A stretch of DNA of 64,000 nucleotides, taken from contig OZ296649.1 in assembly GCA_965655095.1 (NCBI GenBank), forward strand, positions 128,960,001-129,024,000, written 5' to 3'. The translations under genes were made by a program, and so were the position numbers. The DNA is from Haplodiscus bocki. Its lineage: Eukaryota. This document shows positions 1 to 64,000 of this stretch, in pieces. The notes beneath the pieces are model-generated. The model worked only from the letters and a program-made list of their open reading frames with translations. It made no database searches and was not told the DNA's origin. How positions within the stretch are numbered: the stretch's first letter is position 1; the number at the start of each line of letters is the position of its first letter.

Positions 1-3000
1 TTAGTAAAAGGATGCAACAAAGTCCATCGTTATCTCTAACTGGGGTTCGTGCTATTCATAAGCTACTTGATTTTCGAAAAATATCAATTCTGGTAGCAAT
101 TCGTTCCCAGCTGTGAATTATCGAACCTCCTTCATATCATAATTCTTCTTGCAGTAATTCTTTGTTCCTACCTGGAAGATTTATGTTGAAACTAAAGTCA
201 GGCACGTTGACTCATTAGTAGTTGGTCTTGGGCTCAATCGTAAGGTTCGGCGTAGTTTCCGAAAAAATATTTTCTCTTTCTTGCCATACGATTCGAAGTC
301 TTTTCTGATCAGAAAATCCAACCCCAGCAGACAATGAATTGTGTCTGTTGTCGATTTTGAGAAAGCAATACGACACTCGGGTGGAATGTTTTTCTAGTTG
401 GAGTATGATCTCTGTGTTTCGTTTTTCGAGCATTGATGTTTTATTGGCTGTAAAAATTTTTTCCTTGTAGGCTTCCAATGCACCATTGAAACTCAGTGGT
501 TGCAGGAATGTCCAGTTGTCTAATGATACACTGCTGCGGCCACCTGCAAGCGGAGAATACAATTTTGTTTGTATCAGCAGCGTCGCATAAAACGTTTGTG
601 TTGTCGTTGTCTTCATTTCTCTCGTCATTCTTACCATGGCCAATTTATTGGTAGGCATAAATGTGGCCATCTCCAGATCAACCTTCTTTAGGTTAAAAAG
701 GGACAAACTTTCCTGAAATTTTGTAAACTTCCACACTTGAAAAATTTCTTGTACTCTCTCGAGCACGTTGACCGCAGTTCTGGCAGCTATCACTTTAAAA
801 TCCCTTTTCTGGATCAGATTCGGAAAATTTCACTCAAAATCATGACATTTTGCGCCTTCCTGCGTACCTTCTGGGAGTTCAGGTTCCGTATCTGCCTCCC
901 CTAAAACCGGTATGTCCTCCATTTTCCTTGTCATATTACCCAAATGTCTTGCTTTGATCACTTCCTCTTAAGCTGCTCTTTCCAAAAATTTTTTTCTCGG
1001 ATTGAACCACGGTTGTCACTTCGTAAACCCCGCTAGAGAGACAAAGATTCAACAAATTTTTTTTTCGTGGGGTTGATCAATCTCTATGTTTTGTCGTGTT
1101 GAAAAATTGCAACTTTGGGTTTTTCCCCTCCCTCAGTTCCTGTGACGGTTTCAAGTAGTAGTATTTTTTCTAAAACTGTTTCCCTTGTTCACTTTGGGTA
1201 TACGAGGATTTTTCTCAAATCAAAGTCAATTTGATTGTTATGGATTCCCTCTTACAATCCACACACTACCATCTAATGATTAATCTCATTCAATTTCTCT
1301 GGGTTAGCTTTCATAGCTAAACACTGCAAATATCCCAAAAAGCTCGTTAGTTTTTCACCAGGTTGTTGCGCTCATCTTCCAAGCCGTCCAGGGATCACCA
1401 ACTGGTTTCTCATTAAACTGCGTTCTAAAAACTCGGCTTGTTTCGTCGTAACTCGTTTCTTACCCGTCTATCAAAGAGCATTAGAAGTCAACTGCTGCTT
1501 TCTGGAGTGGAAGGGAAAAGTAGGGCCGCCATTCATCTGTTTTGACTTTTTTTCGCGCGCTTTAACTCTCTTCCACCTTTCTCCTCCAAGTTGAATCTCG
1601 AAATGTGTTATGTAGCTTTCAAAGTAACTAGAGCCAGTGAAATCTTCTCGTAGCAGCTTCTTGGAAATAGCCATACCCATGGTTTTACTATCCCAACGGC
1701 AAAGTATTATATTTTAATTTTTTGATCGCGGACATGGTGTTGTGTCTCTTGTTGATATTCCGTTGCTTTACAACTTTGTTGTATAATTTTATTTTAATTT
1801 GTGTTTTTACAGTAAATTCAAAGGATGCGAACTCGCGACACCGATTTTACAGCAGCAAGGTGTTAGTGAAACCCACTGTTCTCCACTGATTTTTTTCTTT
1901 AATTTTTTATGTATCCTTGCTGAATCCCAGCAAATTTTGTTTCTTTGTGATTATGATGTCTCTTTTTTTTCAGTAACTGACTCAATTTCACAAAAACCTT
2001 TTCCAGGACACTGAGCGTCTGTAGACTATATGAAAAGTTCCAACCCGAGATTTCCCTACTTTCGACTTCAGTTTTTACTTTTGTTTCGAAAAACGTTCGG
2101 ACTGGCTCGTAACCAAGTGTAGTCGTAAAAATCGGAACCTAAATATTTTTGAAAATTGGAGCAAGGTTCCGGCTTGATTTTGCCCGGAAGAAACGGTTTT
2201 TCCTACTTTTAACTTTTGAGGTTCTCCTTGTTTCAGTTATATACGATTGTGAATGCAAGAAATTTTTAATGCAAACTTCGGAAACTTTTGACTTTGGATA
2301 TTGAATATGAACGTGAGTACGTTTTCAATTTCCATTTGTTCGTTCTCCTGTGCCTGAGACGATTTGGAGCCTCTAAATTGTAATCAGAACGATACGAAGG
2401 TTTTCTTGACAAGATGAGGAATTTCTGATGCTGGAGAAAAAAAAGAATGAGAAATTTGCTTCGTTACCGTTGTCACGTTTGTAGTGATACCCAAAACATG
2501 GGAAAAGCAAGCAGGATGGTTGTGAAGTATTTATTGGGAGTTTATTTCACGGTTGAAAAGAGGGAGTTTTGTAATTTCAAGAAAAAAGCTACCGTGTTGA
2601 TATGAAATTTGAAGATTTCAGGCAATATAGCAAATGGCCGACTCGTCAGATAGCTTATATACGCCTATCAACAAAAGTGTTGGCCAAAATTTGCCGTCAT
2701 CTGGTAAAGTTTACTGTTTTGTTCAGTTCATCCGTCGAACACCGACGGATAGCTGTTTAGTTATATTTTTTCCACTGTCGAAGCCCGATTTTGGCTTTGC
2801 GAAAAAACCCGGTTTTTTTGCATGCTGTGTTTTCTCAGTTACTCTCCTGCAGCGGATTCCAGGAGTCGTATTACATTGTATTGGCGCTCCACAAGGGATC
2901 TACCATACAATAGTTGATTGGCGATTATTTAGATTAGGTGCCTGTTGGCATAATAATTTTTTGGACTCCTATTTCTCAAAGTTGTATGGTTTTACTGTAG

Positions 3001-5049
3001 GTTGAAATCAGTGATAGGGAACCCCTAATGAAGCTTTAATTGGATATATTGGCGCCGGATATTTTCAAACGTGACAAATTGAATCACTGTTTTTTTAATG
3101 AAATTACCTCATCGTCCAGTGTCTAATTAGTTTCAGATTTTCTGGAGATTTGGGGTGGCAGTTGTGGCTTCCTGAAATTGATATACCACATCTTCAAATT
3201 CTCTTCAGCAGAAAACCAAGAGCTTGCAGATTCTCATTCACGCCAGCTTGACTACTCGAACATCAGTATCTTCTCCCTGCCAGGCGCAAAAAATCAGCAT
3301 ATCACTCCCTTCATTCCACCTACTGGCAAGTAGAAATTAATTGCTTTTTTCATTGAAGGTAGCGATTTCCATGACAGTCGTCCGCCCTCTCATCTCACAC
3401 CGGGAGAAGTTACCACAAGACTAAATACACATGCTGACTCTCTCCACTCTGTCTGTGACAGTGTCTTTGTTATGGCTATTCCACAACGCTTTCCACCCAA
3501 AGCTTTAATCTTGAAGCCCAAGCATACTGACGCTCGACCACGATGCCACTCAGAGATCAAAAGACTACTCTAAGATATGTCTCAAAAGTCTCGGAGGACC
3601 TACCGCAGACTAACGAAGTTTGTCTACTGTGAAGACAACACTTCTGAAGTGGACCACATATATCTGAACCCAAAGCACTGTCTGGGCTATGATCGGTAGC
3701 AGAAACTGAAAAAACCACGTGTTGTACAAATTTTTTGCATGCGAATTGCTGCTTCTGGTCATTCAGCAATGTTTCATTGTCGGAGTGATCGATACTATGC
3801 CTCTGGTTCTCCTCGAAGTGGTAGGCTACAGGTTCCTCTACAAGACTGATGGTGTAGCAGCTGTCCTTTACAGCTACTACCTAATTTGTCTCACTCGACT
3901 CAATTTTCTAAAGACTACCCGCTAACGGTTGGTTTTGGCTATACACTGGCTGTTGGTCAAAACTGTGTTCTGGGATTCCTTGCGGTATTAGGCCATAGTC
4001 TCCTTTACAGGATCCACGGTGTTGCTACTGTCTCATAACAGGTACTATATTGACTTTTGACAATGTCGGACAATCACTTGAGGCTACCTTCCGATTTTAA
4101 TTATCATCCCACTGTTTCTGAAGTATTAGGAGATGAAAACACTGTTCCTACTAAGTTGCTCTCGATAAATAAGAAGGCAACTCATATACCCTACTGCATG
4201 AAAGTTTATCTCAACTTTTTCAGTCGTCGAAACAGAACTCGATATAGTTTGTTTGGTTCTCCGAGAACAACAAGAAGTTAAAACAGCCTGACAAGTGATT
4301 TCAAAATCGTTAACTTGATTTTGCTGCAGACCCATCCTTGGATGTCATGGAAGTCCGTCAACAACAATCAACATTCGTAAGAGCCTGTATTAACTCATCC
4401 CAACAAAGAGATTGTGAGAAAGTTTCAGATGAAAGTTTCTCTTAACAAATGGTTTTCTACACTGTGCCCGAAACTTCTGATATTCTGAACGCTAAAAACA
4501 ACGTTGACTATGTGTTGACTACCTTGAAGGTGGCAAAAACCTCCAAAAACCAAAATAGGGGATTGTGACCCGCCAATAAGGACAACAATGCCAGACCCCG
4601 GCCACATCAAATTGCTGTCTCGTCAGCTACCGACTGACACACAGCCTTGGCGAACGCTCTTTTATCGAAAGGATCAGGGGTTTTTTCGGAGATAAAAATC
4701 GCCTGGAAAGTTCCCTTGAAATCAAAAACTTCTAAACGTAGGATATGAGATTGTTCGAAGAGGACTAGATTGTATTCTTTTTCATTTTCGGGACTTACCA
4801 CTGTTTAATAGAAGTTGCTGACTGTGAAGACGGGAATGACATGGTAGCGAAGTTACTTCCGTCTGCACAGTTTGCTGCAAAAGCTGCAGATCATTGTTTA
4901 ATAAGTCCGTCACTGTAGCTCTTCAACACCTGTGGACTCTCTTCAATGACCAAACAAACTTCTTCGTTGGACAACTTTGTATCACAAGACATACAACTTG
5001 CTTTCCTCGGCGAAACTGGATTAAACGAAACTTCCGATAACACAGACCT

Positions 5050-7480
5050 ATTTGTCGCCAAGGTAATGGTCTTACAAGGAGGGATCTCAAAAAGACGAAG
5101 CATGGAGGAGTGATTGTCCCTCAACGGATATGTTTCATTGTGCAGTGTAACCCTGTCGAACTGCACTTCAACCCCATTTCATGCTGCGCAATCAGCATCA
5201 ACTCTGACGACGGCGTACTCGTGTTTCTCTTTTTGTATCAATCACCCGAACGAAGTAGTTGCGAAAAAAGCCGCGTGGAAGTTGATCCTTGCATCCAACT
5301 CACCCTGAAACAGTTTACCAATGATAGAGTGGAACTACATCTACTGGGTGACTTGTAGTTGCCCAAAACTGACTGGTCCAGTATATGAAGCTCATGCCTT
5401 TCAGAAAGGGATATTTTGAACATTCTAAAGGACACGTTTTTCATGCCCTGATAAACAAGAGTACTCACTTGGCTGGTCACACAATAAATAACGTTCTGGC
5501 AACAGATACTCGCTACTTCACAATAAACTCCATAGACACTGGATGTACTGTCAGCGACCATTATCCAGTTTTATTTAATTTTGTGATTGACAAATGGAGT
5601 CGACGTACGCCATCATTCGCCTCAAAGTTTGTTTCAACTCGCTCCCGCAACAGGAAACTTTTCGATAATATTCAGAAACATTTAAATTCTGAAAGCACAC
5701 CGAAGAAACTTTGATGACTTTCACAAACAACTTTGAACGCTGTGTTCTTCTGTTCCTACATGAAAAAGTCCGACAGACTTGATTTGCCGTTTCTTTATTC
5801 TTTCCACGTCATGCATTGCAGCAGAATAAAGTCAACTATGGGAGGACGATGCGTCCGAAATCCTTCATCGTGTAATATAAAATTGCGTACAGAAGTTGAT
5901 ATAAGTTTTACTGAACCTCCACAACTTTGCAGAAATTGCTTTTTGGATGGCTCTGTTACAGCCTTTGCGCCTGCATGCTTGTAATGCACTTGATATTTAT
6001 CAATTCAGTCTCCTTCGCAAGAAACAAAACTTGGGTAACTGAAGTTTCCTACGGGAAGTTCTTTAGTGATCGGTTTTGACATGTTCTTCAAAGATATCGT
6101 TAGTGAACATTTGCACTCGATACAAAATGCTGAAGTTCCAACTGAAAACCCTGTCATGTTAAATGATTTGTTGGATTCAATAAACCTCGGCATGATCAGA
6201 AAGCTTCTACAGAAACAGAAGGGGTCATCTTATGAAACTTGTGATGGCGTACCGTTTAAACATCTTACGATGAATAAGAACACTTTGGCTACATTGCTCC
6301 ATCCCATACCTTCTGCCATTGCTCCAACACAAAAACCTCCTGATAACTGGAAAACAGCCTTTATCGTTCCTGTCTTCAAGAGCAGTTGTTGCTGCTCCAT
6401 AGATAACTCTTGGCGTTTTAGCCTTTTGCCCAAAACCTCCATTAATTTGGAGCGTTTCGTGTTTACCTTTCTTCATGACAGTTTACTAAGCAAACCAAGC
6501 CCAAAATACTTTGGTTTCCAATCAAATAAAAACTCCACGTTGCAGCTCCTGGACTATATAGAACAAAGTTAAAAACTACAACTGAATTTCTGCTAAACAG
6601 TCTTTTTGGACTACTCAGAAGCTTTTGACAAGATGCCTATCAAAATCTATTATGCAAACCTGCTAAATTTAGCGGTGATAACGGATTTCAAAAACTATTT
6701 GAATCTTATCTTAGCAATCGCAGGCAAATCCAATTGGTAACTGGTCTTCCGTTTGATGCTGCAGTTGTTGTCGGCGGATCCCCTCAAGGTTCTGCACTTG
6801 GACCACTCTCGTTTCCTTCATTGATAAACGAGTTACCGGCTTCTTCCAATGACTGTCATCCGTGGCTAATCGCTGACGACTTTGAAATGCTATTCACCTC
6901 CGCTAATTCTGATGACGAAATGACAAGTTTTTGAAATTGGAAGCTCGCCAATGGAATTCTGGCGATTTCATCAAAAAAGGACTGTAGTTTTCAGAAACTC
7001 CCTTGCTGTTGACTGTGGACAGTAATTACAATTGCATTCAAGCCCAAGGAACTTATCACAGTGAAATGTGCAAATGTGCTATCCCATGCTCAACTTCCTC
7101 GAGAACGAAATTAATGCTATAAAATAGCTTAATATCTTCTATTTTGCCATACAGCTGCCAACAATGGGACCTAAACTTTTGTTGCTTTCGGAGGCTTGAA
7201 ATTATAAAGGCTTCTGTCTAGCTTGGGTTTGTGGCAAAGCAGAAAACACTGTAATCTTAAAAACCAACATTGTTTTGCCCCTGTCCATTCTTGTGCATAT
7301 GAATTATGATGACTTTCTTCCTGAAACATTTTCAGAGATATTTCAGCTGCGACCCTCTTCCACATGTCACCCACTCCACTGAACCCCAAAACAAAAAACT
7401 AACTTGTTTCAATCATTTCTCTGTTAAACTGAATGTTCCTAGCCGCACTTTTTTTTCATCGTGTTGTTGATGCCTAGAAT
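5050..7480 (+). pseudogene. Highly degraded CR1/L2-like LINE ORF2 remnant
   Basis: Scattered motifs SDHYPV (APE), PDNWKTAFIVPVFK, FGFQ, G(S)PQGSALGPL, IADD, with many stops and frameshifts. Boundaries are approximate. Confidence 0.7.
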
Positions 7481-7686
7481 TTTTTATACAGAAAAAAAGT
7501 GATCGATGAGCCATCCGCAGATAGTGTGAGCAAAATTCCAAAGTTTCTTCAATCAAAACAATTTTATTTGGCGAATATTTTTCAAAATTTATTTGCTGTC
7601 ATTGATCAAATTGTTGCGTGTGAGAAAGATAGGTTTGATACATAGATATTTGCACAGTTTATGAAATAATTAATTGAATGTATCCT

Positions 7687-7831
7687 NNNNNNNNNNNNNN
7701 NNNNNNNNNNNNNNNNNNNNNNNNNNNNNNNNNNNNNNNNNNNNNNNNNNNNNNNNNNNNNNNNNNNNNNNNNNNNNNNNNNNNNNNNNNNNNNNNNNNN
7801 NNNNNNNNNNNNNNNNNNNNNNNNNNNNNNN
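7687..7831. other. Assembly gap (145 N)
   Basis: Run of N. Confidence 1.
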
Positions 7832-9120
7832 NTATGACCTAAACACACCATATACACTTAAGGACGATGGACCGCATGCGATCCTATTTCGTGTTTAGAG
7901 TCCTTTGATGTTTCCTTTTTGATGATCCCATTGTTTTCGCTGTTTCATTTAATTTCATGTCAACGGCTTGTTCGCGTTTTCAGGAATGCCGCATTTGGAC
8001 ATAGCTTTGATCAATGCAAAAAATGACATGTGTTTTTGAGTCGGCCGCGTTTCTGTCCGGTAGAAAAAAACTGACTGAATTGAATTGTTTCGAATGAATT
8101 GTCTGGCGAAATGCCACGAAAAGAAGAAGACGCATCTATGAAATGAATTTTTAAAAGTTCGCGGAAAATGTGTCCGAAATATTTTTGAAAACTTCGGTAA
8201 GTTCTGATTATGACTTCTAAGTTACATGCGACAGAGTATGACGGTGCTGATGTAAACATAGCAAATGAGAATTCGTCTCTCAATTCATCGAGTGATCACT
8301 TATCCTGCCTTGAAATTCAAAACATAGTATTATCTGAAGCTCATCTACAACTACCTTTGACGTCGCCGGGACAATTCGATAAACCAAGCGCACAAGTGTC
8401 ACCGAGAGACACATGTGTTAGTCACGAACAAAATACTACCTCGTTAGGATAATGTGACATTGATGACTTCGCAACAGCCCCAACCTGATATCATGTTAGT
8501 GTTGATGTCATAGTGTCGCAGCACACCTGCGAGGCATGCGGCCAGCCCCTTCCACAAAGAAAGACACCCTAATGCTCAGGGGAAAACTCAAACTCTAACT
8601 AGACTCTTAACTAATTACTTCTAAACCTTTTTTTAATCATTGTACATACATACGGATACGTACTTACTACGTATCCATAACAAATGTACAGAAATATAGT
8701 GGTACGTATTTTATAGGGAACACTCCACTGAACTGATCCAGACTAGGACGGAACCATTACGGAACAAACAAGTATTCACAGAGCAATTGATCCTTAAAGG
8801 TGCTATTTTTATATTAATCTATTTGTTTCTTTAGATTTTAAGCATAGATCCACCTTTTTGGTACAATTGCAGTAATTAATGACAATAAGTGCTGTTTATA
8901 GCAGTGCTTGAATCTCAATTAGTGCTAGAAAAAGCGTGACTTATTCGTATTAAATTGACTCTCGGAGTGACTGTTTGTTCCGTACGTGTTCCGTCGTCAC
9001 TAGTTTGGTGACGTCATTAATATTACTCTAACTATGCCATGCTGCGGTGCTATGGTGAATACGGAGTGAATCCGTATTCACTCCTAATTTGAGCACGGCT
9101 GACTGAATTAAGACTAATGC

Positions 9121-9222
9121 TACTAGTGGCTGCGGAACTGTTCCGGATACCACTAGTAGCGCTGACTGCATTAACTTGTACTACTAGTGGCTACGGAACT
9201 GTTCCGGATACCACTAGTAGCT
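9121..9222. repeat. Two direct copies of a ~40-bp palindrome
   Basis: tactagtggctgcggaactgttccggataccactagta repeated with ~62-bp spacing. Confidence 0.75.
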
Positions 9223-9871
9223 ACTAGTCGGAACGAGGAGTAAATTAGTAGTGATACTAGTTTCTCCTCATTTCCAAAAGACTGAAAGTGTAATTAATCA
9301 GGTGATGATGAGATAAGCATGGAAATGATGACTTAATGTATCTTTAGACCAAAGTCATGTATTTTATATTTTATTTATTTTTTCATTTTTTCATTTTATT
9401 CATTTTATTTTCCTTTCCCAATTAAGGAAATTAGCATAATAAGACTGTAAACAACATGTCGGCGCGGGAATAAACGCTTTGATGTCCATCTCTGACGAAT
9501 TAGGACCGTCCATTTTCTGTCGAAAGATGGAAAAGGCGCGTCCTTCGATGGAAGAGATGGACGGAAAAGTTGTTTATTTCCCGCCAGAGTCGGCATTTTT
9601 AACTTTGATGTACTAGTGAACAAAGTACTTTTCTCTATTTGTACCTTGACTTGGCGGGTAAACAATTATGTTTCCCGCCAGGAAAAGATATAAATAGGAG
9701 AAATGAAAGTACAGAGGACACATTTTTAGTTGTTGTAAAGTACTGATGATAATATTCCAGTATAGTATTTTCTTTTCGTTGTTGATAAAACTGTTAAAAG
9801 ACAGAAAATTGATTTCTCCTGCTGAAAAATCATCAATTATTACTGACTGATCATTATTTTTCCCGTAAAAG

Positions 9872-10283
9872 ATGACAACTCGAAACAAGAAGAAATTGGC
9901 AGCGTTAAATAAAGAAAACGGTGAGGAACATCCTAGGAGCAACTTGGCACAAAACTCAAGCGCTCCTAGATCGCAAGAAGACTACATAACTCAAGTTTCT
10001 GAGGAAATTGAGGGAAGGGTCACAAGAAGGCTGTCAAGGGAGTTCAGTAGAACAGAAAACCGCATTCTAGGTGCACTAGGGGGACTCGATGATTTTCTTA
10101 TGAAACCGATACTACCAGGACACTCCGGAACCACTCCGGAGCCATCCCGGAACGTGTTAAACACAAGCCAGGGAACGAACGAGGACGACTCCCAGAATGA
10201 TCCTCGTCCTGAAGCAGGCCTCTTCCACGGTCAGATGACAGAAAACTCCGGCCCAGAAGACGGCCATGACATGGTGACAGGAG

Positions 10284-10314
<31 letters not shown>

Positions 10315-10908
10315 TCTGCGGCCACGACATGGTGACAGGAGCCACACAACAAATTGGTAATTGCCATGATCTGACTGGAGTTCACAAGAAGTCACATACT
10401 GACCCCCTAGTACATCTTCAGGGAAGCAGAAGAAAAACCGCTCTACCAGTCAACCGCAATTCCGCAGTGAAAACACCCCTGCGACGATCGAAGCAGACCA
10501 AATTTTGTTGGCCCTTCAACAGTTAGCAAATAACAACAATTCTGTGAACTTCCAAAACGACATCAACAGAATTTCCAAACTGCCAAAATCTCTAACCACA
10601 ACGATGCCCACGTTTGACGGGAAATCTGAGAAATTTGAGCTGTTTGAAGACCTTTTCCAAAAGAGCCTCAAAATTCACAATCAGCTCACCGAAGATGACA
10701 GAATCAATTACTTGCATTCTCTCATGAGGGGGGATGCGCTACAAGCCTTCAAAAACATTAATGGCCCAACCCGAGAGAATCTCGAAGAACTTCTAGCAGT
10801 TTTCCGAAGGAAGTATGTAAAACCTCAATCGATGGCAACAGGAAAACACAAATTCCAGAAACTCGTCTTTAATCCAGCAAACCAAAATTTAGTAGATTTT
10901 CTTGACGA
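9872..10908 (+). pseudogene. Truncated retrotransposon gag-like fragment (frameshifted, with GA microsatellite)
   Basis: MPTFDGKSEKFELFEDLF...YLHSLMRGDALQAF...LAVFRRKY is a capsid-like motif. It ends abruptly at a direct repeat. Confidence 0.7.
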
Positions 10909-13900
10909 AGTTGTTTATTTCCCGCCGGAGTCGGCATTTTTAACTTTGGACGACAGTCGGGTTGCTCAACTCGTGTCTCGGCTGTACTTTCTGAAAAAGT
11001 GAAGTTGACACCAAAATTAGAGACAGTTTTTTTTGTTAGCGTTCCACTTTGCACCTTGTAAAACAGTGTTTGCCTGATGTAGCTGTGCACAGTTCAGGGA
11101 AGACATTTCGATTCAAAACTTGTTTTCTAGCAACCGATATAGGCAACAACTGAAGCACTGGAATGCTCGTGTTGATAGAACTGTTCCACCAAAAACACAG
11201 AAATACGGTGGAAATACGGTGGAAGAATTTAACATGAATTTTTGCCCAAAGATGAAACGTACCCGGCAGAGCAAAATCTCCAGCTGCAATTCGATCTCAG
11301 CAGCAACATTTTCAGGAGCCATTAGATGAAGAAATCCTAGGTGACACTACAGCATTGCCGATTCGCGCATCCACGAGAAGATCGTGACGCAATAAGACAC
11401 GAATGAAAGCAACAATTTACTCAAGGCGTCATCGCTTTTGAGGTAATGGAAAGGTTGTCGACGAAATACAACGATGAGATTGACCTTGCTGCATCCCCAA
11501 CAGTCAAAAAAAGTGTTTTCGACTGCCGAACTCAATCAAAATTGCACAAAGAAAACAAACAGTCTCAACTGTCTCATTCCGTACCGAAGTTTATAGAAGC
11601 TGGTATACCCCCAAACTCTAAGCGAACTCCACCTACAGTACAGACAAAAACAAATGGGAATACTCACAGCACAACTGACCCAACTATTGCAATGCAGAGA
11701 ACCTTAGGAGAATGAGAACTGTTTTCATTCCCTGCGGCAGAGACGGATACTTCAATTGCGAAGCTCCCAGCATGAAGAAGTTGTGAGAACCACATAAATC
11801 AGCGATTGCATATTGTCCGAGGAGTTCGCGGAAATCTGTTCACCACCAACACGGAGAGATTTATTTCAAAAGCACCCACAGATGACAGTAGTAAGAAAGT
11901 AAGTTGATCATGTGAGGTGGGGGAGGGGGTGGAAGACCCTACATGTATTAAGATGTGCTATAGAGAGCCGCCGCGAACCAAAAGCCAAGAAAAGTCTTCC
12001 ACCTTAGGCGCGCTCTTGGGAGTTTTTCGGCGTTGTGATACTCGATTTCGATTAGCAGACGAGCTTTTATTGTTTTTCTGTTAGACTCTCATTGGCTGCT
12101 GACATCTTTTTGGTTTTGGGCGAAATTCAATTGTGTTCGGCGATGTATTAAGATCAGGATTAATATTCGGTAATGTATTAGTATAACAAATAGGGTTTTG
12201 CAAGGTACAAAAATGGGCAAATGGGTGACCACCGCCTAGCGGTAAAAAATATGCCGCGGGACTAATTATGGCGTCCGAGAATATATATTTTTTTCAACTG
12301 CGTTTAATTCTTTGATCTTTTCTCGGGTGCCCATCGCCGGGTGGAAAAATATTTAAAAATCTAACAGAAAAGTTTTCAAATATTCTCAAAACACCTGTCT
12401 GATGCTCACTATTTTTGAGAATTGCGATGCGTAGCCGCAAATTTTTCGGTCTTGCCTTGTCAAGAAATGTCTTTTTTGGACTCGAATCATTGCGTTTCTT
12501 GAATGGTTTCCTAAATGATCCAATGATCTTTCTGCACAACACTTGGCATTCGTGCAAACCCCTCGAACTGTTGGTTATAGTTTATGGCTCTCCCCACGAT
12601 ACCAAAAATGTGTCCTTTCTTCGTACACACAGTCCCGTTCAATACGATTTTGAAAAGGGTGTAGAAGCAATCTACAAATTGATACGTGAACTGAACCTCA
12701 TTCAACTTGTCAATAATTTCTATGAAACTACTTTTTTTCCAATTAGAAGTAGGTGGTAACGGCAATCACTTGAGCAACAGTAGTTCAAATTGTGGCTTGC
12801 AACGCCGTTTTATTCAGTAATTTCATTAATTTCATAGCGATCTGCGGAAATGAATAAAAAGGTTTCTGAAGAGTTTGGTTGAAAATAGGGCTTTGCATTT
12901 AGGAAAACAGCAGCCACGTTTATTTGACAACGTTGTCAATTCAAAAGGTTCTCAAAACAAAATGAGTCGTGGGAAATTCAGATAAACAGCAACTTATTAG
13001 CTAGTTTTACATAGATGGGCAGAATTTACAGACCACTACCAAAAATGGAAACGTTATTGACCAAACAGAAAGCGATGGAATTTGCAAGTTCGCTCACGGC
13101 TACCAAATTTGGATTTTTCCGGAAAACATCAATATACAGCAAGTAATTTGTACAGAGAACAAACAACTGACTTCGATTTGACGGACTTGATTTTCAACCA
13201 AACGAACCTTTCCGTATATTAAAAAAATGGAGCTTTAAGCCAAAAGATGTTACCTTTATAACATATATTCTTCTTTCTTTTTCCTGGTTGTCGCGAACTT
13301 TCAGCCACTCAATGGCATACACTTAACAGTCAAGCGATATGGTTTAACTATTAACCAAACGTTTAAACGATTTCTCAAAAATTAACAAGTTTTCTCAGAA
13401 GTGACAACATCGCTAGTTAAAATGAATCAAATTCTATTAATTAATTCAAAAGAAAACTAAACGTACTCAGAGAGTGAGAATGAAAAGATAGACATGCACA
13501 AAAATATTTATGGTAATCCAATGTGTGTTCTTACCGATCCAGCTTGCAGAATCAGCAGTCGGAACAAAGGTTGCAAAGATAACCAGCACAAAAAGTGCCT
13601 TACCGACAGAATTTGACTTCAACTTGCACGAAAACAGATTCCAGCTTTTAAAAGGAGTTTTTAATTCAGTTTTGTTAGACTCATGTCAAAGAGGTGCAGA
13701 GTCAGAACTCAACAGTAATTTCAGAAACCTAAAGATGAAAAAAGAGTTGCTTTTGGAGGTCTTTGAGCAGATATATCGTTTAGGGCCTTACGGGGATCCA
13801 GCAGAGCATCGTTATCTGTATCTCACAATGTTCATTTTTGTTGCCTCTCTACCATAGTCCTCAGAAGTTCCTTTTTCGTTCAGAGATTTTGGAAGCGTTT

Positions 13901-14456
13901 CAGTGAAACGTGTTTTACAAAATAATTGGAATTAAAGGTGAAGATCGTAGCAACTTGTTTGTAGTTTTGCAGAAAACTCAATGCCTAAAAAGTTGTAACA
14001 GGGGTTGCTCATTACTCTGGACCATGTATGCAAAGACAATAAGAAAACTGGTTTCACATGAACATGAAAAGAGGTGTCAATATCTTCTATAATATTCACA
14101 GTTGACAACTGGTTAGCAGCGAAAAGTTGAATAATGATTGTTTGATCACCTTAATTGGTGACTTTTTGTCTGAGAGCGTAAACCAAGTGGAGAACTTTCG
14201 GCTATTTAGGCGACAGCCAGTCTGAGAAAAGTAGTTGAGGCGAAAACTCCCTATACAAGGCGACAGTCTGGGTCAAAGAACCAATCAATTGCAATTGTCA
14301 ATCTTCAGAGCAGGGACAGTTTGTGTGAGGAAAGCAATCAAGTGGAACAATCAACCTCTCAAGTGTTGTGAGTTTTATTGAGAGCACAACGAGTTTTCTG
14401 ATAAAGGAGAATTTAGCATGTATCATGCAGTGCTGTTAAAAATCGATCAAGTCAAC

Positions 14457-14460
<4 letters not shown>

Positions 14461-14490
<30 letters not shown>
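14461..14490. repeat. (GA)15 microsatellite
   Basis: Direct observation. Confidence 0.95.
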
Positions 14491-14496
<6 letters not shown>

Positions 14497-15029
14497 GCGT
14501 AGCAATAAGTTGATGCACTAAAAACATTTTTCCATATATGGATTTATTTTGTTGAATTCACGCGTCAACACATGTTCTCAATGTTCGAGTTGCTCCACTC
14601 GTTTCCAGTTGTAGGCAGTTAATTAAAATACACCGATACAAGGTTTCCTAGACGAAGGCTTCTTTTCTATCAAATATTATGGGAATCTGCAGTATATGGA
14701 GGCTTTTCCTTCTCTGTCGTTCACGTGACCTTCTCTACATGGATATATGTCCAAAAGGTCTTCGTGCTCTTAATGAGAAACGTCAAAAAGCAAAATGTAA
14801 CGTCCTATGAGTATTTTGACTCATATTATGACTTTTGCATTAGAATTTTTGTTCAAATGATTTTTTTTTCAAAAAATGAATCAAATTCAAACTCTGAGAT
14901 TTCGCAAGTCTTTTTTGGTAACCTCATTTCCAGTTTGTATTGTTTTATCTTCCAATGAATGATATTCTGCCAAATTTGAAAACAACTTGGATCACTCAGA
15001 GAACACAGTTTAGGAGACACATTTATGGA

Positions 15030-28099: not shown

Positions 28100-30782
28100 C
28101 TATCTCAGCCCACATCGACATCAACTACAGACAGTTGCACCAACTTATATCTCTGTTCCTAAATTACTGCTCACCAATGCTAGATCGCTGGAAAAAGACA
28201 TTGCATTGTCGCTTTTAGCTGCTGAATTATCATCGTTGGACCTAGATGTTTGCTTTGTTACTGAAACCTGGTTTACTAGTGAGATTATAGATGGCTTCTC
28301 TTGTATCCCAGGCTTCGACTGTTACCGCTCAGACCGCACTGCATTAAATTCTCAAAAATCTTCTGGTGGAGGAGTTTGTATATACACTCACAAAAACGTC
28401 AGATGTATTCAGAAATATCCGGAACAGTCGGAAGTCTTCGAAATTCTATGGCTTCAGGTATACGCCAAACGTCCCTTTTTGCTATGTTGTGTTTATGTAC
28501 CGCCTGACATGTCAACTACTAAACAAGCCGACTTACTTGAACACATCACATCTACGTGCGATACATTTCTTGATAATACGGATCATGGAATTGTGGTGGT
28601 TGCTGGCGATTTCAATACATTCCCAGTATCTAAGTTACTCGGAAGTACGTCGCTATGTTCCCTTAACACCAGAAATACTAGAGAACGGAGTGTATTGGAT
28701 TACGTGTTTACGTCTCATCCATATTATTATGACGACATACTCCTCACAAAGATGACATTCAAAACTGATCACTTCGGAATTGTATGTTCGCCCCGTGAAA
28801 GATTACCCAGTACAAGGCAGGTGAAACTATTGCGGGACTGTAGAGCCAGAAGTATGCAATTGCTGCACAGCATGCTGTGTACTACTGACTTCCAAAGCGT
28901 CGCGCAATTAGCAAACAGTGATATCAATGCGGCTACAGAACAACTTACAGAAATTCTCCAAAGTGCACTTAATACTGCCTGCCCTGAGAAGCAAGTAACG
29001 ATCAAATCTCGCGACCCTCCTTACATGACACCACTTATAAAGACACTCTAGAAGCGGAAGCAACGTCTTGTTCGGCATCAGCGATGGCATGAAGTTGAGT
29101 TACTCAGCAAACGAATCGGCAACTTAATTATAGACAACACAAAGCATAACGAACAAAAAATTGGCACAAAGTTATGGTGGAATAAAACCAAGAATTACAT
29201 TGGTAAACAAAGGCCAACAACTATTCCTCTCGAATTTGATGTTAACTCAATAAACCAAATGTTCGCAGATATTTGCACCACTTCTAATTACAAACTACCA
29301 GAAACTCCTGCACTGAAATTGAAAGATACACCGAGCTTATCATTACACCAAGTTTACTATGGATTGTCGTCAGTCAGTCGTACCGCTTGTGGTAGTGACA
29401 ACATACCTTGGTACGTATTCCGAGAATTTGCTCATATACTCACTCCTGTTGTCCATGTTATCTTTAACGAAAGTTTGAGGCAAGGAATTTTTCCTGCGAT
29501 TTGGAAGCGTGCTATTGTTACACCTCTTCCGAAGACGACACCTCCGCGGATAGATAGCTTACGTCCAGTGTCAATAACTCCTGTTGTAGCCCGAATCTTT
29601 GAATGACTTGTCGATAGATTCTTTATATCCGATTTATATCATCGGAAGCTAGACAGCAGTCAGTTTGGGTTTCGTCAACACGGTTCAACATCTACAATGG
29701 TTGTTAATTTGCAGAATATTATCCAATGCTATAAAGAAAACAATTATGATTACGTCAGAATTATTTCATTAGATTTATCTAAAGCCTTTGACAGAGTTAG
29801 CCATCAATTAATTGTGAGTTCCCTTAAGAATATTGGAGCGGATCCGAACATTGTTTGCTGGATTGCAAGCTTCTTGCGCGACCGACAACAGAAAGTTGTT
29901 AGCAACGGCAAACCTTCGCAGTGGCTTAGTATTAATCAAGGCGTTCCTCAAGGGACTGTTGGGGGCCCCAAATTTTTCAATATATCTACTCTATCATTTA
30001 TGCTTCCTTCGGAGCTTACTCTACGAAACAGCTTAGTTAAATTTGCGGATGATAACTATCCTTGCTGTGCTGGCAAAAATGGTGACGACGATGCTAAAAA
30101 AGTGCTAGACTTTGTGAAAAACTGGTGCTACAACAACGGATTCGTCCTCAACTGTTCGAAATCGAAAGAATTAGTGATCAAACTTTCAAGAAACACTATT
30201 TTGCCTTCAGCGTTTCCCGATGTTACCAGAGTTACCGAAATGAACATCGTTGGTATAATGGTGTCGAACACAATGTCCCTGAGCAACCATATTAATTACT
30301 TGATATCCAAAGCCAGACGTAATGTATATCTTCTTCTGAAGCTTAAGCGCCTTGGTTACAATAAGCTTGAGTTATCTAGACTGTACAATGCATTCATTCT
30401 ATCCACACTGACATATGGGATTGAAGCATATGCATCAGTATCTAACACAGAATTGAATCGCATTGACTCTTTGCAAAGGAGATGTGTTCACCTTGGAATT
30501 ATCGACGAATTCAAGGATATCCATTCAGTTTCCATTGACAGAGATCAGCGTCTGCTCAACAAGTGCCTCAAGTACCCCCAGCACCCACTTCACAGCCTCA
30601 TTAGATCAAGAACTGATTATGCAAGTACCCACCTGAGAGATCGTCATCCGCCGTCAATTGCAGGTCGTACTCACCGCATTTTCCCCAACAGATGCTTGGG
30701 AGTGTACTTTTTGTAAATGTGTAGTGTGTCTTTGTATTTTGGATATTTTTTCCAGAATAATAAAATGTTTATTTATTTATTT
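27193..30782 (+). mobile_element. Non-LTR retrotransposon (CR1/L2 group LINE), near full-length, with (TTTA)n tail
   Basis: ORF1 followed by an APE-RT ORF2. 3' end aataataaaatgtttatttatttattt. No clear TSD. Interrupts a satellite unit. Confidence 0.9.
28089..30716 (+). pseudogene. LINE ORF2 (APE endonuclease + reverse transcriptase) with two premature stops (29049, 29604)
   Basis: NARSL, VTETW, GDFN, LDY, TDH (APE); LDLSKAFD, GVPQG, KFADD (RT). The three ORF-track pieces share one frame. Confidence 0.9.
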
Positions 30783-31370
30783 GGCTACCGGAAATTTTCT
30801 GAAACACAGCACAGAAGGGTTCCCTTACGAAATTTTTCGGCACTGTGAGACAAAAATTTTTCGACGGAAAATCGTGACATAACCCTCTGAAGCATAAAAT
30901 TTTTCGATACCCGAAATTAATGACACACTAAAGGGTTCACTTACGAATTTTTTCGGCACTGTGAAACAAAAAATTTTCGACGGAAAATCTTGATACTCTC
31001 CCCCCTCCTATCCATAAACTTTTTCGCTACCGGAAATTTTCTGAAACACATCACAGAAGGGTCCCCTACGAAATTTTTCGGCACTGTGAGACAAAAAAGT
31101 TTTGACGGAAACTTTTGATACTCCCCCCCTCCTATCCATAAACTTTTTCGCCACCGGAAATTTTCTGAAACACATCACAGAAGGGTCCCCTACGAAATTT
31201 TTCGGCAGTGTGAGACAAAACAATTTCGACGGAAAAACGTGAATCCCCCTCTCTTATACCTAACGTTTTTCGGTACCAGAATTTTCTGAAACACAGAAGG
31301 GTTCCTCGACGAAATTTTTCGGTACTGTGAGACAAAAATTTTTCAACGGAAAATCGTGATACCCTTTTGC
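30783..31370. repeat. ~120-bp satellite-like tandem repeat (right part, resumes after LINE)
   Basis: Same unit. It resumes at ggctaccggaaatttt where the left part broke off (aaacctttt). Confidence 0.85.
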
Positions 31371-34300
31371 ATAAAGTACAGAAATCAGTGGTCAAATTGA
31401 TGTTTGTAAAAACTCTTTGAAAACTAATATCAAAACAGTTGTTTTGTTTTTAACCGTTTGCAAAAGTTGATCAAAATATTTGTAGTTGGGCGAAAAATAT
31501 GCCGGTGCTAGCCGGCCGTCTTCTTTTCAATTTGTTCAACACTGGTACATGGATATTGATTGAGACCTTGTTGGAAAAAGTCAAACCAATAAGTAATGAT
31601 GATTTCAGGTATCGTTGTCGAGACTAGTTCACAAAAATACCGGAATCTGGGCAGTTTCGGACCATAAGAATTTCATGAAAAGGCCGATTGACACACTGAC
31701 GAAAGAGTTCAAACCTATAGTGAGTTTCAGCGTCAGAGAAAGATCAACACTAATTGCGCTTCAGAACCTTCGAGCATTAAGGGGGTCGGAGAACAACATG
31801 TTCGAGCAACAACAAGAAAAATCGAATTTTATTAGAACTTTTTGGTTCCGCAGAAACTAGACAGTGGGCCGAGAACTAATGCTAGGAAGAAGCCGAAAAA
31901 GATCAGTTTTTCCTACTTATAATTAGTTCCTTTTGAAGAAAAAGATATTCAAAAACTATAAAACGCTTTTTTTATCCAGATTGATACCGAACTCATTAAA
32001 AAGCAGCAATTTGTTTCATTGTTTTGGGGGTGTTTGACAATTTTTTGAAAAAAACTGAGTTCCAAGTTTCCACAAAAATTGAAATTTTCAACATTTTTTC
32101 CCACTGCCTCGCAGTTTTCGGGTTCGGAAATTGCTACATGATAGCCACTTTATCACGGTGACCTCGCGTCCTCGTATTATGCAGCGCTGTAAACAGCCTG
32201 CAAGGCAACACGAATTTGATTGTCTCTTGAGCCCTTTCAGGAAACGGAAACAACTCCACTACTGAATCTCATAATTTCCTTCAAAAAGTTTTTTAAACGA
32301 GAAGCTTTCGCATGTGCAGCCAAGGCCAAACCTTTAACTGATCTAATTCTATCAGAAGAAACTATCGAATAGCTTGACGAAGCCCAGTAGTCTCGATATG
32401 CCCTAAACAAGAACTTAGTTTGGAATTTGTCGTTACCTTCGCCGACAATGAAGGAAAAATCCACTCAGAAAATGAATGTTTCGGAGGTCGCTTTCTCAGG
32501 CTGTCTCTTCTGTCAGTAATCAATTTCAAAAACAACCATTCTTTGGTCTGTCTATTTTGGTAGTGGCGTCCCCAACTCTGGCGAACAATCGTACGGAACA
32601 TTCAAGTCTGTGAAGTTAGCGTTTGCCTATTTAACTGAGGAGTTCCGTTTTTTCGTAAACGTTCAGATTTTTCTCTTGAAAAGAGGCAATCAAACAATTT
32701 CTTAGTTGAAAAAATTTCAACGGATCAGATAAATTTTGAGAAATTGAGCTTCAAGCTAGATAACTATCATATTGATTTTCAAAATTGGGAACGTGACAAG
32801 CATCTGAACGCTGATGGTTTAGACAGGCAAACGGAATGTTCCTGAGTCATCGAAACTAGACAACAGGAATCACTTGTTAGTAAAGCCGTGATTCGCATTA
32901 GTTTCAAAGCATCCACAACAAGAATTTTTCTGTCCCATTCGTGGACAAACATGGACGTGTCATTCTTGATAAAATGCAAAAATCAAAGATATTGAACTGC
33001 ACTGAGGTAGTAGTAGCATTTGTACATGAAACTTTCGAAAAATGACCTCTTGCTGAAAAAGCGCCAAAAGAATCAACATCTGTTTCAGAAAAAGTTCAGA
33101 GAAGGCAGTGACAGAAAGGTCCCAGTTAATCGACAAAAAAGAATCGAAACTGGAGAAATTGAGAAAAAATTGAGTTTGAACGGTTTGTTAATAGCTCAAT
33201 TCGCCAGAGGAATACTCCAGCCGCTAAAACATTTTGGCTAAATGAAGAAAGATGGATTTTTACAACATTTTGTGTGCATGCCGGTAAACGTTTCAATCGT
33301 GGCCCATGGACTCGCTCCAATGTCAGTCCACAAGGAATCTATGCAGTAGTCTTAAACTGTTCGAACGCAAATGACATATGGAGGCTCCAACTTTCTCCCT
33401 CAGATGTAAAACAGTGAAAAGCTGAGGCCTGCTAAAAATGAAAGTCGTTATGACGGTATACGTAGAGTAGCTCAGCATAATTTTCCCTATTTGGATGGCC
33501 CAGTTTGAGCAATTCTGCTACCAAAATTGTTGCAGTTTGCCTTGTATCCCAACACGAGCGAACGCCTCATGGTTAAATGAATTTCTCACTAAAACCATTG
33601 AGAGCCTAGCAATTTGGGGAAGTGACGCAACTGTACTTTTTTGAAGTATCCCAAAACTCACCTGGAAACACGCAAGTCTTGACATTCTGAGACCACGTTT
33701 GTAAAGAAGCTGCGGCCGTACTCTGCAGCGAAGATTTTAGACAAAATTGTAAGAATGTTCTATTAAGTAATGGTTCTATCAATTGAGTACCGCGGCTTCT
33801 TTTTTCTGTTTTATGAGTAATGGAAATCACTCTGCAACCAAACTAGCTCAGAATTTCCTCCAAAATGTTCATCTTGTTTTTTCCACAGTTCGTTTCTGCA
33901 CTTGTGCATCCACGAACGATTGTACTTAAAGAAGAAAAAGCTGTACCGAAATTTGTTTAATGGAAAAATGCTTTTCTCAACGTGTACCCGATTGGGATAA
34001 ACAGTTTAATTATAACTGTTACATAAAATGCCACTTTTTGCGCTTCGAACGGATCGGATCTTTCAAACTTTAAGCTCACTCAAGAAAGCTGCACCCTTGG
34101 CATATTACAATCCCGAACAATTTTGTAAGAACCACAACAAAAGTGTACAAAAGATTCAATAAAACCACCGAAGGAGCTTCATTAATTTCTTAGACATGAC
34201 AGTAAACAAGGGGAACATCAACAGAAAATTTACATTGGCGTTCGTTAGAAACAATTCCTCGCCTCAGTCTAGGTTTTTCAGTAGGCTGTCTTAAAAATGT

Positions 34301-37300
34301 TGAAGAAGAGTGTTTTTGGATTGCAAGAATCCTTCAAGGTTAAGAACATCCACGAGAAAGAATGATGTTAATTTCTACTGATGATAAAAAAATAATTTTC
34401 CGAAAAATCAGGCTGTTTCCCACAACCAGAAATGTGGGATCATCTTGACTGCTGCGACGCTGAGTTAATTCTGGATGACAACGAAATAGAACGTACTAAA
34501 TAAAACGGTACCTCTTAAAATTCGAAGTCTTTCGACTCAGAAAACCTTTTGGGGTCAGCTTCGAAACAAGATCACAAGAAGCCAAATGGTAACTCGTGTC
34601 AAAGATAGCCAAAAACTTGGATGAAAACCACTTACAACCACTGAGTATAATTTTTTCTCCAAATACTTCTCGTTTCTTTCTGAACGTCCTGATTCAACAA
34701 ATCGTAAGACTTTCGAATCTGATCCACCTCTGAAGAGATCAAAGGTCAAGGCTGGTTAAAATGTTTTTGCTCCTTCGACGGATACAGACAACAAGATCTC
34801 CGTTTTTAACCACCAACGACTTCAGCGAACAATTATTTTACCACGGCACCTAATAGTTGTTTTGAAGTATGAACTTTGAGCTTCACCAACCTCTACCCTT
34901 CCTCTACACAATCAACACATTGACGATCAAGATACAGCTCCATAGATGAAAAATATAGCGACACTGCTGTTCAATACCCAATTGAAAAATTCCAACTACC
35001 CGTTTCTGCAACAGAAGTAAACTGGAAACGTGAATGGGTCGAGCGTCTTGAAAAAAAGTTTGTCAACCCCTTTTGCGGGTGTTATACGTTCGTTATTTTC
35101 TTCATACACGTTACTGACCTAAAAATTTCAAACGAAATAGTGCTTGTAACGCAATGAGTCAGGTCGACGCTGTTGAACAGCAAAAACGTTCTGGTAGTTT
35201 TAGAGAAACCGCCAATGGTCAATCGTACCTCAATAACTACTGAGAAAGTCCGGGGACAAGTTATCAGAGCCATTGACTCTAAGTCTAATTGTAACGATTC
35301 AATACTGTTGACTTGGATTGCATTAAGCCAACAATTCCTTTTTCCTTTTGCAAATGAAGTGATTGCAGTTCATCAAGAAAGTTCCTGAGACCAACAAGGA
35401 TTTGACTCACAGTTACTTTAGCTCTGGGACAAATCACTGAAACGAATGAAGACTTTTTCAGTTTCAAAGGAAGTGTTGTTTCTGAAGCAGTTTTGACGGA
35501 AGACAACAATGACGAAAATTGTGTGGATTTTGTTGCTGATAAGGCCGGCATGCCCTTTCTGGAATGCGACCTGATTTTCGGAACACTACTCGATTTGTGC
35601 GTAGATCGAAGAATTAAATTTTGAGTTTATCCTTCTTGGTGTGTGTTTATCATGAAATGATTTTCAAGCAGTGTGTGAGCACATACTCAAAGTGTTGGTA
35701 TCTCGACCACTGAAATCAAATTTTGTCAAGCGGAAGCACGCTTGGTTCAATAAGCCCTTGACGTCAGCAGAAGTCATTTGGTTTTACCTCAAATAATGGA
35801 CCCTTTCCTTTTGGCAAAAGTAAGCGGAGACATGATTCAGTTTGCGCAGTCTACGGCAGGCTATTATCTCAATGACATCTTTACACTAAACAATTACAGG
35901 ACTCTCTTCCGAAATCCACAAGTTTTAGTCGAAAATTTGATGCAACTTTTGTCTCTCATGAAAACCACTTTGTCATTGACAGTTTCAACCGAGTTAGTTG
36001 TACTTCAGAGGATTCCATACCAACAAGTGGATTAACGAAAGTCCTATTCCGACACAATACACCAGAAGAGTTTATTAAAGGAAAGGCCAGTCCAGGAGAG
36101 GTTGCACTGATCATATTAAAAAAGGAAATTTTAATTTTATTTTGCGTAACGAGGAATTCAGTTAGGTGAAAAAAAGTTCCCGAACTGTTATGTTTTTTCG
36201 ATGATGCTCCATGAATTTGCTTCTCAAAACTTAATTCAATTCTTGTCATCTGAAAGAAACGTCTTGTTCAGAACTTAAGTAGTGTCGTGTCTTCATCTTA
36301 GGCGTCTTTTTTTTCTCAAAATGTTGGTTCAAGTTTCATTTCCTGTCCTGTGATGTGCATATTGTTCAGAGAAAAAGAGAACAATCCTCTAACTCTATCT
36401 TGTGTTTTTAGTTCAAGTGATAATTCATAGCAAAACTTCTCTATTGTGGCAAAATTTACTTCTTCCCGCAAGAATTTCAACTAAACATCGTCAAAAGTCA
36501 CCAAAAGATCTCAATTGGTCCAACACCAGGAAGCAATCATTCAGATATGAAGAATATAGATGAACATGCAGACCTGCCGCTTTTGCTACATACGAACAAC
36601 TGGACAACACTGTTTAGTCAGAACAGACTGCACATGACCTAATACATCCAAACCTTATTTTTTTTTACCACAACTGGGATATTGAAGAAGACCCACTTAC
36701 ATGGACTGATCCTCATAGTCAGTTCAGTAATATAAATTCGCTGGTACTACTTCGAAGCATCATCAATAGCACCGTAACAACTGTCTAGCAACAAACCTGG
36801 ATTGTAACTTTATTACTTTTATCGTTAGTTTCAACCGATAAAACCCGACTAAAGAGCAAGATGCGGTTCATCACATTTTTTGCATAACGGTAAGTGGGCC
36901 ATGTCTGGAGAAACAGATTGACAGAATCAATCGACAAAATTAATGCGGTTGTCCGTGTCGACAATCAATGCAACCATTTGCCGGTGTTGTGGGAGGCGAC
37001 AAACCTATGCTTTTAACGTAGATAAAACTTTGGAAGAAAACTTTCGTGTGGTTGTAAGACGTGTTCAGTTTCTGGCACTGCCTATGACCAAGGGTCACCG
37101 AGTCACCGAGGGAGCAAACAAAAGCGGACACTTCGGAGAGTGAAAAAGAAGAGCTAACTATATGCGTCAATACTGCAACTGGATTAAAGCAGAAGAAACA
37201 ATAGATGACACGCAATAAACTTTTCAATTAACCAACGAAACAGAAATACCTCTCATATGCCCGTCTGTGTTTCGATTTGTGGATTTACAAACGGTATTTC

Positions 37301-40300
37301 AACCATCTTGTCAAAAATTTTCTGCTTCAATAGCAGAAAGAAATGCTAAAACGGAACTAATAATAGTGACGACTCAGGACAAAGTAAAATTGGTGAATTA
37401 ACCGAGGCTTCCAGTGGTATTCACTCAAGCTCCTACGTTGGGGCTGGCAGATAGAAATTCACTCCACTTCAACCAGAGCAAAGTCTCAAACTATCACCAC
37501 AACTACCATCAGACCACCACCCACAAAAAGCCCTACCTCTCTGTTGTGTCAATCAAAAGCAACCCGTTCCAACGCCACCATCAACATTTACAAACTAACC
37601 ACTTCAGTGAACTGCATTAGCCTTACTGGGTGAGGCATCCACTGCGCCACTCCAACCTATTTTTTGATTTCTACAAATCGAGGAATAACAACAACAACAC
37701 ATCAACGAGACGAAATTAAGACTCGAGACTCGAAGTACGTTTATTTTTACTTACTCGGAGGCGTGTATCTCTAGAACACCAATTAGCAGCAGTCAAAGTT
37801 TTCGAAAAACAGCTGTATTTTGAAACAATTTTATGTTTTCTCCAATGGGTATTTATTTTTGGCCTTTTGAACGCCTCATTTCCAGAAACCCGACTTCGTT
37901 TAAAGGGTGTAAAAGTAAACTAGCAAAACTGACTTCAAAATTTCAAAAAGTCAAAAAACAATCAAAATCGACAGAGTTTTGATTCTGCAAGCACCTGAAG
38001 CAGTATCAACAGGTTGAAATGCCTCTTATGACTTGTTTTCGATCATTGTACATAAAACATAAAAAACAACAGCTGGATCAAAACAGGTAAGTTTTGTAGC
38101 AGTAGTATTGATTTCCGATGATTGGATGTTCAGTTTTTGGAGATGGCAAAACGGTGATTTCGGAATTTATTTGAAGAAGATCCCAATCAATTCTAGTGTC
38201 CTATTGACCTCAATTCCAGTTTTTGAGTCTCCACAATTTGGAAACATTGCTGATGAAACAACAAGCGGTGAAACTTTTTGTGGCAGCTGTTTTCCACGAC
38301 AAAGCCGACAATTGAAGCGGATGGCCCATATAACCTGATATTCTGAAAAAGATTCAAAAGTATACATCTACCACCTCGAATGAACATAAACTCCTGTCAT
38401 GAGGGAGTCTGAAATATGACAATCTAGCCGCAGCAGCCACCATGGAGAAGCAACCGCAGCATGGTCAAAGAGAGATTAGTGGATAGAGAAAAAATAGAAG
38501 ATTTTCAAGACTACTGGTTCGTTTTTTCGACTAAACTTGGAAAAACTAATTAGATTCTTTCATCTGCTACCTTCATGAGCCACGATAAGTGCTAGCAGAC
38601 GGACACGTCTCAACAGCACGCATCAAGGGCACGGTCATCACATGGTTCTTATGTGAGTAAAATTGCTGGCAAGAGGATTGAAGGTCAAGAAAAATGGAGC
38701 CTTGCGCAGACATTTTGAAAATTTCTTTATTGGTAAAAGAAAATGCAGCTGAAATTAAGGAGTTTCAGATCATGCCTTGGCAAACCAAGAACGGATGGAT
38801 CACAGGAAAAAATATTACAACGCCAAAGATGTCAATTCAGCAGCTTCACAATCTTCAATCGCATAGGTCAACGACCAACTGAAGGATGAGTTTGGAGTAT
38901 ACAAACACCTCCAATACAAAAGAAATCAGAGGAAAGAGCAATCAACAGAATCGAATCCTCCAACCTCTAGCAGGCATGAGAACTCGATACCCAGACAACT
39001 CGAACCAAGAAGCAAGGATTAGAGAGTTGATGTAGTGACTTGATTTGTTTCCAAATTGTTAAACAGGAATCTTCAAAACAGAACCATGATCCAGGTTGAT
39101 ATGGCGGTGACTCAACTTGGGATACAGACACAATCCCACGCCTCCGCAGAGAAAACAGAACTTTTGTGTTCCACTACAATAACTATAAACTCATGGGTTT
39201 TTTTGCAAAGCGCTAAAGGAACACAAGTCAAAGTCGAAGTGACAGTGTCAACGAAAAACTAGGCCAAGCTGAAACTGCTGCCAGTGGGGCACAGTTCAGC
39301 TATTCCAAATCCAGAGTCAAAATTTCAGTACTCAGACAATTTATAAGATTTTGGAACAAATGGTATCTTGAAGAAGAACAAGGTGTTCACCGGTAGGAGA
39401 AAATGCAACGTATCTTAACTGGAGTCAAGAGTTAGAACTCCAACAGGTTCATAGCCACTTGGAGGGTAAATACCTGCTGCTGCGCCAATCGTAAAGCTTG
39501 GATTTTTTGTCAGAAAGAGGAGAGCAATATCAGGACAAGTCGATGCAAAGTTAGTTCCCTTTGGAACACATCTGACAAGGAGGAAAGCACCAACGCCAGT
39601 AGCAACCTTCCAGCCGATCATCGAGCTAACCAAAACTCCTAATAATGCACAACAGGATCCAGTTGGGACTTAACACCTGCAATACTACTTTTTGTTACCC
39701 GGACATTTCTCTAGGGATTACAAACAGCCTCATTGGTACGGCAGCCAGGCGCAGCTAGTGAGTTCGGTGCCTGAAGTTGCAAAAAGTGGTTCTTGTAACA
39801 ATCGAAAAAGATGCTCTTTCAAACATTTGTTTTTGCGGCCAAAGCGGAAATGTGGGAAACTTGACTTCAGTCTGTTCGGAGGTTCCTAGGAATGATGTTA
39901 AACTTATCCGATCTAGTATCTGTACCAGCAGAATCAAGTTATTGCAGCATCTCGGACAGAATCCCAAAAGTCTTTTCAGTCAGTGTTTGTGATTGATATA
40001 AAACTGCGCTGATTTGTGATTGATCTTTAGTTTACTGTAGAATTCAGATCTGTCGAGTGTTACGCACACAAGCAACGCATTCATTCCTGGGAAGTCTACT
40101 TGACGCAAAAATGATAGTAGGAACGTCAACTTATGCGTCAACAGCTGAAAATAAGATTGAGTTTGCAGCTGCAGCATGTGATCAACGTTGGATAGCAAGG
40201 GAAAACGTGTGAGATTAGTGATTTGAAGGAGAAATTGGTGCATATTGTTGGTGCAGAACATACAGCTGAACATAAGTTTTGGTGGCCATTCAAACGTTTT

Positions 40301-42846
40301 CCTGGAAAAAGATTCCTCAAAATTGAGCCATTTTTTTGTCGGAATCTACGGTTAACACCAAACAAATCTCTTTTTGACCATAATGCAGTGTATATGGTGA
40401 CACACCAATAGGCAGTTATTGACCGCAGACCAATCAAAACCGGTGAAAAGTATTGTTATAATCGATTCTGGGTGGAAAATGTTGGCTGGTAATACCCATG
40501 ACTGCATTGTCCCACACGAATTGATCCAATAACAGACAATGCATGAGACGTCCAAACGTTAGGGATGGCAGACCGAGTATGTTTGATAACGGCAGCTTCG
40601 GTGATGGGAGCTGACTTTGTGATTCTGAATGACTGTCGAACGATTGCGTCTCTGCAAAATCATTCCTCTATCAGTTTGATGTGTATGTTATGTTGTATAA
40701 ATGTAGTCAAAAAGACTGATCACATCGGAAACACAGCAGGGCACACTGAGAACAGTTTTCCAGAGTTCGGTGTGGAATTTTGCACTTTTCTCATAAACGT
40801 TCATTAGCCGATGTTTGGGAAATACCATGTTTGTGGACCGTTGCTTGTCACCCGTCAGTGTATCCCTTCTAGTTCCTGTTTCAGTTGCCAATTCGAGCGT
40901 TTATTAACTCAAACGATCATTCTTTTCCCCGAAGAAAAATGTTGTCAAAACGACGACGGTTTTGTCGCGGGTGTACTAAGTTATTGATTGTTTGCTATTG
41001 TTCTCGCTAGCTAATATTGCTGAGCGGCGTGTGCGGCCATATGTCTGCGTTATCGTGTAAGAAAGTCTCAAAAGCTTACACTGTTATTAGCTTTGTAAAT
41101 TTGCCTTGCTAAACCGCGCGAACAAATTTGCGTAAGTTCTACTAGCAAGGACTTGGTGAGCAAAGAAAGAGTATGAAATAAGAGATGAATTATTTGGTGA
41201 ATATACGGAAATGGCAGTCAACTTGTACAAAGTAAATGTGTACAAGATAAGATGAAATTTCCGATGGGTGAGAATATTAGGGGTGAAATTTGAGAAATCC
41301 AAATTAATAACTTTCAGTAGCCACCTTCTAAATTTTATAAAGCAACTTCTACAAATTCACAACCATTATAATATCAATTTTAACTGTAATATATCAATTT
41401 TGTATCACACGACTGTAATATAGAATAAGCAATTTTACCCGCGAAATCCAAAGAATTATTCTTCTATCCACTGTATATTTATTCCCTTGTATAATATTCG
41501 AAGATATCAAGAAATTTCCAACACAAAGATATCAACCAGAAAGTATCCAAAATTTTACAATATCCAAAATATTCGAAGAAAGAATTTATAATAGATTCGA
41601 AGTTTATCGCATGATAAATTCGAAGATAATAAATTCGAAGTTTAAGGCATCGCAGTTTTAATAAAGCATAATAAGTCAGATTTAACAATAAGTTTAGCTG
41701 AAATTTTTATTATTCAAATAAATGGAGTAAAACAGCAATTGACAATATTAAACTTACAAATCTTCCCAAAAATTATTGGAAATGTTTATCTTGAATAAGT
41801 TGAGGTAAGTTTTGGCAGTGCTTTTTATTTTTGGAGCTAGGACGAATGGTAACATTCGTTGTTTCTAGCTTGGCCTTTTTGCCCTTTTTGTTTTGTGTAG
41901 TTTTACGCTTATGTTGTATGTAAGTTTTAGCTAAGACTTCGGTAACATGCCATAAAGCAGTCAACCGAGTCAATTTTCTTAAGTTCCTCCTTTAGTCAAG
42001 TGTTGTCCACTGACGAGGCGCTTTCAAGTATTTCGCTTTTAGTTAGTAAGTTGTCTGTTTTAGCTTTTTGTCTACGACTATGGTAACGGGCATAGAGCAG
42101 TTAACCAAGTCAGGTTTCTTATGGTCCTCTTTTGGTCAAGTGTTAATCCACTGACGAGGCGCTTTCATGTATTTTCACTTTTAGTCTAACGACTCAGTAC
42201 TTGTTTAACATAGTAACTGGCCGAGAAATCTTAATCCCCTTTTCGTCCATACCGTGACATAGTCCTCGGATTTTGTTGGAGGGGTTTGAATTGTTTTAGC
42301 CTTTTAGATTTTATCTAAGACTCAGTGTTACTCGTGTCTACGGTTACTGAGCTGTTTTCTCTTATGTTCCCTTGTCTCAAACGCGGTAGTTTACTCGCGT
42401 AATTGTTGAGTGGGTTTATCTTTTACTTTTGCAATTTTCGAATAACCAGTAGTTTATTAACTGACTGGGTTTGGAGTGCAAAAATCTTCTAAGAATTTCT
42501 AGAGAGATTTACTCTGCTAGTAGATGAAACTAGAAACTCACGAATACCATCGTTGAAGTTGAGAAAGGGTGTTGATGTTCGGGTTCTCCAGGTCTTTGGT
42601 GGCTGTTCGAGTCTGTTAGAAGTTGCTCGCTAAGAAGCGGTAGGAAGTTAGAAGTTGAAGAGGAAGTCGAGAAGAGTTCCGCCTCGCGGATTTAAGCAGG
42701 TGAATTGTGGCAAGCGAATGAATACTATGGAAGTGCGCAGGGTATCTATACCCGGATGATTACGTGCCCTTTCAATTTTGGGCGAGAGCCAATAGGATCA
42801 TTCGACGAGCGAATCGAAAGCAGTTAAGTTGGCTCTGTATAATAGA

Positions 42847-43248
42847 AATTTAGCAAAGACAAGTTTAGGAGTTGTCTTAGAATAATTCTAGTTGAGTGGA
42901 TGGAGAGATTTGGCAAAGACAAGTTTAGGAATTGTCTTAGAATAATTCTAGTTGAGTGGATGAAGAGGTTTGGCAAAGACAAGTTTAGGAATTGTCTTAG
43001 AATAATTCTAGTTGAGTGGATGAAGAGATTTGGCAAAGACAAGTTTAGGAATTGTCTTAGAATAATTCTAGTTGAGTGGATGAAGAGATTTGGCAAAGAC
43101 AAGTTTAGGAATTGTCTTGGAATAATTCTAGTTGAGTGGATGAAGAGATTTGGCAAAGACAAGTTTAGGAATTGTCTTAGAATATTTCTAGTTGAGTGGA
43201 TGAAGAGATTTGGCAAAGACAAGTTTAGGAATTGTCTTAGAATAATTC
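42847..43248. repeat. 60-bp tandem array (~6.7 copies) in 3' LTR
   Basis: Same unit as 61500-61901. Confidence 0.95.
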
Positions 43249-43497
43249 AATGATGAGCATTTTAGTTTGAAATTAGGATGAGGGCGAAGAGAAAGAGAGT
43301 TTCGCCTCGGGGAAATAGGATAGTTAACTGAGGAGAGCGATTGAATAAAATGAGAATGTGCGGGGTATTTATACCCGGGTATGGCGCAATCGAGTGATCG
43401 TCCAATAGGAGAGCGCCTGAAGATAGCAATGTTTGCTTGGGAATCATTTGATCGGCGAGGAGAGGTGAGGAGTGGCGGTTGTTCAGAATTATTGAGG

Positions 43498-43682
43498 TTT
43501 TTGCGGCGAAGTCATGATTCGACTTTGAATATTTTCGCTGAAAGCGATTTTGCGGCTAAGTCAGAGTTTGACTTAGAATATTTTCGCTAATGAGCGTTTT
43601 GCGGCTAAGTCATAATTTGACTTAGAGTATTTTCGCTGAAAGCGAATTTGCGGCCAAGTCAGAATTTGACTTAGAATAATTT
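43498..43682. repeat. ~49-bp palindromic tandem repeat (~4 copies) in LTR (copy at ~62151-62335)
   Basis: Unit tttgcggctaagtcagaatttgacttagaatattttcgctgaaagcga, with internal inverted repeats ctaagtca/tgacttag and tcgct/agcga. Confidence 0.85.
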
Positions 43683-44426
43683 CGAAGATCAAGAAAGGCG
43701 AGAGAAGAGGAAGTTCAAAGTTTTTAAGAGTAGAGGCGAAGAGGAAAGAACAGAGCAAGTTGTTGACGGTAAGCGAGTGAGTGGATAAATGATCTCTTCG
43801 GTCGTGCCAAATGACTCTAAAATGGCATCATGCTGTTTTTTCATGCCACCAATAGGAAAACAGGGCATGATCGGCATGTCATACCTACTAGCCAATAGGC
43901 TGATAGTAGGATTTGGGCAAATTTGAAAATTTAATTTTTCTTCAATTTCGTCATCAATTTGTGCAATTCCACCCGAGTAATCTCATATCTCGCCCCTGTC
44001 GCCATAATAGCGGCAAATATTTAACCATAAACATAATCATCAGCTTTGTCGCCTCATAATCTGGTTTTCTGAGTTTTATCGTCTTGTATTTCCTGGGTCA
44101 CCAGGGTCTTTTATTTATTCGTAAATATCTGTGGCAACACCTCCGAAATTCCTGCTGGGTAAGTCAACTTTATTTCCTTCGTAATCTTAATTAGCTCGTA
44201 TTTCCTGTATAATTAACAAATATACAAACTGCACTGATAAATTTTGGTGTTTATCTGAAATCTGATAAATCTTGGGCTCGCCATTTTGGGCAAAAATCTC
44301 TCGAGGTTAGTTTCAACTTTTCTTTATTATAAAATCATAAAACTGCAATTTTTCATTAGGTTTAAGCGGTAGTCATAACGCGATAACTCACCCTGGTTAA
44401 AAGAGATGAAAAATGATTGGGGGGTT

Positions 44427-45749
44427 CTAGGGAAAGGGAGGAAATGGAAGGTTTTGCGCGGATGATTTCTGCACTTTTGGGTCAGAAAACGAGACTTCAA
44501 TATAACATGTATCATTTACAACATATCCATCAGTTTCGCTGAAAAGTTTAGAATGTGGGATGTATTTGTAGAAAGCAACAGCGAATGCATCATTCTTGAG
44601 AGAAGATGTTGGTCGTTTGAAGGGGGGTTCCTGCGAGGGTTGAATCGTTTGTGTCCAAGCATTAAGCGGGTCAAGCTGGTCACGGAGGCTGGAATGAATA
44701 GCCTTAGGAAATGGCCATCGCAAAAGACCGTCGTATTCTCCAGGAAAAAAGGCAAAGATGATGGTGGCAAATTTTCCTGCTGTCGCGTCAATCCCATAAG
44801 TGTGAAATCGGATAATGAAATTGTACCCATAGGGATGAGTTCGGAAAACAGGGCTCCAGTAACCGGTAGTCTTATCATCGAGAGGTTTAGATTGGCGATG
44901 TGCTTATTTTGCTGAATCGAAGATGAATCGTACCGATGGTATCCGCCATAGGATTGTATTGTTAGAGCCAGCTTCCAGTTGACGAATCTTGTCATACAGG
45001 AAGGAGTAGTTACTTTGTATGCTTGAAAGCATTGACTTCTGGCGTGAGAGATCATATTTTGTTTGCTTTTCCAGTGCGTTGAGTTTGGAAATGATGTCTG
45101 AGGATACTGCTGAATGAGGCATCTGAAGATCGGATGAGAATTGACAAGGAGTGAGAGAAGAAAGCAAATCAGATGATTTAGGAACATCAGAGTCGCCCAT
45201 TAGAATGATTTTGGAAGTGGATGCTAGTGAGAGCTCATGGGTCTCGGGCAGCGAGGGGTTCGTCACCGTACCTTCACTCGGTGGGTCAAGGGAAAATTGT
45301 TTTGGAGGATTTCCAGATTTCTGATTCATAAGTATGTTTTGGGTGAAGATGAGATCCTTCTGGAGTTGGAAGACTAGTAGCTGGAGGGTCTGGCGTTCGA
45401 GTCTTTCGGACTCTAGATCCTGATGAAGTTTTGCAACTGTCAGTTGTACCGAATGGAGATACTGTGCCTGTTTCAGGTGGGCTAATGGGAACTTCTGTAA
45501 TAAGGGGGTCGTTTGCTGGATAGAGGATTCGGAGTAAGCCTGGAGTTGGCTCAGCTGAGTACTTAACGATTGAATCTGTTCTTCAATCGGTTGAGGATGA
45601 GGGTTAGAAGTAAGTACCTTAGCAGCTTTTGTGGGAGAATCAGAAGGTCCGGATGAATCCATCTCCACAAGAGGGTGTTTTCGACTAAGAGAATAAGGTT
45701 TAGGGCGTTGCTGAGGACGAAAAGTTGGCGCAAACGGGTTCAGAGTCAT
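44427..45749 (-). pseudogene. PAM2 motif + coiled-coil + TRAF-C (MATH) domain protein, ~440 codons, one in-frame TAA at 44904-44906
   Basis: Reading through the stop gives ILWRIPS...SAK*AHRQ...YWSPVFRTHPYGYNFIIRF...PGEYDGLLRWPF...RDQ...FKRP...YVVNDTCYIEV, the canonical TRAF-C motifs. N-terminus MTLNPFAPTFRP. Confidence 0.85.
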
Positions 45750-46372
45750 CAAGGCAGGTGAGCTGTGATTGCTTTCGGGGGTACAACAATTCGTTGAGAT
45801 GGGAAAGAGTTGTTCTTAATCGTAAATTCTTGTCGGGTACCATCCCAATATATGATTTCCCATGAAGAGAATTCTGGTTTGAGTTTGTAGGGTAAATGAC
45901 GGTTAAATCGAGGCTTTTTAACAATTCTGGCCCGAGAGGCGAAATATTCGCGTCTATGTTGTTTGTAGAGAGCCACGGATTTGGCGTTATTCTGAGGGTT
46001 AGGGTGTCTAGGTCGTGATGCAACTGAGCGGATGTTTTCTCTCGAGATACCAGTGGGTCGAAGGGTTTCTCCTTCGGATTCGGTGTATACGGCAGAAGAA
46101 GGAGTTGCGTTATTGATGAGTACGTTAGTAGTTGGAGAAACCGGTGGCGAATTAACTATTGATCTCGTTTGAGGATTAGATTGCTCGTTGTGTAGAATAG
46201 GGTCCACAGTGGTTGAAGAAGGAGATGAAACAGGAGAGAGAAATGAGAAAACAGGAGTCGCACACTGATCCAGGCAAGTTGGGGTGAATGGCTCCAATTC
46301 TAGGTCTGGGTCTCCGAGAATAGATAGGATTTCGTTGCTGTCCAATAAAGGGAGAGGTTGAGAAGTGATTGG
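45749..46372 (-). CDS. Ser/Pro/Thr-rich, basic accessory ORF (~207 codons), probably entered by splicing
   Basis: The frame is open from the AG acceptor at 46373, with no ATG start. Basic segment RARIVKKPRFNR. Its TGA overlaps the next ATG (TGATG). Confidence 0.5.
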   Translation of the reverse strand, partial: PITSQPLPLLDSNEILSILGDPDLELEPFTPTCLDQCATPVFSFLSPVSSPSSTTVDPILHNEQSNPQTRSIVNSPPVSPTTNVLINNATPSSAVYTESEGETLRPTGISRENIRSVASRPRHPNPQNNAKSVALYKQHRREYFASRARIVKKPRFNRHLPYKLKPEFSSWEIIYWDGTRQEFTIKNNSFPSQRIVVPPKAITAHLP

Positions 46373-46400
46373 CTAAAAAATAAAAAGTGTTATTAAAATT

Positions 46401-48566
46401 TTAAACGGGTGATACAGGAAGGGTAGAAAAACCCAATGCAGCGGAGTTAACCACTGGGTAAAGATGCTCTTCCTTCTTCTTAGCCTCCTCTCGCATCTCA
46501 TAGAGCTCTTTATCTACTCTAGGATCGGCGTTCTTAGATGCGCTAGATGCAAAACGATTTGCTTGTGGGTTATACATTGAAGTCATAACCGATGTCAAGA
46601 AAAAATTGTATGAAGCGCTCAGGAGGGTCTTACCAAACCCTAGTGAAGCACCGGTCATTCTGTTGATTTCCATGTGCCTTATTATCATAACAACCAGATC
46701 GATTATAAGCTTTAGGAATAGAAAGACTGAGAAATAGATTCCACAGTGTTCGAGAATATAAGCAACTGGTCCAAAGGTATCCATAAAACGATCCTTGAAA
46801 TATTCTGGGGATATCATCTTGTCAACATAGAACTCTGTTCTTGGAGTGTAAGAGTGGAATCCGTCAGGACCTTCGTGAGCATTGGAGTAGATAATTAGGT
46901 TCTGCGAAAACTTCTTTAAACCTGTTCTGGAAGCGGCGTTAATCAGGATGTTATCCCAGAATCCACGAAGTTCGCTTCTAGTGTACATGCCTGCATCTTG
47001 TGATCCAGTGAGGGATTGTGCAGTCATCGGTGTAACTTGTTTAGGTCCAAAGACAGCAGGTTTATCTTGATGTACTATTCCAGGCGTGAGTGTATACCAA
47101 GAATCCTCTTGATCCATGTCAAGTTGAAAGAGATTCTTGATTCTATCGGAACAATTCTGTGTAACGGCATCAGGATAAGTTTGTCTCGTAATTGGATCAA
47201 CAAATCGAATTTCACCTTCATACAGGATGGGTATTCTATCATAGCACTGATTCATCGTATGAAGTGGTGATTGAACCATTGGACAGTGGTAAAGCCAAGC
47301 AAGACTGCCATCTGTTTCCAAGAACATTGATCTATTTCCTGTGAGCATGTAGCCTGCTAACCGGGGATTTTCAAGAGCTAACATTAGGTTAGTGAGGATT
47401 TGGGTACGTTCTTGTTCACACTGGTTTTGTAGTAGCTGTATTTCGGTCGCTTGAAGGAGTCTTGAACTTTGGAAGAACAGATAGTCTATCTTCGTTCCAA
47501 GGTGCATCTCATAATCCATATTCAAATAACTGTCAGGTTTATCTTCTTGTTTGAACTGTGCTCCTTCCAGCTGAGGGTTATGCACGTAAAGTTGACCAAA
47601 ATCGTTTTTCTCTCGGGGTCCTAAATACTGAAGTATTTTAGTCGCACCGTTCTTCTCACGGCCAAGATTTCTTCCAGTATCCATATCGAAAGCTTCACTG
47701 AGTCGAGCCATATAGAGCGAGTCGTAGTTTGTTGGATAAATTGGCGTGGGTTTTCCGCAATGCTTTTGTGGGTTGTTCTTTACTTCAAACACAAACTTGG
47801 ACGTAGAGTCTTTTCCACTAAGGACATAGTTTTTTCTGTCTTGCTTAACCATGTTGACATCTTCTGTTCGAAGAATGGATAGTACACAATTGTCCGGGTA
47901 ATCCCAAATATAGGCATATGGGTCGAGTGAAGTTGTTTCGCAGCCAAGTTCTTCTAGAGCACAAGGTAGGATCAGTCCCATGTCGGATAACACTTTTCCG
48001 TTTTCTATCGTGACTTTTAAAGTTGTTTTTTTTTGCATGTGGATAATAAAGGTATCCCGAGAAATCCAACCTCTCGTTTTGCAATGATTTCTGTTTGATC
48101 CCGTTGGATCACCAGAAACTTTAACCACAGGAGTCTTGGTATCCCATTCGGCGCCAATCCAATGGCCTTGTAAGTTGATACTAGCTCCTTTTGCAAGTGT
48201 TCGGCAGTGTTCTGGTGAGATAATCAAATCACTTGTTATTCCGGCAATAGTGTGGTCAATACTGCTGTGGTCGTTATGTCCACAGTGCCACTTCTCGCGT
48301 TGATGTTGAATGCGGCATTTGGTTGCGTTTAACTCTTTTCGAAAATGTTTGGTGTAAAGTGTAATTGTGGCTTTGCTGACTTCTAATTCTTCAGGCGTGA
48401 TGTGACACGGCCGTACTTGATTTATGGCATAGAGTGAATTTTCTGTCATCGAGCTGCAGTCAAAGTGAGACACTTTAAGAGCTGGGGCAACCTGATCTGC
48501 GTCTGGAACTAAATGAAACGTCACCTCGGTATAAACCACGAGGATTTGAAAGAAGAATAGCTTCAT
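46401..48566 (-). CDS. env: Envelope glycoprotein (~721 aa), chuvirus-G/herpes-gB-like class III fusogen
   Basis: N-terminal signal peptide, HFDC...PC...KCRI...WHCG Cys pattern, N-glycosylation sequons, helical core (LLQNQCEQER) and a C-terminal TM segment (IYFSVFLFLKLIIDLVVMII). Located after pol. Confidence 0.85.
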   Translation of the reverse strand: MKLFFFQILVVYTEVTFHLVPDADQVAPALKVSHFDCSSMTENSLYAINQVRPCHITPEELEVSKATITLYTKHFRKELNATKCRIQHQREKWHCGHNDHSSIDHTIAGITSDLIISPEHCRTLAKGASINLQGHWIGAEWDTKTPVVKVSGDPTGSNRNHCKTRGWISRDTFIIHMQKKTTLKVTIENGKVLSDMGLILPCALEELGCETTSLDPYAYIWDYPDNCVLSILRTEDVNMVKQDRKNYVLSGKDSTSKFVFEVKNNPQKHCGKPTPIYPTNYDSLYMARLSEAFDMDTGRNLGREKNGATKILQYLGPREKNDFGQLYVHNPQLEGAQFKQEDKPDSYLNMDYEMHLGTKIDYLFFQSSRLLQATEIQLLQNQCEQERTQILTNLMLALENPRLAGYMLTGNRSMFLETDGSLAWLYHCPMVQSPLHTMNQCYDRIPILYEGEIRFVDPITRQTYPDAVTQNCSDRIKNLFQLDMDQEDSWYTLTPGIVHQDKPAVFGPKQVTPMTAQSLTGSQDAGMYTRSELRGFWDNILINAASRTGLKKFSQNLIIYSNAHEGPDGFHSYTPRTEFYVDKMISPEYFKDRFMDTFGPVAYILEHCGIYFSVFLFLKLIIDLVVMIIRHMEINRMTGASLGFGKTLLSASYNFFLTSVMTSMYNPQANRFASSASKNADPRVDKELYEMREEAKKKEEHLYPVVNSAALGFSTLPVSPV

Positions 48567-48760
48567 CACTGTTTAGCCAGTGGAGGTTTCTCTCTATTTT
48601 TTTCAGAGGAATAGCTATTAATTTACAACTACTAAAAAGGAAAAAGGAAGCCGTATTATATTTTACCGGCTACTTCGTAGGCACTAACACGAAGCGGTAG
48701 CACTATATTTAAAGAGTCGCTACACTACTCTATTAAAACGACGTCGAAATTTTTATAAAG

Positions 48761-48889
48761 GGCGCTGGACTAGAACCAGTATCGCCAGAAGGGGACACTG
48801 GACTGCAACCAGCTCGTCAAAAGGAGACGTTGGACTAAGACCAATTCACCAGAATTGGACGCTGGACTAAAACCAGTTGGTCAAAAAGG
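48761..48889. repeat. Four ~32-bp imperfect repeats, each with a small stem-loop
   Basis: ctgg-actagaa-ccag, ctgg-actgcaa-ccag, ttgg-actaaga-ccaa, ctgg-actaaaa-ccag. Confidence 0.75.
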
Positions 48890-49059
48890 TGCCAAGTAAA
48901 TTTATCTAACCTCTACCATTTGGGTTGAGTGATTAAAGCAGATCCAAAATGGGCGTCTCCATTAGCCCTATAAATAAATATTGGTGCCCAGAGTTTACTT
49001 TTTTCCTCACTACTTGATCGTTTGACAATTGTTTTCTTCTTTCAGCCCAGAGTATGGGT

Positions 49060-49443
49060 TTAGTTGTCGTATAGATCAACGAGAGCGCGTAGGAGATTGA
49101 TCTGTGACACCTCGTGCAATGCCCCAAGGTTAGTGTCCATAAAATTCAGAAGATCGTCCAAGCTTTGATTTTCTCCTTTGTCCACTTTTTTGGAGATCTT
49201 CAGAGTCACAAAGAGGTTGGCGAACTCGTCTGTTTGGATAGTTATGGGGATTAATATTACAGCGAGTAGATTCTCAATCGCCTGAATTCTGACGTGAAGA
49301 GTGCTTTCGTCAGGAATCCAAAAGATGTTAGTTATTAAATGCTCTCCTTGTAGTGAAATAGGTGTCCACTTACAGCTAAGATTGACCCTTAAGAATTCTT
49401 GATTGTCAGCGGAGCGTCGCAATGAGGTTTCAACCAAATTCAT
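49060..49443 (-). CDS. Accessory ORF C, 127 aa (paralog of leader ORF u6)
   Basis: ATG directly after the ORF B stop. Motif similarity to 58415-58765. Confidence 0.7.
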   Translation of the reverse strand: MNLVETSLRRSADNQEFLRVNLSCKWTPISLQGEHLITNIFWIPDESTLHVRIQAIENLLAVILIPITIQTDEFANLFVTLKISKKVDKGENQSLDDLLNFMDTNLGALHEVSQINLLRALVDLYDN

Positions 49444-49665
49444 TCAAGATTTTCCGTTCTGGCTTTTGATGTGATTCGGAGGAGGGTTCATGAGGATTGC
49501 TTCAATGAAAGGGTAATGAGTTGATCCGGGTGAACAGAGGAAAGTCTTTATTTGATCGTTGTTAGTAGATTGGGTTGTCACCATGAAATCTTTTGTTCCG
49601 GTGATGAATGTTAGGCCCACTATGCATTGAAGTTGATTATCAATTCGTAGCAATATTAGTGTCAT
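49444..49665 (-). CDS. Accessory ORF B, 73 aa
   Basis: Flanked by TAG-ATG and TGA-ATG junctions. Paralog of A. Confidence 0.7.
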   Translation of the reverse strand: MTLILLRIDNQLQCIVGLTFITGTKDFMVTTQSTNNDQIKTFLCSPGSTHYPFIEAILMNPPPNHIKSQNGKS

Positions 49666-49887
49666 CTAAATTATGTTTTCTTTGTTTCCACAAACGATAT
49701 CACTGCGTATGTAGATATCTGCTGACAGCAAACTACGCAAGTGGTAGTAGTTTGGGGAGTCAGAGTAACACTTATATTCTTCCTCTAATCCTGTTTCTGT
49801 TTCCGTATGGATAAGGATAGTCGTTGCGTCAGATTTAATTTCGATTGTTTTCACTTTCTTCAATTGTCCGTCAATTTTCACATACAT
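49666..49887 (-). CDS. Accessory ORF A, 73 aa (paralog of ORF B)
   Basis: Stop TAG is directly followed by the ORF B ATG. Shares IDxQL...CxxxSxxYxx[LI]xx[LI]L with B. Confidence 0.7.
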   Translation of the reverse strand: MYVKIDGQLKKVKTIEIKSDATTILIHTETETGLEEEYKCYSDSPNYYHLRSLLSADIYIRSDIVCGNKENII

Positions 49888-50316
49888 TAGATCATAGCAA
49901 TCTGAGAATCAAATCATCAGAATATTTCATTGCTAGGATGATAGGTTTAGTCGTATGTAATATGTAAAATAAGTATTATTATTTAAAACTAGGTTCTAGG
50001 AATAATTTTATTTAGGTAAAAGGATATAAAATTGTTGCTGCGATGTCTTCTCTTGGAGCTTCTTCTTCTCGTTCTGCTACACTTGTTGTAGCAGGGCCTT
50101 CCGGGGGGAAAGGGTAAAAATAGGAGTCTTGTCGGTAGGGTAGGCGTTGGTTAGGAAGGTTGTGGGGCGGGTGGGCTGAATTCGGCCTGTAAAGGCGAGT
50201 TCACTGGCGGGTTGGTAGGTGTCCCATAAGAAGATTGCAGTGAACAAATGTGCAAAGGAGTCGGGATAAGAGCAGGGGGGTCGTCGTTTCCAAATCTAAT
50301 TCTTTTGTGTTGTAGG

Positions 50317-50957
50317 ATGGATCAACCAGGACCTTCTTCCAGAACTACTATTCCACAGTTAATTGAAAGCCCGGAAAGTCCTACTGGGTCGAATGCTTCT
50401 GGTATTTCCGTCAATAATGATAATGTTCTACGAGTTGGAATAGAAATTCCGTTAGGGATCGGACTAGAATCTTCATCAGAAGATGAGTACGAAGAGCCTT
50501 CCTCGGAGGAAGAAATGTATATAATGTAAATAATGATGATGGTAACGGTCCCGGAAATCAGGCTGCCCAAGTTGACTACGGTTTCGACGAGGATTTTATT
50601 GGGGACGGCCAATTTACTCTTTATTCTCGTCGGGACATATACCTCTTGAAAGGCTGGAGAGCATATGTTTTGGAGCGACGGAGTTGTCGCGGCTTCTTAA
50701 TTCCGGAGCCGCCAATTCCAGAGCGCCTAGTTTTGGTCTTGCGAGCTATGACCGGGGCCAATTGGCAAAAGGCTGTACTTAGTGGCTCTGGGGAGTGCAT
50801 TATCGAAATGTTATCAGCGGCTATCACTGGGTATAGTATAACAACAGCGCGAGAGAGAAGAGAGTTCCTGCGTCTGTTTGGTGTTTGGGCCAACTCAGAG
50901 TTCCGGGCGGGTCTGCGCGACCTAGCGGCTCGGGGTGGCTTCCTGGACCTCGATTAG
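50317..50957 (+). pseudogene. Antisense accessory ORF (~210 aa; acidic N-terminus, helical C-terminus), frameshifted near 50520
   Basis: MDQPGPSSRTT...EDEYEEPSSEEE joins by a frame change to YNVNNDDGNGPGNQAAQVDYGFDEDF...GWRAYVLE...FLDLD*. Preceded by ctaattcttttgtgttgtag|gATG. Confidence 0.5.
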
Positions 50958-51011
50958 AGGTTCAGGAGGTCCTCTTTTGGTGTGGGCGCGGCCCACATTT
51001 TTTTTATTGCT

Positions 51012-51368
51012 TCAGTGCCTGCGCCGCGGCTTGGTAAGTTGATATTGGAATTGCACAAACATCATTTTTGAAATTTCAAGAGAAATAGGTCGAATCGCTG
51101 GGGTAGAAAGCAGAGAAATTGGAGTTGGAATGATAGGAGTCATCACCTGGATCGTCATAGACAATATGGTCGAAAACATGCGAGGAGAAGCGGGTAGGGA
51201 GATAAGAGAGAAATTCATCGAGCAACGGATTATGAGAGTTGTGAGAGTGGTTAAATGGAGATTCTTAAAAGCCGCCCAAGGCTTTGGAGCCGAAGCAAAT
51301 TTGGGTATTTGTTTTGCAACAGGCATCGTAGTCAAGAGCGTTGGTTGAAAGTTTTCGTATTTAAGCAT
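51012..51368 (-). CDS. Hypothetical 118-aa ORF after pol
   Basis: First sizeable sense ORF after a candidate splice acceptor at 51476. ATG sits in a TAATG context. No recognisable domain. Confidence 0.3.
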   Translation of the reverse strand: MLKYENFQPTLLTTMPVAKQIPKFASAPKPWAAFKNLHLTTLTTLIIRCSMNFSLISLPASPRMFSTILSMTIQVMTPIIPTPISLLSTPAIRPISLEISKMMFVQFQYQLTKPRRRH

Positions 51369-51516
51369 TAAGTTCTAGAATAAGGGTGATGAGGAGGTAG
51401 GTATAATACTATTAAGGAAAATAAGAATCAGCGTTGAGTTTTAAAAGGATGCGGATGAATTGTTTGAATAAAGAGCTGGAAAATGAAAAACAAAATTGTT
51501 AGACGATGACTAAGCT

Positions 51517-54500
51517 TTAGAGTTTATAACCGTGGCGTGTTTCAGTGCGTAGCAATGATTCAGCGTCAGGATGATCTGGCTGAGATCGATTGTATTTGGG
51601 TTCTTTGTTTTGATACTTCCGGGTATTATGGCGAATCAATCGCTCAATAGAATTGAGTGGCTGACTAGGCGGTATAGGAGAAGTTATTAACTGTGATGTA
51701 GAAGGGTTATTTATGGGTGTCCGAGGTGAATGACTGAGTGGCTGAGGCGGTATTGTAGGAGAAAGAGTTGGAGGTGAGTTAACACCAGAATCATCACTCG
51801 TATTACTGATTCTTTTTGGTGGGAGAACAGTTGGTGTTGAAGATAAAGGCACTATAGGGAAAGGAATTGAATCGCCTTTAGTGGTTTCTTTTGGGTTTTT
51901 CAACTGTTGTACCCGTCGTTCCATGAATCGTTCGTAGAAGTTATCTCTATGTGCATCTGAAGGGACATACTCCTCAATCATTGGAGGCAAAGATTCTTCT
52001 TTAGGATAGTACTCGACTAAATGGTTTCGATGGACTGTTTTGAGCATTGTAGGGTCTTTGTCGTCTTGGATCTGGTAAGTGGTGTTTGTAATCCGTTTTG
52101 TCACTGTGAAAGTTCCTAATCTGCGTTGTTGAAGTTTCTGACTTTTGGATAAATCCTGTCGATGATTTTCATACAAGACCTTCTGGCCCATGTCAAGGTG
52201 ATGTCCTAGTTTGGATCTGTTGCGATAGGCATGTGATTGTGCTGTCTGCTCACGGCGTCTCTCAAAGGTGGCAGAATAGATCCGTTTACAGTCTCGTTCT
52301 CGTTCCAAAAAGGTTTGAGAAAGCTGTGGTTTCAGAAGGTTATCTAGTAGTTGATTCTTCAAATTGTTTTCGCTATGCGAGTGTGAAGGTAGGTCCTTGC
52401 AAAACTCCGAACAACAGAGTTTATGTTTATTCCTGCAGAGACCAAGTTTTATTGACATTGGTATCTGTGGCTTTGTTCCAAAGACTATTTCGTAGGGGGT
52501 CTTTCCAGTGGTGTAGTTCACACTGGTGTTATGAGCAAAGGCAAATTTGGGTGCTAAGGAAGACCAATTAGTCCCAACATCATTCAAAAAATTTCGCCAA
52601 TACCGAGCGATGTGTTGGTTTTGCGTTTCTACTTTGCCATTTGTCCATGCTGTTCGTGGGCGTAAAGTGATTCCAAGTTCTTTTGCCCAGTTGATAAAAT
52701 CAGAGTTGATGAAGGCGGTGCCTCGATCGTGTATGATAGATTGAGGGATCCCAATGGAATGTATCCATTTTTCAACGGCGGCAATTGTGGCTTGAGCGCT
52801 GGTGTTGGTAACTGGATACACCATTAAGAAACGAGAGAAAGCATCAATCACTAGTAGGCAATGAAGATTGCGGTTGCTTGGCGGATGGAGTGGTCCCTTA
52901 TGATCGATGTGCACCGTACGGAAAGGTATGGCATCATTCTGCCATTCCTCTAAAGGAACTTCGTTCCTGTGTTTTGGTTTGGGTTTATTATTCTGACAAA
53001 TGATACAATCTGCCGTTAGAGCACAAATCCAATCGAACATCCCAGGCCAATAATAGAATCTTTTAGCATTGGCGTAGGTCTTAGAAGCTCCCATATGTCC
53101 ACCCATTTCATTGTAATGTCCTAGGCGAAAACAAGCGAGAAATAGTGATAGGGGAAGGCAAATTCTAAGATTCTCTTCGTCCAATTTGTCCGATGGTTCG
53201 TTATAACAAAGTAATTGTCCTTCAGTCTCAATGAGAAGCCTATCGAGTTCTTGACAATATCGTAAAAAGCCCTTCGATTGCTGAATTTTAGGTGATTTAG
53301 CATCAGGAGAGATTTGTTTGCGGACCCAAGAGCGTACAATTCCAAGGACAGGATCCTTGATTTGTTCGGCTAGAATAGTAGAGACGTCAAGATCTACACT
53401 TTTAGCAACTTCGTCAAGTTTTGCTATCAGAGCTTTTGTGTCCAAGTGAGGAGCTTCGGTAATAGTGAGTGGCTTTTTCGCTAATGAAGCGTCGATTTTA
53501 CCTAACACAGAATCGTGAGCTGTTTTTGCTTTACACAACCGATAGTGATCGACATTAGTGTCTACTCTGAAAATGTGGTCGTCTTCGTCCTCTTCCTTGT
53601 TATCTTCTATTTGATCAGTTGGTAAGGTAACTACGTTCGAAGCTCTGCATTCTTCTTCTTCAGTGTTTGAGGAGCTGATAGAGCTGTAAATTGAGTCAGA
53701 GTTTTCACGTAAAATTGGTGAATAGGATAGGGGGTAGCACAAGCGGCGGGATAGGTTAATAGTCTTGCCCATACGAAAACAGTCTGCAGCAGATTGGGCT
53801 AACAGAGTCGGGAATTCGTTGCTGATACTATTCAGTGTATAGTTCTCTCCGTCATTTTGCAATCTAAGGATCTTCTCATCATTTCCTTGTTGCCGATGTA
53901 TTGGGTAGAAGTCAATACAAGTGTCGTGTGGATTGTCCTCGTGTTGAATTTTGTAAATTACTGGGTTACCATGTTCGTCAAAAAACTCAATATCCTGGGG
54001 TATCTTTTTATGTTGTAATTGATGTTTTTGGTATCCTTCTAGGGTTACATTCCTGCTGAGAATATCAGGGAAAGCAAGGTTTGATCCGGGGGTCCAAATA
54101 ATTTTCAAATTCTGAAATTTTGTGATGATAACTTGATAGCGGAAAAATCGATGGGAAAGTTGTCCTTTGCGCCCCCATAAGTGCAGAATTGGTTTGTGGT
54201 CACAATAAAGATAGATCGGGAACGGAGAGCCAATAATGTAGTGTTCATAGGTTTGTAATGCAGAGACAATTCCACAAAGCTCTCTGTGAAGTGTGGACAT
54301 CTTTTGTTCAGCTTTATCGAAGACTCGAGAGTTAAAAGATATAACACGCTTTCCTTCCGGGAACTGCTGGATTAAAATACAGCCAGTACCAACATTAGAG
54401 CAGTCAACATGAATATGGAAAGGGTAATCCGCGGAAGGAACAGCAAGTATAGTGTCTTCACTGATTCTGTCTTTGATTGACTGAAAAAGTTTTTCGTGTT

Positions 54501-57056
54501 CATCTGTCCAGTGGAAGGATGTTGAGTCTTTAATCAAATCATAGAAGGGTTGACTGTCTACATGGAGATTTTTTATATAGCAACTGTAAAACCCGAGGCA
54601 ACCCAATACTTTCATCACATCAAGTTTGCATTCGGGAGATTTTAAGTTCTTTAAGTCTTTTACTCGTTTTGCAATCGGTTGTATTCCTTCTGGAGAAATG
54701 ACATGTCCAAGGAATTTCACTTTCTTTAAGAAGAAAAATGTCTTATCGGGAGCAGCCTTGAGACCAGCCTTGCGGAGGAGAGTATGGTATTCATTTATAA
54801 TAGTGAACATCTCGTTTTTATTTTGTGATTGCATGATCGTATCATCGATGTACGTTATGGCTTGTTTGTTCTTGATGAGAGGATCAAAATGAATTGTCAT
54901 CAGTCGGCTAAAGAAATTCGGGAGTCCGCATAGACCATAGAACCCTCGTGTGTATGTATATTGTCGTCCACCAAGGATAAAACTTGTAAGATTCTGGGTT
55001 TCGGGGCTCAAAGGCACTTGATGGTAGGCGCAAGACAGATCGCTCACAGAGAAGACTTTACCATTTACTCTCGTCATAATCATTTGTACGGGTTCCAGTG
55101 GCCAAGAATAGTTGGTGAGATCAGTTACTGAGTTGAGGTTCCGGGCATCGATGACGAGTTTAACGTAATCAGTTTTAGGCATCAAGATGATGGGGTTAAC
55201 AAAAAGTGATCCCATTTCGTCGTCGTCACCCATTTCTCGGATGATGTCTGCATCTTTAATTTGTGTTAAGAGTTTTTCCAGCTTTTCTTTCAAGTGTAAA
55301 GGTACTTTGCTGGGTCTTTGTCTCTTTAATTCTGCCTTGGGCTTCAGCGTTACATGGAACTTTTGACGTGTCTTGCCCACATCAAACTTGTGTCGAGAAT
55401 ATACGTCTTGTGAATCAAGTAGCATATCAATGAGGAGAGTCATTTCTTCATCAGTGACGTCAGAATACTGGAAATCGAATTCCTTGATATAATCCACAAG
55501 TTCTTTTGGTTGATATTGCAAGTAATGTTCAATAAGTCTGTTAGTGAGGTCTTTTCGCGTAATATAGGAAACTGTTCGTCACATGGAGGCTGACAAGATT
55601 TCGAATCTTTAGTGAAATCCGTCTCTAAATCTTTTTCATCGAGATAAAATTCTTCACTATATCGTTCTATTTCATCCTCTGCATAGAACTCAGGATCGCC
55701 TTCCGATGACATTGCATGAACACCGTGACTTTCCAGGGTGTATACCACAACATGGATGTCGGAATAAGCAAAAACATCACGCAATAGTTTCACCACCTCC
55801 TGCCAGTTCATTTGATCCAATCCGCAACCTATTTTCGGGATAGCGATTGTGGACACTCCGTGCATTGCTGCGTGAGACTTCATTGCCTCGAGAGTTGTAA
55901 AGAGAGTAGACATTTCCGGTTTGTCAAAAAACCGTTGTTTCGTCACGAGATTGTAAATATAGCGTCTGCTAGTAGAATCCCAAAAAGGGAACACTTGTCC
56001 GATCAAGAGTTTTGCTTTTTTACAGGTTGAACGAAGGCCAGGAATTTTATGGGAAAGGAAATCAGCGAATCCTTTACTCATTTTAGCATCAGCTGAGATG
56101 CAATGCCCGATTGAATTGGGTTGTTGAATAATCGAATTGTCATTTCCATACACAATCTGTAGGAACTCGTCGCCAGACTGTGCAGGGATTGTAGAATGCA
56201 AAAGGAAACAGTCGTTATAGCGTTCGTCTGTTGCAATGATGGCATTGGTTAAATCATAGGGACTCCGGATCTGATTTTTAGGTTCTTCTCGGTCCATTAC
56301 ATCGAGTGAAGAGAATCCAATTCTTCCTCTAGGAAGCGTGATTTGGTGGTTTTTGTTGTTTTCCATTAAGATAGGAAGATTTTTTTCAGATCGGGTACAT
56401 AACGTATTAACAAAGGATAAGCCAGTTGATACCGCCTGACGATTAGGTTGGAAAGTAGAGCCTGGTGGAAAATGGATTTGAGAGTCTTCGGGTGAATATT
56501 TGCAACAGCGGGCACTTTTGGCATCAATATACATTGTATAAGGTAGTCGAATGGTCAAGATCTGGGATAAGTGGGGATAGACTTTATTTTGATGAAAGCA
56601 ACCATAACAAAGTGAATTTGGAGGATTTTTTAGCTCTATTCCGGGCAGATCAAAATGGATTCCAGATACTTGTTTTTGGCAAAAGTCCATTCCAAGGAGG
56701 TTTTGCGTTTTCATTTCGGTTACCCAAACTGTTAAAGGAAACACGAACTGTCCATCTGGGTCGTAGCAGAAGGTTATACTTGCATAGCCAACCATAGGAA
56801 CTGTCTGTCCCGAATAAGTTTTAGTAAGTTTTGTACTTTTTTGTAATGTGATTGGGTGTTGCAGTTGGCAGATTTCCCAAAAAGTTCGATAAATGAATAT
56901 TGAGCAAGAGGCTCCTGTGTCTAACATAAACTCGATTTCCAAGCCACTATCTTTTTGCGTGTCTCCGGTGGCAAAGTAAAAGATATTGAAACTGAGTCTT
57001 AAGTTCCTAGATTTGTCTGAATTGGAATTCGGAGACCTTAGCAGTTTAACGGACAA
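51517..57056 (-). CDS. pol: Pol polyprotein: aspartic protease - macrodomain - RT - RNase H - integrase; one frameshift near 55553
   Basis: LDTGAS (protease), YIDD (RT), HVDCS/ELCG/CDHK (RNase H), HX6H..CX2C and IDHKGP..HDRG..KVE (integrase). ORFs 55440-57056 and 51517-55521 overlap in different frames around an A-run (GAAAAG). Confidence 0.93.
55735..56165 (-). other. TARG1/OARD1 (Poa1p-like) macrodomain within Pol
   Basis: SIGHCISADAKMSKGFA...RYIYNLVTKQRFFDKP...LEAMKSH...IAIPKIGCGLDQMNW...VVVYTL closely follows the OARD1 motif series. Confidence 0.9.
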
Positions 57057-58414
57057 AGTTCTGATAGTTCATTAATGCAATCATCAGTGGTGGTGAAACG
57101 AACCACGTTCGTTGATGTTTGATTGTTACTTTGCGGAAATTTCTGTTCGTAAGAAGAGGAACTAGTGATTGGGTTAGCATCTGATCTTCTAAATGGCGAA
57201 TTTCTAGGCTGAAAAGGCTGAGGTCGACGGAAAAAATTACCTTGAGAAAAGTCCCGTCTTTGTCCAGAGGGTGAACGAGAAAAATTTTCATTATTTCGCC
57301 AAGTTCCACTTTGACTATTGAAATTCCCATTATTCGATCGATTTCCATTGTTCCTATTAGGGAATTGGTCTGATCGCCGGTCCAATAATCTTCCACGGTT
57401 CTGGTTCTCCTGCCCATAATAGGAATTAGGTCGGTAAGAAGAGTTTTGATTGTTATTCCATTGTCCGGATCCATGGCTTGGTCCTCTTTTCTTATTATAA
57501 TCTTGGGTAAATGTAACTCTTTTTTCTGCAGTTCTTTCATTTTCGGTCTTTTTCAACTCTTCGTCTCGTATTTTCTTCCTGCACCAGCTGGGAGTGTGTC
57601 CATTCGTGCGGCAGTAATTACAAAATCGAGTAGCGTTTTGTCGTCCCTTTTGGTTTGGGTCCACGGGTTTGGAAGTGCCTTCCACAGCATTAACTCGATG
57701 TTCTTGCAGTTCAGTCCTTAGGTTTTTCATCTCTTGGCCCAATGAGGCCAGTTCGGCTTTAGTTTGTTCTTCATCATTTAAAAAATTCGAAGATACTTGA
57801 AAGGACACATCTTTTTGAATTATATGGGTTGAAAATTCATTCCAGGTGGCATTTTGGTGCTCCATTAGGTATTCTTGCGCTTTACGTTGAAGATATCCAG
57901 GTCTAAGTCCTCTCAGACTATAGTCCATGTATTGCTGTCTTCGTTGCCGGGCTTGGGCATCCCGTTCTGCATTTTGTTGAGCGCGGGCGATTCCGTTCAT
58001 ATCATCAGGCCAACCTTTGTCTACTGTCTTTTTGATTCTGTGAAGGAAATTACGAATTTCTTCTCCGTCTCTTCGAACACAGTGCTCTACTTCCAGTCGG
58101 TGGCGAAATTTGTTTCGTCCATCAGAGAATCGACTAATAAAGTTAGTTCGAATATCTTCCCATGGCGTAGCAGCTTCGATGGTGCTTCCATACCATTCGG
58201 CAGCGGGGCCTCTGAGTAGAGAGGAAAAAAGAGCTTTTTTGCGGAAATTGTAGTTGGCAAGGGCATCAGGGTTGGCAGGGGCATCTCCGAGAGCAAAGTT
58301 AATCTTTCGCTCTATGAGTTGTATGAAGGATTCAGCGTCTTGATCGGGGTCAGTTCCGGAAAATTTGTCTAGGGCTAGATCAGGGTAGGCTAGATGAGTT
58401 GCAGCGATAATCTT
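57038..58414 (-). CDS. gag: Gag (capsid + CCHC zinc knuckle); no ATG at the expected start
   Basis: The frame is open 138 codons upstream of the tracked ATG (KIIAATHLAYPDLALDKFSGTDPDQDAESFI...LRGPAAEWY...WEDIRTNFISRF), a typical retrotransposon gag N-terminus. Zinc knuckle CNYCRTNGHTPSWC. Confidence 0.9.
   Translation of the reverse strand, partial: KIIAATHLAYPDLALDKFSGTDPDQDAESFIQLIERKINFALGDAPANPDALANYNFRKKALFSSLLRGPAAEWYGSTIEAATPWEDIRTNFISRFSDGRNKFRHRLEVEHCVRRDGEEIRNFLHRIKKTVDKGWPDDMNGIARAQQNAERDAQARQRRQQYMDYSLRGLRPGYLQRKAQEYLMEHQNATWNEFSTHIIQKDVSFQVSSNFLNDEEQTKAELASLGQEMKNLRTELQEHRVNAVEGTSKPVDPNQKGRQNATRFCNYCRTNGHTPSWCRKKIRDEELKKTENERTAEKRVTFTQDYNKKRGPSHGSGQWNNNQNSSYRPNSYYGQENQNRGRLLDRRSDQFPNRNNGNRSNNGNFNSQSGTWRNNENFSRSPSGQRRDFSQGNFFRRPQPFQPRNSPFRRSDANPITSSSSYEQKFPQSNNQTSTNVVRFTTTDDCINELSELCPLNC
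57044..57050 (-). promoter_or_regulatory. Putative -1 ribosomal frameshift site G_UUA_AAC (gag-pol)
   Basis: CCG TTA AAC TGC TAA at the gag end; the -1 frame is the protease ORF. Downstream gtct...gaatt/aattc...agac can form a stem. Confidence 0.7.
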
Positions 58415-58765
58415 TTACTCAAACTTGAGATACAGATATTCTATCAATTCTTCCAAAATTCCAAGTTGAAAAGAATTTAAGTGGGGCTCAGGAAAATCTT
58501 CGTATTGATTAAGTGCGTCAGATAACGATTTAAGCAAGGGGTGATGGTCGTCTAGGTCTATCTGTTTCGAGAGATCTGAATTTCCTTCTGGATGTACTGT
58601 GACACGAATCCAGAAATCGTAATTGAATGTCCACTTCAAACAAGTGATTATCACCGTCAGGGTTTCGTCTTTGGATGATATGATCCAGGGGCAATTTAGT
58701 GGAACTTGTTTGCACTCGATTTCTGGTATTTTGTCCAATGGGGAATTGTCCAGTTTTTGTGGCAT
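58415..58765 (-). CDS. Leader ORF u6, 116-aa accessory protein of unknown function (paralog of ORF C)
   Basis: ORF track entry. Shares VxLxCxW...ITx[LI]xW...[IV]R[VI] and a C-terminal amphipathic helix with 49060-49443. In frame with gag across one TAA. Confidence 0.7.
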   Translation of the reverse strand: MPQKLDNSPLDKIPEIECKQVPLNCPWIISSKDETLTVIITCLKWTFNYDFWIRVTVHPEGNSDLSKQIDLDDHHPLLKSLSDALNQYEDFPEPHLNSFQLGILEELIEYLYLKFE

Positions 58766-58897
58766 CTAATTATTATTAGTCGATTCTCGTAAAATCTGAA
58801 CCAATTTAATGATAGCCAGTAAATAGTTTGGCGCCAAAAGTAGCAATAACGTAGCGAGAAGGAGGAAGTATAAGCTGAGTATATCGTCTTGTCTCAT
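58766..58897 (-). CDS. Leader ORF u5, 43-aa predicted membrane peptide (paralog of u2)
   Basis: MRQDDILSLYFLLLATLLLLLAPNYLLAIIKLVQILRESTNNN*. Stop TAG is immediately followed by the u6 ATG. Confidence 0.7.
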   Translation of the reverse strand: MRQDDILSLYFLLLATLLLLLAPNYLLAIIKLVQILRESTNNN

Positions 58898-58907
58898 CAA
58901 GATGAAG

Positions 58908-59072
58908 TTACGAAAACTGAATGGGTGGCAAAGTTTTAGGCAAGTTGAGGATGAACTGAAAAATAACGATTAAGTTCTGAAGGATGTACAATAGAACAAT
59001 GAGCTTCCGTGTTGGAGAGTACTCGTTCCAGTTCTCGACAAGATCGGGAAATATAATCAGAAAAAATAGCAT
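58908..59072 (-). CDS. Leader ORF u4, 54-aa hydrophobic peptide
   Basis: MLFFLIIFPDLVENWNEYSPTRKLIVLLYILQNLIVIFQFILNLPKTLPPIQFS*. ATG directly follows the u3 TAG. Confidence 0.6.
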   Translation of the reverse strand: MLFFLIIFPDLVENWNEYSPTRKLIVLLYILQNLIVIFQFILNLPKTLPPIQFS

Positions 59073-59207
59073 CTAGACGTCAAAGATCCTTCGACGATAA
59101 TAGGTGTGGAGAAGAGCGGGGCAACTAATGCACAGAAATGAGCCCAATTGTTGAAAAAGGAGAATGAGGGATGTCACAAAAACGATGAATATTAAGAAGA
59201 TCAGCAT
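59073..59207 (-). CDS. Leader ORF u3, 44-aa predicted membrane peptide
   Basis: MLIFLIFIVFVTSLILLFQQLGSFLCISCPALLHTYYRRRIFDV*. Flanked by TGA-ATG and TAG-ATG junctions. Confidence 0.65.
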   Translation of the reverse strand: MLIFLIFIVFVTSLILLFQQLGSFLCISCPALLHTYYRRRIFDV

Positions 59208-59339
59208 TCAGCTTTCCAATGTGTTATTGAAGACGATTCTGTGTAGTTCGATAACTGCCAAGAGGTAAGGAGGTATCAGGAAGAGAGTTATCACTGCTGT
59301 GATAAAGAAATAAAGCGTTATAATGAGTTCGTCTTTCAT
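59208..59339 (-). CDS. Leader ORF u2, 43-aa predicted membrane peptide (paralog of u5)
   Basis: Hand translation MKDELIITLYFFITAVITLFLIPPYLLAVIELHRIVFNNTLES*. Stop TGA is immediately followed by the u3 ATG. Confidence 0.7.
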   Translation of the reverse strand: MKDELIITLYFFITAVITLFLIPPYLLAVIELHRIVFNNTLES

Positions 59340-59536
59340 TCCGCAATTAATTCAACAACCAAGTTTTCACCAGTTGGGATTCTGCCTCGTCTTTTAGAGA
59401 TGAGTGTCAAAATCAAGCGAAGGAGGAATCCAATAGATATGCAATCTTTCAAAATTATCAGGCTGACTAAAAAGAAGAACAGAAGAAATGGAAAAATGTG
59501 GATCACTTTAGCAATAGCGTCAGATAATTTTTTCAT
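59336..59536 (-). CDS. Leader ORF u1, 66 aa, hydrophobic (uncertain)
   Basis: MKKLSDAIAKVIHIFPFLLFFFLVSLIILKD...ELIAE*. Its TGA overlaps the u2 ATG (ATGA). Part of the hydrophobic stretch coincides with a polypyrimidine/AG tract, so it may be spurious. Confidence 0.4.
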   Translation of the reverse strand: MKKLSDAIAKVIHIFPFLLFFFLVSLIILKDCISIGFLLRLILTLISKRRGRIPTGENLVVELIAE

Positions 59537-59596
59537 ATAAATATAGCTCCAACTAATATGCACCGTATAATCAAAAAAATTGCTCACACTTTGTGC

Positions 59597-59612
59597 CTCA
59601 CTGGTCGCACCA
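59597..59612 (-). promoter_or_regulatory. tRNA primer-binding site (TGGTGCGACCAGTGAG), possibly tRNA-Leu
   Basis: Starts with TGG 3 nt after the 5' LTR end, complementary to a tRNA 3' end ...CUCACUGGUCGCA-CCA. The isoacceptor identity is a guess. Confidence 0.75.
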
Positions 59613-61499
59613 GTTTGTCGCGGGTGTACTAAGTTATTGATTGTTTGCTATTGTTCTCGCTAGCTAATATTGCTGAGCGGCGTGTGCGGCCATATGTCTG
59701 CGTTATCGTGTAAGAAAGTCTCAAAAGCTTACACTGTTATTAGCTTTGTAAATTTGCCTTGCTAAACCGCGCGAACAAATTTGCGTAAGTTCTACTAGCA
59801 AGGACTTGGTGAGCAAAGAAAGAGTATGAAATAAGAGATGAATTATTTGGTGAATATACGGAAATGGCAGTCAACTTGTACAAAGTAAATATGTACAAGA
59901 TAAGATGAAATTTCCGATGGGTGAGAATATTAGGGGTGAAATTTGAGAAATCCAAATTAATAACTTTCAGTAGCCACCTTCTAAATTTTATAAAGCAACT
60001 TCTACAAATTCACAACCATTATAATATCAATTTTAACTGTAATATATCAATTTTGTATCACACGACTGTAATATAGAATAAGCAATTTTACCCGCGAAAT
60101 CCAAAGAATTATTCTTCTATCCACTGTATATTTATTCCCTTGTATAATATTCGAAGATATCAAGAAATTTCCAACACAAAGATATCAACCAGAAAGTATC
60201 CAAAATTTTACAATATCCAAAATATTCGAAGAAAGAATTTATAATAGATTCGAAGTTTATCGCATGATAAATTCGAAGATAATAAATTCGAAGTTTAAGG
60301 CATCGCAGTTTTAATAAAGCATAATAAGTCAGATTTAACAATAAGTTTAGCTGAAATTTTTATTATTCAAATAAATGGAGTAAAACAGCAATTGACAATA
60401 TTAAACTTACAAATCTTCCCAAAAATTATTGGAAATGTTTATCTTGAATAAGTTGAGGTAAGTTTTGGCAGTGCTTTTTATTTTTGGAGCTAGGACGAAT
60501 GGTAACATTCGTTGTTTCTAGCTTGGCCTTTTTGCCCTTTTTGTTTTGTGTAGTTTTACGCTTATGTTGTATGTAAGTTTTAGCTAAGACTTCGGTAACA
60601 TGCCATAAAGCAGTCAACCGAGTCAATTTTCTTAAGTTCCTCCTTTAGTCAAGTGTTGTCCACTGACGAGGCGCTTTCAAGTATTTCGCTTTTAGTTAGT
60701 AAGTTGTCTGTTTTAGCTTTTTGTCTACGACTATGGTAACGGGCATAGAGCAGTTAACCAAGTCAGGTTTCTTATGGTCCTCTTTTGGTCAAGTGTTAAT
60801 CCACTGACGAGGCGCTTTCATGTATTTTCACTTTTAGTCTAACGACTCAGTACTTGTTTAACATAGTAACTGGCCGAGAAATCTTAATCCCCTTTTCGTC
60901 CATACCGTGACATAGTCCTCGGATTTTGTTGGAGGGGTTTGAATTGTTTTAGCCTTTTAGATTTTATCTAAGACTCAGTGTTACTCGTGTCTACGGTTAC
61001 TGAGCTGTTTTCTCTTATGTTCCCTTGTCTCAAACGCGGTAGTTTACTCGCGTAATTGTTGAGTGGGTTTATCTTTTACTTTTGCAATTTTCGAATAACC
61101 AGTAGTTTATTAACTGACTGGGTTTGGAGTGCAAAAATCTTCTAAGAATTTCTAGAGAGATTTACTCTGCTAGTAGATGAAACTAGAAACTCACGAATAC
61201 CATCGTTGAAGTTGAGAAAGGGTGTTGATGTTCGGGTTCTCCAGGTCTTTGGTGGCTGTTCGAGTCTGTTAGAAGTTGCTCGCTAAGAAGCGGTAGGAAG
61301 TTAGAAGTTGAAGAGGAAGTCGAGAAGAGTTCCGCCTCGCGGATTTAAGCAGGTGAATTGTGGCAAGCGAATGAATACTATGGAAGTGCGCAGGGTATCT
61401 ATACCCGGATGATTACGTGCCCTTTCAATTTTGGGCGAGAGCCAATAGGATCATTCGACGAGCGAATCGAAAGCAGGTAAGTTGGCTCTGTATAATAGA

Positions 61500-61901
61500 A
61501 ATTTAGCAGAGACAAGTTTGGGAATTGTCTTGGAATAATTCTAGTTGAGTGGATGAAGAGGTTTGGCAAAGACAAGTTTAGGAATTGTCTTAGAATAATT
61601 CTATTTGAGTGGATGAAGAGGTTTGGCAAAGACAAGTTTAGGAATTGTCTTAGAATAATTCTAGTTGAGTGGATGAAGAGATTTGGCAAAGACAAGTTTA
61701 GGAATTGTCTTAGAATAATTCTAGTTGAGTGGATGAAGAGATTTGGCAAAGACAAGTTTAGGAATTGTCTTAGAATAATTCTAGTTGAGTGGATGAAGAG
61801 ATTTGGCAAAGACAAATTTAGGAATTGTCTTAGAATAATTCTAGTTGAGTGGATGAAGAGATTTGGCAAAGACAAGTTTAGGAATTGTCTTAGAATAATT
61901 C
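61500..61901. repeat. 60-bp tandem array (~6.7 copies) in 5' LTR
   Basis: Unit tttggcaaagacaagtttaggaattgtcttagaataattctagttgagtggatgaagaga repeats in phase with the 60-nt lines. Confidence 0.95.
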
Positions 61902-62018
61902 AATGATGAGCATTTTAGTTTGAAATTAGGATGAGGGCGAAGAGAAAGAGAGTTTTGCCTCGGGGAAATAGGATAGTTAACTGAGGAGAGCGATTGAATA
62001 AAATGAGAATGTGCGGGG

Positions 62019-62059
62019 TATTTATACCCGGGTATGGCGCAATCGAGTGATCGTCCAAT
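62019..62059 (-). promoter_or_regulatory. Candidate LTR promoter: TATAAATA box with inverted CCAAT box ~30 nt upstream (copy at 43366-43406)
   Basis: GGGTATAAATAC on the minus strand plus CCAATAGGA. A second similar module (TATAGATA + CCAATAGGA) lies at 61396-61446 / 42743-42793. Confidence 0.5.
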
Positions 62060-64000
62060 AGGAGAGCGCCTGAAGATAGCAATGTTTGCTTGGGAATCAT
62101 TTGATCGGCGAGGAGAGGTGAGGAGTGGCGGTTGTTCAGAATTATTGAGGTTTTTGCGGCTAAGTCATGATTCGACTTAGAATATTTTCGCTGAAAGCGA
62201 TTTTGCGGCTAAGTCAGAATTTGACTTAGAATATTTTCGCTAATGAGCGTTTTGCGGCTAAGTCATAATTTGACTTAGAGTATTTTCGCTGAAAGCGAAT
62301 TTGCGGCCAAGTCAGAATTTGACTTAGAATAATTTCGAAGATCAAGAAAGGCGAGAGAAGAGGAAGTTCAAAGTTTTTAAGAGTAGAGGCGAAGAGGAAA
62401 GAACAGAGCAAGTTGTTGACGGTAAGCGAGTGAGTGGATAAATGATCTCTTCGGTCGTGCCAAATGACTCTAAAATGGCATCATGCTGTTTTTTCATGCC
62501 ACCAATAGGAAAACAGGGCATGATCGGCATGTCATACCTACTAGCCAATAGGCTGATAGTAGGATTTGGGCAAATTTGAAAATTTAATTTTTCTTCAATT
62601 TCGTCATCAATTTGTGCAATTCCACCCGAGTAATCTCATATCTCGCCCCTGTCGCCATAATAGCGGCAAATATTTAACCATAAACATAATCATCAGCTTT
62701 GTCGCCTCATAATCTGGTTTTCTGAGTTTTATCGTCTTGTATTTCCTGGGTCACCAGGGTCTTTTATTTATTCGTAAATATCTGTGGCAACACCTCCGAA
62801 ATTCCTGCTGGGTAAGTCAACTTTATTTCCTTCGTAATCTTAATTAGCTCGTATTTCCTGTATAATTAACAAATATACAAACTGCACTGATAAATTTTGG
62901 TGTTTATCTGAAATCTGATAAATCTTGGGCTCGCCATTTTGGGCAAAAATCTCTCGAGGTTAGTTTCAACTTTTCTTTATTATAAAATCATAAAACTGCA
63001 ATTTTTCATTAGGTTTAAGCGGTAGTCATAACGCGATAGTTTTAACTTTTGCAGAAAGTGAGTACTTTGCAGAAGCCGTCATCATCGCAGAGGTTGAGCT
63101 GTTGAAAATCCTCCAACAAATTCAGACTTAAAAAACAAGAGAAAAAGATTGGGAATGTTCATATGTTTGTTGTAAACCTGGTTGACTAAGTTTCAGTTGA
63201 AAGCACATCCTGGAATATGGTTTGGTCAGTGTCTGAATGACCCCTCGGAATCTTATGCTGATTTTGAGCTACGAAGGAATCTGGACTTTCATGGCTGGAG
63301 CCAACGCAGGCCCTGATCCGAAATTTGTAGCAAGTTGTTGGGGATGGAAATAGTGAAAAGGAGAAATGACTCACTTTGTGAGTATTCAGACATCATCTTG
63401 CCTGCTGCAGAATGCAGTCATAGGCAGGTGCACTCCATTGATACATAGCAAACGAATGGTCCGAAATGCTTATCAGCAGAGAGAGGGTAGCGACTGTTGA
63501 TGCAGCCCGGAAAAGCGATGCAGCATGTGAAGTTCTTCCATTGTAGCAAGATTGTTCGTCCTGAATATGTAGTGTGATTGATGGTAAAAATGAAAAGAGG
63601 TCAAATGAGTTCATCTTGCTGTTTCCAGCAATTGATTGGCATGAAGGCCACGGTTGCCTAGCGTTTCTGACGAGCGATGGCAGCCTGCCCGTGTGGCCTA
63701 GACCAAATACTTTTCATTAAAGAACTCGCTCAGCACGTTGTTAGAACCCCTAAAAATAATGAGAACGACCAAGGACAAAATTTGCCAGCGAGCTAGGTCT
63801 ATTTGAGCTGAATCGGATGCCATTTATTTAGTTCAACACTACAACCACACTGCAATGAGTGCTGAAAAGTTTTTGTGTGACTGGGACGAGTTACCAGCAG
63901 TACGGTTGATTGTTACACGTACAACATATTGTTTGCAACCGAGAACGTCAAAAAAGACTCGGTGGCACTACTTGAAGAATGCAGTTGCTCATATTTTTCT

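What the first reader, a model, noticed from the sequence alone, without database searches (positions are those of the whole stretch)
45714..45749. PAM2 (PABP-interacting) motif at the start of the post-env protein: a possible trans-factor for reinitiation
MTLNPFAPTFRP fits the PAM2 consensus xxLNxxAxxFxP, which binds the MLLE domain of poly(A)-binding protein. eRF3, Paip1/2 and ataxin-2 use the same site (established). Inference: an element built on stop-start junctions that also encodes a potential eRF3 competitor for PABP may tune termination/reinitiation or NMD escape on its own mRNAs, conceptually like CaMV TAV. The ORF itself starts at a TGATG overlap.
Basis: inference. Interest (0 to 1): 0.75.

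Follow-up and report, generated by a model that had tools for sequence, protein, structure and literature searches.

The report
Retrotransposon TRAF protein with PABP hook
A large family of virus-like jumping genes carries a TRAF signalling gene, likely captured from the host, whose product starts with a conserved short motif predicted to grip poly(A)-binding protein, so it likely acts as a decoy that holds host defence-signalling partners on messenger RNA; the copy in this window is broken.

Summary
The motif is real. It opens ORF T of a young 22-kb env-bearing gypsy element. PAM2 anchors L3/N4/A7/F10/P12 are invariant in 36 of 36 intact ORFs from three families with 51% MATH identity, while positions 2/6/9/11 vary. 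24 of 30 copies chosen without the motif carry all five anchors. There are 1,247 genomic matches against 0 for the control. This copy has a premature stop at codon 282. ORF T follows not env but ORF X, which is joined to a Met-Val-Glu mini-exon by a predicted env-skipping splice; one genomic copy has exactly that join. The stop-start overlap is conserved. Best reading: a PABP-anchored, RING-less TRAF decoy or adaptor (0.4). A TAV-like reinitiation factor is unsupported. Binding is untested and host PABP was not located. Viral PAM2 mimics and TRAF capture by planarian Burro elements are each published; I found no report of the fusion. Earlier scan notes cover other genes of such elements, not this one.

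The parts
45714..45749 (-). PAM2-type motif, residues 1-12 of ORF T
44427..45749 (-). ORF T, 440 codons: PAM2, disordered linker, two coiled coils, TRAF/MATH domain; broken in this copy
44904..44906 (-). premature in-frame TAA (codon 282), seen in 1 of 24 close copies where the spot could be located (this copy)
45327..45587 (-). predicted coiled coil 1 (residues 55-141), homologous to the host TRAF-like proteins
44982..45107 (-). predicted coiled coil 2 (residues 215-256, TRAF-N position)
44481..44963 (-). TRAF-C/MATH domain (about residues 263-423)
   Evidence: PF21355 E 2.8e-18; PDB TRAF4 E 1.4e-13; Foldseek TRAF1 E 2.5e-13 on an intact copy's model
45747..45751 (-). TGATG stop-start overlap between ORF X and ORF T
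45749..46372 (-). ORF X second exon, 207 codons: Pro/Ser/Thr-rich region, then a conserved basic helix and a small beta-barrel of weak SH3/Tudor/KOW likeness
46373..48910 (-). predicted 2,538-nt GT-AG intron that contains env
48911..48919 (-). ATG GTA GAG mini-exon (Met-Val-Glu) before the donor, predicted start of ORF X
46401..48566 (-). env, 721 aa, mononegavirus-type fusion glycoprotein
   Evidence: PF24664 E 2.3e-36
49060..49887 (-). three small ORFs (73, 73, 127 aa) joined by TAG|ATG and TGA|ATG
51517..58765 (-). gag, protease, macrodomain, RT, RNase H, integrase (broken into several frames in this copy)
40963..44385 (-). 3' LTR
59616..63038 (-). 5' LTR; 16 differences from the 3' LTR in 3,425 compared bases; 4-bp target-site duplication GTTT flanks the element

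Best explanation
[quoted passage not shown] Steps. (1) Shown: domain layout, motif conservation, descent from the host TRAF-like family, loss of the host intron. (2) Strongly inferred: the RNA that makes it skips env by splicing, ORF X is translated from the Met-Val-Glu mini-exon, and ribosomes restart at the overlapping ATG to make ORF T. (3) Inferred from TRAF and PAM2 structures: it trimerises through coiled coil and MATH and presents three PAM2 tails, which raises avidity for arrays of PABP. (4) Hypothesis: its MATH groove or coiled coils capture receptors, adaptors or host TRAF subunits, and without a RING it cannot signal, so the partners are held on mRNPs or granules and defence or death signalling against the element is blunted.
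For: Anchors L3, N4, A7, F10, P12 invariant in 36 of 36 intact ORFs; positions 2, 6, 9, 11 differ by family; between families motif identity 63-72% against 10-24% in residues 13-50 and 51% in MATH; pN/pS 0.22-0.32 against 0.61-1.06 in the linker. 24 of 30 motif-independent loci have all five anchors. 13 of the 15 best genome-wide Pfam PAM2 loci are ORF T starts, and 7 of them reach the curated cut-off. The motif sits in a low-confidence, unstructured tail. The element proteins form one clade (100/99) inside the host family; the host genes have an intron in MATH that the element lacks and no PAM2 pattern in the roughly 24 kb read upstream. The host has an MLLE domain and a canonical non-element PAM2. 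Viral PAM2 peptides, one at the extreme N-terminus of a nucleoprotein, bind PABP1 with PAIP1-like affinity (PMC10132805, passages). The same element carries a macrodomain, and planarian Burro elements carry MATH, BIR and BCL2-like domains (PMC6431247, passages): a pattern of captured defence-related domains.
Against: No expression data and no partner for the MATH domain. The window's own peptide gets no Pfam PAM2 hit and lacks the preferred Glu9. The only MLLE found in the genome belongs to UBR5, so the target could be the ligase. The residues recalled as lining the TRAF peptide groove differ between element families (alignment), which fits poorly with one fixed host target. The host genes' upstream exons were not found, so 'RING replaced by PAM2' is inferred from canonical TRAF layout. 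The precedent that TRAF2 is sequestered in stress granules is recalled, not read.
Confidence: 0.4

Rival explanations
1. RNA-fate factor for the element's own transcripts. ORF T is brought to element RNA, for example through its translationally coupled neighbour ORF X (basic helix plus small beta-barrel), and recruits PABP there to protect a polycistronic, spliced, long-3'-UTR RNA from NMD or deadenylation.
For: The RNA has several stops upstream of a predicted exon junction and a 3.4-kb LTR downstream. Tethered PAM2 peptides suppress NMD (PMC5118804, abstract). The X/T overlap is kept in 20 of 20 fetched copies that have ORF T. ORF X has an Arg/Lys-rich conserved domain.
Against: ORF T has no detected RNA-binding domain, and the published effect needs tethering at a given position. 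The fold match for X is weak (best Z 4.3). 3 of 30 loci keep ORF X but have lost ORF T's N-terminal part. It does not explain why a TRAF domain in particular was captured.
Confidence: 0.25
2. Ubiquitin-ligase adaptor. The PAM2 recruits the HECT ligase UBR5 through its MLLE domain in place of the missing RING, and proteins bound by the MATH domain are ubiquitinated and degraded.
For: The one MLLE found in this genome is in the UBR5 gene. UBR5 MLLE binds PAM2 peptides and targets Paip2 for degradation (PMC11326040, passages). A ligase hook in place of a RING is a coherent swap.
Against: The same review says UBR5 MLLE binds PAM2 more weakly than PABP MLLE and that UBR5 works in the nucleus. PABP is far more abundant (established).
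Confidence: 0.17
3. One reading: a TAV-like trans-activator that competes with eRF3 for PABP and so raises termination-reinitiation at the element's stop-start junctions.
For: Conserved stop-start junctions at X/T and between the two 73-aa ORFs. eRF3 uses the same MLLE site (PMC2854688, passages). No conserved TURBS-like structure was found upstream of the X/T junction, which leaves room for a trans factor.
Against: TAV acts through eIF3, 60S proteins, RISP and TOR; the two reinitiation reviews searched have no occurrence of the term PABP. ORF T is a TRAF protein with no TAV likeness found. It is the last cistron and would need reinitiation for its own synthesis. About two thirds of the protein, under purifying selection, would be unexplained.
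Confidence: 0.08
4. The 12 residues are conserved for another reason (RNA signal at the junction, another binding partner) and only resemble PAM2.
For: No Pfam hit for this copy's peptide; no Glu9; P5 and P8 are also largely conserved.
Against: Third positions of the motif codons vary to near saturation between families (pS 0.60-1.01), and no conserved RNA pairing was found. The six positions invariant across four families include all five PAM2 anchors (p about 0.013; post hoc).
Confidence: 0.07

Closest known systems
Viral PAM2 mimics: nucleoproteins of HCoV-229E and Berne virus, henipavirus P/V/C (PMC10132805, passages)
   Same: A PAM2-type motif in a disordered region of a viral protein, in one case at the extreme N-terminus; Leu and Phe anchors; the one peptide printed in the passage also lacks Glu9.
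   Different: Those are RNA-virus nucleocapsid or polymerase-cofactor proteins with tested binding. This is a retroelement accessory protein built on a captured TRAF domain, with binding untested.
Planarian Burro/GYPSM1 giant gypsy elements (PMC6431247, passages)
   Same: Large gypsy element with a mononegavirus-like env and a MATH_TRAF_C domain, in one species as an accessory ORF.
   Different: Burro has a ~5,000-aa polyprotein with env between gag and pol plus BIR, ankyrin and BCL2-like domains. Here env is a separate ORF after pol, and the TRAF ORF is last, behind a predicted splice and a stop-start, and begins with PAM2. No PAM2 is mentioned in the Burro passages read.
Cellular TRAF proteins (TRAF1-6; PDB 5e1t, 4m4e, 7ypc) and two host TRAF-like genes at G000:C5
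   Same: Coiled coil followed by a MATH domain; about 30% identity to the host-type protein over ~320 residues.
   Different: No RING or zinc fingers (RING-less like TRAF1, recalled), no intron, N-terminal PAM2 absent from the host-type proteins seen.
Cellular PAM2 proteins (eRF3, Paip1/2, ataxin-2, Tob, PAN3, LARP4B; PMC2854688, PMC7356810, passages)
   Same: LNxxAxxFxP anchors in an unstructured region.
   Different: Position 9 is Thr/Ala/Val/Ile, not Glu; the motif starts at the initiator Met; no known PAM2 protein with a TRAF domain turned up (search: 0 papers).
CaMV TAV; TURBS-type and SART1 termination-reinitiation (PMC5972666, PMC10275272, passages)
   Same: Tightly spaced ORFs with TGATG/TAATG/ATGA overlaps.
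   Different: No TAV likeness found; no conserved TURBS pairing; the UGGGA words upstream are forced by Trp-Glu and Trp-Asp codons.
Cer1 CERV (PMC10309623, abstract and passages)
   Same: A gypsy-element accessory protein made from a spliced mRNA that controls the fate of element RNA; an analogy for ORF X.
   Different: Sequence relation not tested; CERV is a nuclear export factor; 0 occurrences of PAM2 in that paper.

Membership tests
PAM2 motif | Anchor residues L3, N4, A7, F10, P12 | tested here: met
   Window peptide; 36 of 36 intact ORFs; 24 of 30 motif-independent loci; consensus from PMC7356810 and PMC2854688 passages
PAM2 motif | Glu at position 9 (preferred, not obligatory) | tested here: not met
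   T, A, V, I instead. The best-scoring host PAM2 has Val there and a validated viral ligand lacks it, so this marks a variant, not exclusion
PAM2 motif | Pfam PF07145 score over the 20-bit cut-off | tested here: inconclusive
   No hit for the window peptide and 15.7 bits for one family C peptide; up to 22.4 bits for other family C copies and 18.2-18.3 for family B; the profile has four positions upstream of where this protein starts
PAM2 motif | Lies in a disordered region outside folded domains | tested here: met
   No secondary structure before residue 55; pLDDT under 50 for residues 1-4 and 8-52
PAM2 motif | Binds an MLLE domain | not testable with these tools
   Needs ITC, NMR or pull-down
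PAM2 motif | Host encodes an MLLE domain | tested here: met
   UBR5 MLLE at G000:C4:53459528; the PABP gene itself was not located
TRAF proteins | TRAF-C/MATH domain | tested here: met
TRAF proteins | Coiled coil before MATH | tested here: met
   helices 55-141 and 215-256, homologous to host-type proteins
TRAF proteins | N-terminal RING and zinc fingers (canonical TRAF2-6) | tested here: not met
   None in ORF T by sequence or Pfam; it is TRAF-like, not a canonical TRAF ligase
TRAF proteins | Trimer formation | not tested
   The complex predictor was not available
Env-bearing Ty3/gypsy element | LTRs with target-site duplication; PR-RT-RH-IN order; env ORF | tested here: met
   no RT tree was built
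Burro/GYPSM1 | Single giant polyprotein with env between gag and pol and BIR/ankyrin/BCL2-like domains | tested here: not met
   Separate env after pol; none of those domains among 14 ORFs scanned
CaMV TAV-type transactivator | Sequence or fold likeness to TAV | tested here: inconclusive
   No such Pfam or PDB hit listed; all top matches are TRAF domains
CaMV TAV-type transactivator | Raises reinitiation in trans; binds eIF3, 60S proteins, TOR | not testable with these tools
   Needs reporters and pull-downs
TURBS-dependent reinitiation | Stop and start within 20 nt | tested here: met
   Overlap in 20 of 20 fetched copies with ORF T
TURBS-dependent reinitiation | UGGGA motif set in a conserved structure upstream of the junction | tested here: inconclusive
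   Two TGGGA words 113 and 98 nt upstream coincide with Trp-Glu and Trp-Asp codons; consensus fold of 16 sequences is -1.2 kcal/mol with 5 pairs

The most novel reading that the evidence does not exclude
An animal retroelement has built a two-protein, translationally coupled device from a captured host gene. ORF X binds the element's RNA, and the PAM2-TRAF trimer loads PABP onto it. This lets a polycistronic, stop-start RNA escape NMD and be translated to its last cistron, while the TRAF head decoys host defence signalling. It would be a trans-acting RNA-fate factor for polycistronic expression in animals.
Probability: 0.2. Interest if true: 0.85.

Novelty: new variant of a known kind. Interest (0 to 1): 0.6.

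Why it matters
PABP hijack by PAM2 mimicry is shown for a few RNA viruses, and TRAF capture is noted for planarian giant elements. My ten literature searches found no PAM2 in a retroelement protein and no PAM2-TRAF fusion. Here the combination is kept by selection in at least four diverged families with over a thousand copies, so it probably serves the element. It links TRAF signalling to poly(A) mRNP biology in one small protein, suggests that this host uses a TRAF pathway against retroelements, and gives a natural, testable case of stop-start translation behind an env-skipping splice in an animal LTR element.

Tried and rejected
Host PABP gene: not located by PF00658, TIGR01628 (best hit was SF3B4-like; 30 of its loci read), three peptide patterns or the UBR5 MLLE exon. 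No complex prediction was obtained, neither PAM2-MLLE (no contiguous host MLLE in hand) nor the trimer (tool not available). RNA evidence: no RNA holder listed; the four runs laid were contigs not on record as RNA and showed no joint at the predicted intron among those listed (81 joints not shown). TURBS-like structure: none conserved. ORF X identity: no Pfam family, no PDB sequence hit, no Atlas hit, weak SH3/Tudor/KOW-like fold matches only. Viral contigs: no relative of ORF T. Metagenome scan for an MLLE stand-in gave four non-PABP proteins. Three KITGMF pattern hits were a satellite repeat. Eight further host-type TRAF hits are decayed and closer to the host protein than to ORF T. Stop-codon readthrough at codon 282 was rejected: the stop is private to this copy. 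The identity of the top host PAM2 exon as eRF3 is recalled likeness and was not confirmed in 20 kb downstream. The eLife survey of env-bearing gypsy elements has 0 occurrences of TRAF or MATH in its main text. No supplements were read; those of PMC10132805 and the original Burro paper could hold retroelement PAM2 cases.

Full report
1. Observation. The 36 bases 45749-45714 on the minus strand encode MTLNPFAPTFRP. With the start Met as position 1, the residues L3, N4, A7, F10 and P12 are the PAM2 anchors described in PMC7356810 and PMC2854688 (passages). The ATG overlaps the TGA of the upstream frame. The window holds 1 six-frame match to LNxxAxxFxP against a mean of 0.03 in 100 second-order Markov simulations.

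2. Setting. The motif lies in a 22,076-bp LTR element (40963-63038, minus strand) with a 4-bp target-site duplication and LTRs that differ at 16 of 3,425 compared bases, so the insertion is young. The order is gag, protease, macrodomain, RT, RNase H, integrase, small ORFs, env (PF24664), ORF X, ORF T. This copy is broken in several genes.

3. What the protein is. The same frame continues into a TRAF/MATH domain: PF21355 E 2.8e-18, TRAF4 E 1.4e-13. Among the 30 closest copies, this one included, 18 have an open frame of 431-440 codons, and the stop at codon 282 is in 1 of the 24 where the spot could be located. A model of one natural unbroken copy (mean pLDDT 63) shows an unstructured tail to residue 54, helices 55-141 and 215-256, and the MATH sandwich; its top Foldseek matches are TRAF1-6 domains. 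There is no RING or zinc finger.

4. Conservation. A back-translated pattern for M-x-L-N-P-x-A-P-x-F-x-P has 1,247 matches in the genome and the reversed control 0. That search forces the motif, so I also picked loci by a motif in ORF X (1,071 matches; the first 30 by position were read). Of these 30, 24 have all five anchors, 2 have four, 1 is decayed, and 3 are derivatives that have lost the front of ORF T. A second set picked by a host-type protein gave 10 element copies among 17 loci read, 9 with the full motif and 1 with Leu3 changed; the other 7 are decayed host-type copies. In 36 intact ORFs from three families (20, 11, 5; many chosen by similarity or by the motif, and broken copies dropped) the five anchors never vary, while positions 2, 6, 9 and 11 differ by family. 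Between families, identity is 63-72% in residues 2-12, 10-24% in residues 13-50 and 51% in MATH; pN/pS is 0.22-0.32, 0.61-1.06 and 0.32-0.39; synonymous sites in the motif are near saturation. A fourth family (MMLNPLAQIFSP) changes position 8 as well. A genome-wide Pfam PAM2 scan (150 of 259 candidates scored) puts ORF T starts at 13 of the 15 best loci, up to 22.4 bits with a cut-off of 20. Against this, the window's own peptide gets no Pfam hit and position 9 is never Glu. In the protein collection 68 of 120 listed homologues have the strict motif near the start; most of the rest are truncated gene calls or single changes. These unnamed records may come from the same or a close organism and are not independent.

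5. Origin. A profile search of 1.84 billion representatives (2,534 hits at E 0.001; best 150 listed) found non-element TRAF-like proteins that share both coiled coils. Two such genes lie in the own genome at C5:9.06 Mb and C5:50.4 Mb. Their MATH domain is split by an intron (GT-AG ends read for the first) that the element lacks, and their first matching exon follows an acceptor-like sequence. In a tree of 29 rows the 15 element-type rows form one clade (100/99) inside this host-type group (midpoint root, no clade test run). No PAM2 pattern occurs in the 30 kb read around either host gene, about 24 kb of it upstream, nor in the seven host-type proteins seen, which may be partial. The upstream host exons were not found. 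Capture from an mRNA, and gain of PAM2 in place of the RING/zinc-finger region, are therefore inferences.

6. How it is made. ORF X has no ATG but follows a pyrimidine tract and AG. Upstream of env lies ATG GTN GAR followed by GT. This donor is in 18 of 22 long loci read and the acceptor in 19 of 22, across all four families; the misses are two derivatives, one copy with an insertion (donor only), and one copy that has neither. That last copy has both LTRs and lacks exactly the 2,538 nt between donor and acceptor, so ORF X begins Met-Val-Glu-Pro in frame: what a reinserted spliced RNA would look like. It is the only exact match to that join in the genome. The X/T junction is TGATG, TAATG or ATGA in 20 of 20 loci with ORF T, 113 nt after the same Trp codon in three families. 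The two 73-aa ORFs are joined stop-to-start as TAG|ATG or TAA|ATG in families A, B and C. Coupled termination-reinitiation is the simplest reading (PMC10275272, PMC5972666, passages). No conserved TURBS-like fold was found.

7. Partner. The genome has one MLLE found by Pfam, in UBR5, and a non-element exon with a canonical PAM2 (24.3 bits). Binding to either MLLE is untested.

8. Mechanism. A TRAF-C trimer would carry three PAM2 tails (inferred from TRAF structures). I rank: decoy or adaptor that holds TRAF partners on PABP-coated mRNPs 0.40; protection of the element's own RNA together with ORF X 0.25; UBR5 substrate adaptor 0.17; TAV-like reinitiation factor 0.08; not a PAM2 0.07. I put the chance that the motif binds some MLLE domain at about 0.85. 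The decoy reading uses both halves of the protein and fits the element's other captured domain, the macrodomain noted in earlier scan notes (e1-9262650, e1-9514690; AI notes, only the domain's presence checked here). The stress-granule sequestration of TRAF2 and the RING-less state of TRAF1 are recalled. TAV works through eIF3, 60S proteins, RISP and TOR, and ORF T would need reinitiation for its own synthesis.

9. Known and new. Viral PAM2 mimicry is shown for three RNA-virus groups (PMC10132805, passages). MATH_TRAF_C is noted in planarian Burro/GYPSM1 elements (PMC6431247, passages). LINE-1 is reported to contact PABPC through another surface (bioRxiv 2025.10.09.680815, passage). Tethered PAM2 peptides suppress NMD (PMC5118804, abstract). 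Ten searches (listings only unless named above) showed no PAM2 in a retroelement protein and no PAM2-TRAF fusion. The library lacks most subscription papers, and no supplements were read. The scan's own notes hold nothing on this motif or protein.

10. Verdict. Observation confirmed; interpretation partly supported. A new variant of known kinds: a PAM2 mimic fused to a captured TRAF domain in a retroelement. Interest 0.6.

Noticed in passing
window 58415-58417 (minus); also L213, L215: An in-frame TAA separates a 116-aa ORF from the gag frame, in the same GAG TAA AA context in three of four copies read (the fourth is shifted by an indel). It may be a readthrough site or a splice donor (GTAAAA).
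   Followed up: partly
window 48751-48757 (minus): A TATAAAA box followed by a palindromic word and a conserved block lies inside the env-containing intron in families A, B and C: possible internal promoter for env.
   Followed up: no
window about 55780-55970 (minus): Macrodomain between protease and RT (PF01661, 21.5 bits, just under the cut-off), as in earlier scan notes.
   Followed up: no
L062, L065, L077, L119, L120: Short derivative elements keep the LTRs and ORF X (with its own ATG), lack env and the front of ORF T, show no pol in the stretch read, and carry another ~330-aa ORF with a hydrophobic start.
   Followed up: partly
L104:2739-3449 (G000:C4, UBR5): The host UBR5 has its own PAM2-like word (LNVNAAPYQP) just before its MLLE domain.
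   Followed up: no
L209:740-856, L211:3001-3105, L208:594-722: Metagenome proteins carry an MLLE-like stretch in non-PABP, non-UBR5 settings; possibly large-virus or protist genes.
   Followed up: no
L129: An unrelated 800-aa ORF with a signal-peptide-like start sits where the front of env and the donor should be.
   Followed up: no
L183/L184 (G000:C3), L187/L188 (G000:C6), L182, L185, L186, L189: Decayed copies of the host-type TRAF-like gene, two pairs in inverted orientation.
   Followed up: partly
window 15015-22731: Three ~1.9-kb copies of one repeat, two direct and one inverted, 93-98% alike.
   Followed up: no
window 42844-43248, 43490-43684 and the matching places in the 5' LTR: 60-bp and 49-bp tandem arrays inside the 3.4-kb LTR.
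   Followed up: no
P0201/P0277 (unnamed ENA/Logan proteins): A TRAF-like protein of the same family with a Pro/Ser/Thr-rich N-terminus and no PAM2; possibly another captured copy in another organism.
   Followed up: no

Follow-up and report, generated by a model that had tools for sequence, protein, structure and literature searches.

The reading frame at positions 44427–45749 (minus strand) of the 64,000-nt stretch analysed here (hereafter: the window) encodes a TRAF-like protein, which an env-carrying Gypsy LTR retrotransposon has acquired from a host genome and which related elements maintain as an accessory gene. Our analysis reveals that this capture is real, under selection and present in multiple lineages of elements; TRAF cargo in Gypsy elements as such was already known from the planarian Burro elements. 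The original prediction, made from the DNA letters of the window, postulated a host-derived TRAF-like gene located inside an LTR element and acting as a decoy in innate immunity. As detailed below, the identity, host origin and maintenance of the gene have been corroborated, while the proposed mode of action has to be revised.

The element carrying the TRAF gene

The gene resides in a Gypsy LTR retrotransposon of ~22 kb (Table 1), which must have been inserted recently, since its LTRs differ at only 16 of 3425 aligned bases (99.5% identity). The element is bounded by a 4-bp target-site duplication (AAAC), possesses a tRNA primer site, and displays the order typical of env-carrying Ty3/Gypsy elements: gag, then protease, RT, RNase H and integrase, then env. 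Its complete gene order (5' to 3') is orf116, gag, protease with a Macro domain, RT-RNaseH-integrase, orf127, env, orf207, TRAF, LTR. The placement of the TRAF gene between env and the 3' LTR was thus described correctly, with the addition that a conserved frame, orf207, intervenes between env and TRAF.

Table 1. Features of the TRAF-carrying element (positions in the window)
Feature	Positions	Strand	Remarks
5' LTR	59616..63038	-	~3.4 kb; contains tandem repeats of 60 bp and 49 bp
tRNA primer-binding site	59596..59612	-	14-mer found 2474 times in the genome, control 31
orf116	58415..58765	-	small conserved ORF in leader position; tandem (2-3 copies) in family B
gag	57038..58414	-	PF03732 E 7e-5, under cut-off
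aspartic protease, then Macro (ADP-ribose) domain	55440..57068	-	PF13650 E 1e-3; PF01661 E 2e-4
pol: RT, RNase H, integrase	51517..55578	-	Gypsy order
orf127	49060..49443	-	small conserved accessory ORF; no known family
env	46401..48572	-	open 723-aa frame; PF24664 Monjiviricetes-type fusion glycoprotein, E 2e-36
orf207	45749..46372	-	conserved accessory ORF between env and TRAF gene
captured TRAF-like gene	44427..45749	-	440 codons; between orf207 and 3' LTR
coiled coil 1	45321..45587	-	motif KFPL-x-x-x-K-x-x-QYLH-x-VQ, common to host RING-less TRAF subfamily
coiled coil 2 (TRAF-N stalk)	44976..45104	-	helix 216-258 in model; profile aligns with TRAF1/3/5 stalks
MATH / TRAF-C domain	44484..44957	-	no intron across host intron position
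3' LTR	40963..44385	-	starts 41 bp past TRAF stop; target-site duplication AAAC after

The copy in the window is defective: its TRAF gene contains a stop, and its protease/Macro and RT are in different frames, unlike a copy from family B (for families A–E see below), in which protease/Macro and pol form a single frame of 1859 aa. The Macro match in the window (PF01661, 21.5 bits) is slightly below the 22-bit cut-off; full-length matches to this domain (at 51–83%) are kept in the protease–RT interval of families A, B, C and E. By analogy with RNA viruses, the Macro domain is a candidate for a second counter-defence module. A direct BLAST comparison of orf116 with orf127 gave no significant match, and the best Atlas score of orf116 (0.76) is too weak to use; queries with either of them match one and the same ORF before env in family E (~30%), which hints that the two may form one paralogous family. 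The tandem repeats of the LTRs (42724–43684 and 61377–62337) vary in number from copy to copy.

Two other regions of the window are repetitive. Positions 15015–22731 hold a large inverted repeat with no long ORF listed, made up of two direct copies of ~1.9 kb and an inverted arrangement, 95–98% alike. Positions 27110–30716 (plus strand) contain a stop-broken non-LTR retrotransposon with an RT (PF00078, E 5e-22) and an endonuclease-like ORF; by eye, its ORF1 begins with a chromo/Tudor-like stretch.

The TRAF-like gene, its host relatives and orf207

The 440-codon frame contains a single in-frame TAA (44904–44906, translated as X). Reading through it was proposed to expose a TRAF-C domain, and this is what we found: the Pfam search that had been recommended matched PF21355 (TRAF/meprin MATH, E 1.5e-17) and PF22486 (E 1.2e-14), and comparison with PDB sequences gave 27 TRAF matches at E ≤0.001 (best 5e-13). 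The stop is present in only one of the 64 family-A copies fetched, namely the window copy itself. For P0002, a natural open copy, AlphaFold predicts long helices (residues 55–143 and 216–258) followed by a MATH sandwich (265–422), with a disordered N-terminus and linker; Foldseek searches with this model retrieved TRAF4, TRAF1, TRAF5, TRAF3 and TRAF2 at E ~1e-12, with TRAF4 and TRAF1 as the best matches. The protein therefore has the TRAF fold, with the TRAF-N coiled coil directly before the TRAF-C sandwich and with no RING at the N-terminus; the Pfam scan identified no RING or zinc-finger family in the gene. The architecture had been given as a coiled coil plus MATH without RING, of which only the number of coiled coils needs correction, from one to two. 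The motif of coiled coil 1 is kept in families A and B, eroded in C and absent in E.

TRAFs trimerise via the TRAF domain; their contacts with receptor tails are made by hot spots on strands beta3, beta4, beta6 and beta7, which in TRAF1/2/3/5 include a beta3 Arg/Tyr, a serine triad and beta7 residues (PMC6125299, accessible part). The serine triad is absent from the host subfamily described below and from all element TRAFs. The beta3 Arg is kept in the host subfamily and in families A and E, and is replaced by Gln in B and Lys in C. The beta7 strand of the host subfamily has an invariant N-x-S-V-G, at which A, B and C each carry a distinct, family-fixed sequence; these three families have also lost the conserved beta6–beta7 segment of the host, and family E retains most of the host beta7 segment and groove. 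The TRAF1/2/3/5-type pattern of hot spots is thus not reproduced in the element proteins, a comparison that depends on the placing of TRAF2 residue numbers on the TRAF1 alignment. In summary, the MATH core and the coiled coils are conserved while the receptor-binding edge differs by lineage.

A family search revealed two single-locus host genes on contig C5 (C5a and C5b) with the same two-coiled-coil architecture and motif; the 30 kb retrieved around each of them is free of element genes. Both are interrupted within MATH by a GT-AG intron (~345 and 180 nt, respectively). All element copies lack this intron and are colinear with the spliced product, which indicates that the capture likely went through RNA. 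P0002 and C5a are 28% identical in an alignment of 346 aa that takes in coiled coil 1 (E 4e-42). The only named relative in the subfamily is a gene from Convolutriloba macropyga (XP_075250303-5), 48% identical to C5b. From such comparisons the host is likely an acoel, a conclusion based on one gene family.

Phylogenetic trees were built on TRAF-N and MATH, from 47 rows and, under a mixture model, from 37 rows, with ten near-duplicate, degenerate or long-branch rows left out. Element TRAFs and the host RING-less subfamily form one clade (support 100/98 with 47 rows and 99/98 with 37), separate from RING-type TRAFs and from two other host MATH exons; this grouping, together with the intron loss, supports the proposed capture from a host. 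No branch in the donor clade singles out one host paralogue. Families A–D form one clade (100/100) and E another in the free tree; a single clade was not rejected by the AU test (p 0.55), and given the common position of the gene, a single capture is the simpler reading. A RING-bearing TRAF4-like host gene on C8 was not among the tree rows. No RING was found in the host relatives P0289, P0288 and P0273, nor in a scan of the 482-aa and 368-aa isoforms of the host subfamily; the short first exon of C5b contains a single zinc-finger remnant, with no RING found upstream of it. Since the nearest host subfamily is itself RING-less, the lack of RING is, judging from these sequences, inherited from the donor subfamily and not engineered, which does not support the idea of a dominant negative made by truncation.

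A locus in a host gene region on C8 (L128, 44% identity in MATH) was considered as a donor and rejected as a decayed element-borne copy inside an intron region. Likewise, P0252, P0239 and P0249, considered as canonical TRAFs, are element-like in the tree and were relabelled or dropped. P0277, P0198, P0193 and P0252 are intron-less-looking members of the same TRAF clade from other assemblies. For P0277, the genome analysed here (G000) contains no close match, and other species may therefore harbour related element-borne TRAFs; no match was obtained when a metagenome was scanned with P0277.

The neighbouring orf207 starts directly after a splice-acceptor-like poly-T-AG in families A, B and C, and with its own ATG in E; in the window copy it has no in-frame ATG. 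The orf207 stop runs into or directly adjoins the start codon of TRAF, the junction reading TGATG or ATGA in A, ATGA in B, TAATG or TGATG in C and TAA-AC-ATG in E; in the window copy it is TGATG. Stop-restart coupling on spliced sub-genomic RNA is established for several viruses, and we infer from the sequence of the orf207–TRAF junction that it fits this pattern. Four sequencing runs cover the element throughout; no splice-type joints are present among the matches listed, which is uninformative either way. A splice donor in the env signal peptide was also considered and discarded: it is possible in A and C and not evident in B and E. The orf207 protein comprises an acidic N-terminal patch, a basic helix and a conserved small beta-barrel of ~50 aa. 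It has no match in Pfam, PDB sequences or Atlas, and Foldseek gave weak SH3/Tudor-like matches (best E 0.08); as a guess from the model, it might regulate transcription or RNA of the element.

Copies, lineages and selection

The original prediction would have been refuted had the gene been confined to one copy or evolved neutrally. A TRAF search of the 1.5-Gb genome returned 3938 candidates, of which the best 150 were scored: they show 75–100% identity in MATH, and 77 are in open frames of at least 423 aa. The TRAF gene ends 40–41 bp before the LTR in 30/30 loci, and the order env-orf207-TRAF is found in all 40 ten-kb family-A loci (selected for long frames), with a window-type LTR start in 33 of them. 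The TRAF of family B, 38% identical to that of A, is present in at least 96 copies, 82/96 without a stop, and the gene order is as in A in every locus examined (2 long regions and 12 loci). Altogether there are at least five TRAF-bearing lineages (A–E; 28–39% identity), with TRAF at the same place behind orf207. In family E pol is only 59% identical, TRAF is shorter (245–250 aa), and the LTRs are of its own type (1433 bp, 99.9% alike).

To these we added an unbiased sample, the first 40 of the 2474 primer-site matches on C1 (31 for the control pattern), not selected for TRAF. The env C-terminus is present in 25 of these 40 regions, and 23 of the 25 carry an element-borne TRAF directly after orf207 (C 9, B 7, D 3, E 2, A 1, one outside the A–E assignment); a 24th TRAF match is a neighbouring host gene and was excluded, and one region contains an env fragment only. 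Scaling 23/40, we arrive at ~1,400 TRAF-bearing elements genome-wide, a rough figure from one chromosome stretch, versus a handful of host TRAF genes. A one-off insertion is ruled out by this multi-copy, multi-lineage presence. Tandem arrays of the env-end/orf207/TRAF block, with periods of 2.8 kb and 3.55 kb, occur at L174 (G000:C10:65788000-65806000) and G000:C277:50305-57424 and amplify the TRAF cassette locally. Elsewhere, two tandem family-B elements have a common middle LTR (L077-L081, G000:C3:37404001-37454000).

The TRAF gene is under purifying selection, with dN/dS of 0.09–0.15 in its folded parts in four lineages. These are pairwise NG86 estimates on natural copies selected for their open frames, and the pairs are non-independent. 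For family A (53 copies, counting pairs with dS >0.2) we obtained 0.13 for MATH, 0.14 for each of the coiled coils, 0.26 for the linker and 0.46 for the N-terminus. In family B (18 copies) the values are 0.15 for the whole gene and 0.11 for coiled coil 1, and those for TRAF in families C (8 copies) and E (6 copies) are 0.09 and 0.13, respectively. Between subfamilies the coiled coils show 0.11–0.16. For comparison, the 40 family-A loci gave 0.08 for env, 0.06 for integrase, 0.13 for MATH, 0.20 for the N-terminal half of TRAF, 0.18 for orf207 and 0.24–0.26 for orf127. Very close pairs of copies have higher values (0.41–0.45), as neutral changes are expected after insertion. TRAF has been retained across a divergence that saturates synonymous sites. 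The orf207–TRAF block recombines against env among subfamilies and tends to travel together, as in the recombinant L041 (pS 0.09 in env, 0.37 in orf207 and 0.44–0.49 in TRAF).

Possible function and relation to known systems

We put at about even the chance that the element protein is a putative TRAF mimic, which would join host TRAFs and alter the TNFR/JNK/cell-death output. An ancestral env-carrying Gypsy element would have taken up a RING-less host TRAF as an intron-less copy, likely derived from RNA and presumably acquired by template switching during reverse transcription, and the descendants of this element would have kept it under purifying selection as an accessory gene. Expression of the gene would rely on a sub-genomic RNA spliced to the acceptor ahead of orf207, with translation by stop-restart coupling or leaky scanning. 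Its product would trimerise and mix with host TRAFs via the two coiled coils, joining or displacing host TRAF trimers, and TNF-receptor/JNK/cell-death signalling would be dampened or re-routed where the element replicates. Simple competition for host receptors fits poorly with an edge that differs from that of the host and between lineages; since this edge is remodelled per lineage and the coiled coils and core are conserved, we prefer mixing into host trimers with altered ligand choice. The RING-less TRAF1 regulates signalling through TRAF2 binding (PMC4858697, accessible part). Against a mimic, families C and E are as abundant and constrained as the others despite an eroded (C) or missing (E) coiled coil 1, so an intact coiled coil 1 is not essential, and the remodelled groove could equally fit a new, element-specific ligand. 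The genome contains a TNFR-like gene (L184/L193, G000:C1:50853914-50858800, minus strand) with a signal-peptide-like segment and two cysteine-rich exons, which we take to resemble EDAR/TROY-type receptors. TNFR–TRAF–JNK signalling without NF-kB is known from Drosophila. No TNF ligand family was matched in the genome by an insensitive exon-wise search, in which the controls were also silent. Given the TNFR-like exons, a decoy role on TNFR/cell-death signalling is conceivable.

Considerably less probable than a TRAF mimic is a protein re-purposed as a trimeric adaptor for the element life cycle, no longer acting on host signalling, with orf207, Gag or the Env tail as its partner in trafficking, assembly or RNA handling. 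It would account for the coupling-like overlap with orf207 kept in all lineages, for a groove unlike that of the host and fixed per lineage, and for the joint travel of the orf207–TRAF block as it recombines against env in L041. However, the free recombination of TRAF and env between subfamilies is unexpected for a dedicated Env partner, and the host coiled-coil-1 motif, kept in A and B at dN/dS 0.11–0.14, suggests contact with a host partner.

Slightly less likely still, the protein could, instead of being a dominant negative, serve as a positive, TRAF1-like scaffold that turns on signalling for survival or proliferation in stem or germ cells. The loss of the host beta6–beta7 segment in A, B and C makes faithful host-like signalling improbable, even though the donor naturally lacks RING, has one zinc-finger remnant and resembles TRAF1 in architecture, TRAF1 acts positively or negatively (PMC4858697, accessible part), and planarian Burro joins TRAF with anti-apoptotic BIR and BCL2-like domains.

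The decoy in its original form, i.e. a RING-deleted dominant negative that occupies receptor tails and blocks Toll/TNFR-to-NF-kB immunity, appears unlikely. The likely host is an acoel, a group for which the absence of TLRs, MyD88, IRAKs and NF-kB has been reported (PMC12849515, in its accessible text, in whose main part neither TNF nor JNK nor the gene name TRAF is found). The Rel domain was unmatched in our genome search, in which controls were silent and NFAT was missed as well; moreover, RING loss is older than the capture and the groove is remodelled. These points outweigh the confirmed TRAF fold and lack of RING, the two TIR-domain matches and the TNFR-like gene in the genome, the beta3 Arg kept in A and E, and the larger part of the host groove retained in E. 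As acoels are reported without NF-kB, the NF-kB reporter assay proposed earlier would be the wrong native read-out.

Finally, that TRAF is a neutral passenger fragment of a successful retrotransposon is hardly credible and is rejected by the selection data: the window copy is broken and TRAF frames decay after insertion about as often as env (at least 8 versus at least 7 of 23 open), but such decay is expected of any element gene, and dN/dS of 0.09–0.15 in four lineages, retention over synonymous-saturating divergence and long or stop-free frames in 77/150 and 82/96 top matches all speak against it.

Capture of ORFs downstream of env is known for LTR elements, and the planarian Burro/GYPSM1 Gypsy elements carry MATH_TRAF_C together with BIR, BCL2-like and RING domains, by which their authors suspect interference with apoptosis and ubiquitination (accessible part of PMC6431247, citing Jurka 2007 and Grohme 2018). 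Burro is likewise an env-bearing Gypsy element, and in Dugesia tigrina the domain is on an accessory ORF; otherwise, it lies inside a 4,873-aa polyprotein or upstream, beside BIR, BCL2-like, RING and ankyrin domains, and env is located between gag and pol (same source). Compared with these descriptions, we find a free-standing TRAF-N plus TRAF-C gene after env, with a host donor subfamily traced and purifying selection measured over at least five lineages. The ORFs here are separate, and Pfam scans of them detected no Burro-type BIR, BCL2-like, ankyrin or RING domains. That planarian Gypsy elements have convergently captured MATH_TRAF_C, along with BIR and BCL2-like domains, suggests by analogy that cell-death control is targeted recurrently.

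Vertebrate TRAF1-6 have the TRAF-N coiled coil and TRAF-C sandwich in common with the element protein, and TRAF1 also lacks RING (PMC6125299, accessible part). Nevertheless, the element TRAF is not orthologous to any of them: it belongs to an acoel-type subfamily, lacks the serine triad and has an extra N-terminal coiled coil beyond a disordered linker. Metazoan errantiviruses resemble our elements in the LTR-gag-pol-env-LTR layout, Gypsy order, primer site and many recent copies, whereas at least four extra ORFs (orf116, orf127, orf207, TRAF) and a Macro domain in pol distinguish the latter; in the accessible material of the errantivirus report (PMC13524379), the main text contains no TRAF, acoel or macro, and seven supplementary files contain none of six acoel names. 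Our literature search, which did not extend to subscription journals, Repbase and bioRxiv supplements, found no publication on TRAF-carrying LTR elements in acoels or errantiviruses. Complex retroviruses have accessory genes between env and the 3' LTR, such as lentiviral nef and foamy virus tas/bet. The position, the several accessory ORFs and the probable spliced sub-genomic expression are similar here; the difference is that our element is a Gypsy (metaviral) one and that its accessory gene is a recognisable host signalling adaptor.

Large DNA viruses and complex retroviruses characteristically carry host-derived modulators of immunity or cell death; the elements described here provide a selected, multi-lineage example that invertebrate LTR retrotransposons can also run accessory-gene strategies. 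They converge on TRAF with planarian Burro, in another regenerative worm with adult stem cells. In a genome annotation of this animal, the transposon cargo would pass for an expansion of TRAF by hundreds to thousands of genes. As acoels are reported to lack Toll/NF-kB, the pathway mimicked would give a direct handle on the roles of TRAFs in these animals. It is a tentative proposal, to which we give somewhat less than an even chance, that an acoel Gypsy radiation carries TRAF coupled to a transactivator-like protein, plus Macro, and thereby manipulates a TNFR/cell-death defence that works without NF-kB. If this is true, the lineage-specific grooves would mark an arms race and point to an acoel pathway directed against mobile elements.

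Follow-up and report, generated by a model that had tools for sequence, protein, structure and literature searches.

Structure of the element and its leader

The window analysed here, a 64,000-nucleotide stretch of the 1.5-Gb genome of Haplodiscus bocki, contains a 22-kb LTR element on its minus strand, within which all the features described below lie on that strand unless otherwise stated. The element is a young, high-copy, env-bearing member of the Ty3/gypsy group: it carries LTRs, a primer-binding site, gag, a pol gene ordered PR-RT-RH-IN and env, and the best solved relative of its pol is Ty3 Gag-Pol (E 3e-51), the class being assigned by this match and by gene order. The 5′ LTR (59614..63038; 3425 bp) and its 3′ counterpart (40961..44385) differ by 16 mismatches. 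The LTRs contain 60-bp and 49-bp tandem arrays (61377-62337 and 42724-43684), and their ends in families A, B and D (family A being that of the window copy; see below) share a motif with complementary CCTTGC/GCAAGG arms (59750-59815 in the window), which folds no better than its shuffled versions. Outside the element, direct and inverted repeats of about 2 kb with 93-98% identity occupy 15015-22731.

The primer-binding site (59596..59612), which starts with TGG, is common to families A-D. From this site to gag extends a leader of 1.2 kb that is filled by six ORFs, namely: u1 (59336..59536), a predicted membrane peptide of 66 aa with a weak start (U at -3); u2 (59208..59339), 43 aa, with a predicted transmembrane helix, an LxPxY motif, an amphipathic helix and a start of moderate strength (G at -3); u3 (59073..59207), 44 aa, whose start abuts the u2 stop and which has an N-terminal hydrophobic helix; u4 (58908..59072), 54 aa, whose start abuts the u3 stop and whose hydrophobic helix is central; u5 (58766..58897), a 43-aa paralogue of u2 that starts 10 nt past the u4 stop; and u6 (58415..58765), a soluble protein of 116 aa with a predicted four-strand sheet and helices. 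A recheck of the sequence confirmed the positions, lengths and junctions of this chain as first annotated. An additional 9-codon uORF, u0, is found at the end of the LTR (59664..59693) in most family A copies; it belongs to the leader if transcription begins upstream of it, and many AUGs occur in the LTR farther upstream.

Between the primer site and 58285, the only minus-strand ATGs are at 59536, 59339, 59207, 59072, 58897 and 58765. The reported depletion was reproduced, since the interval 59533-58285 contains 5 ATGs where base composition predicts 18.0 and dinucleotides predict 19.7; none of the 64 triplets is more strongly under-represented there, and the opposite strand has 26. The initial annotation had extended the cassette to 58285 and had singled out u2-u5 as hydrophobic. 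The ORF chain itself stands, but u6 ends at 58415 and the stretch 58414-58285 is already in the gag frame, 58285 being merely the first out-of-frame ATG within gag. Similarly, u2-u5 are indeed hydrophobic, but the set is incomplete because u1 is equally so; u6 is not hydrophobic.

The seventh ORF of the chain is gag (57038..58408), whose start is broken in the window copy and is strong (A at -3, G at +4) in sister copies. pol (51517..57068) encodes protease, macrodomain, RT, RNase H and integrase in the -1 frame relative to gag, and is split across two frames near 55.5 kb in the window copy. The macrodomain match within pol (55443-57068; PF01661, E 2e-4) lies below the cut-off. A GTTAAAC heptamer, which we take to be a putative slippery site, immediately precedes the gag stop, pol following in the -1 frame. 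env (46401..48566) encodes a 721-aa Monjiviricetes-type fusion glycoprotein (PF24664).

Downstream of env is a TRAF-like gene (44427-45749) with a MATH domain (PF21355, E 3e-18), preceded by a Q/L-rich stretch that appears coiled-coil-like by eye; it encodes 405-440 aa in 8 of 10 sister copies, is interrupted by a stop in the window copy, and is possibly a decoy of host immune signalling. Upstream of it, an AUG-less frame of 207 codons (45749-46372) opens directly after an acceptor-like TTTTTTAG in 8/10 copies and ends with a stop/start overlap onto the TRAF-like gene. A Pfam search with this frame gave no match, and it is likely to be a spliced second exon. Finally, between pol and a second chain of small ORFs (see below) lies an ORF on the plus strand, antisense to the element (50248-50957), which spans 225-237 aa in 6 of the 12 listed copies and is fragmented in the window copy; selection is seen in its frame (odds ratios 0.30 and 0.08).

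Conservation of the chain in sister copies

The genome yielded 2374 candidate matches to the leader DNA and 4624 to u6, of which 40 and 150, respectively, were scored. We fetched 100 loci (the 30 best DNA matches, the 30 best u6 matches and 40 from lower in the u6 list), which gave 85 distinct leaders. The whole stretch is spanned by 82 of them, and 81 remain once a copy with 64% identity is dropped; having been selected for their similarity to the window or u6, these favour intact copies.

The starts of u1 to u6 are kept in 77, 79, 78, 81, 80 and 79 of the 82 copies, respectively, and the stops of u2 to u6 in 81, 79, 79, 81 and 77, with the identity of the stop swapping among TAA, TAG and TGA. 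The commonest spacers along the family A chain are 12-13, 0, 0, 10 and 0 nt, followed by 6 nt between the u6 stop and gag, whose start codon is present in 80/82 copies. The chain is kept as a whole in 40/81 copies and the three zero-nt joins in 70-74/81. The first junction is the exception: the ATGA join of u1 and u2 that had been annotated is present in the window copy but is specific to it (1/81), the spacer being 12-13 nt in 65/81 copies and u1 being 59-61 aa long in 66/81. Thus, the 66-aa u1 with its overlap, like the broken gag start, is peculiar to the window copy.

Selection on the encoded proteins and against stray AUGs

In order to measure selection, changes found in at least 3 copies (inherited, mostly via replication) were compared to single-copy changes (private, mostly post-insertion). 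The inherited versus private odds ratios of nonsynonymous to synonymous changes are 0.39, 0.14, 0.27, 0.26, 0.14 and 0.17 for u1 to u6 (p 2e-3 to 8e-13); the value for gag is 0.04. Shifted sense frames give odds ratios of 0.55-3.1, none of them significant. The signal is echoed in the antisense frame with shared third positions, and u1 has one further antisense frame that reaches p 0.03. No inherited stop is found, as opposed to 26 private ones. The leader is a conserved protein-coding cassette in which each ORF is under purifying selection in its own frame. The initial annotation had named loss of junctions and frames in sister copies, or neutral evolution of the ORFs, as grounds for abandoning its operon-like cassette; instead, junctions and frames are kept, all six ORFs show purifying selection, and this part of the proposal is borne out.

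AUG itself is also selected against in the leader. Gains of ATG there comprise 7 inherited and 33 private events, compared to 1640 and 2350 for all triplets (p 0.002), and none of the 64 triplets has a smaller ratio of inherited to private gains than ATG, which ranks 29th in gag. Silent choices that would create an AUG are used at 0/9 leader sites versus 22/42 control sites (p 0.007), and at 0/6 versus 93/241 in a second class (p 0.09); in gag, 10/13 and 2/4 such choices are used (12/17). Methionine is absent from 353 leader codons (5.2 expected), and synonymous shuffles of the leader are expected to contain 6.9-8.1 out-of-frame ATGs.

Related families and modularity of the cassette

Searches with gag homologues led to four further sets of loci (B, B2, C and D). 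Families B and B2 encode, in order, 38 aa, 43 aa (u2 type), usually a 7-codon bridge, 113 aa (u6 type) and gag; family C encodes 72 aa, three u6 paralogues (120, 117 and 113 aa) and gag; and family D encodes 61 aa, 43 aa, a gap, 41 aa, 119 aa and gag. There are thus at least four leader layouts, with three to six genes. Three metagenome contigs, one of them partly decayed, have B and C layouts and are 81-85% identical to the nearest genome loci. Beyond family A, significant selection is seen in each of the five u6-type genes examined and in the 41-aa ORF of family D; the 38- and 43-aa ORFs of family B, the 72-aa ORF of family C and the 61- and 43-aa ORFs of family D have odds ratios of 0.26-0.52, in the same direction and individually not significant.

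u2 and u5 are paralogues with 40% identity (z 11-14), and both u2-type and u6-type proteins are conserved at the level of residues across families and paralogues. A profile search returned 118 relatives of u6 at E<=0.001, the last few of which, being long proteins, are probably noise. A second stop-start chain precedes env (49060..49887, within 49060-49930) and consists of d1 (73 aa), d2 (73 aa) and d3 (127 aa), whose start codons are retained in 28-30 of 30 copies and whose odds ratios are 0.18, 0.11 and 0.30; three 2-codon ORFs lie upstream of it in most copies, and internal AUGs are present. d3 is a remote homologue of u6 (hhalign probability 80%, E 1e-5), its score exceeding those of 1000/1000 shuffles. 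In a distant family (loci L195-L202), a 78-aa ORF and a u6-like ORF are likewise found before env. Given the u2/u5 and u6 paralogues, the cassette expands by duplication; the u6-type genes before env indicate that it likely also shifts genes between sites, in one direction or the other.

ATGs are less strictly purged in these leaders, the mean observed and expected numbers being 6.7 vs 14.3 in family B, 9.3 vs 13.5 in B2, 9.6 vs 21.2 in C and 11.3 vs 17.8 in D. AUGs with A at -3 and G at +4 occur inside the u6-like gene of family C and of some B copies. They head ORFs of 3-11 codons, an outcome that chance gives at 51-69% of out-of-frame positions.

Predicted products

On hydropathy scales, u1-u5 each have one hydrophobic 19-mer (Kyte-Doolittle 2.4-2.8), with 0-23 residues ahead of the hydrophobic helix and a length of 43-61 aa in most copies. 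The helix is followed by a basic patch in u1 (4/8 residues) and u3 (3/8). The layout of the u2 type, with a helix, LxPxY and an amphipathic helix, is kept across 12 aligned sequences. The predicted fold of u6 is confident (pLDDT 85) and has no match among the families or folds searched.

FAST proteins were considered as a class for u1-u5. The myristoylation motif MGxxxS/T occurs in 0/5 of these peptides, and they depart from the size of sORF2/FAST proteins (63-107 aa with an ectodomain of about 30 residues; PMC11952523). The hydrophobic helix is seen in 5/5 and the amphipathic helix in the u2 type, the latter as read without a shuffle control. Because both the motif and the ectodomain are missing, and because an env gene is already present in the element, we do not file u1-u5 as FAST proteins. 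They may be viroporin-like, in which case they would form homo-oligomeric pores that conduct ions or solutes, or may act as immune antagonists, as the initial annotation suggested. Given the macrodomain and the TRAF-like gene in the same element, host-directed accessory roles would be plausible.

Translation of the leader

Among the 471 u1-u6 starts of family A, A at -3 is found in 1 and G at +4 in 2; u2 has G at -3 and the others U or C. The gag start has A at -3 in 77/79 and G at +4 in 79/79 copies, strength being judged by the start-context rule of PMC5902531, which may differ from the preference of this host. The abutting stop dictates the U at -3 of u3, u4 and u6, and the families share ancestry; these contexts therefore represent few independent events. 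The same gradient from weak to strong recurs in families B, C and D, including at starts that have no abutting stop, and in the two metagenome contigs that reach gag. In these respects the leader resembles that of RTBV: weak or moderate upstream starts precede a strong last start, and internal AUGs are absent from the upstream ORFs of family A and partly so in B, C and D.

Since scanning requires just such a lack of AUGs within the ORFs and such a rise from weak to strong starts, we favour leaky scanning, and it is rather probable, judging from these sequence features, that the leader is translated mainly in this way from full-length RNA. Such an RNA, presumably unspliced across the leader, would carry all seven ORFs; ribosomes would take or pass each weak start in turn, the rest being caught at the strong gag start, and scanning subunits would have to cross up to 1.2 kb. 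Ribosomes that finish a short ORF may add to the output through ordinary reinitiation at a nearby start, and the abutting stop-ATG joins may be kept because they are compact and place U at -3. The products made alongside Gag would be five predicted membrane peptides and a soluble protein, likely virus-like accessory proteins that help to release particles or to counter host defence. In families B, C and D, pure scanning cannot be the whole story: the extra AUGs of these relatives, some of them in strong context, mean that reinitiation after short ORFs must contribute there.

The initial annotation had instead proposed serial coupled termination-reinitiation, in which u1 is read and ribosomes stop and restart at each next ATG down to gag. 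We consider this unlikely as the main mechanism. It does account for several features: the family A spacers of 12-13, 0, 0, 10, 0 and 6 nt are kept, as are the positions of the stops even though their identity swaps; u1-u5 are short; the 7-codon ORF of most B copies has its stop abutting the u6-like start; and overlaps of the TGATG and TAATG kind are seen in other parts of the element. The well-kept zero-nt joins of family A also fit coupling. However, an elongating ribosome crossing an ORF requires no exclusion of AUGs inside it, nor does reinitiation require that the strong start be confined to gag, and the sole overlap, ATGA, is copy-specific. TURBS coupling involves an 18S-pairing motif and stop and start codons within 20-30 nt, start context not being needed (PMC10275272). 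As had already been remarked, there is no consistent UGGGA: TGGGA precedes any given start in no more than 0-7 of the 81 copies, the motif letters being those of the initial annotation rather than derived from the host 18S. No shared upstream motif and no stable structure directly after the starts were found. The commonest stop-start distances in family A do not exceed 13 nt, but spacers of 27, 45 (family C), 62 (family B, bridged by the 7-codon ORF in most copies) and about 219 nt occur in relatives, family D likewise falling outside the 20-30 nt range, and family C would need three restarts past ORFs of 113-120 codons.

Each ORF could also have its own RNA, through alternative cis-splicing, spliced-leader trans-splicing or staggered transcription starts. 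Splicing is likely elsewhere in the element, to judge from its sequence, the AUG-less 207-codon frame after env opening at an acceptor-like site in 8/10 copies, and in the leader itself a donor-like GTGAG at 59587 is present in 73/81 copies and pyrimidine-rich YAG sites lie within u1, u2 and u5. Yet families B and C lack a shared donor-like GTRAG in the interval from primer site to gag, the u2-type genes of B and D have not retained the AG, and no good acceptor precedes u5 or gag. Separate RNAs, which predict neither 1.1 kb free of AUG nor weak starts, are to us an improbable source of these products.

That the ORFs are mere uORFs throttling Gag, or chance frames in T-rich DNA, with inert peptides, might be argued from odds ratios above that of gag (highest in u1, 0.39) and from the five small ORFs of families B, C and D that are not significant singly; it is very improbable in view of the frame-specific purifying selection in all six ORFs, the residues of u2- and u6-type proteins conserved across families and paralogues, and the confident predicted fold of u6. 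Stop-codon readthrough fusing u2-u3-u4 and u5-u6-gag into polyproteins would suit the 4/6 family A joins that are in frame (0, 0, 0 and 6 nt), but is scarcely credible because stops swap among TAA, TAG and TGA and the frames vary, the spacers of relatives being mostly out of frame, and every ORF keeps its own ATG.

Comparison with known systems

The statement in the initial annotation that LTR leaders normally lack such arrays proved too strong. Drosophila elements of the MDG1 group (412, mdg1, Stalker, Tabor and Blood) have two small ORFs before gag, sORF1 and sORF2, which are selected and translated (PMC11952523); as here, they lie on the sense strand in the interval between 5′ LTR and gag and encode a membrane peptide and a soluble protein of about 110 aa (PMC11952523). 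Full-length RNAs of that group are unspliced, and sORF and Gag peptides have been detected (PMC11952523); the words reinitiation, IRES and leaky scanning are absent from the available portions of that source. In contrast to its two ORFs, the present leaders have three to six, with tandem paralogues; the order is reversed, the membrane peptides coming first and the soluble gene lying beside gag; the MDG1 group has no env, whereas the present element keeps its own; and the FAST hallmarks of sORF2 are mostly missing in u1-u5. In nackednaviruses, which also replicate by reverse transcription, the small ORFs smORF1 and smORF2 similarly lie before the capsid gene on an RNA that is not spliced, but they are two in number, FAST-like and from a non-enveloped virus (PMC11952523). 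Plant elements have extra ORFs upstream or downstream of gag-pol (PMC7264820), and neither 'upstream of gag' nor 'small ORF' occurs in the available text of PMC13524379. In the literature searched, we found neither a six-gene leader nor an LTR leader translated by leaky scanning.

With respect to mechanism, adjacent stop and start codons are shared with the TURBS of caliciviruses and influenza B and with the UAAUG of SART1 (PMC10275272, PMC5902531), but the present leader has no TGGGA motif and no stable hairpin after the starts, its relatives have spacers above 30 nt, and AUGs are purged inside its ORFs. The closer likeness is to ORFs I-II-III of RTBV and badnaviruses, in which small ORFs with weak starts and about 1 kb free of AUG precede the capsid-bearing ORF (PMC5902531). 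In RTBV, ribosomes scan 900 AUG-free nt beyond weak starts, and a strengthened upstream start reduces the output of the last ORF, while an added short uORF is without effect (original experiments as cited in PMC5902531); short internal uORFs are tolerated there, as proposed here (PMC5902531). RTBV and badnaviruses are, however, plant pararetroviruses with two upstream ORFs and entry by ribosome shunt, as opposed to six ORFs in an animal Ty3/gypsy element, and no shunt hairpin was found in the leader stretch tested.

Eukaryotic mRNAs seldom give more than 2-3 proteins from separate starts. It is tempting, if still tentative, to see in this enveloped animal Ty3/gypsy lineage a 'complex retrovirus' that does not depend on complex splicing, in which an expandable leader operon, with genes added, duplicated and moved, yields seven proteins from a ladder of weak starts. 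If so, this would be the longest natural leaky-scanning chain found in the literature searched, and it would supply novel membrane peptides together with a protein whose fold is not recognised, in an element that further carries a captured macrodomain, TRAF-like and antisense genes, and the second pre-env chain. Several unannotated membrane peptides and a u6-type protein escape standard ORF cut-offs. The family, with its thousands of candidate copies and four or more leader layouts, is a natural experiment on how many starts leaky scanning and reinitiation can serve in series and on selection at silent sites. Small accessory pre-gag ORFs, known from insect elements that lack env, are hereby extended to a lineage that has one, whose leader combines two known kinds of arrangement: small ORFs ahead of gag and a probable leaky-scanning ladder of starts.

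Follow-up and report, generated by a model that had tools for sequence, protein, structure and literature searches.

Introduction

Small accessory ORFs ahead of gag have been described for the MDG1 group of Drosophila, in which sORF1 and sORF2 lie upstream of gag on the unspliced full-length RNA, are under purifying selection and include one transmembrane protein (main text of PMC11952523). The small transmembrane proteins are proposed there to fuse cells and pass capsids between them, and the main text of that paper makes no mention of leaky scanning, Kozak context or reinitiation (PMC11952523). On RTBV and badnavirus RNAs, ribosomes move past weak start codons through some 900 nt of coding sequence that lacks AUGs, as set out in part of PMC5902531. 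HIV-1 Vpu combines an N-terminal transmembrane helix with an amphipathic second helix and arises by leaky scanning, according to part of PMC8402909. Extra ORFs, some of them small and transmembrane, are also described for rotifer LTR elements in part of PMC5408684, and the env-carrying invertebrate Ty3/gypsy 'errantiviruses' are gag-pol-env LTR elements with many recent copies (main text of PMC13524379), where neither small ORFs upstream of gag nor a macro domain are mentioned.

Here we analysed a stretch of 64,000 nt from Haplodiscus bocki (the window; assembly GCA_965655095.1, contig OZ296649.1, forward strand, 128,960,001-129,024,000). It contains a gag-pol-env LTR element with many recent copies, like the errantiviruses, but with two small-ORF cassettes, a macro domain and a TRAF/MATH ORF in addition (compared with the main text of PMC13524379). 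The cassette before gag holds six ORFs, u1 to u6, of which u2 and u5 are referred to below as alpha and beta. As in MDG1, these are selected small ORFs before the gag of a Ty3/gypsy element, with predicted transmembrane members (main text of PMC11952523); unlike in MDG1, there are three to six ORFs and a duplicated transmembrane pair of 42-45 aa, which lacks a myristoylation site, an ectodomain and a polybasic patch, and env is also present. With RTBV and badnavirus ORFs I and II (part of PMC5902531) the cassette shares some 900-1,200 nt without internal AUGs and weak starts ahead of the capsid/RT gene, although those belong to plant pararetroviruses with two ORFs and ours to an animal LTR element with up to six, mostly hydrophobic ones, and we noticed no protein homology to them. 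With Vpu (part of PMC8402909) u2 and u5 share small size, a transmembrane followed by an amphipathic helix, an RNA predicted here to be leaky-scanned, and absence from sister lineages; Vpu, however, has 81 aa and a phosphorylated cytosolic helix and is encoded before env, whereas u2 and u5 are about half as long and precede gag. We found no account of this element group or of the alpha/beta family in the literature searched; the supplements of PMC13524379 and PMC11952523 could list the group.

Results

An env-bearing Ty3/gypsy element with a pre-gag cassette

The element lies on the reverse strand and has the following parts, in window coordinates.

40963-63038 (-): LTR element of ~22 kb, Ty3/gypsy with env, host of u1-u6
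59616..63038 (-): 5' LTR, ~3.4 kb, from LTR versus LTR comparison
59594..59611 (-): PBS-like sequence, TGG, 3 nt past the LTR end
58415..59611 (-): AUG-depleted leader and cassette, PBS to u6 stop, 1,197 nt, 6 AUGs
59336..59536 (-): u1, hydrophobic, carries a basic patch; 66 aa in the window, 61 aa in other copies
59208..59339 (-): u2 (alpha), 43 aa, start context G-3/A+4
59073..59207 (-): u3, hydrophobic ORF, 44 aa, two Cys, Arg cluster at the C-terminus
58908..59072 (-): u4, 54-aa hydrophobic ORF
58766..58897 (-): u5 (beta), 43 aa, start context pyrimidine-3/A+4, stop adjoining the u6 start
58415..58765 (-): u6, 116-aa soluble protein
57038..58414 (-): gag frame (Retrotrans_gag, Pfam E 7e-5)
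55440..57056 (-): aspartic protease and macro domain (Pfam scan; macro E 2e-4)
51517..55521 (-): pol, with reverse transcriptase, RNase H and integrase in Ty3/gypsy order (Pfam scan)
46401..48569 (-): env-like gene, Monjiviricetes fusion glycoprotein family PF24664 (E 2e-36)
40963..44385 (-): 3' LTR, from LTR versus LTR comparison

Read in the sense direction, the order is PBS, u1-u6, gag, protease with macro domain, RT-RH-IN, three small ORFs, the fusion glycoprotein and a broken TRAF/MATH-like ORF. With LTRs, target-site duplication, PBS, gag, then PR-RT-RH-IN and then a fusion glycoprotein all present, the host is an env-bearing Ty3/gypsy LTR retroelement. The window copy is young but damaged: its two LTRs differ at 16 of 3,425 nt, a 4-bp target-site duplication is present on both sides, and the head of gag is disrupted. 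The 25 nt of the LTR/PBS junction have 1,810 exact matches across the genome, and none of the named proteins nearest to the RT region is more than about 28% identical to it. The macro domain sits between protease and RT, and the PF24664 fusion proteins are class III, gB-like.

Several further features of the region were recorded. The LTR contains tandem arrays of 60-nt and 49-nt units (61497-61906 and 62143-62337; again at 42844-43253 and 43490-43684); the 60-nt array has open frames on both strands and is flanked by TATA-like boxes at about 62026 and 61405. Downstream of env, at 44427-45752 (-), the TRAF/MATH-like ORF encodes a coiled coil and is frameshifted in the window copy; it also occurs in other lineages, as three tandem copies in locus L172, and is a candidate innate-immune signalling decoy. 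A second small-ORF cassette occupies the pol-env interval (49060-49887, -), with three ORFs of 73, 73 and 127 aa, stop-to-start joins and a pyrimidine at -3, and is conserved in lineages B, C and E (lineages are defined below). Outside the element, LINE fragments (endonuclease, RT) lie at 27143-30716 (+), together with an upstream ORF that has weak chromo/Tudor-like matches, and direct repeats of about 2.1 kb at 15015-18758 and 20625-22731, with an inverted copy close by, are possibly the termini of another transposon.

Within the pre-gag cassette, the overlap of u1 with u2 is specific to the window copy, since u1 is longer there than in the 29 other copies compared. In u3 two cysteines are followed by a Tyr-Tyr-Arg-Arg-Arg cluster, and in u1 a basic patch follows a long hydrophobic run; such juxtamembrane basic clusters are absent from u2 and u5, and neither u1 nor u3 has Gly2.

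The last gene, u6, belongs to a family of 113-120 aa, single-copy in lineages A, C and D but present as three paralogs in B and E; purifying selection acts on all of them, with omega 0.11-0.26 in A-D. The model of u6 predicts a fold of four strands plus helices (pLDDT 85), for which Foldseek returned no match at E <= 0.001 in PDB or BFVD, while the best VIA Z of 4.3 (PH-like folds) is too weak for use and the best Atlas score was 0.76. In the 50% library, 123 representatives matched at E <= 0.001, a few of them spurious long proteins; the distant relatives P0208 and P0222 were not found in the genome at E <= 1e-40 among 150 scored candidates. Judged on these searches, u6 is a new family. Its loci include L031-L036, L122, L136 and L161:9111-9512, and a homolog lies between pol and env in lineage F. 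By way of this homolog the third ORF of the pol-env cassette may be a distant u6 relative, the direct comparison being weak (hhalign probability 7% for u6 against the ORF at 49060-49443).

Paralogy of u2 and u5

The sequence-only reading had proposed that u2 and u5 are duplicated micropeptides of equal length whose protein pattern was kept while the nucleotides diverged. The two proteins do align without gaps, with 17 of 43 residues identical, and share LYF, A15, LxLxP and YLLA[VI]IxL. Both have 43 aa in the window, but equal length is not universal, as the lineage E proteins measure 45 and 42 aa. The ungapped BLOSUM62 score of 82 was reached by none of 20,000 full shuffles and by none of 20,000 shuffles that kept the hydrophobic/polar pattern (mean 23.6, sd 10.7), so that the similarity exceeds that of shuffled hydrophobic sequences; 17 identities were reached by one of 20,000 pattern-keeping shuffles. 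Among the 15 pairs of cassette ORFs, u2-u5 was the sole significant one (0/3,000 shuffles), followed by u3-u5 (99/3,000), and the same test detected no relation of u3 or u4 to u2 or u5.

At the nucleotide level the two genes have indeed drifted far apart, with identity at 54 of 132 positions (17/44, 29/44 and 8/44 at the three codon positions) and different codons at 15 of the 16 identical non-Met residues. The codon-aware comparison gave a saturated pS of 1.01 against a pN of 0.47, and blastn found no meaningful match between u2 and u5 (best E 0.18). Comparison of the alpha and beta profiles gave a probability of 98.7 (E 1.7e-16), and alpha and beta formed separate clades across lineages (support 96/98; 95% of bootstrap trees) in a tree of 28 proteins and 38 columns, from which one alpha row was omitted as possibly offset. 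The alpha signature is usually T22-P-[PT] with an acidic or mixed stretch at 31-34, whereas beta has [GA]22-P-[NG] and, in nearly all copies, Gln34. By these sequence criteria alpha and beta are distinct, diverged types and not interchangeable copies. The clades, the profile comparison and the shuffles together bear out a duplication, and u2 and u5 are almost certainly real, selected paralogs.

As for the proposal that the duplication took place within the cassette, the directly tandem alpha and beta of lineage E fit a local event, but the event is older than the window element family, having happened before lineages A, D and E separated. The pair may also stem from recombination that joined two lineages with one gene each, though no beta-only copy was present among the cassettes screened. 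Homology among u1, u3, u4, the first ORFs of lineages B-E and alpha/beta was mostly non-significant in class-preserving shuffles of 91 pairs. The first ORFs of lineages B and E are clear orthologs, and the best of the other pairs were the first ORF of D with beta of D (3/1,000 shuffles), the first ORFs of D and C (7/1,000) and the first ORF of C with alpha of D (19/1,000). These similarities of the D and C first ORFs to alpha and beta being too weak among 91 pairs, the idea of a duplicated two-gene module was dropped.

Distribution and age of the pair

Related elements were collected as an unranked sample of diverged u6 proteins and 90 of the first 100 PBS matches listed. They sort into seven lineages, as follows, with counts out of these 90 matches.

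Lineage A (window type): 4/90; u1-alpha-u3-u4-beta-u6
Lineage B: 17/90 as first sorted; like E without the pair, three u6 paralogs
Lineage C: 30/90; 38-aa ORF, alpha, u6
Lineage D: 8/90; 61-aa ORF, alpha, beta, u6
Lineage E: 3/90, plus one degenerate copy first sorted with B; 72-aa ORF, alpha, beta, three u6 paralogs
Lineage F: 2/90; no cassette
Lineage G: 15/90; no cassette

The remaining 11 of the 90 matches listed were gag-derived or unrelated. Both paralogs thus occur in A, D and E, alpha alone in C, and neither in B, F and G. In lineage E alpha and beta are directly tandem with a 4-nt overlap (AUGA), and beta stood right behind alpha in all 23 further E copies, which had been picked by alpha similarity. 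The gag tree, rooted on lineage F, reads ((B,E),(D,(A,(C,G)))), with support of 84-94 for its inner forks and B and E intermixed. Since the pair is found on both sides of the first split of this tree, the duplication is old. The history that these sequences suggest most simply is a pair already in place before the lineages diverged, followed by loss of beta in C and of both genes in B and G, although exchange of sequence between lineages by recombination could obscure it.

Among the copies examined, env was present in lineage B (1 of 2 full-length, 1 truncated), in one of two F copies and in both C copies; none was found within 20 kb in two D copies, and 20 kb scanned around three G copies contained neither pol nor env of this family. 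The env-bearing B and F copies without either gene show that the pair is dispensable; lineages can bear env without it, and it does not take the place of env. Lineage G (L054, L098, L101 and 12 more) is abundant and consists of a leader of about 100 nt and gag only, and a second gag-derived group (L046-type, 7 copies) has a hydrophobic N-terminus. Both groups are probably non-autonomous derivatives.

Outside these elements, Pfam gave nothing better than E 0.16 for u2, u5 or 29 aligned relatives, and PDB sequences gave a single match at E 3.8. The alpha/beta profile retrieved 21 matches among 222 candidates from the protein database, all of them ENA entries that can be recognised as alpha or beta from the lineages described here. 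Across Pfam, PDB, the protein database and ESM Atlas no homolog was identified beyond these elements, and the family was found solely in this genome and in ENA contigs.

Selection on the small ORFs

Evidence that such tiny ORFs are selected, as had been suggested, came from variants among copies, which were sorted into singletons, mostly products of decay after insertion, and variants shared by copies, which had passed through active lineages. In 47 lineage A copies, shared variants gave an omega of 0.13 for u2 (29 synonymous, 12 non-synonymous) and 0.16 for u5 (30/14), against singleton values of 1.40 and 0.87; gag showed 0.08 and 1.15, respectively. Shared variants in the other ORFs of lineage A gave 0.51 for u1, 0.34 for u3, 0.38 for u4 and 0.25 for u6. 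Alpha of lineage C had an omega of 0.19 (36/18, shared variants), alpha and beta of lineage D 0.22 and 0.15 (shared variants), and alpha and beta of lineage E 0.24 and 0.32 (variants in at least 3 of 23 copies). These omegas come from plain allele counting and not from a fitted codon model, and the lineage A and E copies were chosen by similarity, which favours intact ones. Among the 29 closest other copies the 43-codon frame was open in 29 for u2 and in 28 for u5.

The reading of the ORFs as regulatory uORFs, or as hydrophobic filler encoding functionless peptides, can draw on the existence of whole lineages without them and on the hydrophobic frames that T-rich sequence yields, but it is barely credible and largely refuted by the shuffles, the clades and omega, given residues conserved in four lineages despite saturated synonymous sites and omega values of 0.13-0.32.

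Predicted translation of the cassette

All six AUGs of the 1,197-nt leader and cassette are ORF starts, where dinucleotide shuffles predict 20.5 +- 3.3 (0/500 as low). There is no internal Met in the 360 codons of the cassette ORFs, and one out-of-frame AUG against 6.9 expected under synonymous shuffling (P 0.001). Lineages B and E share this depletion, which is less marked in C and D (for example, 22/500 shuffles as low for C L037, 44/500 for D L140). As for start contexts, the majority base at -3 of 23 cassette starts in five lineages was a pyrimidine in 18, G in 5 and A in none, and none of the 23 had G as the majority base at +4, a position that is partly set by the second residue; orthologs and paralogs in this set are non-independent. 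The gag start, by contrast, was A-3/G+4 in all seven lineages (majority in A-E, copies examined in F and G). The host H3 and H2B starts, a control of two genes, were G-3/G+4. AUG depletion combined with weak cassette starts and a strong gag start points to leaky scanning, by which the cassette is probably read. Scanning ribosomes would pass the six weak or moderate AUGs with few initiating at each, and most would go on to the gag AUG with its strong context, so that accessory proteins would be scarce and Gag abundant; u2 and u5 are accordingly expected, by start context, as likely low-level products of the full-length RNA. In the 5' LTR there are 36 AUGs in the sense direction, and 19 of these follow the first candidate TATA box (62026). 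Simple scanning would thus require transcription to begin near the 3' end of the LTR, a spliced leader or shunting.

The genes could also be real but expressed in other ways, by termination-reinitiation where a stop meets the next start or from individually spliced mRNAs. The stops of u2, u3 and u5 adjoin the AUGs of u3, u4 and u6 in nearly all of 30 copies, lineage E has its AUGA overlap of alpha and beta, and stop-start overlaps mark viral reinitiation (part of PMC10275272). However, a stop-like triplet also stands before AUGs that no ORF end precedes (the first ORF of lineage C, and u6 of C, with a gap of 50 nt), so the triplet may merely supply the U at -3, and gaps between ORFs range from -4 to about 60 nt across lineages. 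Reinitiation of the TURBS type is independent of Kozak context (part of PMC10275272) and would not by itself predict the contrast between weak cassette and strong gag starts. An AG lies within 15 nt of 13 of the 29 starts with no common acceptor pattern, which speaks against splicing. Four sequencing runs that were compared behaved like genomic DNA, and among the joints listed none had splice-type ends, which weighs for neither reading. The core motif of TURBS, complementary to 18S rRNA, is UGGGA, and it was found 25-100 nt upstream at 3 of 29 junctions and at none of the 12 in lineage A. We therefore regard reinitiation or splicing as rather unlikely in comparison with leaky scanning. Read-through into a polyprotein was rejected: the identity of the stops differs between copies, the base after abutting stops is A and not C, and the frames differ between lineages.

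Predicted protein features

Both proteins begin with four polar residues, followed by a hydrophobic run from residue 5 to about 22-30, Pro23 and an amphipathic stretch at 28-38 with a hydrophobic moment of 0.42-0.61. The Kyte-Doolittle maxima over 19 residues are 2.5 for u2 and 2.4 for u5, and u2 and u5 are predicted to be single-pass membrane helices. AlphaFold2 modelled alpha as one helix (pLDDT 89), a result informative on little beyond helicity. The small residues 8, 15, 18 and 22 of alpha fall on one helix face (P 0.007, post hoc; P 0.18 for beta), and identity between lineages followed no helical face (P 0.37-0.69).

An N-x-S/T sequon occurs in the alpha tail in 45/48 copies of lineage A, 28/29 of C, 15/19 of E and 0/6 of D, against tail-shuffle rates of 0.17, 0.25, 0.42 and 0.04, respectively. 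Overall, 88 of 102 copies have it at 38-40, where the middle residue varies, and it reads N-x-T in u2 itself; beta has no sequon in any of 64 copies. This hints at a luminal, glycosylated alpha tail, although the site is near the C-terminus, D has none and the charge bias is inconsistent. Flanking charges that are inconsistent across lineages speak against opposite topologies of alpha and beta, an idea retained solely in the boldest reading below.

Discussion

We judge the core finding to be real: two old paralogs, both selected, within a modular accessory cassette whose sequence offers good evidence for leaky scanning. Taken as a whole, the account of an old, selected pair of 43-codon genes that are read by leaky scanning and encode membrane helices acting as Vpu-like accessory adaptors is plausible, a little short of probable; its last part, the adaptor function, is argued by analogy and is tentative. 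The N-terminal helix, which spans residues 5 to about 27 and includes Pro23, would insert each protein into the membrane, with the amphipathic tail behind it, and as adaptors alpha and beta would bind other membrane proteins through one helix face, as Vpu does. A division of labour between alpha and beta, as two subunits or on different partners, is suggested by the separate signature that each keeps in three lineages. As some env-bearing lineages lack both genes, the role would be to tune or counter the host and not replication itself. Vpu could serve as the nearest working model in architecture, expression route and patchy distribution, with no homology implied: neither Pfam nor PDB gave a Vpu match at useful E-values, and no ligase-recruiting phospho-serine motif is evident in the tail of about 15 residues in u2 and u5, which is much shorter than that of Vpu. 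Alanines 10, 14 and 18 of Vpu are reportedly named in the title of one Vpu study.

Alternatively, alpha alone or alpha with beta might oligomerise into a small ion-leak channel that aids budding or release of particles. Class I viroporins are small proteins with a single hydrophobic helix, and u2 and u5 fit in size and layout, with 42-45 aa, one such helix, a proline and an amphipathic tail; residues 8, 15, 18 and 22, small or hydroxylated, could line a pore, and the lack of beta-only copies among the cassettes screened is as expected of a dependent subunit. We nevertheless consider a viroporin unlikely, since positions 5-22 hold no conserved charged or amide residue, there is no basic cluster (at most 2-3 K/R per 6 residues), and env-bearing lineages do without either gene.

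A fusogen like the FAST proteins or sORF2, which would fuse cells and pass capsids between them, is suggested by the position of small transmembrane ORFs upstream of gag in a Ty3/gypsy element with the same evolutionary signature as in MDG1 (main text of PMC11952523). It is very unlikely here: Gly2 occurs in none of 166 full-length alpha or beta copies (one longer E beta copy has it), no polybasic patch follows the helix (at most 2-3 K/R per 6 residues; mean tail charge -1.0 to +1.2), hydrophobicity from residue 5 leaves no ectodomain, the length is 42-45 aa against 63-107 aa, and the element has its own env. By these features u2 and u5 are not members of the FAST/MDG1 sORF2 class.

The notion of receptor decoys, in which the peptides would mimic or descend from the final transmembrane helix plus amphipathic helix 8 of a 7-TM receptor of the host, arose from the first ESM Atlas matches of u2. 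These were fragments of nematode Srd/Srh chemoreceptors (score 0.92 with 163 shared features; 14-22% of members carry the family), and the helix-Pro-Tyr-amphipathic layout of u2 and u5 is one that we take to resemble the junction of last helix and helix 8. We judge it most improbable, as 163 shared features fall below the 170 of the tool guide, shuffled proteins reach 0.9 in 4-10% of cases, and no Pfam chemoreceptor family matched any of 29 members at E <= 1.

A bolder version of the adaptor reading, which we rate as quite improbable, is that the retroelement runs a virus-style accessory operon of up to six leaky-scanned genes, with modules gained, lost and duplicated, in which alpha would be a glycosylated, C-out helix. 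Beta would associate with alpha, perhaps inserted the other way round, and together they would inactivate a restriction factor in host membranes. The two would then be a heteromeric membrane micropeptide of a new class.

Accessory genes, a hallmark of complex retroviruses, have been little explored in the Ty3/gypsy elements of invertebrates. As main precedent we found the two MDG1 sORFs, and the element group described here shows a larger, modular set with an old duplication of which both copies are selected. A leaky-scanning signature running through more than 1 kb of coding sequence is one that we found described for plant pararetroviruses only. As natural variants with both genes, one or none exist in many copies, the role of a small membrane accessory protein, and the host factor that it would meet, become testable.
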